From: a virus
Lineage: Duplodnaviria > Caudoviricetes
DNA: 61,797 bases
Direction: 5' to 3' (one strand)
IMG/VR virus record: IMGVR_UViG_3300044627_004557
Coordinates: 1-61,797 of that record
Shown here: positions 1-61,797 of the stretch, piece by piece
Layout: each line of letters opens with the position of its first letter
How positions within the stretch are numbered: position 1 is the stretch's first letter
Notes under the pieces: generated by a model
Told to the model about the DNA's origin: nothing
The model's input: only the letters and a program-made list of their open reading frames with translations
The model's database searches: none
Position numbers and translations under genes: made by a program

Positions 1-24
1 CAAGTCGTCTTCTTCGTTAAACAT
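1..24 (-). CDS. 5' fragment of a CDS running off the left edge (MFNEEDDL...)
   Basis: ATG at 24 lies downstream of the GAAC-N18-GTTA motif at 48-73, and the frame is open to the edge. Confidence 0.4.
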
Positions 25-47
25 AGTTTGGCTTTTAGTCAATACAA

Positions 48-73
48 TAACCAAAATAGGTTCAGTCAAGTTC
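48..73 (-). promoter_or_regulatory. Putative ECF-sigma (late) promoter GAAC-N18-GTTA
   Basis: Minus strand reads GAAC TTGACTGAACCTATTTTG GTTA, intergenic, upstream of the ATG at 24. Confidence 0.55.
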
Positions 74-76
74 CCG

Positions 77-667
77 TTAGGATAACTCGATCTTGTACCT
101 CGTGGTCAAAACGGACCGTTCCTCCAGTCCCTTGATGCCACCATTGACTTTCTTTGTCACAGCAAAGATAGTGGACTTATTGACCCCCTTGTCACAAATC
201 TCGTTTAAGTCGTTGACATCCCAAAACCAGGCTGCCGTGAGCAAGGGGTACTTGGTTGCTACCAGGTCCGGGTTAAGGACGATGTCATCGTCCACGAACT
301 TGTCAAAGGCTTTGTAGTTGTTCTTCCCGGTCAGTTGAATATAGCCACGGCCTCTGAATCGGAATCCATCTCCGGAGGCTTCATTGCCATTCCCCATCCG
401 GTTAGCGTAGACAAGATTGGCAATCTTCTCAGGGTTACGGGCGTACTTGGAGATGTCTTTGTCCTTGAAGTACTTGTTGAAGCGTTTCTTCAGTCCTACA
501 TCGGAGTAGTTCGTGTTCTCCGTGGTGAACTTGAATCCACCGCTTTCGTGGTGGCATTGCCCGAGGAAGTGTGCTAATCGCTCGGGTGTATTGATGCCGA
601 ACTTGGACATTACGTACCAAAGTTCGGCTTTTACCTTGTCGGGTATGCTTAGGTCGTCTAGGTTCAT
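77..667 (-). CDS. Endolysin, glycoside hydrolase family 19 (chitinase/lysozyme-like)
   Basis: Motifs HFLGQCHHESGGF, GFRFRGRGYIQLTGKNNY, NPDLVAT and TKKVNGG-GLEER are typical of phage GH19 lysins. Confidence 0.92.
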   Translation of the reverse strand: MNLDDLSIPDKVKAELWYVMSKFGINTPERLAHFLGQCHHESGGFKFTTENTNYSDVGLKKRFNKYFKDKDISKYARNPEKIANLVYANRMGNGNEASGDGFRFRGRGYIQLTGKNNYKAFDKFVDDDIVLNPDLVATKYPLLTAAWFWDVNDLNEICDKGVNKSTIFAVTKKVNGGIKGLEERSVLTTRYKIELS

Positions 668-936
668 TTGTTGAGCAATCTTTTCAACTCAATGTTTTCT
701 GACTCAATCTTTCGGACATGGGTTTCCATTTCGTCAAGTTTCTCGCGAAGAGCTTGAATCTCTTTCCTCATTGCCTCTATCTCTAGCTTTTGGGCGTCTG
801 CTGTTTCTTGCCACATAGCAAGAACTGCTTTGGCGTTCTGTATCTCGGCAGATTCCTTTTGGATTTTACCACCGGTGAGCCATCCAATGACTCCTGCAAT
901 GACTGCGGTTACTGATTCGGAAATCGGGAAGTCCAT
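664..936 (-). CDS. Holin-like membrane protein (N-terminal TM plus coiled coil)
   Basis: Hydrophobic VTAVIAGVIGWLTGG then a heptad coiled coil; overlaps the endolysin start by 4 nt. Confidence 0.55.
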   Translation of the reverse strand: MDFPISESVTAVIAGVIGWLTGGKIQKESAEIQNAKAVLAMWQETADAQKLEIEAMRKEIQALREKLDEMETHVRKIESENIELKRLLNK

Positions 937-948
937 TTTGTCTTTGTT

Positions 949-2211
949 TTATAAAGTAGTTAGCGCTTGAAGCTGATCGTTTGGAAGTCTTTTGTTGTAG
1001 ATGGCAGCGGTTATGATGCGGTCACCAATGATGTTCACTCCGTTTATATTGCCCAAACCAACGCTATTCATTACTGGAACGCTGCAACTTGTGTTCGTGC
1101 CAACAATACTCCCATTTAAGCAAACCACGAAGTCGTTTTGTTTATACCCTACCGCAATTTTATTAACGGGATTAGGCATTGCTGCAAGAATATCAACTTG
1201 ACCGCTACCCAAAAAGGTCAGTCCTACACGAAGCCTTTTAACAGAGCCATCTAAAAATAATTGCAAGCCGATTGTATTGCTGCTTGTGCCATCTGATAAA
1301 GAAATAACCCTTGAAAAATTCACAAAATTTCTCACATCTACCTCCGCATAAATCGTACCCTCTGTCTGGCCGATGTAATCCGTAGCACCGGTTAGGCTGA
1401 TGACATCTGCGTTTCTTGTTAAACCGCTAGTCGTTGTTGGTATTACAGATGTTGCAACACTGCCTAGTTCCATTTGAGGCAAGCCGATGCGGATGGTGAA
1501 GTCGTAGGTTTGACCAATCGTTGTTGTGAAATACAGCGCAGGCGTAACCCTTCCCGTGTTTGCATTTGTTAAAGTGCGAGTGAACGAATACCTCGTTAAG
1601 TTTGATGTCAGCGTTAGGTTTTGCGTTCCATCGGTGAGGTATGTTCCAGCAGCATTGCGCTCCTGTATGGCTGCCTGATAATTCGTTGGAGGATTAGGCG
1701 CAGAAACAACCGACAAATAAGCCGATTCAGTCCATGCTTGTCCTACGCTTGCAGTAATGGCTGTGGTTGTTTCAAACGTAATCGTGTTGATGCTTAAACT
1801 TGCTGTTCCACTAAGCCTAATGTCAATGTAAGTAATTCCACTTACAACGCCCGTTGCAACAATCGTTTGAGTTAATGTGCCAATCTCATTTGTCCAATTT
1901 GTCGGCAAAGTTCCGGGGCTTCCTGTAACCGCTCCGACCATTGTGTTGTTGCGTATGCTATTGGTTGCAGCAGGCTCAACGAGCAACGCAGGTGAACCTC
2001 CAGTGAAGTCAATCCTTGGTAGGTTCCCGGAAGCAGCGGTCTGAATGAATCCATTTGACCCAACAAATGTTCCGTTTGTTCCTCCACCCCTTGTGGCAGC
2101 AAACTCACGCTTGACAAAGAATCCATCATCCGATTGGTAGTACCCCAATAGGTTACCGTTCTTGATTCCCCAGTTGTTGCGTCCTACGACGATTGTTGGT
2201 GTTGTAGCCAT
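949..2211 (-). CDS. Virion spike/fibre protein paralog 3 (CBM-like middle, LamG/ConA-like C-terminus)
   Basis: PRIDF..PALLVEP..TN, QMELGSVATSVIPTT..TRNADVI, GQTEGTIY and KIAVGYKQND are shared with the two neighbouring paralogs. Confidence 0.75.
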   Translation of the reverse strand: MATTPTIVVGRNNWGIKNGNLLGYYQSDDGFFVKREFAATRGGGTNGTFVGSNGFIQTAASGNLPRIDFTGGSPALLVEPAATNSIRNNTMVGAVTGSPGTLPTNWTNEIGTLTQTIVATGVVSGITYIDIRLSGTASLSINTITFETTTAITASVGQAWTESAYLSVVSAPNPPTNYQAAIQERNAAGTYLTDGTQNLTLTSNLTRYSFTRTLTNANTGRVTPALYFTTTIGQTYDFTIRIGLPQMELGSVATSVIPTTTSGLTRNADVISLTGATDYIGQTEGTIYAEVDVRNFVNFSRVISLSDGTSSNTIGLQLFLDGSVKRLRVGLTFLGSGQVDILAAMPNPVNKIAVGYKQNDFVVCLNGSIVGTNTSCSVPVMNSVGLGNINGVNIIGDRIITAAIYNKRLPNDQLQALTTL

Positions 2212-2214
2212 AAA

Positions 2215-3528
2215 TTAAACGACGGTGTAAGATAAGCTTGATGCAAGAGCGGAATAAGACTGAATCTGCGATGTTGCGGATTCTAGGAGGTAGTTCGGTA
2301 AACGGGTTTTGTAGATGGCAACGGAGCGAATGCGAGAGTTTATTACGCTTGTTGTGCCAGTGTCTTCAATTTTGCCTACATTAACAGTATTTAATGATGC
2401 AGGATATTCGGAATATGTCCCCGAAACCACCGTTCCCCCATTTAAACTTGAAGTTAATATTCCGCTTACGCCACTTTGAATGTAACCAAGTGCCACTTTA
2501 TTAAAGCCGACAACAGGAGTTCCTACAGTCATAGTTCCCGCTTCGATTGCTGCAGTTATACCTCCTCCAGCAAAATAAAGAATTATCCTATTTGATTGAG
2601 TTCCATCGCTAATCGCTAAAATACGCCTCGTGCTCGTGTCGGTCCTATATTCAAATTCAGCATACATCGTGCCTTCAGTTTGGCCAATCAACCCACTTGC
2701 GCTCGTCTTGTTTATGACATCTGCATTACGGGTTATGGCTTGATTTGTTGTGGGGATGTAGGATGTTACAATGGAACCTATTTCTATCTGCGCGCCAAAA
2801 AGATAAAAACTACTGCCATTGCCGATATAATCAGCATCACTAGCAGAGTTTTGCATTTGAATAAAAACGGTCGTCAATTGCGTAGTTGTAGCCGTTCCTC
2901 TTATAGAAAACCGATACCAACCATTTCCGTAATTATCAATAGAAGCACCGCTACCGTCCAGGTTTGTTATCGCCAAAGTATCTAAATTCAATACAGCTCT
3001 TGCAGAAAATGCTGTATTAGCATTAAGCAATAAGAATCTATTGCTTGAATTTTTCTTTACAAAAACAGACATTGTATAAGTCGTTCCGCTTACAAATGAC
3101 GTTTGTACTACTTGGCTAATTCTATGCCTTGAGTCGACCGAAGTGTCAGCCATTAAAAAGGCATTGGTTGTGCCATCAGGCGAAGTGAATCCGCTTGTAG
3201 ACCCTGTCGTAAAAACAATATTAGTTGTAGACCACGGAAAGCCATAGTTTAATTCATTGCTTCTTACAAGTAAGTTTGTCCCACTCGGCTCAACGAGCAA
3301 CGCAGGGCAGCCTGGCGTTCCGGAACTTGTATAGTAATCAAGTCTTGGTACATTATCGGCAACGGTTTCAATGAAGCCCGAAGCGTTAACCCTTGTTGCA
3401 AGGTTGGTAGTTGGGGAGGTTGTACGGCTTACAGAGAAGTCACCGCTAACATCCATAGGCACTTGAGTCAAGAGTGTTCCAACTCCGTACTTTGCGGGTA
3501 TCAACTCAATAGATGGAACAATGTTCAT
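2215..3528 (-). CDS. Virion spike/fibre protein paralog 2
   Basis: ATRVNASG..VPRLDY..CPALLVEPSGTN, NYGNGWYR, GAQIEIG..TSYIPTT..TRNAD, GQTEGT. Confidence 0.75.
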   Translation of the reverse strand: MNIVPSIELIPAKYGVGTLLTQVPMDVSGDFSVSRTTSPTTNLATRVNASGFIETVADNVPRLDYYTSSGTPGCPALLVEPSGTNLLVRSNELNYGFPWSTTNIVFTTGSTSGFTSPDGTTNAFLMADTSVDSRHRISQVVQTSFVSGTTYTMSVFVKKNSSNRFLLLNANTAFSARAVLNLDTLAITNLDGSGASIDNYGNGWYRFSIRGTATTTQLTTVFIQMQNSASDADYIGNGSSFYLFGAQIEIGSIVTSYIPTTNQAITRNADVINKTSASGLIGQTEGTMYAEFEYRTDTSTRRILAISDGTQSNRIILYFAGGGITAAIEAGTMTVGTPVVGFNKVALGYIQSGVSGILTSSLNGGTVVSGTYSEYPASLNTVNVGKIEDTGTTSVINSRIRSVAIYKTRLPNYLLESATSQIQSYSALASSLSYTVV

Positions 3529-4934
3529 AGTGTTATAAGTTCATTATGTCTTGTCTGCAAACATCCTGGAAGCTCAGAGAATGTACTAGTCCTTGCAACG
3601 AATGTATCCCAAATCATATCCCTAACATTGCTGTAATAGGTAGGAGATGTCAAGACCATAAGGTCTGCATCGTCAAGCCTTGAGTTGTAGAGCGCTAATG
3701 TCCTGCATCGTTGAATACTAATGTTGGCAACTGCTGGGCTTGAAAATTGCATTTGTGTCAAGCCTGTTGGAATTGTCCCTGAAACATCAGTGCCAACTTG
3801 TACGCCGTTCAAATAAAAAACAAAATCGTTTTGCTTATAGGCAACTGCAACTTTGTAAAATTGTCCAACAGTTATTGCCGCCGATGTTGCGATTCCACAT
3901 TGCGCTGTGCTTGAGAAAACGGCGAATTGCATAGTTCCATTGCTGTTAGTTTCCAAACTTATTCTTTGGTTTGCGGATGCCCCGACAGAAAAGAACATTT
4001 TGTCAATCTGCCCCAAAGAGCCCTCCCAATAAATCGTTCCTTCGCTTTGGCCAATAAGGCCACTAGCCCCGGTCAAAGAAATCAAATCTGCATTCCTTGT
4101 AACAGAACCAGTAGTGGTTGGGATGTAGGAGGTGGGGACGGAGCCCGTTTCTAGTTGTGCGCCCCAGCCATAAAGGACATCCGTTATGGTTCCAGCAAAA
4201 GATGGCACACGAGTATCACCACTTGAAGTTATTAAAACAGGAATTATGCCTTGGTCAAGGCCATCCTGCGTACAAGTTGCTGTTAACCTGCACCGATACC
4301 ATCCATTGCCGTAATTCTCAATGCTTGCCGCCCTATTTGTGTCTGCCGTGCCACCACTTGCAACAACTGCGCCTGCTTGCAAATCAAAATTTGCATAACC
4401 ATTTTGCGAAAATTTCCCACCAAAAGTTAGTTGCACATACCTACCTGCCGAGCCTGTGCCCTGTTTAAAAAACCCGCTTTGAGTGTAAATCGTGCCACTG
4501 GTGTAAGAAACCCTACTGCCTAATGTAAAAAAATTTGATTCAACAATGTGAATACCAGATGCAGCTGTAGGACTAATCGCATTGGACGTATTCGTCCCAA
4601 AGGGGTCAAGTGTACCTGTTGTACCCGTTAATGTTGTCGTATTTGTTAAAGTCCAACTTGTTCCTGTTGCCCACGTCTGCGAATGCCAGGCCAAGTTAGT
4701 CGCAGACGGCTCCACGAGCAACGCAGGACATCCTGCAACACCGCCTGTGGTATAGTAATCCAGCCTAGGGATGTTGGCATTTACTACCTCAATATTCCCA
4801 TTGGAGTTAACCCTTGTGGCTGTGTCCAACAATCGACCAACCGTAAAGTCCCCCACTCCCGTGATGGGTATCTCGCTGTACAATTTGGTAGCCTTGTACC
4901 GATAGGGGACAACAACAAGCGACGGATTCTGCAT
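3525..4934 (-). CDS. Virion spike/fibre protein paralog 1, with C-terminal extension
   Basis: PSLVVVPYRYKATKLYS, ATRVNSNG..IPRLDY..CPALLVEPSATN, NYGNGWYR, GAQLETG..TSYIPTT, KVAVAYKQND. Confidence 0.75.
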   Translation of the reverse strand: MQNPSLVVVPYRYKATKLYSEIPITGVGDFTVGRLLDTATRVNSNGNIEVVNANIPRLDYYTTGGVAGCPALLVEPSATNLAWHSQTWATGTSWTLTNTTTLTGTTGTLDPFGTNTSNAISPTAASGIHIVESNFFTLGSRVSYTSGTIYTQSGFFKQGTGSAGRYVQLTFGGKFSQNGYANFDLQAGAVVASGGTADTNRAASIENYGNGWYRCRLTATCTQDGLDQGIIPVLITSSGDTRVPSFAGTITDVLYGWGAQLETGSVPTSYIPTTTGSVTRNADLISLTGASGLIGQSEGTIYWEGSLGQIDKMFFSVGASANQRISLETNSNGTMQFAVFSSTAQCGIATSAAITVGQFYKVAVAYKQNDFVFYLNGVQVGTDVSGTIPTGLTQMQFSSPAVANISIQRCRTLALYNSRLDDADLMVLTSPTYYSNVRDMIWDTFVARTSTFSELPGCLQTRHNELITL

Positions 4935-5137
4935 TAGTCTGTGATGCTTATAAGGTTAATGAATCTCGTCTGAAGGCATTGATATGCCGCTAACTCCGCA
5001 GGTAAAGCCGAATCTGCGTCAGCCCTCAAGTTATACGCAACCCACCGGGGATCATCCAGGTCAAGTTCTTGGTAAAATGTCGTATACGCCCTGCGACCCC
5101 TTAGGGCTCTGCCGTTAGGCTGACCCTTAACCTTCAT
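4934..5137 (-). CDS. Small virion-associated protein (putative spike adaptor)
   Basis: TAATG overlap with paralog 1; its C-terminus CLQTRFINLI resembles the paralog-1 tail CLQTRHNELI. Confidence 0.55.
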   Translation of the reverse strand: MKVKGQPNGRALRGRRAYTTFYQELDLDDPRWVAYNLRADADSALPAELAAYQCLQTRFINLISITD

Positions 5138-5645
5138 AGGCGTCCGTCGTTAACTCAATTTGAAACTGCTGAGAAGCGGCAGGGGTAAACCCACCCCTAG
5201 CCTCTAAAATGCCCACAAAGGTTCCACGTCCCGCTAACTCGCCACGAAATGCTGCGCTCTGAAAACAAAGACGCTCCGTGTCCACGATGCTGAATGTGGA
5301 TCCCGCCGTTGACACCCAGGTCGTCAGGTCAATAAACCCAACATACTTGGATGCATCCGCGTAAAGAATGCTGATAGCCACATTATCCCCCACCGTGGTA
5401 CCTGCAGCGATGGTCTGCCCAGATGCAAGGGTGTAGAGATGAAGCCTTAGAGCCGCAGTAAAGCCCGATGCATTCGTAAAGAGCTTACACTTGGTTACAT
5501 AGCCGTTGCCATACATTGTTTCGCCAAGTCCTAGGAATACCGAGCCAGTATCGGTTGTACCGGTGGTCGTACAAATCCTGTCCCCAATGCTGTAAGCAGT
5601 GGCATTGTCTGGCCGTGTAATTGTTACTGTCGCAACACGTATCAT
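5127..5645 (-). CDS. Probable structural (beta-rich) protein
   Basis: Begins TITRPDNATAYSIGD; Thr/Gly-rich; first gene of the spike operon, after a late-type promoter. Confidence 0.6.
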   Translation of the reverse strand: MIRVATVTITRPDNATAYSIGDRICTTTGTTDTGSVFLGLGETMYGNGYVTKCKLFTNASGFTAALRLHLYTLASGQTIAAGTTVGDNVAISILYADASKYVGFIDLTTWVSTAGSTFSIVDTERLCFQSAAFRGELAGRGTFVGILEARGGFTPAASQQFQIELTTDAYEG

Positions 5646-5668
5646 AATGAGTTATTTAATCACTCATT

Positions 5669-5694
5669 CAACAAAAAAGCAGACTATGCCGTTC
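5669..5694 (-). promoter_or_regulatory. Putative ECF-sigma (late) promoter GAAC-N18-GTTG
   Basis: Minus strand reads GAAC GGCATAGTCTGCTTTTTT GTTG, 23 nt upstream of the ATG at 5645. Confidence 0.55.
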
Positions 5695-5705
5695 GCAAGC
5701 ACCCA

Positions 5706-5779
5706 AAGTAAAAGCCCCCACCCATCAAGACCCGACTGAAAACGAAACCAAAAAGGCCGGGACTGAAAGGCAGGGGCTG
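5706..5779 (-). terminator. Long hairpin / intrinsic terminator ending the replication-gene transcript
   Basis: Minus strand AGCCCC...GGGGCT outer stem with CCCGGC/GTCGGG inner stem, followed by TTTTACTTT. Confidence 0.5.
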
Positions 5780-5814
5780 AATATCCGTGCTACTGATGCA
5801 AATATAGTACCGCT

Positions 5815-6912
5815 TTACGCAGTTTTGGACTTGTTTTGACAAATATTTTTGTAAATCTCTACCCTCTTGGGGAATACTTTCTTGTAATCAAAGTCCCTCA
5901 TGATCGTTTCATGGAGGTTCCTGGCTAGCTCATCACGCATGTCCTTGTCGTTGATCAGCATCTTGGTGTACCGGTACCAGGCATTGGACTCCTTCTCACC
6001 AACAAGTAATCCGTTGACATTGTGCTTGATAACGTCTTCGTACTGAGGCATCTTGGAGCAAATCAAAGGCTTATGCATATAACCTGCTTCAACGCACTTT
6101 AACTCAGAGCGGTAGTGGTTGAACTTGTCACCACGAAGCGGTGCATAACACACATCCACCTCGTTGTACCCATAGCCATACTCATAAACGCTCATAGCGT
6201 TAATCCTGGCGTAGTTCTTATTCTGATACCCGTTGGTAAAGACATTCTCGTAAAACTGATAGGCCGGGTTGTCGTTCCAGCCGGCACAGACAAGCAGGTA
6301 CCGATCATTAAGCGACCGATCCCGGTACAGCGATTTCATAGACTCAGCCATAAGGGCAACGTCCGGGATGTGCTGTGCGCCCCCGAACCACCCAAACCGA
6401 ACCTTCTCAGACTCCGTAGGACGGGCTACAAACGCATCAATGCCCTCCGGGTAGGGGACATTGGACACGATGCTCACATTCGCGTTGAGAGGCTTTATAC
6501 GCTCTTCAAGGTATGAAGTGGTACAGAACACATGGTCAACACATTCAATGCTCTTAGCGAGCTTGTGAGGCAGATTCTGGGTCTTGTAGGACTGGTACAT
6601 GTGGTGGTCCGATGGGAGCACCCAGTAGTCGTCATAGTCCAAGATAACCTTGGCACCATGGGATCGCAAAGTGTTATAGAAGTCTTCTATCTCCTTGTCG
6701 GTTCCGAGGACAAGGTTCCTTGAAGCAAGGAAGATGTCTACCGTTTGGACATGCTCGTCCTCAAGGCTTGGTATCTCCTTGAAGTTCGTCAGCAGGAAGT
6801 CCTTCTCGTGTTCCTTCTGGAGCCACAGGTTGGGCATCGCCAACCGGTACAGACTCGCTCCCGTTTCCTCCTGGCTGAATATCGTCCCCAAGTGTATCTT
6901 TCCGTCCTTCAT
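5815..6912 (-). CDS. Glycosyltransferase (GT-B fold, family 4-like)
   Basis: LDYDDYW, RFGWFGGAQH, DVCYAPL..FNHYRSELKCVEAG..PLICS and HNVNGLLV match the group-1 GT C-terminal signature. Confidence 0.85.
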   Translation of the reverse strand: MKDGKIHLGTIFSQEETGASLYRLAMPNLWLQKEHEKDFLLTNFKEIPSLEDEHVQTVDIFLASRNLVLGTDKEIEDFYNTLRSHGAKVILDYDDYWVLPSDHHMYQSYKTQNLPHKLAKSIECVDHVFCTTSYLEERIKPLNANVSIVSNVPYPEGIDAFVARPTESEKVRFGWFGGAQHIPDVALMAESMKSLYRDRSLNDRYLLVCAGWNDNPAYQFYENVFTNGYQNKNYARINAMSVYEYGYGYNEVDVCYAPLRGDKFNHYRSELKCVEAGYMHKPLICSKMPQYEDVIKHNVNGLLVGEKESNAWYRYTKMLINDKDMRDELARNLHETIMRDFDYKKVFPKRVEIYKNICQNKSKTA

Positions 6913-7162
6913 TTTTCTGAATCTGCCCCAATAACTCCAAAAACTTGTTTTGGTTCGGAGCGAGTTCAGACCATCCGGTCTTGATATACTTGTAGGCTTG
7001 CTTTACCAAGTTGTATCGCGTGGAGTGCTTCCCCTGCTTGGGATCCTTCTTGCCCCTTAGATACTCCTTTATCAACTTGTTGGCAGAACGACGTTCCTCG
7101 TGGAACATGTCATAGGCCATTCCTTCGGGCCTTTTGTGCATTATGTTAAAATTTGTCTCCAT
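6761..7162 (-). CDS. Hypothetical basic protein
   Basis: Fills the gap between the primase and the GT; its 3' end overlaps the GT by about 150 nt. Confidence 0.5.
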   Translation of the reverse strand: METNFNIMHKRPEGMAYDMFHEERRSANKLIKEYLRGKKDPKQGKHSTRYNLVKQAYKYIKTGWSELAPNQNKFLELLGQIQKNEGRKDTLGDDIQPGGNGSESVPVGDAQPVAPEGTREGLPADELQGDTKP

Positions 7163-9011
7163 TTAGGTATTTATTTTTTACTTTGAACTCTAATGTTGCT
7201 GGGTCTAGTCCGGAAGATTCCATCATCAACGTGTTGCTATCAAAGTTATAAACTACATTGATAGTTTCTCCCGAATCTCTTTTATCAAATAACCTTAGGT
7301 AACCCAAATCATTCCTATAAACGATATCGTCACCATTGGTTCTTTCGTTGTCAACAACCAGACTGCACGAAACAAAGATATCTGCGTTGTCATAAATCTT
7401 ACCACTACCCCGTAAGTAGGGAGTCAGATCCCTCGTGTGCTTGGGGACATCCTTGGTCACGTGGACCAAGGCGATAATGGGGATGTTCATCTCGTTGGCC
7501 AAGTACTTCAGCTCACGGGTATGCTTCTCCGCAGAATCCTTCTCTCCTCCCGTGTCCATCATCATAGAAAGACCATCAACGACAAGCATATCAATGCTGC
7601 CATAGGCGTTCTCCACCTGCTCAATGATGCTACGGTAGTGCCCCGAATTAGCGGCCAACTTGTAGTCCACGATGATGCGCTTACTGAAATCGTCCTTCAG
7701 CATCTCTTGGACCTTCCTAGTGGCCTCCTCTTGGTCTAAGGCGTAGAGTTCCTTGAACTCATCCCAAAGTTTTCTAGATGCAAATCCCGATCGGTACATA
7801 TTAACACTCCGCTTGAGGAACTGCGTCTTGGACATCTCTTGGTTGTTGTAGATACCCCTCATGCCCATGCGAGCATTGTTGAAGAGAATCTCTTGGGCGT
7901 AGATGGATTTCTTGGTTCCGCCCTGACCGGCAATGACAATCAACTTGCCCTTTAGGTCACCACGAATCAACTCGTTGAACTCATTGAACACCAAGTCGTA
8001 GTTGCCACTCTTCTCGTCCAAAGCGTTAAGGATGTCGGGGATTTGCTCATGGAGAGCAAACCAAGTCCTCACGCCCGTGTCTGCCGTTGCTTTGGCTTTA
8101 GTACGGCTCTGAGCAGAACGGACCAGGTTGTAGAGTTCTTTGTCATCCAATGGCGCACCGGTGGCGATGTTGATGCCCGACACAATCCTTAGGATGTCCT
8201 GAAACTTGAGTTCGCTCTTGTCAAACAAGGCACAAGCCTGCTTAAATAGGGAGTTGTTTCTCTCCCCGGCTGAAGGCACGGAGAAGAGCCCTTCCTTGTC
8301 CATGGGTTTACGATCGGAAATCTCGTGGCTGAAGTCATCCACATAGCTGGAGTACTCCCAAGCCTCCACCAAGTTCTTGTTGGGCCTTGCGGAGCTAATC
8401 TCCGCATCAAAGCGGAAAATAGGACTGGGAGACTCGGCATAGAAGGAAATCTCCTCAATGCTCTGCACGATGAAGTCTTCGTACTTGACACCGCTCTTGT
8501 ACAAACCGCTGTCCGGATGGCGAGAGTTGATAGCACGGAAAGCCCTGTTGGGGTTGTAGATGCCATGGTCAACGCTTGAGATGCCCTCCGTAAGGGTAAA
8601 GACGAGTTTCTTTATCTTGTCCGGCAAGTCTGCCGATGGCTTAAAGCCACCGAACAGGTTGGAATGCAGCCCTACGTGGAAGCCTTTCTTCCCGGAGAAG
8701 CAGATGTAAATCTGCTTGGGATCGACAAGGTACTCCGATATGAGCCTTTTGACGAAAGCCTTGGACTGATTGAATGCTTCTTCAACATCGGCATTGTCAA
8801 TGTCCACCCAAACGATGTTCATATAGAACTCCCCCCGGTAGCCCTTCACGGAGCCATTGACCGAAAAGTGGTTCCGGATAGACTCCCCGTACTGAAACAG
8901 GGAGGTGTAGCGTTCGTGGTCGCAGGATTCGTACCCTATGTCCTCAAGGTGAACAATTCGGGCGTTCTTGTTTCGGCTCTGAATAGAGCCATCGATTAGT
9001 TCTGTGTACAT
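7146..9011 (-). CDS. Primase-helicase fusion (AEP primase-polymerase + PriCT + DnaB/RecA-like ATPase)
   Basis: AEP motifs WVDID and FSGKKGFHV; PriCT-like GERNNSLFKQAC; helicase motifs IVIAGQGGTKKS, LVVDGL, LKYLANEMNIPIIALVH and LRGSG..NAD. Confidence 0.85.
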   Translation of the reverse strand: MYTELIDGSIQSRNKNARIVHLEDIGYESCDHERYTSLFQYGESIRNHFSVNGSVKGYRGEFYMNIVWVDIDNADVEEAFNQSKAFVKRLISEYLVDPKQIYICFSGKKGFHVGLHSNLFGGFKPSADLPDKIKKLVFTLTEGISSVDHGIYNPNRAFRAINSRHPDSGLYKSGVKYEDFIVQSIEEISFYAESPSPIFRFDAEISSARPNKNLVEAWEYSSYVDDFSHEISDRKPMDKEGLFSVPSAGERNNSLFKQACALFDKSELKFQDILRIVSGINIATGAPLDDKELYNLVRSAQSRTKAKATADTGVRTWFALHEQIPDILNALDEKSGNYDLVFNEFNELIRGDLKGKLIVIAGQGGTKKSIYAQEILFNNARMGMRGIYNNQEMSKTQFLKRSVNMYRSGFASRKLWDEFKELYALDQEEATRKVQEMLKDDFSKRIIVDYKLAANSGHYRSIIEQVENAYGSIDMLVVDGLSMMMDTGGEKDSAEKHTRELKYLANEMNIPIIALVHVTKDVPKHTRDLTPYLRGSGKIYDNADIFVSCSLVVDNERTNGDDIVYRNDLGYLRLFDKRDSGETINVVYNFDSNTLMMESSGLDPATLEFKVKNKYLNGDKF

Positions 9012-9035
9012 TTGGTTTCGTTTTCACAAAGATAA

Positions 9036-9947
9036 TCAATACGGACGAGTGCAGGCGTAGAAATCAGAAATAACGGAAACTCGGTCCGAGCCAGGGGAGC
9101 CTTTCTTGTTCTCCTGAATTCGCTGAACTGATAAGTCCATCCAATAACCACCCAGTGGTTTGGGTTGCCTACCACGTTCCACGTGGAACCCTCCGACTCC
9201 CCCATCCCATTCCTCTTTGTAGGTCGCAGTCCTAAGTTGGTTCACATAGCGTTGCAGAATCAACTTGTTTCGAACGTCAAATCGATGCACCACGTTGACG
9301 TGGTGATACAACTCATGGACGTGCCCTTGCCAGGTGCAATCATAGCCTTCCACCATAGCGAGAATCCGCTGATCTGAAATTACTCCGCGTGTGACCTGGC
9401 CTCCGCCTGCACTCCCATGAAAATAATGCATAACGAAGCAAGTCGTCTTGGGCTTTGTCTGCGACCTGTACTGCATTGATACAGAGACAACACCGCCATA
9501 GCCACCCACCTGCATGTTGGAGCCGTAAACATGGTTGGACATGTCAACAAAGCGCCGAAGGATGTCGGTTTCTTGGTGCTTGATAATGCCGGTTTCGTGG
9601 TTCCCATAGCCAATCAAAGCTATGTTATGGACATACGGCGCAAACCACTCTACAGCCGTTTCCACGATGGAGTCCAGGTACCGGGCGTTGTTGTGCTCCG
9701 GACGGATGTCGTCCTTACTCCTGCGTGGATCTCCCTTCCCTTGCATGCAGCATAGCATATCTCCGTTGATAATGATGATGGCGCCTCTTTTGACGGCTTC
9801 GTCCAGGTGGTTCTTCAGCAAATCCCTATCGCAATGTGGGTTGTCCCAGTGCAGGTCAGAGATCAGGAGGAATTTCTCGGATGCGCCGACATTAATTGAG
9901 TGCACGTTTCTGCCGTGCCTTACGATGTCAATCTTTTTCTTTTCCAT
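9036..9947 (-). CDS. Calcineurin-like metallophosphoesterase
   Basis: SDLH, NGD, GNHE, HG and GHVH motifs in canonical order. Confidence 0.85.
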   Translation of the reverse strand: MEKKKIDIVRHGRNVHSINVGASEKFLLISDLHWDNPHCDRDLLKNHLDEAVKRGAIIIINGDMLCCMQGKGDPRRSKDDIRPEHNNARYLDSIVETAVEWFAPYVHNIALIGYGNHETGIIKHQETDILRRFVDMSNHVYGSNMQVGGYGGVVSVSMQYRSQTKPKTTCFVMHYFHGSAGGGQVTRGVISDQRILAMVEGYDCTWQGHVHELYHHVNVVHRFDVRNKLILQRYVNQLRTATYKEEWDGGVGGFHVERGRQPKPLGGYWMDLSVQRIQENKKGSPGSDRVSVISDFYACTRPY

Positions 9948-9949
9948 TT

Positions 9950-10327
9950 TTATTGGTTGAATTTGTCTGAATAAGGATCTATTTGTGATGACAATCTATG
10001 GGTCATGCTTTGCTCATACATATCGGATACATATGTATTGTTTGATAGGGATTGATTAAGTTTAATCCAGTGATTGACGATGACTCTGACACCTGCATAC
10101 GATGGCAAAATAACCGTGTCAAGAATCCCCTCAAGCCAAACATGATCGTTTATTCTGCATTCTTTTGCGAAATCAGTAGCCGGAACTCCGAAGACGGCCA
10201 CCTTGACATAATTTAGTTTGTTCTTTGATGTCACCCATGCCAACGTAAAAAACACACAGCCACTTTTTAGGGCAACTTGGTCCACAATGTTTCCTTTAAT
10301 GGAAACATGGTTTGTAAATATACTCAT
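9950..10327 (-). CDS. ssb: SSB-like OB-fold protein
   Basis: NHVSIKGNI..FTLA..YVKVAVFG..A..C...DHVWLEGIL fits an SSB core; no acidic tail. Confidence 0.65.
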   Translation of the reverse strand: MSIFTNHVSIKGNIVDQVALKSGCVFFTLAWVTSKNKLNYVKVAVFGVPATDFAKECRINDHVWLEGILDTVILPSYAGVRVIVNHWIKLNQSLSNNTYVSDMYEQSMTHRLSSQIDPYSDKFNQ

Positions 10328-10629
10328 CCGAATAGACCTTTATCTTCTTTGGTAGCCGGCTGTTCGCCGTGATACAAATGTATTGGTTTGTCCTTGCCAA
10401 CACTAGCGCAAAACCAATTAACCCAATCCTCGTATTGAGGAAGATGCTTATACCAAGATAGGTATTTGGGAGTCTTTTTGTGAACGCGATAATACCCTAA
10501 AACCATATCCTTAAATTGATCAGGAATGAGCATAATAATGAACTTTTCAGAAGAGTAAATCTTCTTCTTAGGCAAATTCTTGTTGGGATCCCCAACATCT
10601 ATGTACATATTGTAATGCTGATTGCTCAT
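10324..10629 (-). CDS. Hypothetical protein
   Basis: ORF with 4-nt overlaps on both sides. Confidence 0.6.
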   Translation of the reverse strand: MSNQHYNMYIDVGDPNKNLPKKKIYSSEKFIIMLIPDQFKDMVLGYYRVHKKTPKYLSWYKHLPQYEDWVNWFCASVGKDKPIHLYHGEQPATKEDKGLFG

Positions 10630-11216
10630 TGATTTGGTTTTTTTCTATTTGACTTTTTCTTGACATAATCTATGCCGTAACTCTTTGCTCTACTCATAAG
10701 TTTATCTCTGAGTATTCCCCTCGCCCTAAAAAGCCTTGACTTAATCGTCCCCTCCGGTATTGACTTAAATTCTGCAACCTCACGGTAATTGTAACCGTAT
10801 ATGTCAATGAGTATCACGATGTTTTTGTACTCAAGATCCAAAGACTCAATGGCTACAACAAGTTCTTCACTTAACCCGCTATGATCTTCCGGGCTAGTGT
10901 TTGTGAATAGGTCCGTTTCTTCTGAGGCGAAGGCATCAATGGATGAGTCGCTGATATCATCAATTAATGTTTCTGAATTTTTTGACTTTTTTCTGTAATT
11001 GTTTATGAACGTGTTCTTGGTTATTCTAACCAGCCACCCTTTCATATTGGTTCCACCAACAAAACTATCATGAAAGCGCATTGCTTTGATGAAGACATCT
11101 TGCCTCAAGTCGTCTGCATCAGATCGATCAGGACAAAGCCTAAGACAGCAATTCAAGAGGAATTGGGAATGACTAACCAATTCATCAAGAAATTGCTGAC
11201 TAGGCGCTTTATCCAT
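10626..11216 (-). CDS. ECF (sigma-70 group 4) RNA polymerase sigma factor
   Basis: Region 2 DADDLRQDVFIKA..F..GTNMKGWLVRITKNTFINNYRK; region 4 YGYNYREVAEFKSIPEGTIKSRLFRAR. Confidence 0.92.
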   Translation of the reverse strand: MDKAPSQQFLDELVSHSQFLLNCCLRLCPDRSDADDLRQDVFIKAMRFHDSFVGGTNMKGWLVRITKNTFINNYRKKSKNSETLIDDISDSSIDAFASEETDLFTNTSPEDHSGLSEELVVAIESLDLEYKNIVILIDIYGYNYREVAEFKSIPEGTIKSRLFRARGILRDKLMSRAKSYGIDYVKKKSNRKKPNQ

Positions 11217-11224
11217 TGTGGTCT

Positions 11225-12025
11225 TTAGGCGTTTGAGGGATTAGGGATTGAAAAGCGGCTCATCAATTCATCAATAATTTGTGAGGCCCTTGTCTTGGTT
11301 ATTCCTCCCTTAATCTCTTTGATTACATTCAACTTATCGTCCGAAGATGGCATAACTTTTACGAGATCTCTAAGCGTATTTATCTGATCCGGTGTAGCTA
11401 TGCCGTCATCCTTCTTCGTTACGATATTAGACGATTTCGCTGTAGCAACTGCTTTGGATGGGGCTTTATTTGAGCCCACATCCCCAGAAGGCTTACCGCT
11501 CTGAAATCGTACCTCGCCATCCTGATCCTTGGCGACGAGGTTGGAAATCTTTTGGTTGGCATCACGCTCAATGGCCCAAGTCCAATCACGCAACTTTAGG
11601 TTGTAAGTCTGTTGAGCACGGCCATCGGCCCGGACCTCAAACTCATTTGGCTTCAGTTTGACTTGGATTAAAGGGAAGTCGTAGAGCTCACGACCAATAC
11701 CCCAAGCGAATCCGGCTCTCTTCTGAGCGTCTGATGCTTGGCCTTTCTCCTTCTCGGTATTGCTTTCTACGCCCACATCCCACTTCCATACCCACTGCTG
11801 AAGAGCTATCACATAGACACCAATGCCGCAGTACAGGTTGCCATCAATGACCTTGTAGTCCTTCTGCCATAGCCCAACACCGGCGACTTCGTCTAGGATA
11901 CGCATATCGTATCGAGCATCCTTGTAGGCCAAGATGGTGGCGTATCCGCCCTTGTTGATGGATTGAACCCGGAAGTCAATGTCTTGAGCGTTCACGGGTT
12001 GGTTGAGGTTGGTTAAGTTTTGCAT
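11225..12025 (-). CDS. Rad52/Sak-like single-strand annealing protein
   Basis: LAYKDARYDMRILDEV..WQKDY, WVWKWDVGVES..EKGQASDAQKRAGFAWGIGRELY. Confidence 0.8.
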   Translation of the reverse strand: MQNLTNLNQPVNAQDIDFRVQSINKGGYATILAYKDARYDMRILDEVAGVGLWQKDYKVIDGNLYCGIGVYVIALQQWVWKWDVGVESNTEKEKGQASDAQKRAGFAWGIGRELYDFPLIQVKLKPNEFEVRADGRAQQTYNLKLRDWTWAIERDANQKISNLVAKDQDGEVRFQSGKPSGDVGSNKAPSKAVATAKSSNIVTKKDDGIATPDQINTLRDLVKVMPSSDDKLNVIKEIKGGITKTRASQIIDELMSRFSIPNPSNA

Positions 12026-12066
12026 GGTTTTTTGGTTTAGTTTTACAAATGTAATGATGTTTTCGG

Positions 12067-12294
12067 TTAATTGGTTAATATTTCCAAGGAAATTCCCACA
12101 AGCTTGTAGCGCAGTTCCTCCTTGGGGCCATCGGTGGACTCCACTTTTAGATTTGATATAGCGTTTTCTATGGTGGCCCTATCCACGGAGAACGGAAGCA
12201 GCATCGGTATGGGGGATATCATTAGTTGACCGGTGCCAATTCCAATCCAACTCTCTCCATCCTCGGTCATAAGGGCTTGGTAGTGCTTTTTCAT
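12067..12294 (-). CDS. Hypothetical protein
   Basis: The ATG at 12294 overlaps the stop of the upstream gene. Confidence 0.5.
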   Translation of the reverse strand: MKKHYQALMTEDGESWIGIGTGQLMISPIPMLLPFSVDRATIENAISNLKVESTDGPKEELRYKLVGISLEILTN

Positions 12295-12965
12295 TGCGGT
12301 TGATTTATGAATGGGTTGTCGGACCACTTATCCAACTGGTCTGGACCAATGATGTTTAAAGTCTCTTCCCTATTGTTAAAAAACACCTTGTACTCAAAGA
12401 AGGTGTTTTGGTGCTTTATAGCAGGAGCATCCAAGGGCGTTTCCCTTTTCTTTAGGACACCAACACCCTCGTCAATACTCAAAGTGCAAGCGTCAATGTC
12501 AAGTCTATTAGCCCTAGCGTGATAAAAAGCCTTCCATACAGTTCCATTCCAATTCTGCCCCCAATAGTCCTCAACAAGTCTCGCAATATTGTTTTCAAAA
12601 AGGAAAGGGTCGCAATCGTGCATCACCACAAAACCTACTGGAGCCAAATGTTCCAATGAGTTGTTGATGTCGCGATACACTTGTTCTGCTAAGTGAAGGC
12701 CATCAATAAAGATGACATCCCACTCGTAGTGAGCAGGAAGCTTGAGCTTCTTCCGATTTAGTGAAGAGAAAAAGTCATCCGATGTCATTTTGAATTCGGC
12801 CATATTTACTTGGGCCTCTAGGCCAGGATCAACGGAGTGTTTTGTTTGACATTTAATTCTGTCAAAACAATCCTCAACATTCCTTACGCCTATCTCTAAG
12901 TATTTTTTGAATCCAAACTTTTGAATCAAAAAATTAATCGTGTCTATTCTGCTTTTTATTTCCAT
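12291..12965 (-). CDS. Class I SAM-dependent methyltransferase (Methyltransf_24-like, often sugar-associated)
   Basis: YLEIGV, SVDP, MTSDDFF, DVIFIDGLHLAEQVYRDI..L...GFVVMHDC. Confidence 0.8.
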   Translation of the reverse strand: MEIKSRIDTINFLIQKFGFKKYLEIGVRNVEDCFDRIKCQTKHSVDPGLEAQVNMAEFKMTSDDFFSSLNRKKLKLPAHYEWDVIFIDGLHLAEQVYRDINNSLEHLAPVGFVVMHDCDPFLFENNIARLVEDYWGQNWNGTVWKAFYHARANRLDIDACTLSIDEGVGVLKKRETPLDAPAIKHQNTFFEYKVFFNNREETLNIIGPDQLDKWSDNPFINQPQ

Positions 12966-13795
12966 TTGTTTTCAAGTATTATCATTCCGTTTTCGTCCAT
13001 TTGCTGTCCAGGTATTTGGTAACCGTTGTAGATTTCCCCGGCCTTAATCCTCTTGATGTTCTGAAGCCCCAATTGGTAGAGCTCTCTGCCAGACTCAATG
13101 AGGTGATCAGGAACCCGGTAGAACTCATGGTTGAATGGCGGTGTATTGGAAACCGCTAAGATACACGAAGCCTCAATTGGTATGCCGTACTTATGCATGA
13201 TGTCTACCGCAACAGCCCTTTGGATATGGTATTTGTACTTCAGGAACTCGTACCAAAATCCCTTCGGGTCAGCGGCCTTGGTGCTCTTTACGTCAACATC
13301 CATCACCCCAAAATAAGCATCCGGCCTGCACTTTACGGCAATGCCTTCAAAGAAGTTGTCGTCGTAAAAGGAAACCTCTTTGTAAGCCGGCGCCACAAAG
13401 TCCGTGAACCGGTTATCGTAGATGAGCCTCTCTCCAACGATTTGGATGGCATTCCAGTCATCCTCCTCAAGGAGTAACTTACCGGCATGGAGCTCAACCA
13501 AGGCTAATTTCTTGTCCTTGTTGACCTTGACAACCCAGGAGGAAGACGGATCCTCCTTGTCGGAATCGCTCAGGCACCAATAGGTGTTGTCAAACTTCTC
13601 CGGCTCAAGTATAGCCATGTGGAGCGCTGTACCAAAGCTTTGAGCCTTGGTGTTGCCCTTGTTGGCCTTCTTGAACCATACATAGTCGTTGTCTGACTCA
13701 ATGGCCAGCTTGATGGTTGACGCACTTTCGTAGTGCGTCTTTGACAGGTACTCCTCATGGGAGTCCTGTATTCGGGTTATTTGGTTCTTTTTCAT
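12956..13795 (-). CDS. PD-(D/E)XK exonuclease (RecE/ExoVIII, DUF3799-like)
   Basis: SAS.IK, FGTALHMAILEPEKF, EVSF, KCRPD..DVKST, YKYHIQ. Confidence 0.85.
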   Translation of the reverse strand: MKKNQITRIQDSHEEYLSKTHYESASTIKLAIESDNDYVWFKKANKGNTKAQSFGTALHMAILEPEKFDNTYWCLSDSDKEDPSSSWVVKVNKDKKLALVELHAGKLLLEEDDWNAIQIVGERLIYDNRFTDFVAPAYKEVSFYDDNFFEGIAVKCRPDAYFGVMDVDVKSTKAADPKGFWYEFLKYKYHIQRAVAVDIMHKYGIPIEASCILAVSNTPPFNHEFYRVPDHLIESGRELYQLGLQNIKRIKAGEIYNGYQIPGQQMDENGMIILENKWK

Positions 13796-13820
13796 TTTGA
13801 TTCAAATATAAAGCCAATTC

Positions 13821-14135
13821 CTAAGAATCGGACTTTTTAACAAAAATACCGTTCACGGTGCTTCCTGTTCGACTCATGATTTCCTCATAGGCCGTTTCAA
13901 GCGCTTTAACGATGTCTACTTCGCGTTGCTCTGCCAGGATAATTAGCGTTACCAGGACGTCTCCAAAGCCATCGTATTCAGCCAGGCGATTGGACTTTAG
14001 GATAGCTGATCCGAGCTCTCCGAGTTCTTCTACGACCTTGATGAACTGCACCGAGTGGTTGGACATCTTCAGGAGGTTCCTGTTCACTGCCCATTGGAGT
14101 ACTTGTTCTTTTAGTTGTTCAAATGTTTGGTTCAT
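13821..14135 (-). CDS. MazG-like NTP pyrophosphohydrolase
   Basis: QFIKVVEELGEL..DGFGDVLVTLIILA..AYEEI..RTG..VNGIFVK. Confidence 0.85.
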   Translation of the reverse strand: MNQTFEQLKEQVLQWAVNRNLLKMSNHSVQFIKVVEELGELGSAILKSNRLAEYDGFGDVLVTLIILAEQREVDIVKALETAYEEIMSRTGSTVNGIFVKKSDS

Positions 14136-14228
14136 TGTTTTTTGTTTTGGGGTTTGGTTGGTAAGGTTATAGGCTGACGCTGGGGGACTTTCGGTAAGAC
14201 CAGAGGCTGACGATTTGTGTGGGCGAAC

Positions 14229-14256
14229 TTCACAAATAAACGAGCTATCGGCAACC
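14229..14256. repeat. 28-nt gene-3'-flank element, copy A (copies B 15106-15133, C 15410-15437)
   Basis: ttcacaaataaacgagctatcggcaacc / ttcacgaatgagcgagttagtggcaagc / tttacaaataagcgagttacctgcaagc. Confidence 0.75.
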
Positions 14257-14264
14257 CTAAGCGA

Positions 14265-14483
14265 CTACCCTAATTTTGACGGTGGAGTAGTTGTTATCTT
14301 CATATACTTTCTAAGTATGTATTGTAGCTTACTCATTGAGGTTGATAACCCTTCTATTTTTGGCGGAGCGACATCCCTCATATCTGTTCCATCTTCAATT
14401 ACACTTTCTGCTTCTGCACAATCCCAGCAAGCACCTAATCTTAAATCTTGCGTTCTACCGCAGCAAATACATTGTCCTGTCAT
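14265..14483 (-). CDS. Small Cys-rich hypothetical protein
   Basis: CICCG..LRLGACWDC, a possible Zn ribbon. Confidence 0.6.
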   Translation of the reverse strand: MTGQCICCGRTQDLRLGACWDCAEAESVIEDGTDMRDVAPPKIEGLSTSMSKLQYILRKYMKITTTPPSKLG

Positions 14484-14537
14484 TTTGTTTTTATTTTAAA
14501 TTGTTAATAATATTAATTCCGAAAGAAGGGCTGACGA

Positions 14538-14635
14538 TTATACCCGATTGCGTATAGTTTTTGCGTTTTTCTATACATTATACCCGAACGCGTATAAATT
14601 TTGGGATTTTCTATACATTATACCCGATTGGGTAT
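14538..14635. repeat. 40-bp tandem repeat, about 2.5 copies
   Basis: ttatacccga.....gtata.....ttttctataca starts at 14538, 14578 and 14618. Confidence 0.85.
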
Positions 14636-14829
14636 TAAACGTGGGTTCGTGTTTCCGAATCCCAAATGGCACTCCATTTAAAGTCCTCCCAATCAGATTT
14701 CCACTTTTCTTTGATTTTTGCTTCAAAACATCTGGCCTCTTCCAAGGTGTCGAAGTCCTCCTGAAAATCATTCATCCCTCCTTCAGGATAATAGGCATCA
14801 CCTGCAAATACTAAGAATCGTTTCATCAT
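14635..14829 (-). CDS. Small hypothetical phage protein
   Basis: RFLVFAGDAYYPEGGMNDF; overlap-coupled to the upstream gene. Confidence 0.65.
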   Translation of the reverse strand: MMKRFLVFAGDAYYPEGGMNDFQEDFDTLEEARCFEAKIKEKWKSDWEDFKWSAIWDSETRTHV

Positions 14830-15077
14830 TGCATATCATTTGTGTTTGTAGCCAACAAACGATTTCTTTCTCCATTTAACCAATCTTTAGGCGACATACC
14901 ACTATTGGTAAATTCTTTTGAATTAAGCATATCCAATGCTATTTCAAGTGCGTGTAATTGATACTTTTTATCAGCAATCAATCCATCTAAATATTCATAA
15001 AAAGCCATTTGAGCCTCATATTCTGCTTCTGCTTGTGCAGCGCATCCTGCTTCGGATTCCCATTGTTCTTGTGTCAT
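14826..15077 (-). CDS. Hypothetical protein
   Basis: Start lies within the 29-bp leader repeat. Confidence 0.6.
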   Translation of the reverse strand: MTQEQWESEAGCAAQAEAEYEAQMAFYEYLDGLIADKKYQLHALEIALDMLNSKEFTNSGMSPKDWLNGERNRLLATNTNDMQ

Positions 15078-15100
15078 TTTATTTAGGTTTTAAGGTTTGG
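15072..15100. repeat. Exact 29-bp leader/start-codon repeat (second copy 15645-15673)
   Basis: tgtcattttatttaggttttaaggtttgg is identical at both sites; minus strand reads CCAAACCTTAAAACCTAAATAAAATGACA. Confidence 0.9.
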
Positions 15101-15121
15101 TTGGGTTCACGAATGAGCGAG

Positions 15122-15373
15122 TTAGTGGCAAGCACTAACTCTGTTTTTCAATTCAGCCTTGTAGTCGTAAAAATTAAGTTGTCTTTTTGCGTCTTCGCCA
15201 TAATAAGTCTCTTGGTCATACCACATATCTTCTGCACACGAGCCACCACCCATTCTTACGGTTAACCCTTCTTTGGCTTTACGTTCAATCCACTTAAGGA
15301 TATTTTCCAAGTGACCAGTTTCTAAATCAGACAACTTGATTTTTTTGCCGTCTTTTGTCTTATGAAATTTCAT
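15122..15373 (-). CDS. Hypothetical protein
   Basis: HKTKDGKKIKLSDLETGHLENILKWIER; its stop lies inside the 28-nt element. Confidence 0.65.
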   Translation of the reverse strand: MKFHKTKDGKKIKLSDLETGHLENILKWIERKAKEGLTVRMGGGSCAEDMWYDQETYYGEDAKRQLNFYDYKAELKNRVSACH

Positions 15374-15437
15374 TTTACTTTAGTTTCATAGGTTTAAGGT
15401 TTGGTTGGTTTTACAAATAAGCGAGTTACCTGCAAGC

Positions 15438-15650
15438 CTATGACATCTGCTCCGTTAAAACCTCTTTCAACTTTGCAAAATTTTCATTTGAGCAGTTGAC
15501 AATAAACAATTCAAGCATAGACATTGGGTCTGTAAAACTGTCTTGTTCAAAAATTTCGCCCATTGCAGTATCAGCATTGGCACAGTTTAAATCTTCAGGC
15601 GTATATCCAAACACCTGTAAAATTTTGCATTTTGTTTCTTCTGTTGTCAT
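15438..15650 (-). CDS. Hypothetical protein
   Basis: Bounded by the 29-bp leader repeat and the 28-nt element. Confidence 0.6.
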   Translation of the reverse strand: MTTEETKCKILQVFGYTPEDLNCANADTAMGEIFEQDSFTDPMSMLELFIVNCSNENFAKLKEVLTEQMS

Positions 15651-15651
15651 T

Positions 15652-15849
15652 TTATTTAGGTTTTAAGGTTTGGAATAACTGATACCTCCCACACGAATCG
15701 GTCAGGGTCTTGATCTGTGGCCCGAATCCGTTTGAACGGGATAGGACATACTCGCAGGAATCACCCTTGGCCCGGACCTCAATCACCTTCCAAGGGCGGT
15801 CGTTGGTGCAGGCGGTCAGGAGGAGCATTAGGAGCGATAGGTATCTCAT
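15652..15849 (-). CDS. Small lipoprotein
   Basis: MRYLSLLMLLLTA-C signal peptide II/lipobox; the ATG at 15849 overlaps the upstream stop. Confidence 0.65.
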   Translation of the reverse strand: MRYLSLLMLLLTACTNDRPWKVIEVRAKGDSCEYVLSRSNGFGPQIKTLTDSCGRYQLFQTLKPK

Positions 15850-15947
15850 AGTGTCCAAATTAATGTAAGCATGATCAAGATAAAGATGGCTGCAGCAATT
15901 CCCTTGCCGATTTCAATGAGCAGGTCAATGATGTTTCCGGTGTTCAT
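15846..15947 (-). CDS. 33-aa membrane peptide (absent from ORF track)
   Basis: MNTGNIIDLLIEIGKGIAAAIFILIMLTLIWTL*, with ATGA overlap to the lipoprotein gene. Confidence 0.5.
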   Translation of the reverse strand: MNTGNIIDLLIEIGKGIAAAIFILIMLTLIWTL

Positions 15948-15969
15948 CTTGTTTCATTTGATTTGATTT

Positions 15970-16068
15970 GCAGCCAGGAAGGGAATTGGTCTAGCAAGAG
16001 AGTAGGCTATGCGCACTTGCCGTTTGAAGGACATCTCTTGAACTTTACCAATTCCGCCACCTGACTGC
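15970..16068 (-). ncRNA. tRNA-like / rod-shaped structured RNA candidate
   Basis: 5' end GCAGTCAGGTGGCGGAATTGGTA resembles a class II tRNA acceptor/D arm. Nested stems GCAGTCAGG/CCTGGCTGC, GGAATTGGT/ACCAATTCC and CAAGAGA/TCTCTTG. No GTTCGA T-loop. Confidence 0.55.
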
Positions 16069-16072
16069 TTTG

Positions 16073-16213
16073 TTATTTTATTAAAGGTTGGATCATCCAA
16101 GCCAAAGCAACTATTAACGTAATTAAAAGCAAACCAATATACGACATAATTGCAAGGTAGTATAGGGGGTCAGTCCAAAAATCATGCCAAATTGTTTTTA
16201 ACTTATTTTTCAT
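16073..16213 (-). CDS. Small membrane protein
   Basis: From the ATG at 16213: MKNKLKTIWHDFW followed by one TM helix. Confidence 0.5.
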   Translation of the reverse strand: MKNKLKTIWHDFWTDPLYYLAIMSYIGLLLITLIVALAWMIQPLIK

Positions 16214-16291
16214 TTGTTTTGTTTTTAGTTGACAATGAATGTGTAAATATAAAGCATTGACAGCCAACATTGTATGCTTTTTAAAAAAAAA

Positions 16292-16612
16292 TTATTCCTC
16301 CGGATTTAGACCAATGAACAGTTCATCCCTATACCCTTTCTCTTCTTCTATGTCAAGAATTGACATTCTATTGGACTTGAACGACTCTTTGTAGTATTCC
16401 GGATTGGGAACTGAAGCCTTCATGCCGGCCTCAAAGGCCGCATGAATGGCCCTAGACTCTCTGTTCAATAAGATCTGAGCCTTCTTAATGAACGAATCCT
16501 TCATGCTCTTGGTCGGGAAGTCCTCAGACCAATGGTGAATAAACAACAGCATCTCGTACATAGGGCTCGTGCCAGGCGTGTTGAACATAACGTTGTTTTC
16601 TATCTTTTCCAT
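16292..16612 (-). CDS. Hypothetical protein
   Basis: ORF with a TATATTTG -7 element 5 nt upstream. Confidence 0.6.
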   Translation of the reverse strand: MEKIENNVMFNTPGTSPMYEMLLFIHHWSEDFPTKSMKDSFIKKAQILLNRESRAIHAAFEAGMKASVPNPEYYKESFKSNRMSILDIEEEKGYRDELFIGLNPEE

Positions 16613-16650
16613 GTTGCAAATATAGTTGTCATCAAGTTGAATCCGCCCCC

Positions 16651-16926
16651 TTATTGGTTTAGAATTTTAAATTGAATGCCATCAACCACGTATCTCCGGA
16701 GGCGGATCACGAAACCAATAAAGGGGTTCCGAAGGCGTTTGCTGAGGGACTTAATTTGCCTGATCCAAGCACTGGGGTGGTGCAAGTTTGGCTGTTTTTG
16801 GCAATCAGACACAGCAGAACTGAAATCTCCTATATTTTCTGCAAATCTATAACCGTGTTTTTCGTTTTTGTACACCATATTTCCCGAGTAAGGCTTAAAA
16901 AATCTTTTTATACACAATATTGGCAT
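16651..16926 (-). CDS. Hypothetical protein
   Basis: ORF in operon orientation; start uncertain. Confidence 0.4.
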   Translation of the reverse strand: MPILCIKRFFKPYSGNMVYKNEKHGYRFAENIGDFSSAVSDCQKQPNLHHPSAWIRQIKSLSKRLRNPFIGFVIRLRRYVVDGIQFKILNQ

Positions 16927-17125
16927 ACTTAAAATTGGGTGTTTTTATCCCAACATCCGCACAAACGGACTTTATGTATGGTTTTCCGTCCTTGTATTTG
17001 TGAATAACTTTTGTCTCCATCTGTCCGTCTACGAAGTCGGTTTTAATAAGTGGAGAGCACGAACATTTGCAAATTGAGTGGTTTTCGCTTATGTCATCAA
17101 GGGGGATCATATGAACTATTCGCAT
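16895..17125 (-). CDS. Small Cys/His protein
   Basis: HMIPLDD..H..CKCSCSP....VIH pattern, a possible metal site. Confidence 0.5.
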   Translation of the reverse strand: MRIVHMIPLDDISENHSICKCSCSPLIKTDFVDGQMETKVIHKYKDGKPYIKSVCADVGIKTPNFKYANIVYKKIF

Positions 17126-17137
17126 CTAGGGGAGTTA
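17113..17137 (+). promoter_or_regulatory. Putative ECF-sigma promoter GAAC-N17-GTTA
   Basis: gaac tattcgcatctagggga gtta, 8 nt upstream of the ATG at 17146. Confidence 0.55.
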
Positions 17138-17145
17138 ATTGGTTT

Positions 17146-17397
17146 ATGGAACAAGATACTACTTATGGGAAGGCAGATGTCGTTTATAGCCTAAATCCGG
17201 ATTTTTCTGTGGAAGAATCCGTGATTGAAGAGATCAGGAAGAGGAGCCAAGTTGGATTCAAGAAATACGGCAAGACCATGACACGGACCGACCTTTCGGT
17301 CCGGGAATGGTTACAGCATGCCCTTGAAGAAGCCTTGGACCTGTCGGTATACCTGAAGCGCGTAATTATGGAAATGGATGGCAAGATTAAGCCTTGA
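17146..17397 (+). CDS. Conserved phage all-alpha protein (MazG/dNTP-pyrophosphatase-like fold suspected)
   Basis: RSQVGFKKYGKTMTRTDLSVREWLQHALEEALDLSVYLKR; ATG at 17146. Confidence 0.7.
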   Translation: MEQDTTYGKADVVYSLNPDFSVEESVIEEIRKRSQVGFKKYGKTMTRTDLSVREWLQHALEEALDLSVYLKRVIMEMDGKIKP

Positions 17398-17668
17398 ACT
17401 ATGCCAAAAGGCGTCCTATCCATTGGTGTCCATAAAAGACTACATATCAATTTACAAGGAAAAATACCAAGCATGGCTTAAAGAAAGTCAAGTAAGAGCC
17501 CTTATAAAAAATGACAAGATTGATTATGTGAAACACAATGACCGCATATACGTGGTCATTAATCAAAGGTCTATGGAAGGCTTGAGTACGCCGAAAAATG
17601 CCCGAATTCGCATCAAGAAATCGCTGAAAGAGAAGACTCGCTGGGGCTTAACGGATCGCAGGATGTAG
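17378..17668 (+). CDS. Hypothetical protein, possible excisionase-like HTH
   Basis: LVSIKDY..ESQVRALIKNDKIDYVK; follows the previous plus-strand gene. Confidence 0.45.
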   Translation: MARLSLELCQKASYPLVSIKDYISIYKEKYQAWLKESQVRALIKNDKIDYVKHNDRIYVVINQRSMEGLSTPKNARIRIKKSLKEKTRWGLTDRRM

Positions 17669-18120
17669 ATGTCCTGAGGAGCTGCAGGAATGCCTCCAAA
17701 GTAAACCTTCAGCATGTAGGTCACAAAGGGTATCCGAACCTTAAACGTGGTGCAAACGCCGTTTATGCAAACCGAAGCGTTGTTGCCTTGGTTTGAAATC
17801 AAGCAGTCAACCACATCCCCGGGCTTTACGATAGTGGACTTTCTTATCTCCCGAACGCCATTCACATACGAAGTGGCGTAGAGCTGAATGGCCTTGCCAT
17901 CCTCCGTCGGTAGCCAACAGACGCGAACAGAGTTCCGCTTGTGGTACGGCATACCGGATATCCCCCAAAGCTTGTTGATCCCATAGATGTACCCCTCAGT
18001 GGGGTACAAGCAACTTTGCGTGAAAACAAAGGAGCGCTTCCATATTGTCCCCATTGTAGGGAGCATGGGGTCGTTCAATGGCCAGTTCTGACCCTTCTTT
18101 ATGACGATTACTTTTTGCAT
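17563..18120 (-). CDS. Hypothetical beta-sandwich protein
   Basis: INKLWGIS..HKRNSVRVCW..YFGG..APQDI; preceded by CAAC-N18-GTTA at 18140-18165. Confidence 0.6.
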   Translation of the reverse strand: MQKVIVIKKGQNWPLNDPMLPTMGTIWKRSFVFTQSCLYPTEGYIYGINKLWGISGMPYHKRNSVRVCWLPTEDGKAIQLYATSYVNGVREIRKSTIVKPGDVVDCLISNQGNNASVCINGVCTTFKVRIPFVTYMLKVYFGGIPAAPQDIYILRSVKPQRVFSFSDFLMRIRAFFGVLKPSIDL

Positions 18121-18167
18121 AGGATGTTGTCTAATTAGTTAACAAAATTGGGGAATTGAGTGTTGCA

Positions 18168-18611
18168 CTACCGGTGGATGATGATTGGTATCGCCTTTCC
18201 AATTGGTTGCTTGACAACGGACTGCTCGTCCTTGTAAAGACCATGGCAGACTCTACCGTCAAAGAAGGTGTAGTACACAATGCGTTTGTGGGAGAAAAGA
18301 TCCGGAAGCAGAGTTGACTCTATCTTGATGATCGTCCTGGATATTCTATTGTCAACATCGCTGAGGCTTGAAATAGTATTATAGGCATGCATGGCAGAAA
18401 CGTGGTCCGATAGGCCGAACTCCTCGGATATTTTTTGGTAGCCAATTTCCAAATGTTTCCGGCATAGGTACATCGCTATGTGCCTGGGCTCTACGTTGTG
18501 CCTCTTCTTGCCGGACTTAGCGTTCATGACTTCGGGATCGCATCCGTACTTTTCGCATACGGATTTCTTTACTTTATTTACAAGTTCTACAATTTCTTCG
18601 TATCGTGGCAT
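18168..18611 (-). CDS. Stand-alone DnaA C-terminal (domain IV) HTH protein
   Basis: VEPRHIAMYLCRKHLEIGYQKISEEFGLSDHVSAMHAYNTI matches the Bac_DnaA_C pattern; start taken at MPRYEE. Confidence 0.8.
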   Translation of the reverse strand: MPRYEEIVELVNKVKKSVCEKYGCDPEVMNAKSGKKRHNVEPRHIAMYLCRKHLEIGYQKISEEFGLSDHVSAMHAYNTISSLSDVDNRISRTIIKIESTLLPDLFSHKRIVYYTFFDGRVCHGLYKDEQSVVKQPIGKAIPIIIHR

Positions 18612-18616
18612 ATTGC

Positions 18617-19987
18617 TTATTTGTTTATTATTTTTTCTATTAGTTGAATGCGTTGACCAATCCACCGCATAACCGGCACGGCCATTGAGTTACCGCAAGC
18701 CTTGTACCTCGGTCCATCGGGGCATTGGTCGGCTTCCTTGTTTCGGTAGGGAATCTTCGTCCAATCATCGGGGAATCCTTGTAGGCGTTCGCACTCCTTG
18801 GGGGTCAGCCTTCGGATAGCCATTAAGTGCAACACGGCTCCAATATGCTCGGTGTCTGATTGTGAGCGAATGGTTTGCGTGGTGTGGTCGTTTGTGGTGT
18901 AATTGTAGGTGTCCACGGCTATCGGTTGGGCAACGACATCTCTCTCCCCAAAATTAGCAGAACCACATCCCTTGAAATAATTTGCGTCAATCGTTCCTGC
19001 TATATTTCCATTTATTCCTATCGGTTGAGCAATCTGCTGATCCTGCATTGTGCTAATCGTAAACGCTTGCTCTTCTTGACCGAGATATCCTTTTCCTCCA
19101 CCTTCGCATCCACCACGAACCTTGAAGGCTATCGGTTGGGCAACAACATTCGTGCTTCGTACATCTCCAACATCAAAGCAATTTATCGTATTGGCCGTTT
19201 CATCCTTCTCCCAGGTTTCAAAGTCGCTATCGCTTTGCGCTCTTCTCACTTTACGAAATGGTTGCTGAAGTATAGCCCCAAAGTTATCCTTATCCGGCAT
19301 CCGTTGTGCGCCATTCGCATTCTGCTTGGTTAAGGTTCCTGCAACTTGACTTCCGTCCCACCAACTGCCTGCCTCTCCAACGCTTCCTTCAGCATTGGCG
19401 GTAACTTCTTCCCTCTTTTTTCTGCTCGGTTTAGTATTCCCTTGCAGGCTTTCTCGCTCAAATAGAACCGCTGCGGCAACTCGCCAGTCTCCAAGGTATC
19501 CGACAACAAACACTCTTCTGCGTCTTTGGGCGACTCCGAAGTATTGAGCGTCAAGAACTCTGTATGCGAACCCATACCCGAGTTCCCCCAACGCCCCGAG
19601 GAAGGTGCCAAAATCTTTTCCTCCGTTGGACGACAATACACCGGGGACATTTTCCCAGACGATCCACTTGGGACGGAGTTTATCAGCGATTGAAAGAAAG
19701 GTAAGCATGAGGTTCCCTCGTGGGTCATCAAGTCCCTTGCGAAGTCCTGCGACGGAGAAGGATTGGCATGGGGTTCCCCCCACGAGAAGGTCAATTGGTC
19801 GTTCATCTGCGATTGGGTTTTGGTTAATGGTTGTCATATCTCCCAAGTTAGGAACCGTTGGGAACCGGTGTTTCAGCACATCCGAAGGGAATTGTTCAAT
19901 CTCTGAGAACCATTGCGGCTCCCACCCGAGGTTATGCCAAGCGACTGTAGCCGCTTCAATGCCTGAGCAAACTGATCCGTATTTCAT
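18617..19987 (-). CDS. DNA (cytosine-5) methyltransferase
   Basis: Motif I SVCSGIEA, IV GGTPCQSFS, VI WENVPG, VIII QRRRRVF, IX RRLTPKECERLQGFPD, X YKACGNSMAVPV. Confidence 0.95.
   Translation of the reverse strand: MKYGSVCSGIEAATVAWHNLGWEPQWFSEIEQFPSDVLKHRFPTVPNLGDMTTINQNPIADERPIDLLVGGTPCQSFSVAGLRKGLDDPRGNLMLTFLSIADKLRPKWIVWENVPGVLSSNGGKDFGTFLGALGELGYGFAYRVLDAQYFGVAQRRRRVFVVGYLGDWRVAAAVLFERESLQGNTKPSRKKREEVTANAEGSVGEAGSWWDGSQVAGTLTKQNANGAQRMPDKDNFGAILQQPFRKVRRAQSDSDFETWEKDETANTINCFDVGDVRSTNVVAQPIAFKVRGGCEGGGKGYLGQEEQAFTISTMQDQQIAQPIGINGNIAGTIDANYFKGCGSANFGERDVVAQPIAVDTYNYTTNDHTTQTIRSQSDTEHIGAVLHLMAIRRLTPKECERLQGFPDDWTKIPYRNKEADQCPDGPRYKACGNSMAVPVMRWIGQRIQLIEKIINK
19330..19806 (-). CDS. Nested alternative-frame MTase beta-type polypeptide
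   Basis: 158-aa ORF wholly inside the MTase in another frame. RWGNSGM..LNTSE.P...EECLLSDTLETGELPQRFYLS..ILNRAEKRGKKLP resembles M.EcoHK31I beta as I recall it. Confidence 0.7.
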   Translation of the reverse strand: MNDQLTFSWGEPHANPSPSQDFARDLMTHEGTSCLPFFQSLINSVPSGSSGKMSPVYCRPTEEKILAPSSGRWGNSGMGSHTEFLTLNTSESPKDAEECLLSDTLETGELPQRFYLSEKACKGILNRAEKRGKKLPPMLKEALERQAVGGTEVKLQEP

Positions 19988-20022
19988 TTATTTGGTTGTT
20001 TGGTTAAATTTTCCCTTAAATT

Positions 20023-20050
20023 AAAACGGGGAGATAATTCCCCCCGTTTT
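20023..20050. terminator. Intrinsic terminator-like hairpin
   Basis: aaaacggggaga-taat-tccccccgtttt. Confidence 0.6.
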
Positions 20051-20073
20051 TAGCATAAAAAGCAGCCATTCCT

Positions 20074-20349
20074 TTAGAATGGCATATCATCATCAACACT
20101 TTCCGCTTGAGATGGAGCCGATTTTTTGGTTGGAGTCCATTCATTAAGTGAGGCATTGTGAGTGTGTCCGTACTTGTCTGGCTGATCAAGTTCCCAGCAG
20201 TCAATGGTTACATACCCTTTCTCGTTCTTGTGGTTCTTGAGGAACTCAGAGAACTTGTCTGCCTGGATGTTCACGCTGAAGACAGACTTCGTGTTGATGA
20301 TTTTGGCCCTTACTTTAAAGCCATCAGCAAATGTTTTTTGTGCTTTCAT
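20074..20349 (-). CDS. Small SSB-like protein with acidic tail
   Basis: FLKNHKNEKGYVTID..QPDKYGHTH, ending VDDDMPF (SSB-type C-terminal tip). Confidence 0.6.
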   Translation of the reverse strand: MKAQKTFADGFKVRAKIINTKSVFSVNIQADKFSEFLKNHKNEKGYVTIDCWELDQPDKYGHTHNASLNEWTPTKKSAPSQAESVDDDMPF

Positions 20350-20388
20350 TTTTTTGGATTTTGGGGTTTAGTTGTGCAAATATAATCA

Positions 20389-20670
20389 TTAATCTTTCTT
20401 CTTGTGCTTTATTGACAAATTAAAAAATCTCAAACACATATCATCAAATCTCAAAGGCTTTTTAACCTCTTGCCCATTGTACCTGAATGTGCAATCCCAT
20501 ACGTCTGTTTCCAATGCGTCAGGATCCTTGATTAGGTTGACGATCTCTTTCTCGCATTCAAGCATAACTCCATCCTTGACATACATCCTCCTCCTAATGG
20601 ATCCCTCCTTTTTTGATGAGACTAAATACTTGTACATATTATCGTGGTAACCTCTTGAGCCATCATTCAT
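20389..20670 (-). CDS. Hypothetical protein
   Basis: ORF in operon. Confidence 0.55.
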   Translation of the reverse strand: MNDGSRGYHDNMYKYLVSSKKEGSIRRRMYVKDGVMLECEKEIVNLIKDPDALETDVWDCTFRYNGQEVKKPLRFDDMCLRFFNLSIKHKKKD

Positions 20671-20825
20671 TTCTTCATTCTTTTAAATCTTGAAAATAAA
20701 ACAGATTCTTCAACGCACATCTTATACTTAATCATTAAGTATCTTCTTACGGCGTTCAGAGGCTTGCCTGATTTAGCGGCCACCTCTATGATTGAGTCAA
20801 TTATGTCTTTGGGTTGCTTCATCAT
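20667..20825 (-). CDS. 52-aa hypothetical protein (absent from ORF track)
   Basis: MMKQPKDIIDSIIEVAAKSGKPLNAVRRYL...; fills the gap, with an ATGA overlap. Confidence 0.5.
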   Translation of the reverse strand: MMKQPKDIIDSIIEVAAKSGKPLNAVRRYLMIKYKMCVEESVLFSRFKRMKK

Positions 20826-20835
20826 TTTGTTTGGT

Positions 20836-21054
20836 TTAATTGTCGGAAACGAATTGATTTAAAAGTAATTCAGTTACACCATCCGGTATGTCTTTAATTG
20901 ATAGTGGCGAGCCATTAACCTTGGCTTCTAAGATTTGAAAGCCACACTTTTGCATTCCGTAGATAGTCATACTCTCTGACTTTTTTATCACGATATCAAA
21001 TTGAAGTCCATCCCATAGGATGTCAACTGAAAGTGTGTTGTTGTCTTTATTCAT
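20836..21054 (-). CDS. Hypothetical protein
   Basis: ATG at 21054 overlaps the end of the upstream gene. Confidence 0.5.
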   Translation of the reverse strand: MNKDNNTLSVDILWDGLQFDIVIKKSESMTIYGMQKCGFQILEAKVNGSPLSIKDIPDGVTELLLNQFVSDN

Positions 21055-21397
21055 TCTTGAAGAATTTTGTTTTAACAAGGTGGGTCAATATTTTGTACCA
21101 ATCATCCTTTTCTAGGCAGACAACCGATCCAAGTCTGTTTCTTTTGTGGAATACGGTCCTAATCTTATCCCTAGGCATATTGGATATTACTTGATGAACA
21201 CCTGGGGACAATCTCTCAACGGCTTTGCATTGGATGTGATATGGCAATCCAACAAGGTCAACACCGGCATCGTCCATTCTCTTTGATTCATTCCTTGATG
21301 TAAATACATCCTTAAAACCTAAATCAATGTGATCGTTTTTGATGGACAATTCGTAGGTGTTACCCTTCGCTCTTGGTGACTTTATTTTCTTGGCCAT
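21047..21397 (-). CDS. Holliday junction resolvase-like PD-(D/E)XK nuclease
   Basis: RAKGNTYEL, DDAGVDL..HIQCK, VFHKRNR. Confidence 0.75.
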   Translation of the reverse strand: MAKKIKSPRAKGNTYELSIKNDHIDLGFKDVFTSRNESKRMDDAGVDLVGLPYHIQCKAVERLSPGVHQVISNMPRDKIRTVFHKRNRLGSVVCLEKDDWYKILTHLVKTKFFKNE

Positions 21398-21717
21398 TAT
21401 AGAATCATTTTTAGAATCCTCTTAAACAATGAAACCGGAATCCATTCTCTTGATGAAACGCTGTACATTTCTTTAGCGCCTCTAGACTTAGCGTATCTTT
21501 CGGCATCCGCTATTGACGCGAAGTGATTACCCCAAGTGACAATTGACTCATTGCCAAATGGCTCAAGTATGACACAGTTAAACTTGGTTCCTTGTAAGTC
21601 GGTTATAGCGTGGATCGAGCAGTAATTCAGAACCGGATACCCCCACTTGGATGGCCCTCTTGTTTTTACCACGAATCCTCCATTAACCTTAACTCCATTT
21701 GATAGGTATGCTTTCAT
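21397..21717 (-). CDS. Hypothetical protein
   Basis: ORF with a 1-nt overlap. Confidence 0.55.
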   Translation of the reverse strand: MKAYLSNGVKVNGGFVVKTRGPSKWGYPVLNYCSIHAITDLQGTKFNCVILEPFGNESIVTWGNHFASIADAERYAKSRGAKEMYSVSSREWIPVSLFKRILKMIL

Positions 21718-21722
21718 TGTCC

Positions 21723-22013
21723 TTATGTTTTTTGAATGTCGGTTATGTTTATTGAGTCTAAAAGGTTGTCGTAAATCAACTCATCTTCGTGCGTATACAG
21801 CTCAATGGTTGGTCTTGGGAATGGCGGTTCGGGAAACAATTGCTCAAGGGTAAGGTGAAGATACTCTTCCTTTTTGCCAGAAAGTTTTGACGATGGTCCG
21901 CTAAGGGCATCAATCGCTTTTTGGTTGGCTTCCTCTTGGCTGTCGGCCTCAATAGAGAATCGGACTCTAATCCAAACCTTGTATTGTTTGTCTGCGTAAA
22001 ATGGGTGTTGCAT
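21723..22013 (-). CDS. Hypothetical protein
   Basis: FSIEADSQEEANQKA motif, common in small phage early proteins. Confidence 0.6.
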   Translation of the reverse strand: MQHPFYADKQYKVWIRVRFSIEADSQEEANQKAIDALSGPSSKLSGKKEEYLHLTLEQLFPEPPFPRPTIELYTHEDELIYDNLLDSINITDIQKT

Positions 22014-22022
22014 AGCTATGTT

Positions 22023-22220
22023 TTAATGTATACAAATATAGTCACTTTTCGCCATTGCACCAATAGCGTTTGCTGATACGGGATTGGGCTTAGACCGCCC
22101 AATTTTGAGCGAGTCATTCTCTTTTTCCAACTCTATTATTCTTTTTTCCATACATCTTATTCTTTCTCTTTGAAATTCAATTAGCGAAGTAGCGTGTGAT
22201 CCTGTTGGGTACGTTGGCAT
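22023..22220 (-). CDS. Hypothetical coiled-coil protein
   Basis: ORF in operon. Confidence 0.55.
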   Translation of the reverse strand: MPTYPTGSHATSLIEFQRERIRCMEKRIIELEKENDSLKIGRSKPNPVSANAIGAMAKSDYICIH

Positions 22221-22231
22221 GGTTTGTTTAT

Positions 22232-22456
22232 TTAAAGGGTTACGAAATAGGTGGAGTTAACGACGTCGCCGGCAGGGTTTATCTCAACGACCTCGGAGTA
22301 TTCCTTCCAGGACTGAGCCTCTGCACCGAACTCATGTGTGTGTTCGCAGTCCATGAATGCCGACACAAAGGTGTCGCACATCTCGGACTTGTTGCTCGCT
22401 TGGCCGTACTGAGACCAATTGATCGCGAAGAATTTGTTTTGTGTTTCGTTGTTCAT
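22232..22456 (-). CDS. Hypothetical protein
   Basis: ORF with an ATGA overlap. Confidence 0.55.
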   Translation of the reverse strand: MNNETQNKFFAINWSQYGQASNKSEMCDTFVSAFMDCEHTHEFGAEAQSWKEYSEVVEINPAGDVVNSTYFVTL

Positions 22457-22641
22457 GGTTTAGCGTTTAGTTCCCTTGTAAGCCTATCAAGCAGCGGTTC
22501 AATTAAAGATATCTGAGCCTCAAAGCCCTCGTCAATACCTTCCTGAGTTGTAGTATCCCAATCGCCACTCAGAGCCATTTCAGCGTCTGTCTTGAGGCAT
22601 CTGAGTACATGAATGGTTGCTTTTAAAAGTTCGTTGTTCAT
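22453..22641 (-). CDS. Hypothetical protein
   Basis: Start at MNNELL; contains DAEMALSGDWD. Confidence 0.55.
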   Translation of the reverse strand: MNNELLKATIHVLRCLKTDAEMALSGDWDTTTQEGIDEGFEAQISLIEPLLDRLTRELNAKP

Positions 22642-22651
22642 TTTGTTTGGG

Positions 22652-22969
22652 TTAAAAAGGGTTAGGGGGTAGGGGCATCCAGTAGAGAACTGAGGATAAT
22701 TCATTTAAGGACTCCCAACAAAAAGATGCATCATCAAGCTCAGATAAACATTCTACGGTTTGATAGCCATGTTTTGTAAACACTAGAACATCTTCACCCA
22801 AAGCGGGTTTCTTTTTTTTCAATTTAATCCATTTTCTGCTACGCTCTTCTACAAGCCTAATGATTTCTTCTTGCTCCTTTTCAGTGAGCATCACATCACC
22901 ATTCGAATCTCGCATCTGCTCGAAGCATGAGCGCAAGCTCCATTCGGTTTTGATTGTTTTGTTTTTCAT
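22652..22969 (-). CDS. DUF551-like protein with N-terminal extension
   Basis: KWIKLKKKKP..VLVF..YWMPLPPNPF. Confidence 0.65.
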   Translation of the reverse strand: MKNKTIKTEWSLRSCFEQMRDSNGDVMLTEKEQEEIIRLVEERSRKWIKLKKKKPALGEDVLVFTKHGYQTVECLSELDDASFCWESLNELSSVLYWMPLPPNPF

Positions 22970-22978
22970 CGGTTTGGA

Positions 22979-23173
22979 TTAAAATGGGTTTGGGGGTAGG
23001 GGCATCCAGTGGCTGACTTCGGTTAGGAACCAAGATTGGTGTTCGTAGGACCAAAGGTGGCGGTTCTCAAGCCAGCCCATAAATTGATTCATGTCCGTTG
23101 TGAAAATCAGGACGGGTTCACCAAGTTCCGGCATACGCTCGGAACATTTAATCCATTTTGTTTCGTCGCTCAT
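22979..23173 (-). CDS. DUF551-like protein
   Basis: KWIKCSERMPE..VLIF..VSHWMPLPPNPF; a 25-bp near-identical 3' end is shared with the neighbour (22659-22683 vs 22986-23010). Confidence 0.8.
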   Translation of the reverse strand: MSDETKWIKCSERMPELGEPVLIFTTDMNQFMGWLENRHLWSYEHQSWFLTEVSHWMPLPPNPF

Positions 23174-23222
23174 AGTTCATATTTAAAAGTCCTAAGTTAA
23201 GGAATAAAATCCACATTTGCAA

Positions 23223-23534
23223 CTACTCAAAGGAGTGAAACTTGACGTTGTTGTCTACTACTTTGTAAATCGTCATGTGCGATTCATCCTCAATCATCTG
23301 CACGATTCTTTGTGCAAACTCGTGGAGAGTTTCGTCATCGTACAGCTTGTCAACGGGCAGATGCATACCGGTCGGTAGTCCAAGCATGCTGAGAGGCAAC
23401 TTGGTTCCGTACGATGAGTGTCCCGAATAAAGGATGTGCTTGATGGAGCCTTCTACCAGGTTGGTCAGTAGGGTCATCTCCTCCCTGGCAGGGGAGAAGA
23501 GTTGAATGTGAACGATTTTGGTGATGTCTTTCAT
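23223..23534 (-). CDS. Hypothetical protein
   Basis: ORF in early operon. Confidence 0.55.
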   Translation of the reverse strand: MKDITKIVHIQLFSPAREEMTLLTNLVEGSIKHILYSGHSSYGTKLPLSMLGLPTGMHLPVDKLYDDETLHEFAQRIVQMIEDESHMTIYKVVDNNVKFHSFE

Positions 23535-23547
23535 TGTTAGGTTTGGT

Positions 23548-23799
23548 TTAAGGTTTAATTATGTTAATTGGTGAGCTTGTTTCTATGACAACCCTAGCGC
23601 CACACGACAGTAACGCCTTGGTGTCACAGCCCGATCCGGAATACACGACCCTACTTGGGCCAAGTATCTCAACCTCGTTGCAGTACGTGTTCTTTTTGCC
23701 CTGCTTGATGGTTATGACCGGTAAGTCAGTTCCATTTACTTTATTGGAGCGTATGTGGTGCTGATTGACGTGTATTCTAGTTAAAGATTGTTTAGACAT
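23548..23799 (-). CDS. Conserved small phage protein
   Basis: IHVNQHHIRSN..PVITIK..EVEILGPSRVVY..LSCGARVVIET. Confidence 0.7.
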   Translation of the reverse strand: MSKQSLTRIHVNQHHIRSNKVNGTDLPVITIKQGKKNTYCNEVEILGPSRVVYSGSGCDTKALLSCGARVVIETSSPINIIKP

Positions 23800-23818
23800 G
23801 GCTTTTAGTGGTGTTTAA

Positions 23819-24487
23819 TTAGGATATACGGACGATTTGACGCTGAAAGTCTTTGGAATTTTGCAACATTTCATCAAGCGATGAATAGGATGGATAATCT
23901 CCGTCGTGCAACCAATCGTGCAACGAGTATTGAGTTCCTTTAATCTTTAGCATACGATAATTGGTGCCATCCTCTAAGATTATGGTTGCCCAATCAGCCT
24001 TCGGCGTGATGAATGCAACGAAACACATTGCAGAGCCAATGTTTATTTCCCCAAACCTTGATTGTTTGTAATCAACTTTCTGAGTCTTTGTCTTGGAAAC
24101 AAAGTACGCCTTTATTTGCTTGGATTTAGTTGTGCTGGAAGAATGACGATGCTCTTTGTCCATCCAATCGTCTTTTAGTTCAAGCAACATTTGGTGGTTA
24201 CTCATGTTGGGATCTGCGTATTCCCTGCAAAGTTTCACATCAATGACCGACCCGAACTCTTTGGTGAACTCATTGATATCGGACAACACTTTCTCTCGGA
24301 ATAAAGAAAGCATGGCAGAGTTATGGAGGTTCATGTTGCGAGTAAACTCCTGCTTGTCATCTTCGCATTTGCGTACACTTGCAAGGGTGAATCGCCCATC
24401 CGTTTTCTTGGATGCGTCCTTCGCGTTGATGTTGTTGAACTCGCCAATGATTCCATCTACAAGTTCTTGTTGGGTTTTTGTTAGCAT
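23819..24487 (-). CDS. Hypothetical protein
   Basis: 222-aa ORF in early operon. Confidence 0.7.
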   Translation of the reverse strand: MLTKTQQELVDGIIGEFNNINAKDASKKTDGRFTLASVRKCEDDKQEFTRNMNLHNSAMLSLFREKVLSDINEFTKEFGSVIDVKLCREYADPNMSNHQMLLELKDDWMDKEHRHSSSTTKSKQIKAYFVSKTKTQKVDYKQSRFGEINIGSAMCFVAFITPKADWATIILEDGTNYRMLKIKGTQYSLHDWLHDGDYPSYSSLDEMLQNSKDFQRQIVRIS

Positions 24488-24506
24488 AATTGTTTTGATT
24501 TAAGGG

Positions 24507-24701
24507 TTAATATAAGTGATTCATAAGTGATTCATACACGAAACTTCCGTCCTTGTTGACTTCATCCAATTGCTCTTTGGTCATTGGCTTGCCATCGTAG
24601 TTTGCACTTATGATGAACGCATCGCAGAAATCGGGATAGTCCTCGGTGTCGATACCGTCAAACTCAATGTCGGATATCTTGGTGTAGTCTAAGGTTTTCA
24701 T
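24507..24701 (-). CDS. Small acidic phage protein
   Basis: IEFDGIDTEDYPDFCDAFIISA.YDG..MT.EQLDE. Confidence 0.7.
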   Translation of the reverse strand: MKTLDYTKISDIEFDGIDTEDYPDFCDAFIISANYDGKPMTKEQLDEVNKDGSFVYESLMNHLY

Positions 24702-24940
24702 AGTGTTTGTAGTTTTTGTGAGATTAAAGATAATGCACTCTGTAGTTCTATTTGTTCTTTTGTAACTTCCCTGAATCCAAACAAGACAAGGCGCTTGATT
24801 TGATTAAGAGTCAACTCATCAAGAGATTTTGCTTCTTTGCAATGACTTACAATGGTTTTTTTTGCTTCGGGCCATTGTTCTGACCGATCAAGTTCATCCC
24901 TGACGTGATCGGGTAGTGCTGAATAGAGATTCTTTTTCAT
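24698..24940 (-). CDS. Hypothetical protein
   Basis: ORF with an ATGA overlap. Confidence 0.55.
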   Translation of the reverse strand: MKKNLYSALPDHVRDELDRSEQWPEAKKTIVSHCKEAKSLDELTLNQIKRLVLFGFREVTKEQIELQSALSLISQKLQTL

Positions 24941-24952
24941 AATTGATTTAGT

Positions 24953-25549
24953 TTAAGGGTTAGTTTTTTGTGAGTCTCTGAAGTCTTGCAGGATGCTCTC
25001 TCTATCTCTCTCACTCATAAAGTGGAGGTGCTTGTCAATGAACTCCTGCTCGGTAAGTTCGTCATTGATGGCCCACTCTATGATGGACTCTACCTCACAC
25101 TCCATGTAGTCATCCGAATCCATAGCGTACTTGCCTTCGTGGTAATCCATCTGCACGTCTTCGCCAAGTTCTCCCGATGAGGCAGTCATCCAACCGGCAA
25201 AGTCATTGCCACATTCCTCGTACTCAAGCCGCACATCAACGCCGTATATTGCGGACAAGGCAAGGGCGAACGGAGTCGCGGGACTCCAAGCCGTGTCAAA
25301 ACTAACGGAGAATCCACCCAAATCGTCAGTCGGATTGAGGATGTGTTCGTCACCATTGATGTCCCACTTTGTGCCATAGGTAGCACAATTGTGGTTGTAC
25401 CAATCCTTCTCATCGAATTTAGGATTCCTACCGATGAGTGACTCAAAGACCCTGTTGTTTGATGGGTCTGAGAATTTTTCAGCAATTAAGCTGAGTTTTT
25501 CTGGCGTACCTCCCGATACGACTAGAAAGTTTGAGCACCAATTTGGCAT
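24953..25549 (-). CDS. DUF1281/YubB ferredoxin-like domain protein
   Basis: MPNWCSN, WYNHNCATYGTKWD, FDTAWSPA, YEECGNDFAG; start at ATG 25549. Confidence 0.75.
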   Translation of the reverse strand: MPNWCSNFLVVSGGTPEKLSLIAEKFSDPSNNRVFESLIGRNPKFDEKDWYNHNCATYGTKWDINGDEHILNPTDDLGGFSVSFDTAWSPATPFALALSAIYGVDVRLEYEECGNDFAGWMTASSGELGEDVQMDYHEGKYAMDSDDYMECEVESIIEWAINDELTEQEFIDKHLHFMSERDRESILQDFRDSQKTNP

Positions 25550-25562
25550 ATAAAAGTTGTTC

Positions 25563-25586
25563 GGTATATCTCCCGTCCCAGAGTTT
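25563..25586 (-). promoter_or_regulatory. 24-nt leader motif (second copy 29108-29131)
   Basis: ggtatatctccc(g/a)tccc(a/g)gagttt, 22/24 identical, both 13-14 nt upstream of an ATG. Confidence 0.6.
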
Positions 25587-26313
25587 AGTGTAGGTTGATT
25601 GTTACATTCTTCTTGCCCTTGCCCATCGTGCCGGAGCATAGGCCGCATTTGTCACAGGTTGATTTGTATCCCGCCTCCTTGGATGCAGGACATACGACCC
25701 CCGACACGGGGTCATCCGCCCCCTTGGATAGGAACGATCGATAATCCAACTGCTCCGCCAGGCCGACCTCCGACTCGGTGTGCACGGATGCCATAAACCA
25801 AGAGCCGTACTCCTTGGCCCAAGGCTTGGCCCATTGGTGGGTGTAGCCGGTCCATACCTTGGCCACACGAGCCATTTGAGAGACCAAGGCTGCATCCATA
25901 AGGCTTGGCTCACCATAGGTGCCAAAGCGGACATACGATGCGTCACAGAGGCTTACAATGCGTCTACGCTTATCGTCATCCAAGAGGGTTACATCTTGTG
26001 GTTTGATACGCCGTAGCGTGGACAGGAATCCGGAGTATTGCAGGGCCTTATGGGTGTAGCATCCCTGTGTGAGGGATTTGTCTTTGGCCCGTTGGTTGCC
26101 TGAGAAGGGGCAGTCAAGGCAACACGATGAGTCCAGGGCAAAGAACTCCTTCATCGTGAACTTCCTCCCCGAATTGGCTAGCCGGTACTGCTCAAGGCTG
26201 AAGGTGTAGGTCTGCACGATGTCCGCATTGGAGCCGGTGATCTTCTTGTTGGAAGACGGAGACTTGGATACGACAAACAGGTTGCCGCCATCCACATATA
26301 CTACTTTAGGCAT
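25585..26313 (-). CDS. Cys-rich Fe-S / radical-SAM-like phage protein (gp88-like)
   Basis: SSNKK, CLDCP..CY, VRFGTYGEP, WTGYTHQW, MASV, VCPA..TCDKCGLC. Confidence 0.6.
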   Translation of the reverse strand: MPKVVYVDGGNLFVVSKSPSSNKKITGSNADIVQTYTFSLEQYRLANSGRKFTMKEFFALDSSCCLDCPFSGNQRAKDKSLTQGCYTHKALQYSGFLSTLRRIKPQDVTLLDDDKRRRIVSLCDASYVRFGTYGEPSLMDAALVSQMARVAKVWTGYTHQWAKPWAKEYGSWFMASVHTESEVGLAEQLDYRSFLSKGADDPVSGVVCPASKEAGYKSTCDKCGLCSGTMGKGKKNVTINLH

Positions 26314-26316
26314 AGG

Positions 26317-26718
26317 TTATTGGGTTAAGTACTCGTTATACTCTTCAATCTCTGCAATGAGGGCGCTCCTCACTTTGTCCATGACCTTGGGGGACATCCT
26401 CTTCACCCCAAATTCTCTGCGTACCTGGTCTTTGTTCACGAAGATCCATCCAATCTGACCGCTATCAAATGGGCATGAGAACGGTTTATGACTGATGGTG
26501 ATTCCGCTATGGTCGTACATGTAGATGGGTAACATAAGGGCGATGTCGTGCACTCTGCGTAATGATTCTGCAAAGTGAGTGAATCCCCAATAATCCCCTG
26601 AATTGTAGGGGTTCCTGTCGCCAAGGATGTACCTACGATGGAAGCACAGCATGGTGCCGAGGTTCTCGTTCCACTCCCGTGGATTCATAATTTCGGTGGT
26701 TTCGGTTTCTTGATACAT
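26317..26718 (-). CDS. Conserved phage/MGE early protein
   Basis: NPREW.NLGTMLCFHRRYILGD, LPIYMYDHSGITIS..FSCPFDSGQIGWI. Confidence 0.7.
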   Translation of the reverse strand: MYQETETTEIMNPREWNENLGTMLCFHRRYILGDRNPYNSGDYWGFTHFAESLRRVHDIALMLPIYMYDHSGITISHKPFSCPFDSGQIGWIFVNKDQVRREFGVKRMSPKVMDKVRSALIAEIEEYNEYLTQ

Positions 26719-26752
26719 GATAATTGAGTTTATAGGGTTGAGGGTTGAGTGT

Positions 26753-26783
26753 AAAGAAAGGGGGAGGCTTTAATACCTCCCCC
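26753..26783 (-). terminator. Intrinsic terminator
   Basis: gggggagg-ctttaata-cctccccc with a U-rich tail on the minus strand. Confidence 0.7.
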
Positions 26784-26791
26784 ATTGATTG

Positions 26792-27763
26792 TTATTTAGA
26801 TGACTTCTTGGTTGGGATCAGTACCATCACGGGTGTGCCGTCTTCTGTCCCGTCTTGTACGAGTTCCCAGTTGTAATCGCTGTCAAGGTAGAACGATCGA
26901 TGGTGCGTCTCTGGGTTGCTGCTATTCTTCCTAACTTGAATGAAGCCGCCGGTGGCTGCAGTAAGTCCCAAGGATTTACAAACATCTTCTGAAACAATTC
27001 TTCTTTCCTGCCCGGATTTATTAGCATGCTCGGAGAAGTCAAAGTACTTGCTCTCCTCGGGGAAGCAGTCGGGGTGGTTCTTCTTGATCTTGGGTTTCCA
27101 AGTTGAACATGCTAATTCGTGCAGTCCACGGATGGCTTCGTCGGTAGTAGTTCCGTCCAACTTGAAGTGCTCGGATAGGTACGCCCTTTGCGGTGTAGTT
27201 GCTGCTTCGTAGTACTCGTTGAGTAACTCACGGGAGATTTGGATCTGTTTTGACATGGTTGTTTGGGTTTGGTTTGAGTTTGTGATTTGACGGAATTGTT
27301 TTAAGGTTATTTCTACAAATTGAGGATAATCATCAAGGCAGTTTGCGATGGAACCACCATAGTACTTGCTTTCGTCACGCGGATGGCCGGACACTAGGGT
27401 ATAACCAACTTGAAAACGGGTGTAGCGTTCATCTGCATTGCTTCTCCACCAAGCATAGAGTTCTTTAAAGTTTTCTTCTGTGGCTTCGATGCACCAGTGT
27501 TCAGGTTGTGTCATGGGTTGTGTGTTTGTGATTTGACGGAATTGTTCGAGGGTGATTTCTTGGTAGGATGGATGCCTTTCGGTAAGGCCTTCCTCGGGAC
27601 CGCCCCAATAATAACTTGAATCTGTTGGGTGCTCTGAAAGCAATATCCTTCCTTCTCTTAGGTCAGCCCATCCGCTTCCTTTAGTTTTCGTTCGCCACCA
27701 CGGCTGAAGTTCTGCGCAGTTCTCTTCGGTTACAGGGATGTACCATTTTTCTGGATGTTTCAT
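26792..27763 (-). CDS. Hypothetical protein with duplicated N-terminal domain
   Basis: Two copies of PE.W.I..TEEN..EL..WWR...EITL.QFRQITN, then a third domain. Confidence 0.7.
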   Translation of the reverse strand: MKHPEKWYIPVTEENCAELQPWWRTKTKGSGWADLREGRILLSEHPTDSSYYWGGPEEGLTERHPSYQEITLEQFRQITNTQPMTQPEHWCIEATEENFKELYAWWRSNADERYTRFQVGYTLVSGHPRDESKYYGGSIANCLDDYPQFVEITLKQFRQITNSNQTQTTMSKQIQISRELLNEYYEAATTPQRAYLSEHFKLDGTTTDEAIRGLHELACSTWKPKIKKNHPDCFPEESKYFDFSEHANKSGQERRIVSEDVCKSLGLTAATGGFIQVRKNSSNPETHHRSFYLDSDYNWELVQDGTEDGTPVMVLIPTKKSSK

Positions 27764-27770
27764 TTGATTT

Positions 27771-27800
27771 GGGTTTAGGGTTTAGGGTTTAGGGTTTAGG
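27771..27800 (+). repeat. (GGGTTTA)n heptamer tandem repeat, G-quadruplex-type motif
   Basis: gggtttagggtttagggtttagggtttagg, intergenic. Confidence 0.85.
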
Positions 27801-28247
27801 TTAGATTAGTCCTTCGTTTGCAAGGGATGTGTATCCGTCCGTGGTTAGGATTACATGGTCATGCAGTTTGATGTCAAGCATTGACAGTCCTTGCTTTACT
27901 TTCTTTGTCAAGTCTTTGTCCTGTTGCGATGGTTCTCTGTTTCCTGATGGGTGGTTGTGCACCAAAATTACGCTAGAACACAGGTCATCCACCGCGTACT
28001 TGGCGATGATCTTGGGGTCTGCCACCGTTCCCGATGTCCCACCTTGGGATATCTTGGCGTAGGATGTGACCATGCCGGCACGATTCAGCATCATGATGAA
28101 CATGGACTCGTAGAGTTCAATGTCCTCATGGTAGAATTGTCGGGCGAATCTTTCGGCATCGTCTGGGCTTTCTATCTTTACCCTCACAAAGGATGAAGGC
28201 TCGGATACACAGGTGATTTGGCGGGATTTTACATAGGTTGTTTTCAT
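27801..28247 (-). CDS. RadC-like JAB domain protein
   Basis: ESMFIMMLNRA..ISQGG..TVADP..ILVHNHPSGN..PS..D..T..LHDHVIL. Confidence 0.9.
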   Translation of the reverse strand: MKTTYVKSRQITCVSEPSSFVRVKIESPDDAERFARQFYHEDIELYESMFIMMLNRAGMVTSYAKISQGGTSGTVADPKIIAKYAVDDLCSSVILVHNHPSGNREPSQQDKDLTKKVKQGLSMLDIKLHDHVILTTDGYTSLANEGLI

Positions 28248-28269
28248 ATTGATGGGTTTAGGTTGATGG

Positions 28270-28509
28270 TTAAATTTTAGGGAGTTCGATATTGTGTTCT
28301 ATCCATTCTTGGATTTCGTCCACCTCTTCGGGCGTGAAGGATTCGTACATAAGTTTTGGGTCGTCAAATTCTACCGATGAACAATTGAATGCAGGGATGT
28401 CCTCATTCGTGTATTTGCCCGAGATTTCATGGCCGTCCACATTGATGCAGAAGCGAATGGTTATCTCTGCACGGACAATTTCTTGGAATTCTTTGCTGAT
28501 TTCTAACAT
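28270..28509 (-). CDS. Small acidic hypothetical protein
   Basis: First ORF after the early promoter at 28592-28622. Confidence 0.6.
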   Translation of the reverse strand: MLEISKEFQEIVRAEITIRFCINVDGHEISGKYTNEDIPAFNCSSVEFDDPKLMYESFTPEEVDEIQEWIEHNIELPKI

Positions 28510-28543
28510 ATTGATGGGGTTGAGTGGACGATGTTTGAATTGA

Positions 28544-28567
28544 AAAAGTACACTATAGTAGACTTTT
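28544..28567. promoter_or_regulatory. Near-palindromic operator-like site, copy 1 of 6
   Basis: aaaagtacactatagtagactttt; other copies at 29870-29890, 30161-30181, 30310-30332, 31702-31724 and 31762-31781 (core gtatactatagtagacttt). Confidence 0.75.
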
Positions 28568-28591
28568 TATTTGTTGTTGAATTCATTAATA

Positions 28592-28622
28592 CAAAGGTAC
28601 GGCTGATGTCTCATTGTACAAA
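28592..28622 (-). promoter_or_regulatory. Bacteroidota primary-sigma promoter (early)
   Basis: Minus strand TTTG-N19-TACCTTTG. Confidence 0.8.
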
Positions 28623-28628
28623 TAGCAT

Positions 28629-29093
28629 TTACCAAGATGAGCGATAATAGAAGTCACATTGGTTTTCGGGTTCCTCTTCAAGGACTTTCTCCAACATTTC
28701 TGCGGTTTCTTTGATGTCTTGGAAGTAGAACTCGTCGTAATCTGTTGACCCAAAGAAGCACCCTTCAACTGTTGGGAGTATCTCCGATGAGTGATCGGGC
28801 TTTGCGATTACTTGCCTGCATTCGTGCAGAAGGTCTCTAAGGTTGTCCCTTGACACAAAATACTCCTCGCAGTTGTCCATTCCGCCTTGGACATTTTCTA
28901 CAAACCACCGGTGGATTTGGTTTGACTTACGCCACGAGTGGATTTGCTCCTCAATGTAGGATACCCGTTCGGGCTTGATGTGTGGCACGTCTACGCCACC
29001 ACACTTGACGGTTACACTATGCCGTTTGTCGGGAGTCATATGGCTCCAATTTTGGACATAGGTTTTCTTGGATAGATACATGTCTAGTCCCAT
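28629..29093 (-). CDS. Conserved phage early protein
   Basis: MGLDMYL..WRKSNQIHRWFVENVQGG.DNC..LPT.EG.FFGSTDYDE.Y..FYYRSSW. Confidence 0.75.
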   Translation of the reverse strand: MGLDMYLSKKTYVQNWSHMTPDKRHSVTVKCGGVDVPHIKPERVSYIEEQIHSWRKSNQIHRWFVENVQGGMDNCEEYFVSRDNLRDLLHECRQVIAKPDHSSEILPTVEGCFFGSTDYDEFYFQDIKETAEMLEKVLEEEPENQCDFYYRSSW

Positions 29094-29139
29094 AGCAGAT
29101 TTTGTTTGGTATATCTCCCATCCCGGAGTTTGGTTTTGT

Positions 29140-29481
29140 TTAAGGGTTTTGGTGAAGTTCTGGAAATATAAATACTGTGCCTGGGTCGTACCATTCGGCA
29201 TGCCACCCATGTTTGGATAGCAGTTTCATAAACGACCTAAGGGTTCCTCCGTGGTAATTCTTGGATGAATCGTTGTAGTACGCAAATGCGGTTCTGCCTT
29301 TGTAGGTGTATCCGCATTCTCCACATAGCCAAATGCCGTTCTTCCACGCCTCAGTTATGTCTTTGCCCCAAAAGTCCTCCGTGGTACGGATTAGGGGTTT
29401 GTGCCGGTCATTTGGGTCTTCGGTTTGCAGGGATTCGGCCAATATGGCCATCATCGCTTCTCTTGTTTTGTTTAGGCTCAT
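29140..29481 (-). CDS. Hypothetical protein
   Basis: GIWLCGE..L.KHGWHAEWYDPGTV. Confidence 0.65.
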   Translation of the reverse strand: MSLNKTREAMMAILAESLQTEDPNDRHKPLIRTTEDFWGKDITEAWKNGIWLCGECGYTYKGRTAFAYYNDSSKNYHGGTLRSFMKLLSKHGWHAEWYDPGTVFIFPELHQNP

Positions 29482-29571
29482 GGCTTTAGGGATAAAGGGT
29501 TGTAAGGAATAGGAATGCTCGCGTTAATGCATACAGACCAAGGATGCCGAGTGCGGCAACAAACAAGGTCT

Positions 29572-29844
29572 TTAGGATTTCTCTACTTGGCATCTCTTTT
29601 CGGTTTTTAGTATTGAGTTGAGTTCCTTTTTGATTCGCCTTGCATCATCGCCTCGCCAAGTTTGTGCATTGCTCAAGAAATACAGGACAATAGAGTCTCC
29701 GGAGTCAAGGCCGTAGTCGTCATAAACTGAATTCAGACTACGCATTGCATCAATGTATGGCACAGCACCAAAATAGGGGTTAGGCCAAGTCCTACGAATT
29801 TCTGCGGCTATTTCGTAGAGGGGTCTTTGGGATTGATTTGACAT
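29572..29844 (-). CDS. Conserved small phage early protein
   Basis: RPLYEIAAEIRRTW..PYFGAVPYIDAM..YGLDSG.SIVLYFLSNA.TWRG..ARRIKKEL. Confidence 0.75.
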   Translation of the reverse strand: MSNQSQRPLYEIAAEIRRTWPNPYFGAVPYIDAMRSLNSVYDDYGLDSGDSIVLYFLSNAQTWRGDDARRIKKELNSILKTEKRCQVEKS

Positions 29845-29891
29845 GGTTTTTGAGTTGGTTTAGTGAATTAGTATACTATAGTAGACTTTTA

Positions 29892-30104
29892 TCATTGAGA
29901 AACACGAATGAATTCTGATGTCTGATTGCTGAAGCGGTGTTTCCTACGCTCCTTCCTTGATGAAACCCATTTAGGGTCTACCATTGGGATGGCCTCAAAC
30001 AAGGCCTTTGGCTTTTGCCTCAAGTACTTTGTTTCGCCTCTTTGCAGATAATTTTCTGCAAGCCTTTTATCCTTTATGCAAGGATGGTCAACTAAATAAA
30101 ACAT
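29892..30104 (-). CDS. Small basic hypothetical protein
   Basis: ATG at 30104, downstream of the promoter at 30217-30247. Confidence 0.45.
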   Translation of the reverse strand: MFYLVDHPCIKDKRLAENYLQRGETKYLRQKPKALFEAIPMVDPKWVSSRKERRKHRFSNQTSEFIRVSQ

Positions 30105-30216
30105 ATGTGGTTGATTTTGTTTTTGCCTACTTGGTATTGGCATCAGCATTCCAAATGAATAGTATACTATAGTAGACTTTTTTGATAGCATCTCTATGGT
30201 GTAGCATTCAATAATA

Positions 30217-30247
30217 CAAAGATAGGCAAGTTTTCCCATTTGACAAA
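30217..30247 (-). promoter_or_regulatory. Bacteroidota primary-sigma promoter (early)
   Basis: Minus strand TTTG-N19-TATCTTTG; upstream TAAATGCTATTTG is shared with the 28592 promoter. Confidence 0.8.
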
Positions 30248-30488
30248 TAGCATTTACTGTTCAACGGAACGCATCGCATTGGTTCGCCACTCCTTGCGAG
30301 ATTTATTCAAAAAGTATACTATAGTAGACTTTCCCGGTTTTGTTTTGTTACGCTGCATCGCACCGCATCGCATATGATAGTGATAGTGACTTTTTTTCTG
30401 TACTCGATCGAGTTTTACGAATGAGTGCCAGGGAACAACAATGTGTTATGAAGGCAATTAGTTCGTATTGTGTTACGAAAGTATGGGC

Positions 30489-30518
30489 AAAAAAAAACCC
30501 CTTGCTTTCGCAAGGGGT
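30489..30518 (-). terminator. Intrinsic terminator after the first early gene
   Basis: accccttgc-tttc-gcaaggggt with an A-run on plus (U tail on minus). Confidence 0.85.
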
Positions 30519-30528
30519 CTGTAACACA

Positions 30529-31356
30529 TTATGCGTGATTTTTTATGCTTTGTGTTACGAGTTCACGCTGAGGTTTTGTTAATTTAATGTTACCATAGTC
30601 TGTAATCCACTTCTTGGACTTTGTATCCAAGTAATGTGTTACGCCAAATGGCTGATGCCTTTTAGCATCCAACAGGATGGTAGGCATAACATTAGTTACA
30701 TTTTTCAAGAACTCTTGCAGTTCGGTGGGTTCAATGTTATGTAGTTCGGTAACATATCCGCCTTTGTTATGTTTGGATATTGTTATACCTTGACCTTTGT
30801 ATAACATATTAAACACAACCTCCTTGGCTTCGTTCTCTTTTGTCTCTTGCTCTTGCTCTAATTGTCTATCGTGAGACTCCAAAGCATCCGTAACATTAGA
30901 CGAATTATCGTCGTCTTTTGGTTCGGTTTCTTTATTGTCTTTTGTTTTACCACTACAAAAATCGTTAAAAGTAGTGGCATCCATAACATATTCCGTAGGT
31001 GATTCTGCGTTCAATGTTATAAATTGACCCACTTTTTCGGGGTTATTTTTAACATATTTCCCCATAGTGGCGAGGCGATAGAAATAGGCTTTGCCCATAT
31101 TAAATGTAACACTAATTACATCCTCCATCGTAACATCAATCTTTTTCTTCTTTCGTAACTCTTTACACTCCGCAGAGTTAAAATAGACACGGAAATCGTA
31201 ACACAATTTGGATAGTTCCACCAATTTTAAGAAACGATTGTGCCTAATGTTACGAAGTTCTGTTAGTAACTTTTTAACATCAGAAAATTTCACGATGTTA
31301 CGAACCGAAGGCAAAGCAACAAACAAAGAAACGGCATTCAAAACTGACTTATTCAT
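30529..31356 (-). CDS. First early gene, hypothetical protein
   Basis: 275-aa ORF between the promoter at 31583-31613 and the terminator at 30489-30518. Confidence 0.75.
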   Translation of the reverse strand: MNKSVLNAVSLFVALPSVRNIVKFSDVKKLLTELRNIRHNRFLKLVELSKLCYDFRVYFNSAECKELRKKKKIDVTMEDVISVTFNMGKAYFYRLATMGKYVKNNPEKVGQFITLNAESPTEYVMDATTFNDFCSGKTKDNKETEPKDDDNSSNVTDALESHDRQLEQEQETKENEAKEVVFNMLYKGQGITISKHNKGGYVTELHNIEPTELQEFLKNVTNVMPTILLDAKRHQPFGVTHYLDTKSKKWITDYGNIKLTKPQRELVTQSIKNHA

Positions 31357-31582
31357 AACAATATATATTTTGTGTTATGTTTTTGTGCAATGTTATGAGG
31401 ATTTGCACATATCCGATTTATGCATTGTTATGGGAATGCATACCCACAGTCAATCCGAAAAAAGCATAACACAACTTTTTTGTGAGAACATTACTCACAT
31501 TGTGTTATTTAATTTTTCAATAAGTCAAAGAACGAATCGTCGTAACACATTACGCATCCCTGCGACCTTTACTAACGATATA

Positions 31583-31613
31583 CAAATATACAAAAGAAAT
31601 TTGATATTACAAA
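31583..31613 (-). promoter_or_regulatory. Bacteroidota primary-sigma promoter (early)
   Basis: Minus strand TTTG-N19-TATATTTG, with GCTA before the TTTG as in the other two early promoters. Confidence 0.8.
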
Positions 31614-32987
31614 TAGCCATACAATGCAGTAAAGGGACATTTTGGCTAACAGTTTACCGACACGATGTGAGATGTGTTATGGATTACTTGTTTTTGATTG
31701 GAAAAGTATACTATAGTAGACTTTATGTAGAATGTGTTACGAAAATTGCCTATCAGCAAAGGTATACTATAGTAGACTTTTTGTAGAATGTGTTATGAAA
31801 TGTAGCAAAACCCTGGATTTGCTATATGCCCACGATAGTGAATTTGTTGTTACAACAATGATTTATTTTTTCCGTATTACCTACAAGCACTAATAATTGT
31901 GTAATATGTTATAGAATAGTGTAGCAATAAAAACCTTTGGTAATTTTTGGGTGTATCGTAACACATTGTTTTGCATTAGAGTTTTTGGAAGGTGTATCGT
32001 TTTGTTATAACAACATAAAATTCAGCCACATACACAAAATCATTTGTTACAAAAATGATGTGTTATGAGTAATCCTGTTTTTCCAATAAAAATATGAGAT
32101 GAAAAATCACAATGTGTTATGAATACACCTGGACTCAGTACAAAGTCGTTTTGTTATAACACAACCATTTGTAAAACAATATGGATTTGGTAAAAGATGT
32201 GTTATGAAAAGATGTGTTACACAATTAGATAAATGATGTGTTACACGGATGAGATAAAACTTGTGTTACAAAACAAGACATCCTGTGCAATCATTGGTTT
32301 TGTTATAACACAACCACTTACCGAACGAACGATTTTTACTTTTCATAACAATGCTAACCAAAATAATGTGTTATAACAATGCGAGTTAGTCATCATTATT
32401 TTTGCTCAAAAATAAAAATAGGTTTTATATATTTTTAGTCATTAGAAAAATAATGTGTTGTAACAATGCTATGATAAACAATATGTTATAACACAACCAC
32501 TTTTTGTATCCAATAAATTTATTGTAGCAATTATTCATAACATTGATTACAATTTTATCGTATCATTAGACGAGCAATAGCATTGTTATATAACACATCA
32601 TTGTTTTTTTGTCATCATTTTTTTTTGGAATAAAAATCAATCATTGTTATAACATTGCCTAATTGTGCCTGTTGTTTTAACAAATGATACACTAAATGTA
32701 GTAGAGCAAAACTAAATATATTGTTGTAACAACAGATTGACTAATGGATTGTTTATTCAATGTTACGAATAGGGGGGGACGACTTTCATTTTTGAAACTG
32801 AACTAGAAAAATTAGGGGTAAAGCCCAAAATTCCATCCATACAATGTTCAAAATTCCATCCATAGGGATCCCTATTTTGAACAGGGAGTGCTATATCTAT
32901 ATTATTATATAGAGGGAAATTAGGGGGGTACCAAAAAAGTGCCCTAGCGATATCAAAAACAGCGTTTTTTATTGACATATAATTCAC

Positions 32988-33032
32988 AATGTGGCCAAAT
33001 TCACCAAAAATGTGGCCAAATTCACCACATTT
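32988..33032 (+). repeat. Iteron-like 19-bp direct repeat pair (21-bp period)
   Basis: aatgtggccaaattcacca at 32988-33006 and 33009-33027; also inverted aaatgtgg/ccacattt. Confidence 0.85.
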
Positions 33033-33071
33033 GTAAGAACATTTGGGGTAAAAAAGGGTTACTTTTACGAT

Positions 33072-33524
33072 ATGGCAAAGTTTTTAAGGAAGAGGCAGCT
33101 TGTGGATACTCAAACGGGGGAGGAATTCCTTTCGGATGAGCGTATTAGTGTTTTAGGGAGGTCTGCATGGGACAGGGCGAGGTTTGTAAAGATGTTTATT
33201 CCCGGGTTGGAGGCTTTGGTTAGGCTAAAGCCATCGGAGATCGCCTTGGCTATGTACGTTATGACCAGGCTGAAGAGTGGTTCCAGGGTGGTTCAGGTGG
33301 AGTTTCAGGGGTATTGTGAGTGGGTGGAGCCTATTGTGGGGAAGAAGCCTGATCGATCTTCGTACCACAAGGCGGTTAAGGGGTTGGTTGGCGAGGGCTG
33401 GATGGCGAAGTCCGGGAAGGAGTGGTTGATTAACCACAACATGGCTTTTGTTGGCGATAGGGGGAGGCATTTGGTTTCAAGCACGGTCTCTTTGGTGCGT
33501 TCAAACGAAACTATTGAGCCCTAG
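33072..33524 (+). CDS. RepL-like winged-helix DNA-binding/replication protein
   Basis: LVDTQTGE, FVKMF, RSSYHKAVKGLV.EGW..K...WLINHNMAFVGDR fit the RepL family pattern; ATG at 33072. Confidence 0.6.
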   Translation: MAKFLRKRQLVDTQTGEEFLSDERISVLGRSAWDRARFVKMFIPGLEALVRLKPSEIALAMYVMTRLKSGSRVVQVEFQGYCEWVEPIVGKKPDRSSYHKAVKGLVGEGWMAKSGKEWLINHNMAFVGDRGRHLVSSTVSLVRSNETIEP

Positions 33525-33532
33525 GGCGGTTA
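33508..33532 (+). promoter_or_regulatory. Putative ECF-sigma promoter AAAC-N17-GTTA
   Basis: Lies 7 nt before the ATG at 33540. Confidence 0.45.
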
Positions 33533-33539
33533 TAGGGGC

Positions 33540-33779
33540 ATGAACATGAACATCGTTATGTCGTATCCGGGTATCATCGTGGAGATGATGGAGGATTACT
33601 ACGAGTCCGGGAAGGATTTTGAGGAAATAAAGTACGATCATGCAAGGTATTTTATAGAGAAAAACTATTATCTTTACAGAGACCTTGTGTCAAAGGACTT
33701 GGCTTTTTATGAAAAAGCCTTTAACTTGATGACTACAAGGGGGGACTACAAAGACAAAATACTTACCAATGAAAGATGA
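33540..33779 (+). CDS. Hypothetical protein
   Basis: ORF in operon. Confidence 0.55.
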   Translation: MNMNIVMSYPGIIVEMMEDYYESGKDFEEIKYDHARYFIEKNYYLYRDLVSKDLAFYEKAFNLMTTRGDYKDKILTNER

Positions 33780-34125
33780 ATCAATAGAGGGAAGAGTTTT
33801 AGAGCCATACGGTTTTGAATATGTAAATTCGTCCTGGATGAGCGACGAAGCGGATGGCCCGGGGTATTGGCGGAGTGCTACGCACAAAGTCATAAAGCAC
33901 GAAGACGACCGGTACACGATCTTTCAATTTGGCGAAATCAGCGATTACGACGAAAAGAACAAGATTTTCACGGTGTCGCACTTTGATGAGTTGGGTTTTG
34001 TGTGCTTTTTTGGGATGATTGATTGGGAGGACGAGGAGTTTTGCGACAAGTTGCTCACAATGGTTGGGGCGATCATAGAGATTGATCACGACTTGGATGA
34101 CGTCTTTGGGGAAGACGAGGAGTGA
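33769..34125 (+). CDS. Acidic hypothetical protein
   Basis: Overlapping ORF, very D/E-rich. Confidence 0.6.
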   Translation: MKDESIEGRVLEPYGFEYVNSSWMSDEADGPGYWRSATHKVIKHEDDRYTIFQFGEISDYDEKNKIFTVSHFDELGFVCFFGMIDWEDEEFCDKLLTMVGAIIEIDHDLDDVFGEDEE

Positions 34126-34149
34126 ACAAAGCACAAAGCCGTATTGTTA
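34124..34149 (+). promoter_or_regulatory. Putative ECF-sigma (late) promoter GAAC-N18-GTTA
   Basis: gaac aaagcacaaagccgtatt gtta, upstream of the ATG at 34172. Confidence 0.6.
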
Positions 34150-34171
34150 ATGATGCAGAACTAACAAAATT

Positions 34172-34885
34172 ATGGCAAGTGCAATTCGCTTTACCGAGGT
34201 AATTAACAGCAATGGGAATGTTCCAACAGGAACTCCGGTTTCCCTTCGTGAGACGGCTATTTCCTCTGACGACTTTAAGTGGGCTTACTCCGGGGGAGGT
34301 AACAACCGGTACGTAGAGTTCTACGATGCGCAGATTGGTGCCAATCGGGTAGCGACCATCACCACGGCATCTTATACGGCCCTTACGAGCGTTTCGGGTA
34401 CACTCACCCAGGTAACAAGTACCGTCAGCGGTATTGGTAAATACGACGCTCCTGTCACGGGTGTTTCTACAGCCACAGGGTCTTTCATCGTCAACTTGGA
34501 GCACATCGCCATTGCCTACTTAACGGCAGCGGGTTCTTCCAATGTTCAGTATGTATTCAAGAACAAGTGCTTTGAGTTTGCCATTAACAGGACTCCGGCT
34601 CAACTTCGTACTGCCGCAATAACGAATAATGCAGTCAAGCTGATGTCCTTGGAGTTCCCACTTCTCTTTATGAGCAACAACCGGGTATTGAATGCGTCCA
34701 CATCCGGTGCATCTGGTTGCATTTTTGCTTTCTCAAAGCTGAAATCCGCAGGGGTTATTGCAGACGACCGTCGTTTTATTGACGCAGGAGTTACAGGCGT
34801 TGTCAGCGAGATTTATCTTGACACCCCAGATAGTTTAGTTTTGGCTACCACAACTCCTCTTACAACCATTATTCCCGGATTCTAA
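34172..34885 (+). CDS. Probable structural protein
   Basis: Thr/Ser/Ala/Gly-rich, under a late-type promoter. Confidence 0.6.
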   Translation: MASAIRFTEVINSNGNVPTGTPVSLRETAISSDDFKWAYSGGGNNRYVEFYDAQIGANRVATITTASYTALTSVSGTLTQVTSTVSGIGKYDAPVTGVSTATGSFIVNLEHIAIAYLTAAGSSNVQYVFKNKCFEFAINRTPAQLRTAAITNNAVKLMSLEFPLLFMSNNRVLNASTSGASGCIFAFSKLKSAGVIADDRRFIDAGVTGVVSEIYLDTPDSLVLATTTPLTTIIPGF

Positions 34886-35649
34886 TGAGTCAACTTTTTA
34901 ACTTTTCGTTTCAGACACTTGCTGGAGCCCCGGATTCTCCTGGAGCCATCAACAGGAATCAAGTGGTTTATGCGTATGCCACGCAGTCCACGAAGACTTT
35001 GTTGGTGTTCACGAACGGAGATTCAAGGATTGCCGACAACACATTGGCATCAATCAAGTCAATCTTTGGGTTGACATCTATTGGATCGCCAACAAATGTA
35101 AACGGGCAGGTCGTATCCCTTGGCGAGGTTTTCGTAAACCAAGACTACATAACGCAAGTTTTTGACAGAACGTCTTCTCGCATAGTTGAGATGAATCAAC
35201 CAGCTAGTTCACCGGTTATTTTTACAACAACGACTTCCCTCGCTGGCGTTGCAGGAAACTCTATTTTTGCGGAAAAAGGATACAAGGAATGGGTTGGAAC
35301 AATTGATGTAAACGGAACAAATGCGGCGACTGGAAACACGCTGTACAACACCATGGGCGTTTCACCAACCGTTACCACTGTTACAGGTGGAACGTTAAAT
35401 GGCACTTTATCAAATGTATACTGGAAGCTTGGCTTCCCGGGCGTTGTCACATCTGGAAACATAGCTACAAGCTCTGTTGCGAATATTACGGCTGGAAATC
35501 AAAACAGCCTAAACAGTACAACGATTCCTCGTTTGAGTTTAGGAACTTCCGAAGAGACTTCAAGTTTCGTCATCGCGACTTGGTCTACAAGCACAGCAAA
35601 TAGCGTAGTTACGAACAAGTTTTTAGTCTCAATTAAGTTTTTTGCTTAA
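34885..35649 (+). CDS. Probable structural protein
   Basis: Thr/Ser/Asn-rich; TAATG coupling to the previous gene. Confidence 0.6.
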   Translation: MSQLFNFSFQTLAGAPDSPGAINRNQVVYAYATQSTKTLLVFTNGDSRIADNTLASIKSIFGLTSIGSPTNVNGQVVSLGEVFVNQDYITQVFDRTSSRIVEMNQPASSPVIFTTTTSLAGVAGNSIFAEKGYKEWVGTIDVNGTNAATGNTLYNTMGVSPTVTTVTGGTLNGTLSNVYWKLGFPGVVTSGNIATSSVANITAGNQNSLNSTTIPRLSLGTSEETSSFVIATWSTSTANSVVTNKFLVSIKFFA

Positions 35650-35654
35650 AAGCA

Positions 35655-35679
35655 GAACTAAGGCAAAAAGCCTTGGTTA
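35655..35679 (+). promoter_or_regulatory. Putative ECF-sigma (late) promoter GAAC-N17-GTTA
   Basis: gaac taaggcaaaaagccttg gtta, heading the terminase-portal-capsid operon. Confidence 0.6.
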
Positions 35680-35686
35680 ACGTTGT

Positions 35687-36169
35687 ATGCTATTTAAAAT
35701 AAGTCAAGAGGATGTCTTTGATGACAATCCTCATTTGTCCATACTCACAGAGTTTAAGGGCATAACATCGGACGAGTTCAAGTTCGTAGCCTTGTACGCG
35801 GATTGGAAGTCCCCCTACAAGAATCTATCCCCCGAGGAGCGTTACCAAAAAGCACTCCTCAACGTGTCTTCAGTCCGCAAGGACAAGATCGGTAAGTACA
35901 TTGAAGCATACCACGACATGCAGGGCATTGGTTCGGAGAGAGAGTCCCTGGAGGCTCTGGAGGCAGCCCTGTCCGAAATACGCAAAAGACTCAAAGGTGC
36001 CCAAGGCTTAGAGGCCGACGAGATTAAGAAGCTTTCCGCATCGCTCATTGACCTGACCAAACAACGCAAAGCCATTGAAATCATGATTAACACGGAGATG
36101 AACATGGACATACAGAAGGATTCTTCGGCCGAGGACGAGATGTCCGCCATTGACAGCTTTCACGCATGA
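35687..36169 (+). CDS. Putative terminase small subunit
   Basis: Helical 160-aa ORF (FVALYADWKSPY..L...ER) directly upstream of, and overlapping, the large terminase. Confidence 0.55.
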   Translation: MLFKISQEDVFDDNPHLSILTEFKGITSDEFKFVALYADWKSPYKNLSPEERYQKALLNVSSVRKDKIGKYIEAYHDMQGIGSERESLEALEAALSEIRKRLKGAQGLEADEIKKLSASLIDLTKQRKAIEIMINTEMNMDIQKDSSAEDEMSAIDSFHA

Positions 36170-38052
36170 AGCAAAGCCTGGTTGATTACCTTTTCAACAG
36201 CGCCTTTGACGTCAACGAGAGGGTCAGGTACTACTTGGACAAGATTGGACAAATACAGATGTCCACTTACAAGCCCAAGAAGATGATTATTCCTTCGTTT
36301 TCCAGCCGGACCGAGCAGTCCAAATGGGAGAACGAACAGATACGCAGGACGAGGTTTGGGCATGATGGCATCTGCGGGATGATGTACATGTACACCTACT
36401 TCTGGAAGATGAAGTCCAAGAACGGGGGGCTTATTTCCCCGGAGTTTCGAAGGTGCAACGCGGAGTTCTTCAACCTTATTGAGTCTTGCCTGTACGGCGA
36501 GTCAAGCCTCTACCCGGACAATACCAGTAGTGGCGTCATCCTTGGTGGACGGCGCCGTTGGGGCAAGTCCTACAGCCTTGCCAACGCGATGTACTGCACG
36601 GCGATCCATAATCCCTATTCGGAGATTGGTTTCACATCCAAGTCAGAGGAGGACATGAAGAAGTTTATGAGCGACGTACTGAAGACCGGCTACAACAACC
36701 TGCCGTCTTTCCTGCGCGCTACATCTATGGCCGGTAACTCGGCATCGCGCCTAGAGTTCGCCAAGAAGATTCGCGACAAGGATGGCAACATCAAGAAGGT
36801 TGGGCTTAACTCGGTCATCTTTGGTCGTTCGCCTGAGCCAACGTCGTTTGAGGGATCCGGTATGCGCATGGTGGTGTACGAGGAGCCCGGTAAGTGGGAC
36901 CCAGGTCAGCTCAAGCAGAATTGGTCCTATACAGAGCCGGCTTTGGCAGCGGATGACGGTATTACCCGGAAGGGCGTTCCCATCCTGGCCGGTACGGCGG
37001 GAGATGCTGCAGAGAATGGCGATGACTTCAAGGACTTTTGGTACAACGCGGAGGGCTACGGCCTTATCCGCTACTTTGCTGCCGGCTGGAGCGGGTTCAT
37101 GATTGACAACGAGCTAGGCAACGAGAACGTCATTGAGGGGCTGAAATACATCCTTAGTGAGCGTGAGAAGAAGCGTAAGCAGTCCATGAAGCGGTATTAC
37201 GACTTTATCGTTCAGTACCCCTTGGAGGCTGAGGAAATGTTCATCCAGGTGGGTGATTCGCCTTTTGACGTGGAGTTGATTAACAACCGGATCGCGCACT
37301 TGGACACCCATCCACCCAAGATGAAGAGGGGTCTGTTCCGTAAATCCAACGACAAGGTGGTATTCATTCCCAAGGAAGACGGGGACGTCATCATGTTGGA
37401 GGAACCCTCTGACGACGTTCAGTATGCCGCCGGGTGTGACCCGACGGATGGCGCCAAGAAAGAAGGCATTGGCTCGGACCTGTCGTTCTTTATCGCGAAG
37501 GGGCTGCACTTGGGGGAAGAAGAGACGCACAGCGGTGGTGCCGTATTGCAGTATACAGCCAAGCCCAAGGACATGAACGAGGCTTACGAGCAATGCGCCC
37601 TGGCGGTGGAGTACTACAGCAAGAAGAACACCTGCACGGTGTTGATTGAAAGAAACAGAGCCCGAATGATATCCTACTTCCAGGATAGGGACTTGACGAA
37701 GTTTCTGGCGAAAAAGCCACCCAAGATTGGCAAATTAGCCAGACCGGGGAATGTCATAGAATACGGGGTCTACATGGACGAAATGGTTAAGGATCAGATG
37801 ATTGGCGTTATTGACGATGACTTGACATCCAACATTGAACACTACCAATACTCTGATTTGCTGTCGGATTTGGCCAATTACAACCCAGAAAACAAAAAAA
37901 GAAAATATGACCGAGTAGATGCTTGGGGTCTTACCTTGATTAATTTACGAACGGTAGCCAAAAGTCGTTTGTTAAGAAAAGAGACAAGCAATGACCTATT
38001 CAAGGGATTTGACTATGTTTTCAGTAAGGAGGGAAAACTACAACGTAAATGA
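36166..38052 (+). CDS. terL: Terminase large subunit
   Basis: Walker A GGRRRWGKSY, Walker B MVVYEEPG, GTAG, and RNase H-like nuclease YAAGCDP..LIERN..DRVDA. Confidence 0.9.
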   Translation: MKQSLVDYLFNSAFDVNERVRYYLDKIGQIQMSTYKPKKMIIPSFSSRTEQSKWENEQIRRTRFGHDGICGMMYMYTYFWKMKSKNGGLISPEFRRCNAEFFNLIESCLYGESSLYPDNTSSGVILGGRRRWGKSYSLANAMYCTAIHNPYSEIGFTSKSEEDMKKFMSDVLKTGYNNLPSFLRATSMAGNSASRLEFAKKIRDKDGNIKKVGLNSVIFGRSPEPTSFEGSGMRMVVYEEPGKWDPGQLKQNWSYTEPALAADDGITRKGVPILAGTAGDAAENGDDFKDFWYNAEGYGLIRYFAAGWSGFMIDNELGNENVIEGLKYILSEREKKRKQSMKRYYDFIVQYPLEAEEMFIQVGDSPFDVELINNRIAHLDTHPPKMKRGLFRKSNDKVVFIPKEDGDVIMLEEPSDDVQYAAGCDPTDGAKKEGIGSDLSFFIAKGLHLGEEETHSGGAVLQYTAKPKDMNEAYEQCALAVEYYSKKNTCTVLIERNRARMISYFQDRDLTKFLAKKPPKIGKLARPGNVIEYGVYMDEMVKDQMIGVIDDDLTSNIEHYQYSDLLSDLANYNPENKKRKYDRVDAWGLTLINLRTVAKSRLLRKETSNDLFKGFDYVFSKEGKLQRK

Positions 38053-40274
38053 GCGCTACCGCAATACAAACAACTTTCCCCAATATGTGGGTCCAAGACT
38101 CGCAGAAGGGGGAAGATTATCACAAGCAAGCCATCTTGGCTATTCTTGGGCAGACGGTGGCGAACGGTTACATTCCCAACCTTTACACAGCCATGGACCG
38201 GTCTATGAACTTCTACAATGGAGACTACGACCTTTCCAAGAAGTTTGACTTCCTGCAGAAGGATTACAACGGCCGAAGTCTTCCGGCATTGTGGATTAAC
38301 TTCAACAAGATCCGCAACAAGGTCAACCTCCTAGAAGGGGAGGTGGCTATTCAGAAGCTGGACGTATCGTGTAAGACACTAAATCGTGATGCTGTATCTA
38401 GGAAGATGAAGAAGAAATCTTCCATTGTAGCACAAAAGATTATGATGTCTGTCATTCCAAAGATTGACCCGACAGGCGAACTTATTGAGATGAAAGAGCC
38501 GGATTTTATTCCGTACTCTGAAGAAGAATTGGACCTCTACATGCGTTCCTCTTACAAGGAACCCATTGAGCGCACCATGGACTCCATCTTGCGCTATGAG
38601 ATTGAGAGGGATAAATACGTGCAGACCAGGCTTGCCTTTTGGAGGGACATCCTGATAACCGGCCGGGCTATTGGTAAGCACGAGCTCAAGTATGGAAAGC
38701 CGCACATCCGTCGTGTGGACCCGCGCTATGTCATCGTGGATCCTTACGTCTTTGACGACAGCTTTAGCACATCGGCATTTATTGGAGAATGGCGCTACGC
38801 TCCGGTTACGGAGGTCTGCGACACCTATGGCTTGACGCTTGAGGAGTTGAATACGATAAGGTACGACCAAGGTTCTTGGCTATGGGGCGGTTATTCGCAG
38901 AACGGAACGAACTTCTTGTTGCCTTACATCACCGTGAACAATCAGTTTATGTGCTTGGTGTTTTACGCGGAGTGGAGGGACATTCGCCAGGTACGCGCCA
39001 AGGTAACCGTGGACCAATATGGCGGTGAGCATGTCAAGATCCTCGGGAAAGACGAAAGACCAAAGTTGACGGAAAAGGAGAAGGAGAATGGAGGACGCAT
39101 TGAAACAAGGAATGTTGAGACAATTCGCAAGGCGACCCTTGTGGGGTCTAGCATTGTGAAGGAATGGGGCGAGATGAATAACATCGTTAGGGATAGCGTC
39201 GACAATCCGGTGAAAGCCGAGTACAGTTACACGATTATCTCCCCGCAGTACACCAACTTTAGGACTGTGTCCAAGGTTGAGGAGATGTCCGCTCTGCAGG
39301 AGTTCAAGGACCTAATTATGTACACCGTGCAACAAGAGATGTCCACGGCAGGGCGTAAAGGTTTTGTCTACGATCTTCGCTACAAGCCAGACAACCTGCA
39401 ATTGCAGGATGTGATGTACTACCTAAAGACATCCGGTATTGCCTTTACGAGTAGCGGGCAGGAAGCGGTACCGCCCAATGGTAACCCATTCCCAAGCATT
39501 GACACAGGTATCTCCAATTCAATTAACCTATACCTCAACTTGGCGTCATACATCGATATGGAGATCGACAAGATTTCTGGAATCAACGACGCTCGCCAAG
39601 GCTTTCAAAAAGGGGATTCTCTTGTTGGAGTGAATCAGATGGCGGTTATGCAAAGCAGTCTTATTACTCAGCCGTTGAACAAAGCGTTTGAGATTTTTGA
39701 GAATGAATTATTGCAGAAATACGCCAACTACATTAAGACGATTTTCCCATTCTTAAAAGAACAATATGAGCCAATTGTCTCGCAAATCGGCATTGACCTT
39801 ATGGAGATTGATGAAGATGTACCTCTTCAGGATTATGGTATTTTTATCAAGGTTAACTCCGATGATATTATGAACAATAGGCCGAAGTTCGAGCAACTTG
39901 TTAGTTCCGCCGTACAGGCTAACAGCCTAAGTATTTCCGAGGCTATGGTTCTTTTATTCAATCCAGACACCAAAGAGGGCGTCAAGAAGTTCCTTGCACT
40001 CCAAGACCGAAAAGCATCTCAAGCGGAACAATCGCAAGAACAGCAAATGATGATGCAACAACAGATGGCTCAACAGCAAATCATTGGAGATACTGAGAAA
40101 CAAATTCAAGTTGATAGGGCTCGTTCCGAGAACAAAGGACAACTCCAAATGTTAAGGGAGGAGTTAAAGAATCGTACGATGGAGCAACAAACTCAACTTG
40201 ATATGCTCAAAAAAGAGCAAGAACAGAACTTCAACCTCATCATTGAGGCATTAAAAGAACAAAAAACCCAATAA
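38049..40274 (+). CDS. Portal protein
   Basis: Follows terL; INFNKIRNKVNLLEGE, RRVDP, ISGINDARQG, Q-rich C-terminal coiled coil (barrel). Confidence 0.85.
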   Translation: MSATAIQTTFPNMWVQDSQKGEDYHKQAILAILGQTVANGYIPNLYTAMDRSMNFYNGDYDLSKKFDFLQKDYNGRSLPALWINFNKIRNKVNLLEGEVAIQKLDVSCKTLNRDAVSRKMKKKSSIVAQKIMMSVIPKIDPTGELIEMKEPDFIPYSEEELDLYMRSSYKEPIERTMDSILRYEIERDKYVQTRLAFWRDILITGRAIGKHELKYGKPHIRRVDPRYVIVDPYVFDDSFSTSAFIGEWRYAPVTEVCDTYGLTLEELNTIRYDQGSWLWGGYSQNGTNFLLPYITVNNQFMCLVFYAEWRDIRQVRAKVTVDQYGGEHVKILGKDERPKLTEKEKENGGRIETRNVETIRKATLVGSSIVKEWGEMNNIVRDSVDNPVKAEYSYTIISPQYTNFRTVSKVEEMSALQEFKDLIMYTVQQEMSTAGRKGFVYDLRYKPDNLQLQDVMYYLKTSGIAFTSSGQEAVPPNGNPFPSIDTGISNSINLYLNLASYIDMEIDKISGINDARQGFQKGDSLVGVNQMAVMQSSLITQPLNKAFEIFENELLQKYANYIKTIFPFLKEQYEPIVSQIGIDLMEIDEDVPLQDYGIFIKVNSDDIMNNRPKFEQLVSSAVQANSLSISEAMVLLFNPDTKEGVKKFLALQDRKASQAEQSQEQQMMMQQQMAQQQIIGDTEKQIQVDRARSENKGQLQMLREELKNRTMEQQTQLDMLKKEQEQNFNLIIEALKEQKTQ

Positions 40275-40276
40275 AC

Positions 40277-41413
40277 ATGTCAGAAGATTTAGATTTGCTA
40301 GCCCTTCAGAAACTGACGGGCGAGGCGGAATCTCATTCGCCCATAGGCGATGAGAACGAACAAGCGGCACTAAACGCCCTTAATGGTCAGCCAGAGGCGC
40401 CTCCACAGCCTGTGGCACAAACTCCCGAAGCTCCGGCAGAAACTGCCCAAGACTTGGAGGAAGAGGCAGATGTTGATGATACTGCAAACGAAACGGGTGC
40501 AGAAAATGTTAATGCAGATGAGAACCCTAACACGGACCTCAATTTCGACATTGATTTGGACGAAGGCGTTGAAGTACCTGCTGCGGATGATTTCGTAACA
40601 AAGTACAAAAACGAGTTTGCGGACCTTGGACTTGAGGGAGTTAACACCTCCCAGGATTTTGTAGAAAAGTTCAAGAGCCTAAAACAGGAGTTGGAGGAAA
40701 CGAAAGAATCCACCAAGACCGTATTCGCCAGTGATATGATCCGAGAGGCGAATGAGATCATGAAGCAGGGAGGCGACTGGCTGAGTTATTTAGGCTTGTC
40801 TACTCTTGATTACGACTCAGTTCCAGATGTGGACCTTTTGTCGTATGAGCTTAAATCCGACTTTGATACAAAGGAGGAACTTGATGAGTACATTGCCTCC
40901 CTTGACGAGACCCAAATTCGCCTTAATGCGAAGAGGATACGAAAGGACTTGAAGTTGCAGCAGGAAGTTCAGAAGCAACAGGTTGCTTTACAAGCGCAGG
41001 AGCATCAGCGTGTTTACGATGATAACCTTCGCAAGGCAATCAATAGCATCGAAAAGGTGGACAGGGTCAAGGTCAAAGACCAAGACCGGGCAAGCATTCA
41101 AAAGATGCTCACCACTTACAACGATAAGGCTAAGGCAACTGAGTTCCAGATCAAGCACTTCCTGAAGCCTAATGGAGAACCGGATTTCCAAAAGATGGTG
41201 CAAAGCGCCTACAAATTGGAAATGTTCGACAAGGTACTTGAGTACGCTACTCGTAGCGCCAAGAATTCAGGAAAAGCCGCTGTGATTCAAAACCTGTCCA
41301 ACGTAGAGAGACCGAAGGCAACAAATATCGCCGAGGCTACTCCACGAAAGGCTTTGTCTACTGTTGAATCCGAAGTTGAAAGGTTGAGAAAGGGTGAAAA
41401 ACCTTTGTTCTAA
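40277..41413 (+). CDS. Capsid scaffolding protein
   Basis: Acidic, coiled-coil, between portal and MCP. Confidence 0.7.
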   Translation: MSEDLDLLALQKLTGEAESHSPIGDENEQAALNALNGQPEAPPQPVAQTPEAPAETAQDLEEEADVDDTANETGAENVNADENPNTDLNFDIDLDEGVEVPAADDFVTKYKNEFADLGLEGVNTSQDFVEKFKSLKQELEETKESTKTVFASDMIREANEIMKQGGDWLSYLGLSTLDYDSVPDVDLLSYELKSDFDTKEELDEYIASLDETQIRLNAKRIRKDLKLQQEVQKQQVALQAQEHQRVYDDNLRKAINSIEKVDRVKVKDQDRASIQKMLTTYNDKAKATEFQIKHFLKPNGEPDFQKMVQSAYKLEMFDKVLEYATRSAKNSGKAAVIQNLSNVERPKATNIAEATPRKALSTVESEVERLRKGEKPLF

Positions 41414-41431
41414 ACTTAAATAAACAAAAAA

Positions 41432-42805
41432 ATGGCTTACATTAATACAATCAATCCAAACAATGCTGCTCCCAATACCATCAGAACTGGCAGTGTGGAT
41501 AGCACCTACGTTTTTGGCGGAATCCAAAAACCCGATTTCAGCGACTACATCACGTATCGCTTCCCTCAGTACACCATCACAACTCTTTTGAGCCGTATCG
41601 GCCGTAAGAACCCTGTCGTTGGTAACGACGTTTTCAACTGGTTTGAAAAAGGCAAGTTCCGCCAATCAGTCGCTGTATCTGCGGTAACAAGTACTACTAG
41701 TGGCGATACGGCTGGAACAGTTGCGTTTGCAGGTGGATCAACCATTCAGGCTACATTTTTAGTCGGCGATGTTATTCGTTTTGAAAACGATGCTTACGCG
41801 GTTGTAACGGCAACTACTGGCGCTACTGGGTCAACTTCATCCGGAACTCTTGGTCTCAACGCTCTTGGAGCAAACTTTGGGTCAGCTATTACGGTCGGGA
41901 TGAAATTTGCTCACTTGTACAATTTACAGGCCGAATATTCCGACAGCCCATCCGGTCGTGTATGGCAAGAAAACCAGGTCAGCGAGTACCTAGGCATCCT
42001 TCGTCGTTCTGTGGTTTGTTCTACAACTCAAGGATCTAACCTCAAGTACGTAAAGAAGTCTGACAGCGAGTGGTCTTACTACTACATCAACGAGATGGAA
42101 ACCATGCAAGAGATGGCTATGGACCGCGAGATGTACATCTTGGCCGCAAAGTCAAACGGATCAGCTACAACCGGTAACGTAATGTCTGGCCGCCTTGGCG
42201 GTAACGGTATCTTGCAGCGTGTGATCACTAACGGTGTTGTAGGGACCTACTCTTCAGCTATTGCCGAGACTGACTTAGCCGAGCAAGTTCGCTTGATGTG
42301 CCTGAACAGCAGCGGAAATGAGTTCACCGTCCTTTGCGGTAGCTCTGCCTATGCCGACGCCCAGTTCGCTCTCCGCGACTACACCTTGAACGGTGGCATC
42401 AGCTTTGGTGTGTTCTCCGGCGATGGTATCATGACCGGTTTGAACATCACCAAGTACAAGTTCATGGACAAGATCTTGAACTTCGTTTTGTACTACCCAT
42501 TCGCCAACGAGGCCCTGTTCCCTGCTCCTGCCACTTCCGGCATCAACTGGGATAAAGCCATGTTGTTCTTGAACATGGGTACCGACGATCGTGGCAACCC
42601 GCTCATCAACTTGCGCTATAAGCAAGACCTGTTGGGCCAAAGCCTTGAGTTCCGTCGCACCGTCCAAGAGGGTATCACTACCCCAGAGGCCGGTTCCGGA
42701 GCCGCTCGTGCTAACGGTAAAGATGGATTCACAGTAGACTTCTACTCTTCCATCGGTGTTGAATTGCGCGCAGCCAACAACCACGGCTTGTTGTACGCAG
42801 CGTAA
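41432..42805 (+). CDS. Major capsid protein
   Basis: Position; 457 aa; biased codon usage; GNGILQRV and GVELRAANNHGLL; strong terminator follows. Confidence 0.85.
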   Translation: MAYINTINPNNAAPNTIRTGSVDSTYVFGGIQKPDFSDYITYRFPQYTITTLLSRIGRKNPVVGNDVFNWFEKGKFRQSVAVSAVTSTTSGDTAGTVAFAGGSTIQATFLVGDVIRFENDAYAVVTATTGATGSTSSGTLGLNALGANFGSAITVGMKFAHLYNLQAEYSDSPSGRVWQENQVSEYLGILRRSVVCSTTQGSNLKYVKKSDSEWSYYYINEMETMQEMAMDREMYILAAKSNGSATTGNVMSGRLGGNGILQRVITNGVVGTYSSAIAETDLAEQVRLMCLNSSGNEFTVLCGSSAYADAQFALRDYTLNGGISFGVFSGDGIMTGLNITKYKFMDKILNFVLYYPFANEALFPAPATSGINWDKAMLFLNMGTDDRGNPLINLRYKQDLLGQSLEFRRTVQEGITTPEAGSGAARANGKDGFTVDFYSSIGVELRAANNHGLLYAA

Positions 42806-42826
42806 TCCCTCTTAACTGAGGAAACG

Positions 42827-42860
42827 AAGCCCTCGCCCACAAGGCGGGGGCTTTTGTTTT
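42827..42860 (+). terminator. Intrinsic terminator after MCP
   Basis: aagccctcgcc-caca-aggcgggggcttttgtttt. Confidence 0.85.
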
Positions 42861-42861
42861 G

Positions 42862-42886
42862 GAACTGAACGAAATTTTATGTGTTA
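42862..42886 (+). promoter_or_regulatory. Putative ECF-sigma (late) promoter GAAC-N17-GTTA
   Basis: Immediately after the MCP terminator, upstream of the ATG at 42909. Confidence 0.65.
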
Positions 42887-42908
42887 TAGTGTCATAAATT
42901 TTTAAAAA

Positions 42909-43712
42909 ATGCCAGTTAAACAAAGCGACTTTGAGTTCTTTCTTTTGCAGTCCGGCAATGGGAGCACTTTCCATTTTTCGGAATACAAGACCTTGGATGG
43001 TGTAGTCCATAGACTAACGGAAACGATTTTACCTGATGGCCGGACTCGTTATAAGCGGTTTCACTTTAATGTAGGTGAGCCTATGGTCGTGCATAAGTCA
43101 AACAAAGAGTTGCTTGATTTTTTGACAAATCATCCAAACAACCCGGAATCTCCATGGTTTAATGGAAACGCTTTATTCAAAAGGCTACAGCCAGAAGTTG
43201 AGTCAAAGTTACGTATTGAGGACAAACTCCTAAATGCAAAGGCAATCACATTAGCCTCTGAACTGAAAGGAAGAAGGCTTCTTGAGGTCGCATCGCTATG
43301 TGGGATGTTCTACGATGAGGAAGATGAAATCATCGCATTTGAAAATGTTTTGACTTACGCAGAGCGCAATCCAAAACAGTTCCTAAAGATTTACGCAATT
43401 CCTAATCGTGAGGCCCGAATGCGTCACTTGGTCCGAACCGCCATTGGGCGAGGAGTTATCACAACAAACGATGGCGTATATCGCTTTGGTAGCTACACCT
43501 TGGGCGTTGACGAAGACTCAACCATTGGGAAAATTGTAAACGAGAAGGAAGTCCTTGAGATGATTGAGAGCCGTCTTGGATTCTTGGAATCCGACAGGGA
43601 GTCAAAGGCTGAGAAGCCTGCTCCAAGCGTTGCCCCGGAGCCTGTGCAGGAAGAGCCAGAGATCACCATGGCCGATATCAACAAGTACGCCAGGAACAGG
43701 AAGCCCCAATAA
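42909..43712 (+). CDS. Conserved post-capsid protein (crAss-like gene-75 position)
   Basis: FLTNHP.N, AERNPKQFL, AIGRGVI..Y.FG..LG; position after MCP. Confidence 0.6.
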   Translation: MPVKQSDFEFFLLQSGNGSTFHFSEYKTLDGVVHRLTETILPDGRTRYKRFHFNVGEPMVVHKSNKELLDFLTNHPNNPESPWFNGNALFKRLQPEVESKLRIEDKLLNAKAITLASELKGRRLLEVASLCGMFYDEEDEIIAFENVLTYAERNPKQFLKIYAIPNREARMRHLVRTAIGRGVITTNDGVYRFGSYTLGVDEDSTIGKIVNEKEVLEMIESRLGFLESDRESKAEKPAPSVAPEPVQEEPEITMADINKYARNRKPQ

Positions 43713-43724
43713 GGAGCACAAGTA

Positions 43725-44291
43725 ATGCCATCAACATTTACAGATACAGAGCTACGCATCTTGAGGTACCAAAAAAGGTACCCAGATGCTAGTCCTGTTG
43801 AAATAGCGGCGAATATCGGATCTTCGTCCGATAGGGTGTCCGCGTTTTTGGCTACTCAGGCGTCACAAGTTCCTGTTCCGCAAGTGCAGCTTGATGAAAT
43901 AGAGACGGCCTACATTGAGCAAAACGATTTGATTCTGCGATTTGTCAGCGGCCGATTGGTCAATGCCGGCAGGGTTGTTGGCAGCAATGGTGCTACTGGA
44001 CCTGCGGGTCCAACCGGAGCATCCGGAAGTACGGGACCACAAGGACCAACGGGACCACAAGGCCCACAAGGGATACAGGGATTCCCTGGAGACTTGGGGC
44101 CTCCTGGTGAGGTAGGTCCACAAGGCCCACAAGGTGCAACAGGACCTGCGGGTCCTGGGTTCAGCAATGGAGATGCCAAGGGAGACATCAAGTACTGGGA
44201 TGGGTCTTCTTGGAAGAACTTACCCATAGGAACAAACGGTCAAGTGCTGACCGTTGGCGAAAACGATGAGTTAGAGTGGACCGATAAGTAA
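43725..44291 (+). CDS. Collagen-repeat fibre protein with HTH-like N-terminus
   Basis: 20 G-X-Y triplets; C-terminal [23 protein letters not shown]. Confidence 0.75.
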
Positions 44292-44312
44292 AGGATTTCT
44301 AGTTGGTTGGTT

Positions 44313-44339
44313 AAGGGAGCTTCGGCTCCCTTTTCTTTT
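44313..44339 (+). terminator. Intrinsic terminator
   Basis: aagggagc-ttcg-gctcccttttctttt. Confidence 0.9.
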
Positions 44340-44365
44340 GAACCCGTGTGTTGGATTGTTTGTTA
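44340..44365 (+). promoter_or_regulatory. Putative ECF-sigma (late) promoter GAAC-N18-GTTA
   Basis: Immediately after the terminator, upstream of the ATG at 44387. Confidence 0.6.
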
Positions 44366-44386
44366 AATGAAAGATAGAGGTATAAA

Positions 44387-45127
44387 ATGACGACAGCAGA
44401 ACTAAGCTCAAGATTTGATTTGATTTGCGATAAGGTGGGTTCTCCCTACTTTACTGCGACAGAAAAAGCCGATTTCTTCAATACGGCTCAACTGAGCATT
44501 ATTGACGAAATTATCTTCCCGACCAAGAAGCAAGATCGCAAGGATGTCGACATTTTTGACTTCAGCCGGGAAGACGCTTTTCAACAAGGCATTGGCACTT
44601 TAGTAAGGACTGCCACGGTTACAGGCATTGCATCTGGAACCACAAACATTACCTTTACCCAAATAAACACCGCCTTGGTGTCGGGTACGGTATACAAAGT
44701 CATAGACTTCCTCGTACAGGCATCCACAGGCTCTACAACGACTTACAACAGCGCTAAGAGGGTTAGGACTATCAATTCAGCGTCAAGGGTTTATGGGAAC
44801 CTTAGGACGTTTAATTCTTTCACAAACAACACGGGTAGGTCTGCGATTTACACCATTTCTTCTTTTGCGTCTGGGACAACTGGAACGACAAGCCAGGGAA
44901 GGATTGAGTTCTTCCCTGCAGCTCCTGTATCTGGGAGTTCCTACCTGGTTGAGGTGGTTGTATTCCCAAGACCCATTAGCCTTACAACCGGCAGCGTGGT
45001 GAACCCAGAGATTGACGCTATGTTCCACAACGAACTTCTGTTCCGGTCTCTTCAACTTGCCGGTATATCGATAAGGGAAAAGGAACTTTACGATGGCACT
45101 AACCTAGAACAAGCCAAAGAGCAATGA
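44387..45127 (+). CDS. Tail ring/adaptor protein
   Basis: FDLICDK..SPYF...EK.DFFN.AQ and EIDAMFHNELL..LQLAGISIRE, typical of the podovirus ring-protein position. Confidence 0.6.
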   Translation: MTTAELSSRFDLICDKVGSPYFTATEKADFFNTAQLSIIDEIIFPTKKQDRKDVDIFDFSREDAFQQGIGTLVRTATVTGIASGTTNITFTQINTALVSGTVYKVIDFLVQASTGSTTTYNSAKRVRTINSASRVYGNLRTFNSFTNNTGRSAIYTISSFASGTTGTTSQGRIEFFPAAPVSGSSYLVEVVVFPRPISLTTGSVVNPEIDAMFHNELLFRSLQLAGISIREKELYDGTNLEQAKEQ

Positions 45128-45819
45128 TTAATACCGTAACAATCGATCAGGTCATCAGCAACGCGATGATTGCCTTGGGCATGGAGAATGACCGCTACAG
45201 GGTCATCTTCTACGAATGGGCTTTCCAGGGTCTGCGGGATATCGGCTTGACGACTATAAGCCTCACGACATCGACTGGAACCATCACAACGGGCAATACC
45301 TTTTCTATACCGACGAACTGCGTTTACATTGACTCTATTGCCGTCAAGAACAGTACAGCAGGAAATGTGGCTTACCCCATGTTTGACTCCAACTATTGGT
45401 CTTCGGTTCCGGATGACGACCAAACGACTTACGACAAGGACTATGTGGTAAGCAAGCAGGGTTCGGACCTCGTGTTTAGCACGACGATTCGTGGCAACTC
45501 CTACGACCAGGTGATCATCCGGTACTACGGTATGCCTGTGGATTCCAACAATATACCGTTGATTCCGGAGTATTACTTGAGGGCTATTGTCGCTTACATT
45601 GAATACATGTTCGTGAAGAGAGAGCGTTACCGCAAGCGGAACGAGATTCCAATGAGCGAGATTCAGACTTTGTACCAACAATGGGTAACCTTGAAGGCAG
45701 ACGCTATGTCTAAGCGCAATCAGCCTCAGAAGCCTGAGATTGAAGCAGCTATTGCTACTTGGCTCACGATGCTACCAAACCAAAAGAGATTGATGCGCAC
45801 CCCCAAAACGCCTAATTAA
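45124..45819 (+). CDS. Tail tubular/ring protein
   Basis: EWAFQGLRDIG, IRYYGMPVDSNNIPLIP..AIVAYI. Confidence 0.65.
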   Translation: MINTVTIDQVISNAMIALGMENDRYRVIFYEWAFQGLRDIGLTTISLTTSTGTITTGNTFSIPTNCVYIDSIAVKNSTAGNVAYPMFDSNYWSSVPDDDQTTYDKDYVVSKQGSDLVFSTTIRGNSYDQVIIRYYGMPVDSNNIPLIPEYYLRAIVAYIEYMFVKRERYRKRNEIPMSEIQTLYQQWVTLKADAMSKRNQPQKPEIEAAIATWLTMLPNQKRLMRTPKTPN

Positions 45820-48800
45820 TGGAGATTAAAAAGGAAGGACAAGCCTTTTTTAAAGGGATGAACAAAGACTTCTCTCCGGCCTATCAACCGGAGGGGACTT
45901 ACCGTAATGCGCTTAATATGGAGCTCACGGGTGCCGGCGAGCAGATGATCATCAACCAGATTAGGTCTTCAGGGCTTTTAAGAACTCAAGATATTGCAAC
46001 GGGGTTTCCTGTTGAAAACATCAATATCCTTGGCTACACCGTTGCTAAAGCAGAAATCGGCGGAGTTGCAAGAGATGGGTTTGTTGTTTATTCGTATGTT
46101 GACGAAAACGGAGGGTCAAGCGTAAGAAATTGGATTCACTTTTTTGCTCAAGATTCAATATACGCTAATGTAGGTGTTTACGAAATATGCTCGGACTCTG
46201 GATTGAACTTTTCTCCAACAGGCAGTATTGACTCTTTCTTTACTGAAGATAGGGAAAACAAGTCGGTTTACTTTACGGATTTTACCAATACGATTCGAAA
46301 GATTGATATGGACAATTCGTCGTGGCCATATACATCTGCTTCCTCTTTAAACCTTATATCAAAGGCAAGCACGGCTATGAGTTTGTCAATAACATCTATT
46401 GGCAACAATGGCGCCTTGCTTGCCGGAACATATCAATTCGCTTACAGATTAAAGGAAACGACGACGCTTGAAACAACAAAGTGGTCAACGTTTACCAATC
46501 CGGTTCCTGCCATACCTCTTGCTTACACAAGTGGAACTACCGTCAATTACTATGGCGGAGCAGTTGGTCAACAGACAACCAGGTCAATTAATTTTTCCAT
46601 ACCGATAGGGGTTGGAGAATCGGCTTCCAATTACGACAAAATAGAAATAGCTGTCGTCAAAAACAACGATGGCACATACATTAGGCAGTTGGTTGGGTAT
46701 GTGAGCGAAATAAGCAATTCGGTTACAGGTAGTACCGGAACAGTTACTGGCACCTACAAGGGGACCGAGTCGGAATATGAATTAGATATTGACGAAATTA
46801 CGGCTCCCGATGCTCCAGTAGAAACCGTTAAGACAATTGTTGAGAAAGACAATCGGCTTTTGGCTGGCAACATAAAATACTTTGATAGACGAATACCAGA
46901 CGGTAACCCTCAAATTATAGAGGCAAGGACGATTAGGAGGATGATTGATTACGAGGACCCCATTAATACCAATAAGTACCGAGGTTATTTTAGGGATGAA
47001 GTTTACCGATTTGGGATAACATACCATGATGAATACGGAAACTGGTCTCCTGTCAAGCCTATTGATTTTTCTTCATTCACGAAGAGCGTACCTAAAACTA
47101 CAAACGCGACAACTGGAACGATCACCACTGGAGGTGTAGACTACAATAAAAACACAATAGAAATAAATAGGCTGACAAACTGGCCGACTGGAGTTACTGG
47201 ATACGCTCAAGGAGAGTCGGTATCGTGCACTATGACGATAAGTGGAACGACGCTTAGTTTTGAATCAGACATTGTTTCTGTATCAACAACTAGACTTATC
47301 ATTCTTTGTCCGGCAAGTATTTTGGCTCCATACCCAAATTTTCCTTCAACATCTGGGACAGCAAGCGTCTTGCCATTAAAAGGAAATGCATACAACCATT
47401 CCTCAGACCCATTCTCCTGGAAATTCCCAAAGAGAGAATATCTTGGAACAATCGCTACATCAACAACCGGGACCTTTGGGACAAACGAATTTGGAAATTA
47501 TTCTTTGTTGGCATCTGTCGTTGATGGAGTCAGCTTGCCTCAAGCATTGGGGCTTGGAATTGACGTTTCAGGACATCCATCGTGGGCGAAAGGTATGGCT
47601 ATTGTTAGGATGGATCGAGATAGAGATATTGTTTATCAAACTCCCATTGTTCCGGCATCAATGTATGTTGGAGTAACAACGCCCGGCAGAGATCCCAATG
47701 GTACTTCAAACGACTACACCGTAACCAATGGAGTTGGAGAACTTGACTATTTGGGACCAAAGTCTTTAAAAATGGGCGCGGCAAGAAGCATGGAGTTCTT
47801 GTCTGTGTTTGGAGGTCCATCATACCAGCTTCCTGCGTACAAGAGTATAAACAGCATTCCTGAGAACAGAATGATGTGGAAGAAGTGTTTTGCCCCATCA
47901 GTTGACTACGTCTACAACTCCGAGGGGACACCATTGATACCAACTCCAGAGCTAATATCATTGAATTTAGACATTGTTGATGTTTGTGGATTTACATTGT
48001 CGTCCCTAACTCCAACGACAACTACGTCAACCGTTACATCTGGAGGAATGTCTATATCGTATCCAACCGGATACGTTGAGGCAAGGGTTTATTCTTGTTT
48101 GGACCACAGATTGCATTGGTACCCGAACAATTATATCAATATGCGTACGCAAAGTTCAGCCGGCACCGGAGGAGACTATGTTGATACGTACAACAGAAAA
48201 ATACAAGAGTCGTTTCTTCAAGTAAATGGGATACAGACTGCATCATACATTGGTCAGCAAAAATACGCGGATGTAACCGGAAGCCTTGCAAGTACGGGAT
48301 TGCCTTTTGCGTATTACACAAGAACAATGATGAACCTAAGCTCTTTGTCAACAACAGAGCTGATTATACCAATAACAAAGGGGCAATCAAAAATACTTTT
48401 GAGGTCATCAGAGCAAGCCTCTTCTCCTGGGTCAACAATTACTGCGGCAAGAAGCATCGTCAATTATCTATTAGCCGGAACTGATTTGACAAGTCAGCAA
48501 AGAAACGCGTCTATTGACATGTCCTCTACAAATACCTCCCTTTGGAATTCTAATATTGAGGCGCAAAGATCTTTGGCGATTTCAATGAATCAATTCCTTG
48601 ACGACCCGCTATATCTAATTACGGCCAATTACTGCCCATTGAGCGCGGGACAATTTGGGTATATTCCAAGAGACACGACTAATACTGGAAGAGTTAATAC
48701 TTTTGCGAGCGTTGCTTTTTCTCAGTACTTAAACCCGTACAACCCAACAGGCGGAACAAAGCAACTCAGAAATGGACTTATCTATGGAAATCCATTAATG

Positions 48801-50639
48801 AATGTAACTTGGCTTGGGTCTCAACTTCCTGGATTCAACGTCAATGCAATACCGTCCTATCCAACAATTGTTTCCGGTAAAGCCGCGGCTCCAGTAGAAA
48901 ATGTTGATTGTGGCGTAGAGTTTTCTTATGTTGGCGGAGATACACCTTTTAACCAATACTCAAGCCCTTCAACGGACATTCAGCAGGCGCTGTATGTTGC
49001 CAACATAAGAGAAGGTAAGCAGGATTCAAGGTATGGCGACCCAAACCGAATACAAGAATATTTCCACACGGGAGCATATTCGGCGATTACTGGAACCAGT
49101 CAAAGGGTTGTTCTTGAGGTGTGGGGAGGCGACTGCTTTATATCAAAGTATCGTTATAAGGTTAACGATGAGTACAATGTGCCTTCGTATTATGTACCAA
49201 CATCAAGTGGAACATACGGACTTTTTGCCGATGTTCAAGGCAACTGCAATTCAACGAGCACAAAAGTATTTAAGACTGGAACAAAAACAAGTCCCGAATA
49301 CATTGAAATGTACACGGAAGGAGAGGCCAATGCTTTTTACAATTCAGACAGAGATCGCTTCCCCTACTACAACCTAACCGGCGCTACGGCTGGAACTGTT
49401 GGTCATTACCAAGCCGACGCGTTCTACAACTACAATTTTGGGTATTCTATTGAGAACTTGCCTAAATCGTTCTTCTCGGAAAACAGGCTTGTTCAAATCT
49501 CTAACAACTACCCTGCAAGGCTTATTTATTCGGATGCTCGATCGGCTGATTTGGGGGTTGATGGGTTTTCAAGATTTAGGGCTCCGAATTATTTTGACAT
49601 GGACGAGCGCTATGGCAAAGTCACCAAGATTGCTCTCCTTAACGACGGAGAGCCCATCATTGGTCAGGACGACGCTATATCTCTTTTGTATGTGAATAAG
49701 TCGCTAACGACACTTCAAGACAATGAGGTGTTAACCGTGCAGGGCGGAACTTACATTAGCGAAAATTCTCCCCCCAAAACGATAACATCAAATTATGGGG
49801 TAGAACTTATTCGCTGCATGATTCCGACAGAGAATGGGGTTTATGTATTAGACACGAAAAGAGGCGCCCTGGTCAACATCTCCGATGGAGCCAAGATTGT
49901 TTCGCTTGCTAGGATGGAAGAAGAGTTTAGGACTAAGTTTTCAAAGACGAATGTTCCATGGCTTGAGAATTCTATAACCCTGTCTTACGACCGCGTTGAC
50001 AAGAACTTGTACATTATTGGGTTTTTGAGAAACAACGATAATCCGTACGATAACCAAGACGTCAATGTATGGATGACTTACAATGCCAAGCTAGACGCTT
50101 TTGTATCTAACCTGGACTGGACTGTTCAGGGTCAAGGGCATGGCGGCAAATACGGCAACAGGCCGCTGTACATCTTTGACTTGAACGGGAGCACCTATAT
50201 GATCCAATCACATAGCGGTAACCAGGCCCATGATACGGTTGACTTGCATATTAATCAATGGAAAGGAGGGAACGACTACCTAAGCCTTCTTACCGGAAAC
50301 CACATAAGAGCGGTTAATGCGGAGATTGAGTATGTCTTCAACAAAGACATCAATGAACCAAAAGTGCTAGACATTGTTGGTATTAATAGTCAGTCTCTTT
50401 TCAGTCAATACAATGTCACGGCTTATAACGACACATCAACATTGGCATCCGATACAACCGGAAACCAAACAAGCAATATCGTTAGTCGTCTTGGTATGGC
50501 TACGGCAAACATCATTCGTAACGCATCCGAGAAGAGGCTTGTCGGATCTTACCACACCATAAGGCTGCTCTTCAGTAATACTACTAGTGCAATAAACCTT
50601 CGGTCAGCAGTTAATCAATTCAGAAAGGTCTTCAGATAA
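45819..50639 (+). CDS. Tail stabilization/nozzle (muzzle) protein
   Basis: FFKGMNKD...QPEGTYRNALN, VYFTD, GTYQFAYRL, NRLLAGN, FRDEVYRFGI..G.WSPV, GGDCFIS; 1606 aa. Confidence 0.8.
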   Translation: MEIKKEGQAFFKGMNKDFSPAYQPEGTYRNALNMELTGAGEQMIINQIRSSGLLRTQDIATGFPVENINILGYTVAKAEIGGVARDGFVVYSYVDENGGSSVRNWIHFFAQDSIYANVGVYEICSDSGLNFSPTGSIDSFFTEDRENKSVYFTDFTNTIRKIDMDNSSWPYTSASSLNLISKASTAMSLSITSIGNNGALLAGTYQFAYRLKETTTLETTKWSTFTNPVPAIPLAYTSGTTVNYYGGAVGQQTTRSINFSIPIGVGESASNYDKIEIAVVKNNDGTYIRQLVGYVSEISNSVTGSTGTVTGTYKGTESEYELDIDEITAPDAPVETVKTIVEKDNRLLAGNIKYFDRRIPDGNPQIIEARTIRRMIDYEDPINTNKYRGYFRDEVYRFGITYHDEYGNWSPVKPIDFSSFTKSVPKTTNATTGTITTGGVDYNKNTIEINRLTNWPTGVTGYAQGESVSCTMTISGTTLSFESDIVSVSTTRLIILCPASILAPYPNFPSTSGTASVLPLKGNAYNHSSDPFSWKFPKREYLGTIATSTTGTFGTNEFGNYSLLASVVDGVSLPQALGLGIDVSGHPSWAKGMAIVRMDRDRDIVYQTPIVPASMYVGVTTPGRDPNGTSNDYTVTNGVGELDYLGPKSLKMGAARSMEFLSVFGGPSYQLPAYKSINSIPENRMMWKKCFAPSVDYVYNSEGTPLIPTPELISLNLDIVDVCGFTLSSLTPTTTTSTVTSGGMSISYPTGYVEARVYSCLDHRLHWYPNNYINMRTQSSAGTGGDYVDTYNRKIQESFLQVNGIQTASYIGQQKYADVTGSLASTGLPFAYYTRTMMNLSSLSTTELIIPITKGQSKILLRSSEQASSPGSTITAARSIVNYLLAGTDLTSQQRNASIDMSSTNTSLWNSNIEAQRSLAISMNQFLDDPLYLITANYCPLSAGQFGYIPRDTTNTGRVNTFASVAFSQYLNPYNPTGGTKQLRNGLIYGNPLMNVTWLGSQLPGFNVNAIPSYPTIVSGKAAAPVENVDCGVEFSYVGGDTPFNQYSSPSTDIQQALYVANIREGKQDSRYGDPNRIQEYFHTGAYSAITGTSQRVVLEVWGGDCFISKYRYKVNDEYNVPSYYVPTSSGTYGLFADVQGNCNSTSTKVFKTGTKTSPEYIEMYTEGEANAFYNSDRDRFPYYNLTGATAGTVGHYQADAFYNYNFGYSIENLPKSFFSENRLVQISNNYPARLIYSDARSADLGVDGFSRFRAPNYFDMDERYGKVTKIALLNDGEPIIGQDDAISLLYVNKSLTTLQDNEVLTVQGGTYISENSPPKTITSNYGVELIRCMIPTENGVYVLDTKRGALVNISDGAKIVSLARMEEEFRTKFSKTNVPWLENSITLSYDRVDKNLYIIGFLRNNDNPYDNQDVNVWMTYNAKLDAFVSNLDWTVQGQGHGGKYGNRPLYIFDLNGSTYMIQSHSGNQAHDTVDLHINQWKGGNDYLSLLTGNHIRAVNAEIEYVFNKDINEPKVLDIVGINSQSLFSQYNVTAYNDTSTLASDTTGNQTSNIVSRLGMATANIIRNASEKRLVGSYHTIRLLFSNTTSAINLRSAVNQFRKVFR

Positions 50640-51088
50640 TGGATCCAAGTTTATACAACCCTGTTATGATGCCAAGCCGGACAGACTATGTCCGAGAGAT
50701 GGGAGACAGAGCCAAAGAAGAACAACGGGCCAAGGCATCTCCATGGACCACGGCTATTGGCACCGGATTGGGAGCTATTGCTGGGTCTTTGTTAGCTCCT
50801 GGTGCAGGAACAGCGGCTGGGGCTAAACTTGGAGCTACCCTTGGGGCCAGCATTGGGGGGGCTTTTGGTGGAGCGGCGTCAGGGCTGTTCGGAGGTGGAG
50901 CTGCAAGGGAAGCTGAACAGAATGCCGAAGAGAGTTACGATGCGATGTACGCCAGCGAAATGGCCGATAGAAATAGGGCTATTTCTGACGCTATGGCGCA
51001 AGTAAGGCAAGATGCTTACCTTAACGAAATCCAAAATATGCGGAAAAATGTTATGCCTAATAGGGCTGAATACCTTAAATTTGTATAA
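50639..51088 (+). CDS. Probable ejection (cargo) protein with glycine-zipper membrane segment
   Basis: IGTGLGAIAGSLLAPGAGTAAGAKLGATLGASIGGAFGG. Confidence 0.6.
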   Translation: MDPSLYNPVMMPSRTDYVREMGDRAKEEQRAKASPWTTAIGTGLGAIAGSLLAPGAGTAAGAKLGATLGASIGGAFGGAASGLFGGGAAREAEQNAEESYDAMYASEMADRNRAISDAMAQVRQDAYLNEIQNMRKNVMPNRAEYLKFV

Positions 51089-51090
51089 AG

Positions 51091-51972
51091 ATGAGCTACG
51101 ATCAATTATTAGCACAAAGCTTAAAGTCAAGAATGGGTGTAAATCCATTGTTTTCGGTTGGGGCTCCGATAGCAGGAAATATTCTTTCGGCATTGGTGTC
51201 CAATAGGGCTCGCAGGAGAGCCCAAGAGCAACTCAATTCGTTGCAAGCCCCTACTTTGCCTCAATTTAGGGCAAATCCAATTTTGTCGCAAAGAATAGCT
51301 CAACAGCAACAATTGGTTGACCAGCCAAGAATGGGTTACCAAAGGATGGCCGATGAGCAAGCAGGAAGGCAGTTTGAACGTGGCAGACAGATTGCCGCGA
51401 ACTTGGGTGGTGGTGCCGGATTGGCCTACATGCAGGGCATCAGTTCAAACATTGCAGATCAACAACGCAAAGGTCTCCTTAATGACGCGATTATGCAGCA
51501 AAAGAACAGATCCGAACTGGATCAGTTGGTCAACATGCGTAATCAAGAGTTAGCCCAAGAAAGAGATCAAAATTTGAGGGTCTATCAACTCGCTATGGAA
51601 GATTTCGTGAATCAAAGAGCTGGATTGCAAGGAGACGTCAGTCAACAGCGCTCTAATATTGGGGCATCACTTGGCGCAATACTCGGAGATATTCCGAATT
51701 ACATGACTTCAATTAACAATTATAAGTCATGGAAGAAAATGTCGGAGAAAGAAAAAAGCGACGCAGTTGCGATGGCTGAAGAGGCCGAGCGAAATGCATT
51801 ATCAACTCCCGATAGCTCAGGGTATTCCTATGTACCCGAGATGATGGGAGGGTTTGGAGTACCAATGGGAGGAGAGTTTTACTATTCCAGATTATTTCCA
51901 GACTATATGTATGGATCTCCAGAGAGGGTCCCCGTATTCGGGCCTAGAATGCCTTCGCGTATAAAAAGATAA
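51091..51972 (+). CDS. Probable ejection (cargo) protein
   Basis: Q/A-rich helical sequence with hydrophobic Gly segments at both ends; position after the tail genes. Confidence 0.6.
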   Translation: MSYDQLLAQSLKSRMGVNPLFSVGAPIAGNILSALVSNRARRRAQEQLNSLQAPTLPQFRANPILSQRIAQQQQLVDQPRMGYQRMADEQAGRQFERGRQIAANLGGGAGLAYMQGISSNIADQQRKGLLNDAIMQQKNRSELDQLVNMRNQELAQERDQNLRVYQLAMEDFVNQRAGLQGDVSQQRSNIGASLGAILGDIPNYMTSINNYKSWKKMSEKEKSDAVAMAEEAERNALSTPDSSGYSYVPEMMGGFGVPMGGEFYYSRLFPDYMYGSPERVPVFGPRMPSRIKR

Positions 51973-52005
51973 TGACGCCAATAATAGATAAAAAAACAAA
52001 GGTAT

Positions 52006-53247
52006 ATGCCTGTTGAATTAACCCCAAATAACTCTCGGCAAACCGCTGGGTTTGGATTTCAAGTGCCTGTGTTTAGAATGAACCAGGGCGTCAATGCTGC
52101 TACGGCAAACCCACTTTCTCGTGGTGCTATGCAGCAACCTATGGACATGGTTTCCGAGTCGCAATTTGGTCTAGACCCCAATGTGATGGCAACGGCCGAA
52201 GATGCCGTAAGACAGCAGTTTTACGCAGGCATTGATGAATTGAACCAATTTGTCAACAAGGCGGCTCAACTTGGTATTGACCCAAGTAAAGTTGACATGA
52301 CGTCGCCTGAAAGTTTTACATTGAACCAAGAATTCCGAAAGATGACTCAGTCGCTTCAGCAAAAAGCTAGGGACATTCAATCGGGTGCCGCCCAAAAGGT
52401 CTATGCGCAAAATCAACAGGCTGAACAAAGAAGGATTCAGGACCAAAAAATGCAGGAGGATCTTTACAATATGCAAATTGGTGGTCTAAAAGAACAACAG
52501 GAAGATCGTAAGCGTAAAAAACTTGAGGGAAACATCCGGGCAGATTTGGGCGGGGATATCTTTGAAAAAACAAGAGATTATATTTTGTCTCAATCAAATC
52601 AAGGAATTGATCGAGGAGATAAGGCCGGCTTGAACGAATTAAAGACAGTCACTAGGACTCAGTTAGAAAAGGCAAAAAAGGTGTCCCAAAAATACATAGA
52701 CGACCCGGATGCCTTACAATACATTTCTCCGCTTATTGAATTCTATGAAGGCGTATTAAGCGGTGAAAGAATAATTCTTAACACTAAACAACCAACCGGA
52801 ACAACAGCTCCTCTAACAATCCCTACTGGAGATGCAATGTTATCAGCCCCTACTCAAATGGAAGGGCTAGCGAATCCTGTTGTTGGGGTAAATGGCGAAG
52901 TGTTAATCGGCAAGCCAACTATTAACGAGGTAAGAACCTACCCATATTATTTAAAGGACGGGAAGAAAGTGCCTATTTTAACACCAGAAGATGCTGTTGG
53001 AAAGAAGGTTGTCGGCAGAGCTCCAGTTGGTGTTGGTTGGGTTGAGAATAAGGTGCAGGCAACAGTTGGTCAAAGAGGTGCGACAGGTCAGGTGTTAGAA
53101 ACAGAGGCATATGTCGTTCTTGAGGAGAATAGGGCTAGGCAACTACTTCTTAGCAAAGGAGCAAATTTGGCTCCTACTAAAAGGCAAGTCCAAAAAGGAA
53201 CTGCAGTAGATGAACTAATCAAGAGGTCTTCTAGTAAAATAAAATAA
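52006..53247 (+). CDS. Probable ejection (cargo) protein
   Basis: Q-rich helical sequence; position. Confidence 0.55.
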   Translation: MPVELTPNNSRQTAGFGFQVPVFRMNQGVNAATANPLSRGAMQQPMDMVSESQFGLDPNVMATAEDAVRQQFYAGIDELNQFVNKAAQLGIDPSKVDMTSPESFTLNQEFRKMTQSLQQKARDIQSGAAQKVYAQNQQAEQRRIQDQKMQEDLYNMQIGGLKEQQEDRKRKKLEGNIRADLGGDIFEKTRDYILSQSNQGIDRGDKAGLNELKTVTRTQLEKAKKVSQKYIDDPDALQYISPLIEFYEGVLSGERIILNTKQPTGTTAPLTIPTGDAMLSAPTQMEGLANPVVGVNGEVLIGKPTINEVRTYPYYLKDGKKVPILTPEDAVGKKVVGRAPVGVGWVENKVQATVGQRGATGQVLETEAYVVLEENRARQLLLSKGANLAPTKRQVQKGTAVDELIKRSSSKIK

Positions 53248-53248
53248 G

Positions 53249-56200
53249 GTGCCAAAAATAAAATACAAAGAACTCGCTGCTGCATTACGGCAGGATTTTG
53301 GAAATGATGTCGCTAATTTGGATGACTTAACGCTAGCCCAAAACTGGGTTAATGACAACCCGGATAAAGCAGACCTAATAGAGTTTAATGTAGAATCTCC
53401 TCCGACAAAAAGGACAGGAAATTTAATGGAGGACTTAAAGTCTGCTCCTCCATTGCCAAGGACAAAAGTTGCTTTTCAGCGAGAAAGAGGCGGAGTTGAA
53501 GTTCCGTTTATTCCTCAGCAGTTTGGTTTTCAAGGAGGTGAAATGGTTCAACCGGCAAGACCCGAAATTGATGAGTCAAGTTTAGAGAGTCCGTTTGTTC
53601 AGGTTGACAGCGAGCCAGTTATTGGGAGAGGAACGGAAATACTTCCAACAAAGTTCTCAAATACAATAGAGGGAAGAAATATACTTGATTTCACGGCAGG
53701 GAAAAAGGATCCAAAATCAATTGAGGATTACTACAAAAATATAGCCAAAGAAGGAGCTGTTGGCTCCGAGTCCGATTTTGGCGAAGAGATGAGGCTAGCA
53801 AATACGATACGTGTTAGCGAAGCATTTGCTGCTGATGACTATAATGAGAATTATCCGGACGCTCCTCTTTCTTTTGATGGCATAAAAGCCTCTTTATCAA
53901 ACCCCGAGTTTGCAAATGAAAGAAACGCTGCTATTGACAATATCAATTCCACAATTAGCAAGGCCAATTGGTACGGCGCTATGGATCTTCAAGATGAGTA
54001 CAACCAATACGCTGAACTTGCTAATCAGTTGCAGGCTGATTTTGACGCAAAATTTGGCGACTTTGAAAGAAGTTATGCAGGCTACGAGCAGTCTGTTAAA
54101 AAGTATGGAATACCAGAGGCGCAAGGGCGATTAGTAGAAATTAATGAAAGAGTTCTACAGCAGGCAAAAGAGCTGGATGAAACTAACTTCTTCGGGAAAG
54201 CATCCTTAGCTGCTTCAAGGTTTATTAGTGGTGGCGGATACTTACTTTCCGATTTTGCCGGAGCACTAGGCGCAACAGATATTGCGGACAAAATGAAGTC
54301 ATCCTTGATGGATAGTCAGTTGGCAACCAAGGATCCGCGACTTGCGCTTTTTAAGGCTCCCTATGACCCAAAGACCGGTCAATTCGTTGAAGGAGGGTTG
54401 TTGTCTGCAAACACTTTAGGCTTTGTATTTGAGCAAGGATTAAATATGATTCCGTCTATTGTTGCTGCTGCAACACCTTACGGTAGGCTTGGTCAATTAG
54501 CGGTTGGAGCAATTGGAACAGCGGCACTTACTTATGATGAATATTCTGCGGAAATAGATCAGGCTGCGTTGCAGGCTGGCGCAAAGATAGACCCACAGAC
54601 AAGGGCTATCCTTTCTGCGGTTGGAGCCGCAAAGACTGGCCTTATTGAGAACGCCATTCCGATAAACAGGTTTTTCAAAAACGGAATGAGTAAAGCGTTT
54701 TCTGAAAATGCCGTGAAAGCATTAGCATCCGGGAAAAGTCTTGATTTCGCGATAAAGGCCGGTACTCAAGGCATAAAGGCGTTTGGGTTAACATCAGGAG
54801 TTGAGGTAGCAGAAGAGCTATTAGACCAGGGCGTTCAAGAGTCCATTAATGCATCCATCACGAATCAGTTCCCTGAATTAAAAGGACAACCCCAATTTGA
54901 AGAGAAGAGCCTTGAGGATTATGCTGGTATAGCCGTAAATACGCTTGTTGCCGTGGCTCCATTGGGGGGTGTGGGCTTTGCTTATTCGGGATCAAGGCTT
55001 AAAGAAGACTTGTTCCATAATGTGGCAAGAAATAACAAGGTTGAAGTGACTCTTAATCTGTTTGAGCAAAACAAGGATAAGTTCAAAGACTCTCAGTACA
55101 AAAAGAATGTTGATAGGCTTTCCTTGATTGGCAACATATACAGTCAAATACCGGAAGACATTGATGATGTTTCTGCCAGGAAGATTGCCGATAAAATGCT
55201 TGAAATTGAGTCAATCAATTCAAAGATGGACAAGAATACGCCTCAAGCAATACGCGAAAGGAATACTGCCAAGATAGACAAAATAAATCAAGAAATCTCG
55301 TCTATATTTAGCGAGGCAGAAATGTCTCGTCCAGCAGTCACAGAAGCTCCTGAAGAAGCCTTTCCGACTATTGAGCTACAGATACCGGAATCAGACCAAA
55401 ATGTCTTAAACGCCGTTTCTGAAAGGATTGAGCCCATCATTGCTCCCTTAGCACAACGAATGACCAATGCCGAAGAAATTGATATGGCTGAGATTGAGGC
55501 TGTAGCCGAACAGATGATTGACGAACAAAGCCGTATCTTAGAGTCCGAAAGTCTTTCTGAAACAGAAAGGCAAAACCTTTCCGATTTAATTGAGTCACAA
55601 ATTGACAATTTACTAAACTATGAATTCGCAACAACTACTATTACTGAACAAGCTGGACAAGGAATCGAGGTTAAAGGTGTTGTCAGAGCTGCTAAACCAG
55701 GGCTACCGCAAAAAATCTCGGCAGAAAGATTCCACGGAGCAACAATCACAGACCCCAAAACAGGAGAGAAACGAATTGTTGTCCTCAGAAGAGTCCCAAT
55801 CACCCAATCAAGAAGCGGTCTAGTATATCAATTAGCTCCAAAGTCTTTTAGCGGTAAGTTACTTTCTTCTCCAGAAAGTCAACAAGTCGTTTCGGAAGAA
55901 GAATCAAAAAGCACTCCGTTTTCGAATATGGAGTATGTGTCTTCGGTCTTTGACGATGCGGGAAGGTTTATGGGCGTCATATTGCGTGACGCAAATACCG
56001 GCGAAGAGATACAACTTGACAACGCTTTCGCCCCCGGGGCAAAGTCTACTCAGGGTGAAACAATGGGCTGGAATGATTTAGCGTTGGATATTGCTATTGC
56101 AGAATCTCAAAGGCAAATAGGCACAGTACCTGAAGGTGCTTTCATACGAACGATACAGCGCGTTGTTCCTGTGGAACAAGTGAAAAAGATTTTCCCTAAT

Positions 56201-59200
56201 CTCAGGGAAACGGGAACGGCACCCGAAGCTGCCGGAGTTCAACCTCAAACCGAACAAGATGTACGGCAAGAAACCAATGTCACCCAAGAAAGAGGTGATG
56301 AAGGAGAAACCCCTCCCCGCCTTCCTCAAGAAGAAGGGCGCCAAGAAGGGCAAGTAACTCCGGCGGTAGAGGGAGGAGCTCAGGCTCCTCCTACCGCAAA
56401 AAAGCCAGTTCAAGAAAAGCCAACAACTCAGCCGGACGTATTAAAAGACGTGGAGAGTACGGCTAAGGCTTTGGAAGCGGCAAAAGAGGATGATACTGTA
56501 ACTTTTGTTGACGAAATTGTCAATGGAGAAGAGGGATATAGGGCGGTTAGTAAAATTCTTGACATAATAAATTTAGCACAACGCGGAGACAAAAGAGGCA
56601 ATATATCTATCCCATCAGCTATACCATTTCTGCCCAAAACAATAAAGTCCGTTCATTTGGCTAGGAACGAAAATGACAAAAGAAGTATACTTAAAAACGG
56701 GTTTGATGAGAAACAGTCATCAATAGACTCTCCAATTCCTGGTGTTTACTTCAGTAGCGATGATTGGAGCGCTAATGATAGATTTGGACGAGAAAAAAAA
56801 CATGCGCTATATGTTTCAATAAAAAACGAGGGGCTTGTTTATTTTGACGACGTTGCCTCTTTTGCTGACTATCTGGAAAAAAACAATTTGCCAAATAGGG
56901 GACAAACACTTACTCAAGAGCAATTAAATAAATTAAAATCGAAAGGTGTAAAGGGGATATTGTTAAGAGAAGATTTTGCTAGTGACACAAGGAACGAACT
57001 GATAGTCATAGATAGCTCTATTATAGAAAACATATCTGATAATGAAATCCCAATAACGGAACTTCCAAGCTCTTTTAGTGATTCAAGTAAAATGGCCGAA
57101 GCCTACCACAAAGCCAAGAAAGACGGATCAAACCCCGAATTGGTCAAAGCAGTAGAAGACTTGTTGGCCGGAGAACAACAGCAAGAAAAAGCAGAAAAGC
57201 CAACAACTCAGCCGGATACGCAGGCAAAAAGCGTAAAATCTTCCGCTCAAAAAGCGGCAAAGTCTTTATCTAATTGGGTTAAAGGAGGCGAAAGCAGAGG
57301 GCTCGGTATAGCAAATCTGCCTGAGCAGGATGCAGAAAGATTTAAAAAGTTTACCGAAGATGTTGGAGAACTAATTTCTGCATTAATCAATAACGGAGTC
57401 ACGAGGGCTAGCACGGCTCTAGGAATGATTAAGCCGTACTTTGCAGAAAACGGACCGCAATTTTCTAAGTACGCGAGTAGGTTTTTCAAAGACGAATTCA
57501 ACTTGGCCATAATAGATAGGTATCCTGATTTGTATAAAAAGGCTCAAGGACTTGAAAAGAAACTTGAGAAAGCTTTGACTCAAAAGGAAAAACTATTAGC
57601 CAAAGATGTTGAAGAAGCTAGGAATAGCATCATTGAAAAAATAAAACTTAGGCTAAATCCATCCAGTTGGTCAAAAGCAAAATCGGGTATATTGGCAAAG
57701 GCAAAACTCACGAATGAGTCAATATCTGAGTTGAAGCTTTATTCTGAAATCTTTAATGACGAAAGCCTAAGCCAAATGGATGGCAAGGAATTAAAGGCAC
57801 TATACAACGAGATAAACTCAATATTTAAGTCTGGTGCTAGATCTCAGTCTGCTACAAACAAGATATTGAGTAACCACAATAAGTCCTTAAAGGAACGATC
57901 AATAATAGCTATATCAAATTCTTTGGGGACATCGGAAAAGGTCAATGATTACAAGTCGGCCGAAGAGAAGTCAAAAAGGCCGGGTGTTGCCTTTTATATT
58001 ATTGATAACGAAAGCGGACAGATTCAAGAGGTAGATAGGAAAAACATATCTGAATGGAAAGACTTTTTTGAAAGCAATTCGTACTCCGTAATCGCTATAG
58101 ACACAAATCGGAATACCTTGCGAAACAAAAGTCTTTTAGGGAGACTTGGAAAATTTACAAGTAAACTGAAGTTTGATCATCTTTTTGACACAAGGAATAT
58201 AGTTGCCGTATTTTCCAACAACGATGAATCTTACGATTTCTTTGAGAAGAACTTTATTGACTTGATTTGGAAAGCCGATTTCAGCAGAGATGAATTAAAG
58301 CAACAAATCGGCAGATTTGATAAAATATCCGAAAAACTAAAGAATGCCGGCTTTAACATTGATATTTCCAAAAAGGTAAAGTCAATTGTCCTAAGGATAG
58401 GAGATGTGTATGCAGAAGGAACGAACGAAGATGGGCTGACTATTGGGCAAATAATAGACACATTCATGATGCTTAGGGATCCGGATGCTATAGTTAGGGC
58501 AGGTGGAGAAGGGCTCGTCAACTACAACAAGGAAGATATAGATAGCATCATTGACTATGTGTTAAATGATGAAGGATTAATGAGGGCCGTAAGCGAGATC
58601 ACTCAAGCATACCAAGATTTTCTAAATGAACAGATATTGCCTACCTTAACAAATTACGGATATAGCACGATTTCATTTGATCCTAAGCAGTACAACAAAA
58701 ACTCTTCTTTCTCAAAGAATCCGGATGAAAACGCAAGGGCTATAGAAATCCTTAATAAGGTTTATTCAAACAACATACCTCAGTCTATACCGTATTCTCC
58801 GCTGTCAATAGTCGGCGATGATGCAATGATTGATGAGTCTATTGATGTTCTTAGCTCACCAAATAAGGACGGGGTGATGTCGGTAATGTCAAACAATGTT
58901 ATCTCAAGGGGAGATGGAGGGCAAATTGTTTTCTCAAATGTGGCGTACAAGTATAACAACTACATGGATGGAATGATCGATATGGTCACCAGAATGCCCC
59001 TGTTGAATAATGCTAAGGCTATGTTTGGCAAAGAGCAGATGACATTGATAAAAAACAAATATGGAGAAGCCGGCGCCGATTCAATAAAGTCAAATGTACA
59101 AAGAGTCGTCACAAATAAGAGTTCAAAGATAGAAGCAAAGATTATTGGTGAAGGAGTTGCTAATTGGGTGAACAGATCCGTATTAGGTCAGATGTGGTTT

Positions 59201-60823
59201 AACACAAGGGCCGCTCTTTTCCAACCTATTGCCGCGCTGAATTTTGCTCCATTAGCTCCAAGTATTGGCAAATATCTCAGTTCAGTTAAATCAATGAATT
59301 GGATTTCTACGACAAAAGAAATCCAAAGTATGTCGTGGGTCAAGGAGAGATTCGGAGGTAGAATATTCAGCATTGACGCAAGAGAACTAGAGAGAAGGAC
59401 GAAAGATGGGCAAATTGACATTTTCTCATTAGTTGACAAAATGCTCAAAATAGGATACACTCCAACGGCGGTTTTTGACTTTTTGTCAATTGTTATCGGT
59501 GGAGGACCTCTTTATGATTCTATTAAGAACGAAAGGTATAAGGAATACATAAAGACGATGGATGAAAGCAGCGCAAGAATAGCAGCTCAAAATGATGCCA
59601 GCTTTGAACTTTATAAGGCAACAAACGCGTCGCAACAATCAGGAAATAACATGCTGATCAGTAATGCTCAAAGAAATCCGCTTTTAAGACTTCTTATGAG
59701 CTACCAGACGGCTAGCCAACAGATGATGAGAGGTGCAATCCTTTCTGCACAATTGTTATCAAAAGGCATAGGGGATCCCGCAAGACATGCTTACATTATG
59801 CTGCAATTTGGGCTCATAAGTACGGCCCTATTCACGCTTGTTTCAAGAACTCCCGAGTTGGTTTATGGGGCACTTGGCTTTGGCGATGACGATGAAGACA
59901 AAGACTTAAAGAAATCAAAAAGACAAAAAGAGTCAGAGTCAAAGTATTACACGGAGTTGTTGAGCGGGTTTTTCTCAGGATTTGGCGTCCCAGGGAACCT
60001 GATGTTTGCTGTTGGAATAAAACCATTTATCACGGACTCGTTTGATCAAGAGAAATACGATGAAGTATCAGCTATGGAGAAATTTAATATGGCTGTTGAA
60101 AAATTATCTGATTACATATCCGCAGGCGCTCCCGGTCTTTCAATAAAGTTTCGTCAGTTTGGGGATTCCGCTGAGTCATTTGATGAAGGCGAAATATTGC
60201 GAGGAATTGCTAATGCTGGATCGGCATTGGCAGGCATACCATTAGCTAGACTCTTTGAGATTTTTGACCAATTTGCAGAAGCGGCCACAAGGGATTACAA
60301 TGCTATGGAAAGAATGCTTAGGGCTACAGACATATTCAACAAGTCTTGGTCGGAGAAGCACTACCAGGAGCAGGTACTGAAGGGCAAAATTGAGCCTAAA
60401 ACAAAAATTGAAAAAAATGAAATCCAAAAGTCAAACATAGAAGAGTTAAACTCTATGATGAAAGACTTGGGTTTTAGGGCCGCTAGACAGACCGGTGCCG
60501 AAAGAGACAAATCTTTAGACAAGGTTAAGCGATACACCGATTATGCAGCTAGAGAATACTCTATGACTCAAGATCAGTATGAAGGTTTAGTAAAGAACTT
60601 TAATAAGGGATATTTTACAGGCCAGGTACCCGATGAGTTCTTGGATTTCGCTAGGCTATCAAGTGAGTCAAAAGTAAAAGCTATAGCCAAAAAGATAAAC
60701 TCCATTGATGGCCTTAAAGAAAGATCTAATTATATTATTAGGCTAGACAGCGCAAATGTCGGAAACGACATTCTTTCTGAGTCAGAAATAGAAAAAGTAA
60801 GAAATCTCTTGGATGACAAATGA
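53249..60823 (+). CDS. Giant ejection/polyvalent protein (2524 aa) with internal ART-like domain
   Basis: Size and position; hydrophobic Gly/Ala segments; internal H..GF..GVYFS..KGVKGI..ELIV block; no DxDGD RNAP motif seen. Confidence 0.75.
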   Translation: MPKIKYKELAAALRQDFGNDVANLDDLTLAQNWVNDNPDKADLIEFNVESPPTKRTGNLMEDLKSAPPLPRTKVAFQRERGGVEVPFIPQQFGFQGGEMVQPARPEIDESSLESPFVQVDSEPVIGRGTEILPTKFSNTIEGRNILDFTAGKKDPKSIEDYYKNIAKEGAVGSESDFGEEMRLANTIRVSEAFAADDYNENYPDAPLSFDGIKASLSNPEFANERNAAIDNINSTISKANWYGAMDLQDEYNQYAELANQLQADFDAKFGDFERSYAGYEQSVKKYGIPEAQGRLVEINERVLQQAKELDETNFFGKASLAASRFISGGGYLLSDFAGALGATDIADKMKSSLMDSQLATKDPRLALFKAPYDPKTGQFVEGGLLSANTLGFVFEQGLNMIPSIVAAATPYGRLGQLAVGAIGTAALTYDEYSAEIDQAALQAGAKIDPQTRAILSAVGAAKTGLIENAIPINRFFKNGMSKAFSENAVKALASGKSLDFAIKAGTQGIKAFGLTSGVEVAEELLDQGVQESINASITNQFPELKGQPQFEEKSLEDYAGIAVNTLVAVAPLGGVGFAYSGSRLKEDLFHNVARNNKVEVTLNLFEQNKDKFKDSQYKKNVDRLSLIGNIYSQIPEDIDDVSARKIADKMLEIESINSKMDKNTPQAIRERNTAKIDKINQEISSIFSEAEMSRPAVTEAPEEAFPTIELQIPESDQNVLNAVSERIEPIIAPLAQRMTNAEEIDMAEIEAVAEQMIDEQSRILESESLSETERQNLSDLIESQIDNLLNYEFATTTITEQAGQGIEVKGVVRAAKPGLPQKISAERFHGATITDPKTGEKRIVVLRRVPITQSRSGLVYQLAPKSFSGKLLSSPESQQVVSEEESKSTPFSNMEYVSSVFDDAGRFMGVILRDANTGEEIQLDNAFAPGAKSTQGETMGWNDLALDIAIAESQRQIGTVPEGAFIRTIQRVVPVEQVKKIFPNLRETGTAPEAAGVQPQTEQDVRQETNVTQERGDEGETPPRLPQEEGRQEGQVTPAVEGGAQAPPTAKKPVQEKPTTQPDVLKDVESTAKALEAAKEDDTVTFVDEIVNGEEGYRAVSKILDIINLAQRGDKRGNISIPSAIPFLPKTIKSVHLARNENDKRSILKNGFDEKQSSIDSPIPGVYFSSDDWSANDRFGREKKHALYVSIKNEGLVYFDDVASFADYLEKNNLPNRGQTLTQEQLNKLKSKGVKGILLREDFASDTRNELIVIDSSIIENISDNEIPITELPSSFSDSSKMAEAYHKAKKDGSNPELVKAVEDLLAGEQQQEKAEKPTTQPDTQAKSVKSSAQKAAKSLSNWVKGGESRGLGIANLPEQDAERFKKFTEDVGELISALINNGVTRASTALGMIKPYFAENGPQFSKYASRFFKDEFNLAIIDRYPDLYKKAQGLEKKLEKALTQKEKLLAKDVEEARNSIIEKIKLRLNPSSWSKAKSGILAKAKLTNESISELKLYSEIFNDESLSQMDGKELKALYNEINSIFKSGARSQSATNKILSNHNKSLKERSIIAISNSLGTSEKVNDYKSAEEKSKRPGVAFYIIDNESGQIQEVDRKNISEWKDFFESNSYSVIAIDTNRNTLRNKSLLGRLGKFTSKLKFDHLFDTRNIVAVFSNNDESYDFFEKNFIDLIWKADFSRDELKQQIGRFDKISEKLKNAGFNIDISKKVKSIVLRIGDVYAEGTNEDGLTIGQIIDTFMMLRDPDAIVRAGGEGLVNYNKEDIDSIIDYVLNDEGLMRAVSEITQAYQDFLNEQILPTLTNYGYSTISFDPKQYNKNSSFSKNPDENARAIEILNKVYSNNIPQSIPYSPLSIVGDDAMIDESIDVLSSPNKDGVMSVMSNNVISRGDGGQIVFSNVAYKYNNYMDGMIDMVTRMPLLNNAKAMFGKEQMTLIKNKYGEAGADSIKSNVQRVVTNKSSKIEAKIIGEGVANWVNRSVLGQMWFNTRAALFQPIAALNFAPLAPSIGKYLSSVKSMNWISTTKEIQSMSWVKERFGGRIFSIDARELERRTKDGQIDIFSLVDKMLKIGYTPTAVFDFLSIVIGGGPLYDSIKNERYKEYIKTMDESSARIAAQNDASFELYKATNASQQSGNNMLISNAQRNPLLRLLMSYQTASQQMMRGAILSAQLLSKGIGDPARHAYIMLQFGLISTALFTLVSRTPELVYGALGFGDDDEDKDLKKSKRQKESESKYYTELLSGFFSGFGVPGNLMFAVGIKPFITDSFDQEKYDEVSAMEKFNMAVEKLSDYISAGAPGLSIKFRQFGDSAESFDEGEILRGIANAGSALAGIPLARLFEIFDQFAEAATRDYNAMERMLRATDIFNKSWSEKHYQEQVLKGKIEPKTKIEKNEIQKSNIEELNSMMKDLGFRAARQTGAERDKSLDKVKRYTDYAAREYSMTQDQYEGLVKNFNKGYFTGQVPDEFLDFARLSSESKVKAIAKKINSIDGLKERSNYIIRLDSANVGNDILSESEIEKVRNLLDDK
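56413..57216 (+). repeat. 24-bp exact direct repeats bounding a 780-bp in-frame cassette
   Basis: agaaaagccaacaactcagccgga at 56413-56436 and 57193-57216. Confidence 0.9.
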
Positions 60824-61094
60824 TGATCCAATTGAACTGAGTTCTTTCAAGTACTGCGTTCTTAGAAGCAACAGCCGATTGAGGCAACTAATCAAGTTAC
60901 AAATAAAGAGAAAGCAATCCTCTTTGTTAAAAGTATGCTCTGAAAACGAACTTGATTACCAAAGGATACAAAAGTACATGAGCACACCCTATTTTGAAAA
61001 AGGCAACAAGAATTATGCGTCACAAAAAGACGTAATGGCATTAGCCCACGTCTTGGGGATACAGGTAGATCTATCCTTTAAGGTCTTGAAATAG
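60813..61094 (+). CDS. Small putative XRE-like HTH protein
   Basis: SLLKVCSENELDYQRIQKYM..DVMALAHVLGIQV. Confidence 0.5.
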   Translation: MTNDDPIELSSFKYCVLRSNSRLRQLIKLQIKRKQSSLLKVCSENELDYQRIQKYMSTPYFEKGNKNYASQKDVMALAHVLGIQVDLSFKVLK

Positions 61095-61695
61095 CAAGAA
61101 CTCCTGCGGTAAAGCCAAGAACTCCTACAAGCACGGGGTGCTCGTACCATTTTCTTTTGGGTTGCACAACGGAGAATCCGGATATCTTAGTCACAACTCC
61201 GCATCCGTCCACCTTGGCGGATGCAATGATTAAATCTCCATCGCGATGCTGAATCAGCTGAAGGCTTAATGGCGCCATCTTGTAGGCGATGCTATCCCCT
61301 TCCACCGACAGGGCCAAACAAGAGTCCTGGTAGGTGAACGAATCACGAATCGTATCCCTTTGGGTAATCACCGATCGGACCGTGTCATGGACCACCATAA
61401 CATCAACAAACGCTAGAGCGTCAGAGAGCCTCTTAGAGAGCTTCTTTATCTCCGCCTTACCCTTGACATTGCTTGCCTTGAGTTCGTTGATTGTGAGGCT
61501 CCGTAGAGCGTTCTGGGCGTACACCTCGTCCCCAATCTTCTTGTAGTGTACTACGCTGTCCTGGATGGCTTCAATAAAGGCTTCTTTTTCCTTTCTCCTT
61601 TCCCTCTCCTGCATACAGGTCTGAAGGCTAAAAAGGATTACGACAATCCACAGTGCGTGGACCAGGTAGTGTTTGGCGTTTTCGTCTATGGTCAT
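61078..61695 (-). CDS. Spanin-like membrane protein
   Basis: N-terminal TM, coiled coil, HDTV..RDTIRD and C-terminal KRKWYEHPVLVGVLGFTAGV; lysis-side orientation. Confidence 0.5.
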   Translation of the reverse strand: MTIDENAKHYLVHALWIVVILFSLQTCMQERERRKEKEAFIEAIQDSVVHYKKIGDEVYAQNALRSLTINELKASNVKGKAEIKKLSKRLSDALAFVDVMVVHDTVRSVITQRDTIRDSFTYQDSCLALSVEGDSIAYKMAPLSLQLIQHRDGDLIIASAKVDGCGVVTKISGFSVVQPKRKWYEHPVLVGVLGFTAGVLAISRP

Positions 61696-61796
61696 TTCTT
61701 TCTTGCTGCGGAATATGCGATAGCAGCGATTTGTTTTTCGCTTCGTTTCTTGTTAGCAGGCTTCTCCCGGTTAGCCCGGGTCAGTTCCTGGATGTT
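61692..61796 (-). CDS. 3' part of a small basic phage protein (truncated by window edge)
   Basis: ...NIQELTRANREKPANKKRSEKQIAAIAYSAARKK*; its stop overlaps the ATG at 61695. Confidence 0.55.
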   Translation of the reverse strand, partial: NIQELTRANREKPANKKRSEKQIAAIAYSAARKK

Positions 61797-61797
61797 T

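Follow-up and report, generated by a model that had tools for sequence, protein, structure and literature searches.

Why does a phage crowd one short word, TGTTAY, into 2.3 kb of DNA, and why does the crowding run on through a protein-coding gene? The window, meaning the whole stretch of 61,797 nt that was analysed (IMG/VR record IMGVR_UViG_3300044627_004557), is by its sequence a distant crAss-like phage from lake water, present in the lake metagenome or virome runs X1–X18. It carries a crAss-type structural gene (Pfam crAss_MUZ, E = 2.7e-49), PHROGs matches identify TerL and the portal protein, and in a tblastn search with TerL all of the best 25 of 62 records were of crAss type, with 21–25% identity. 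A virion RNA polymerase was not recognised: the 2524-aa ORF lacks the D[FYLIVM]DxD motif and has no family match, in a record that may be incomplete (CheckV completeness 59%). Up to 31356 the genes read along the minus strand, and from 32991 they read along the plus strand. The TGTTAY field fills this divergent junction, where the early/replication arm meets the structural arm, and adjoins the first gene of the former. The original prediction gave a GC content of about 30%, which fits the field (~30%, local 0.321) but not the window as a whole (44%); the lowest GC of the window (0.27–0.30) is found inside the field. Rfam and tRNA searches of the window gave no matches, and a protein-atlas feature search with the neighbouring 323-aa ORF gave nothing. 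The parts of the locus, from left to right, are as follows.

30444..32765, both strands: whole TGTTAY field, 65 TGTTA/TAACA cores (37 plus, 28 minus)
30444: first core, just past the P0001 terminator
30495..30520, minus strand: intrinsic terminator of P0001, an 11-bp stem and then a T-run
30529..31356, minus strand: P0001, orphan gene (275 aa) embedded in the field, 21 cores (10 sense, 11 antisense)
31357..31700: proximal leader/promoter zone of P0001, 8 cores
31702..31800, minus strand: two 43-nt units, each a 22-mer early-promoter-like element abutting a long-form site
31999..32654: palindrome zone, with single sites in between
32392..32491: AT-rich segment, candidate unwinding element, with palindromic sites on its flanks
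32761: last core
32772..32928, plus strand: distal boundary G-runs (G7 at 32772–32778, G6 at 32923–32928)
32988..33027, plus strand: two tandem 21-bp units AATGTGGCCAAATTCACCA at the start of the structural arm
36166..38052: TerL (large terminase) gene, with the field 3.4 kb upstream

The density of the word is not a consequence of base composition. Between 30440 and 32766, TGTTA (37) and TAACA (28) reach 27.9 per kb, compared with 1.6 per kb (49 and 45 copies) in the other 59.5 kb of the window. Markov models trained on the region itself predict 9.8, 15.7 and 19.7 copies at orders 0, 1 and 2 (z = 17.9, 12.7 and 9.9), and the maximum among 300 simulations was 20, 29 and 32, respectively. The self-trained order-3 model expects 49 copies because it has learnt the motif itself. 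When the models are trained on the rest of the window, only 3.5–4.3 copies are expected in the field. The count of about 65 made by eye and its excess over a Markov background are thus both upheld at orders 0–2 (10–20 copies expected, z 10–18). The extended consensus of the sites is (A/T)T(G/A/T)TGTTAY(G/A)A; 61 of 76 matches to a 17-nt weight matrix at 9 bits or more fall within 30200–32800, and an unbiased scan for clustered k-mers has only TGTTAY-derived words at its top ranks. All six copies of the palindrome TGTTATAACA in the window are in the field (six had been claimed for it), together with 11 of 12 copies of ATGTGTTAY and all four of RTAACACAT. Outside the field, the motif is mildly depleted (93 copies, 116–128 expected, z −2.1 to −3.4). 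The sites are of several types: monomers, six perfect palindromes, one palindrome with a 2-bp spacer, and direct pairs. Helical phasing was not found in the window's field. The field is neither a tandem repeat nor a CRISPR array, in line with the original prediction; TRF reports only arrays of 2–3.8 copies with scores up to 86, and there is no dominant spacing. The edges had also been placed correctly, with the first core at 30444 just past the terminator, the last at 32761, G7 following at 32772 and the plus-strand genes beginning at 32991. An exact 15-mer scan of viral contigs returned 67 stretches, mostly due to chance, and real clusters were confined to this species and one unrelated viral contig, L061. 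In L061, nine TTGTTATAACA sites lie upstream of and inside the gene for an 81-aa protein, judged from its sequence to be a ribbon-helix-helix protein.

The gene inside the field is itself rich in the word. P0001 holds 21 cores (the prediction was about 20), and three additional cores surround its terminator (30444, 30471 and 30522). Synonymous resampling with the codon usage of the window gives 5.8 ± 2.1 cores, permutation of the gene's own codons 10.0 ± 2.3 and shuffling of codon order 4.2 ± 1.9; in each of the three tests, 0 of 2000 resamples reached 21. The dipeptide VT occurs seven times in P0001, with 0.9 expected. Recoding is evident at synonymous positions and in the amino acid sequence alike, and goes beyond the needs of the protein. 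Across four close relatives, the cores are also better preserved than their surroundings. In the non-coding field, 3 of 204 motif columns vary as compared to 136 of 1206 spacer columns (Fisher p = 7e-7); in the P0001 gene, the figures are 5 of 106 and 116 of 722 (p = 1e-3). The cores are under purifying selection and are conserved 7-fold better than the spacers. A last explanation, that the field has no function and was left behind when repeats expanded or slipped in AT-rich spacer DNA, would account for the irregular spacing and the weak tandem traces. It is largely refuted by the core conservation and by the synonymous-site enrichment inside a conserved coding gene in two lineages (P0001 and the L080 homologue described below), and we consider its chances negligible.

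More distant relatives retain the arrangement and change the word. The P0001 homologue of L080 (39% identity) sits in the same TGTTAY field, which is shared by L079 (P0005 type). The L080 array has about 13 long-form sites with a period of ~49 bp, and the homologue gene contains 16 copies where 7.6 are expected (0 of 2000 resamples); core positions are only partly common to the two genes. All 13 distant homologue loci with at least 650 bp of upstream sequence have a conserved module before the gene, in the order G-run, T-rich box, repeat array, 16-bp palindrome and gene. The repeat array in these relatives spans 116–292 bp and consists of lineage-specific short repeats, for example AGGCAG repeats in L082. 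Neither the window nor L080 has the T-box or the 16-bp palindrome. The suggestion that relatives would have analogous fields was therefore checked with a positive outcome: arrays are present, some with other motifs. At the field edge, L080 has a matching C-run (in gene orientation) and the distant relatives have a G-run at the array edge. The tandem AATGTGGCCAAATTCACCA units, which L080 also has, border the field and lie outside it; they are probably an operator for the rightward arm.

P0001 itself is an orphan. Searches of Pfam, PHROGs and NCBIfam gave no matches and no known initiator or DNA-binding family, and 15 members of the P0001 family yielded only single weak HTH-type matches. The N-terminal domain (residues 1–135) is confidently predicted as a helical fold and is conserved in the family, unlike the variable C-terminal half. 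No significant PDB match came from Foldseek with the model of the full-length protein or of the N-terminal domain, a profile search of PDB sequences found nothing, and a BFVD search returned four unnamed viral proteins only. The protein-atlas leads are DUF3102, present in 16% of one cluster, and a Borrelia PF49 partition cluster (0.91). A tblastn search found no match to P0001 in 50,697 phage records, phi14:2 included. The predicted complex of P0001 with the primase-helicase (7146–9011) scored 0.20, where the mark is 0.32, and counts neither for nor against an interaction. Within the array, the P0001 gene forms a monocistronic unit that ends in a terminator of its own.

The field is more likely than not an array of binding sites for a phage protein, probably P0001. 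The linkage of gene and array, the selection on the cores and the recoding are observed; the identity of the binder is what we infer. In the proposed mechanism, the field would be a cis-acting array of ~65 sites for a phage-encoded, sequence-specific DNA-binding protein, for which the orphan whose gene lies within the array is the likeliest candidate. TGTTAY half-sites would bind monomers and the TGTTATAACA palindromes dimers, and a long-form site would consist of a direct pair spaced by one helical turn. The general proposal of a cis-acting, protein-loading array, already made in the original prediction, is supported by the core conservation, the site types, the recoding of the gene and the arrays of the relatives. 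The DnaA domain-IV protein encoded at 18168–18665 is an alternative candidate for the binder.

The layout of the non-coding part suggests what such loading might do. The early-promoter-like 22-mer AAAGTCTACTATAGTATACTTT (in gene orientation) occurs at 31703–31724 and 31759–31780, and each copy is abutted by the long-form site TTTCRTAACACATTCTACA. Perfect palindromes are located at 32003, 32152, 32301, 32369, 32484 and 32645; the palindrome zone also contains one TGTTATATAACA at 32584 and four copies of the 23-mer GTTTTGTTATAACACAACCAnTT, with spacings of 149, 149 and 183 bp. No other 100-bp duplex in the window is as unstable as the AT-rich segment at 32392–32491, whose −107.2 kcal/mol lies 3.7 sd below the mean of −134.8 (sd 7.5); five of the seven least stable windows fall in the field. 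Single sites to the left of the segment number 16 plus and 6 minus, and those to the right 1 plus and 4 minus (one-sided hypergeometric p ~0.05, calculated by hand). Protein loaded over 2.3 kb at the divergent junction could build a large nucleoprotein complex around 32392–32491, at which replication would start or the initiator would be loaded. The sites next to the two early-promoter-like elements and those across the gene could provide autoregulation or copy control. This full statement, the P0001 array as an iteron-type origin with autoregulation, is a serious possibility that falls somewhat short of being probable.

The origin reading is weakened by the GC skew of the window, by the lack of DnaA boxes and by the lack of Rep homology. 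The cumulative GC-skew minimum of the window is at ~21–22 kb, 10 kb to the left of the field. In the complete relatives, skew switches from minus to plus within ~1 kb of the module in three of three cases, coinciding with the gene-strand switch, from which it is inseparable. DnaA boxes (TTATCCACA, the consensus as generally known, at most one mismatch) number 11 in the window, where 17 are expected, and none is in the field; P0001 shows no similarity to Rep families. The replication module contains a second origin-like element, three tandem 40-bp units at 14537–14656.

Comparison with known systems gives both likenesses and differences. An origin within the gene of its own initiator has precedent in lambda O and P1 repL. 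As in those, the sites in the field would belong to a phage protein and lie partly inside its own gene, and as in lambda and P1 iteron origins, they adjoin AT-rich DNA that melts easily, within the early/replication arm. The lambda origin has four iterons of ~19 bp, whereas the field has ~65 sites with a 5–6-bp core over 2.3 kb in both orientations. To our knowledge, 65 sites over 2.3 kb is far above the classical iteron origins. P0001 has no detectable similarity to lambda O, RepL or Rep, and the origin role of the field is, unlike theirs, a proposal. In SV40, whose core origin is built of GAGGC pentamers, and in EBV oriP, sites in both orientations around an AT-rich tract load many copies of one viral protein, and the FR array of EBV also serves maintenance; both viruses infect eukaryotes, their proteins are unrelated and their core origins have far fewer sites, so that the analogy is one of design only. 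Plasmid systems such as the omega heptads of pSM19035, parC–ParR of R1 and sopC of F have many short repeats, direct and inverted, that overlap promoters and are bound cooperatively, with both regulatory and structural roles. Passages of one paper describe the P1 origin within repL and, among crAss-like phages, an Ori-Finder origin at the same position as the field in Carjivirus communis, upstream of repL (PMC10983915), and passages of another place an Ori-Finder origin at the same position in the zeta crAss-like phage Lera (PMC12386605). These predicted origins, like the field, lie at the junction of oppositely oriented gene blocks before the replication arm; the first gene there is annotated as RepL, in contrast to the orphan here. 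The word 'iteron' does not occur in the main text of either paper, and the passages seen of both describe no motif field. Our literature search found no paper joining Crassvirales replication origins with intergenic repeats and no relevant paper on iterons in crAss phages.

The same features can be read in other ways. P0001 could be an early repressor or activator whose operators blanket the promoters, the leader, the gene and the inter-arm region, setting early shut-off or an early-to-late switch rather than replication. Phage immunity regions classically have this design, with a regulator gene beside its own operators where transcription diverges. Both 22-mers of the field have a long-form site immediately next to them, and likewise in L080; the monocistronic P0001 unit within the array, the placing of the L061 sites at a putative ribbon-helix-helix gene and the weak HTH, Cro and excisionase-regulator matches of single family members also agree with such a role. 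However, only 2–3 of the 65 sites touch the promoter-like elements, 30 sites and all of the palindromes are 0.1–1 kb upstream of them, the other four 22-mers of the early arm are mostly without sites, and the AT-rich centre with its flanking palindromes is left unexplained. We regard a purely transcriptional role as unlikely, with a real share of the probability. An abundant early RNA, or a promoter array, with the motif acting in initiation or in the RNA, is a further reading and a very improbable one. Passages of a study of the crAss-like Cellulophaga phage phi14:2 describe a 1.7-kb non-coding region near the start of the early arm, with transcription exceeding that of most genes (bioRxiv 10.1101/2020.03.07.982082); like the field, it is a non-coding region of more than 1.5 kb at this position, but it has no dense repeated word comparable to the motif. 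In the RNA library X24 (a 92–95% identical strain), four contigs cover 31156–33770 with depths of 8.4–33.2, against ~4–6 over the capsid genes, although expression cannot be ranked from contig depths and some DNA may have been carried over; a contig of the RNA library X19 covers ~31.3–31.5 kb, and no X19 or X20 contigs cover 31838–33171, a gap which proves nothing. Both orientations and perfect palindromes point to recognition of double-stranded DNA, and the RNA reading finds no Rfam family. The suggestion that the motif contains the GTTA −10 element of late promoters was half right: GAAC-N17/18-GTTA is found upstream of five plus-strand genes, and an ECF sigma factor gene is present in the phage, but none of the 18 GAAC-N15-19-GTTA matches in the window is within 30440–32766, so the field is not an ECF promoter array.

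An array of this kind might instead partition or tether the genome in a carrier or plasmid-like state, as parC, sopC or the FR of EBV do, again with P0001 as the binder. Plasmid centromeres with small adaptors are arrays of short repeats, direct and inverted, and the ~49-bp period of the L080 array resembles sopC. Passages of one paper propose a phage-plasmid lifestyle for the prototypic crAssphage (PMC10983915). P1 ParB–DNA complexes appear at Foldseek ranks 3, 8 and 11 (non-significant, E ~0.2–0.4), and these, like the Borrelia partition cluster, are leads below significance. Among open frames of 90 aa or more, three fit a Walker-A pattern, of which only TerL is a credible gene, and no ParA, ParM or TubZ family was found among the 36 ORFs searched in Pfam; the missing partner NTPase is weak evidence because the window may be incomplete. 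The field also differs from plasmid centromeres in extending through coding sequence, and P0001 is not recognisably RHH or ParB. A maintenance role appears improbable. Short-repeat arrays flank the termini of some phages, such as T7, and the original prediction had taken the field for the first-injected end or terminus, loading a packaging, shielding or translocation protein. The field does lie near the terminase gene, and contigs of relatives break within about 600 bp of the homologous gene at 7 of 21 loci, but the breaks vary in position and occur to either side of the gene, the pattern that repeats or strain variation would give. All three placeable contigs of the species (the window, L010 and L011) read through the field, L008 and L009 include the gene with 6 kb upstream of it and end ~2.3 kb downstream of it, near 28.2 kb, the window ends have no common repeat, and the DNA run, as judged by contig depths, has no coverage step. 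In the complete relatives, end repeats of 123–127 bp, which we infer to be assembly overlap, accompany modules at 18.5, 11.4 and 0.5 kb, arbitrary positions. On this contig evidence, the terminus claim finds no support, and we give it little credence as a packaging site either. A sink for a host regulator or a defence sensor had also been suggested, which would have to recognise TGTTA-type half-sites. The half-site of Zur is TGTTAT; TGTTATAACA appears in papers on Zur boxes, and the motif is rare outside the field. However, the 7-1-7 spacing of Zur boxes (TGTTA-N5-TAACA) occurs 0 times in the field, where the palindrome spacers are 0 (six copies) and 2 (one copy), which argues against Zur, the one candidate regulator considered. 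Distant relatives have different lineage-specific repeats at the same place, as would be expected of a phage protein that co-evolves with them rather than of a conserved host factor. A decoy function is highly unlikely.

Beyond the preferred reading of a P0001-binding array, a broader one would place the locus among 'specificity cassettes' at the junction of the two gene arms in a family of environmental crAss-like phages, each a DNA-binding orphan of new fold with a fast-evolving cognate array, here expanded into a 2.3-kb super-array that covers the orphan's own gene. On the phage genome it would nucleate an exceptionally large assembly of protein and DNA, distinct from both a classical origin and an operator. 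It would act, for example, as a hub that organises or tethers the genome, or as a determinant of incompatibility or exclusion between co-infecting relatives. We think this rather unlikely.

The crAss-like phages are among the most abundant known, and their origins, early regulation and persistence are largely unmapped; the published origins, in the passages seen of the two papers, are software predictions (PMC10983915, PMC12386605). The locus reduces these matters to a testable pair, one orphan protein and one short word, with strong signals of selection, and it comes with a comparative series in which one relative (39% protein identity) has the same word and thirteen distant ones have other words in a conserved frame. 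If P0001 does bind the array, it would define a new DNA-binding fold, offer a handle on replication or regulation in the group and provide a clear case of a coding gene shaped by the binding sites of its own product.

Across the window, TGTTA and TAACA occur 65 times within a field at 30440-32766 and 94 times in the other 59.5 kb (27.9 versus 1.6 per kb). The field holds all six copies of TGTTATAACA in the window, 11 of the 12 of ATGTGTTAY and all four of RTAACACAT. Its GC content is 32%, and region-trained Markov models of order 0, 1 and 2 give 9.8, 15.7 and 19.7 copies, respectively, against the 65 observed (z = 17.9, 12.7 and 9.9); models from the rest of the window give about 4. At order 3, where the model contains the motif itself, 49 copies are reached. 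A weight matrix built from the sites has the consensus (A/T)T(G/A/T)TGTTAY(G/A)A, and of its 76 matches scoring 9 bits or more, 61 fall within 30200-32800. When clustered k-mers were sought blindly across the window, every leading word was a fragment of the TGTTAY motif. The field described in the original prediction is borne out in every particular by these counts, models, matrix and scan. Outside it the two words are mildly depleted (93 versus 116-128 expected, z -2.1 to -3.4). The parts of the field are as follows.

Features of the field
30520-30495, minus strand: terminator of the P0001 gene, 11-bp stem, three sites around it
30529-31356, minus strand: P0001 gene, 21 sites (10 sense, 11 antisense)
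31357-31700: leader, 8 sites
31702-31800, gene orientation: two 43-nt units, each a 22-mer plus a long-form site TTTCRTAACACATTCTACA
31999-32654: palindrome zone, six perfect palindromes, one TGTTATATAACA, single sites interspersed
32772: G7, end of the field

The palindrome zone carries one 23-mer four times, at spacings of 149, 149 and 183 bp. The least stable 100-bp duplex of the record starts at 32392 (-107.2 kcal/mol; mean -134.8, sd 7.5), and five of the seven least stable 100-bp windows are in the field. By hand count, single sites run 16 plus/6 minus to the left of this AT-rich segment and 1 plus/4 minus to its right, a weak trend (one-sided p ~0.05, also by hand). Neither helical phasing of the sites nor real tandem structure was found in the window's field.

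The field is under selection. We aligned 30200-33100 with four same-species contigs, whose P0001 is 94-99% identical, and the field is retained in all four. In the non-coding part 3 of 204 motif columns vary, against 136 of 1206 other columns (Fisher p = 7e-7); within the P0001 gene, 5 of 106 motif columns and 116 of 722 others do so (Fisher p = 1e-3). That the motif is written even into a coding gene holds up in a synonymous-codon test, with 21 copies against 5.8±2.1 from window codon usage and none of 2000 resamples reaching 21. Permuting the gene's own codons among synonymous positions gives 10.0±2.3 copies (again 0 of 2000). The amino acid sequence of P0001 is itself skewed toward the TGTTA word; the dipeptide VT (GTnACn) occurs seven times, with 0.9 expected.

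The P0001 gene (product of 275 aa) is genuine and conserved. It has homologues at 80% and 66% identity and 13 representatives in a library of 1.8 billion proteins; within the family the first ~110 residues are kept and the C-terminal half is variable. P0001 has no match in Pfam, PHROGs or NCBIfam, and 15 family members yield no more than isolated weak matches (HTH_17, HTH_31, Cro, excisionase regulator). AlphaFold2 predicts an all-helical domain for residues 1-135 (pLDDT 95). Foldseek located no PDB neighbour for the model, and its only matches in BFVD are four viral proteins, all unnamed. Since there is no family or PDB match, we infer DNA binding by P0001 from context and not from homology.

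The window can be assigned to a distant crAss-like phage. The record (61,797 bp) has the IMG/VR class 'linear' and a CheckV completeness estimate of 59%; near-identical DNA is present in 18 lake-water metagenome runs. The Crassvirus muzzle protein (PF25731) is recognised in a 1606-aa ORF at 45819-50639 with E = 2.7e-49, and tblastn with TerL returned 62 phage records, the best 25 of the 62 all being crAss-type (21-25% identity).

Selected genes of the window
10626-11216, minus strand: ECF-type sigma factor (Sigma70_r2 + r4_2)
18168-18665, minus strand: DnaA C-terminal (domain IV) helix-turn-helix protein, 165 aa (PF08299, E = 1.4e-17)
36166-38052, plus strand: TerL (PHROG 6681)
38049-40274, plus strand: portal (PHROG 6547)

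Minus-strand genes run from 31356 to 77 and plus-strand genes from 32991 to 60823, so the field lies at the divergent junction between the early/replication arm and the structural arm. The former encodes a primase-helicase, Rad52-like, PDDEXK, ECF sigma factor, DnaA domain-IV and RadC products and methyltransferases. The 2524-aa plus-strand ORF at 53249-60823 has neither a Pfam family nor a DxDxD motif, so we do not identify it as the virion RNA polymerase that a crAss-like phage would be expected to encode. Separately, contig depths in DNA run X9 add up to 8114 at 27169-27835, against 9-25 for all other bins. Loose ends and joints from several runs cluster at 27771-27801, the ends of two same-species IMG/VR contigs fall near 28.2 kb, and there are five copies of CCTAAACC within 27.5-28.5 kb. 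This locus, beside a RadC-like gene (27801-28247), is a candidate for a widely shared or hypervariable element.

A P0001 homologue of 39% identity (P0005 type), known from loci L079 and L080, lies in a comparable field built on the identical word. In L080 about 13 long-form sites TTTCRTAACACATCTTACA with a period of ~49 bp lie upstream of the gene, on the strand opposite to it, with palindromes farther out and a C-run at the distal edge; the gene contains 16 copies, against 7.6 by synonymous permutation (0 of 2000 reach 16). Site positions are only partly common to the two genes, and the kept feature is site density, not position. More distant homologues (P0012 type, 20-25% identity) occur at 15 loci, and the 13 whose upstream DNA extends for 650 bp or more all carry one and the same conserved non-coding module there.

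Module of the P0012-type loci, in order
part 1: G-run GGGTGGGGG; C-run/G-run hairpin
part 2: T-rich box TTTTTGGCGTTTT
part 3: 116-292-bp array of lineage-specific short repeats, steps often ~11-12 bp
part 4: 16-bp palindrome GTGTCTTCAAAGACAC
part 5: gene, ~230-300 bp beyond the palindrome (595 bp in L095)

In L082-L095 the module spans -800 to -230 relative to the gene, and the parent records include three complete 60-64-kb genomes. The original prediction proposed searching relatives for analogous fields with other motifs; 13 of 13 loci have such arrays, which are GC-rich, with the words CTACAGC, CCCGCT, CTGCCT, CTGCTG, GCACCG, CCCTGC, CCCCGT, CCTGTGT and CGCTCCC. Because the module is kept while the repeat words differ among loci, the conserved unit is the gene plus a fast-changing repeat array. 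The L082 array word AGGCAG is enriched inside the gene (8 versus 0.45 expected); such enrichment is absent in most other P0012-type loci. The window's lineage has an AT-rich array, roughly ten times as long as those of the distant relatives. The early arm of the distant relatives also has matches to the type III hammerhead ribozyme, located downstream of the P0001 homologue and scoring 40.5-50.1 bits (two above the gathering score of 48.5), in L094 (6651-6704 and 7715-7769), L088 (7613-7667), L089 (7697-7751) and L091 (10736-10790); none was found in the window. An unrelated viral contig (L061, 6631-7060) has nine TTGTTATAACA sites in 350 bp, three inside and six upstream of an 81-aa ORF that looks like a ribbon-helix-helix protein. 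The identical palindrome recurs there, as does the layout with sites inside the putative binder's own gene, in a different protein family.

We tentatively favour an origin or initiator-loading region, because the field has the lowest GC content and duplex stability of the window, its sites flank an AT-rich core, and it adjoins the first replication-arm gene at the divergent junction, as Ori-Finder origins do elsewhere. Lambda and P1, whose origins lie inside the initiator gene, are precedents for this reading. Two reports place predicted Ori-Finder origins at the divergent-junction position in Carjivirus communis (PMC10983915) and the zeta crAss-like phage Lera (PMC12386605). A minus-to-plus GC-skew switch within ~1 kb of the module in three complete relatives (60-64 kb, CheckV 100%, contigs ending in 123-127-bp repeats) also favours an origin; against it, this switch coincides with the gene-strand change, and the window's cumulative GC-skew minimum is at ~21-22 kb, not in the field. 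Minus-strand early genes at 22000-31000 have positive plus-strand GC skew (coding strand C-rich), and those at 1-17 kb the opposite. Further points against an origin are that DnaA boxes are absent from the field (and no cluster of them was found in the window) and that the sites far outnumber those of known classical origins. Another is a second origin or operator candidate in the replication module, where a 150-bp gap between genes holds three 40-bp tandem units (14537-14656); every unit includes the small palindrome TATACCCGAnnGCGTATA together with a box, TTTTTGCGTTTTT, resembling the T-rich box of distant relatives.

A regulatory array is a possible but less probable reading. The near-palindromic 22-mer AAAGTCTACTATAGTATACTTT occurs six times in the window (28545, 29868, 30159, 30311, 31703 and 31759), always in leftward-gene orientation and, wherever a gene start is annotated, 24-72 nt upstream of it, and precedes many genes in L079; it is probably an early promoter element of the phage group. 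As long-form sites abut both 22-mers of the field, P0001 is likely autoregulated, whatever the field's other role. A centromere is unlikely, as no NTPase partner for it was found in the window. For an RNA locus, RNA library X24 has contigs across 31156-33770, deepest (33.2) at 32619-33211, the maximum of a 20-kb stretch; however, two RNA libraries have nothing over most of the field, and perfect palindromes speak for duplex-DNA recognition, which makes this reading improbable. The deepest contig spans the field's right edge, both G-runs and a 21-bp AATGTGGCCAAATTCACCA repeat (two copies), to the first plus-strand gene start, and is possibly an abundant early or non-coding transcript. The terminus or first-injected end of the original prediction gains no support and is improbable: same-species contigs (contigs, not raw reads) read through the field, the window's two ends have no common repeat, and relatives' contig breaks are scattered on either side of the gene. 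A host regulator sink is very improbable; its Zur version is unlikely, since the field has 0 occurrences of the spacing that Zur needs. The remark that the motif contains a GTTA -10 element stands in part. GAAC-N17/18-GTTA precedes five plus-strand structural-arm genes (33037, 34124, 35655, 42862 and 44340) and an ECF sigma factor is encoded, but the field has zero such matches. These elements are likely the phage's own middle/late promoters.

A literature search of main texts found no field of this kind described for crAss-like phages. The field is a genuine array of cis-acting sites under selection, and an orphan protein family of no known fold class is coupled to it. Its behaviour would be that of an iteron or operator array, and we claim no membership of a named family. 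Comparison of the loci indicates that a variable 'gene + array' cassette is conserved across a group of environmental crAss-like phages.
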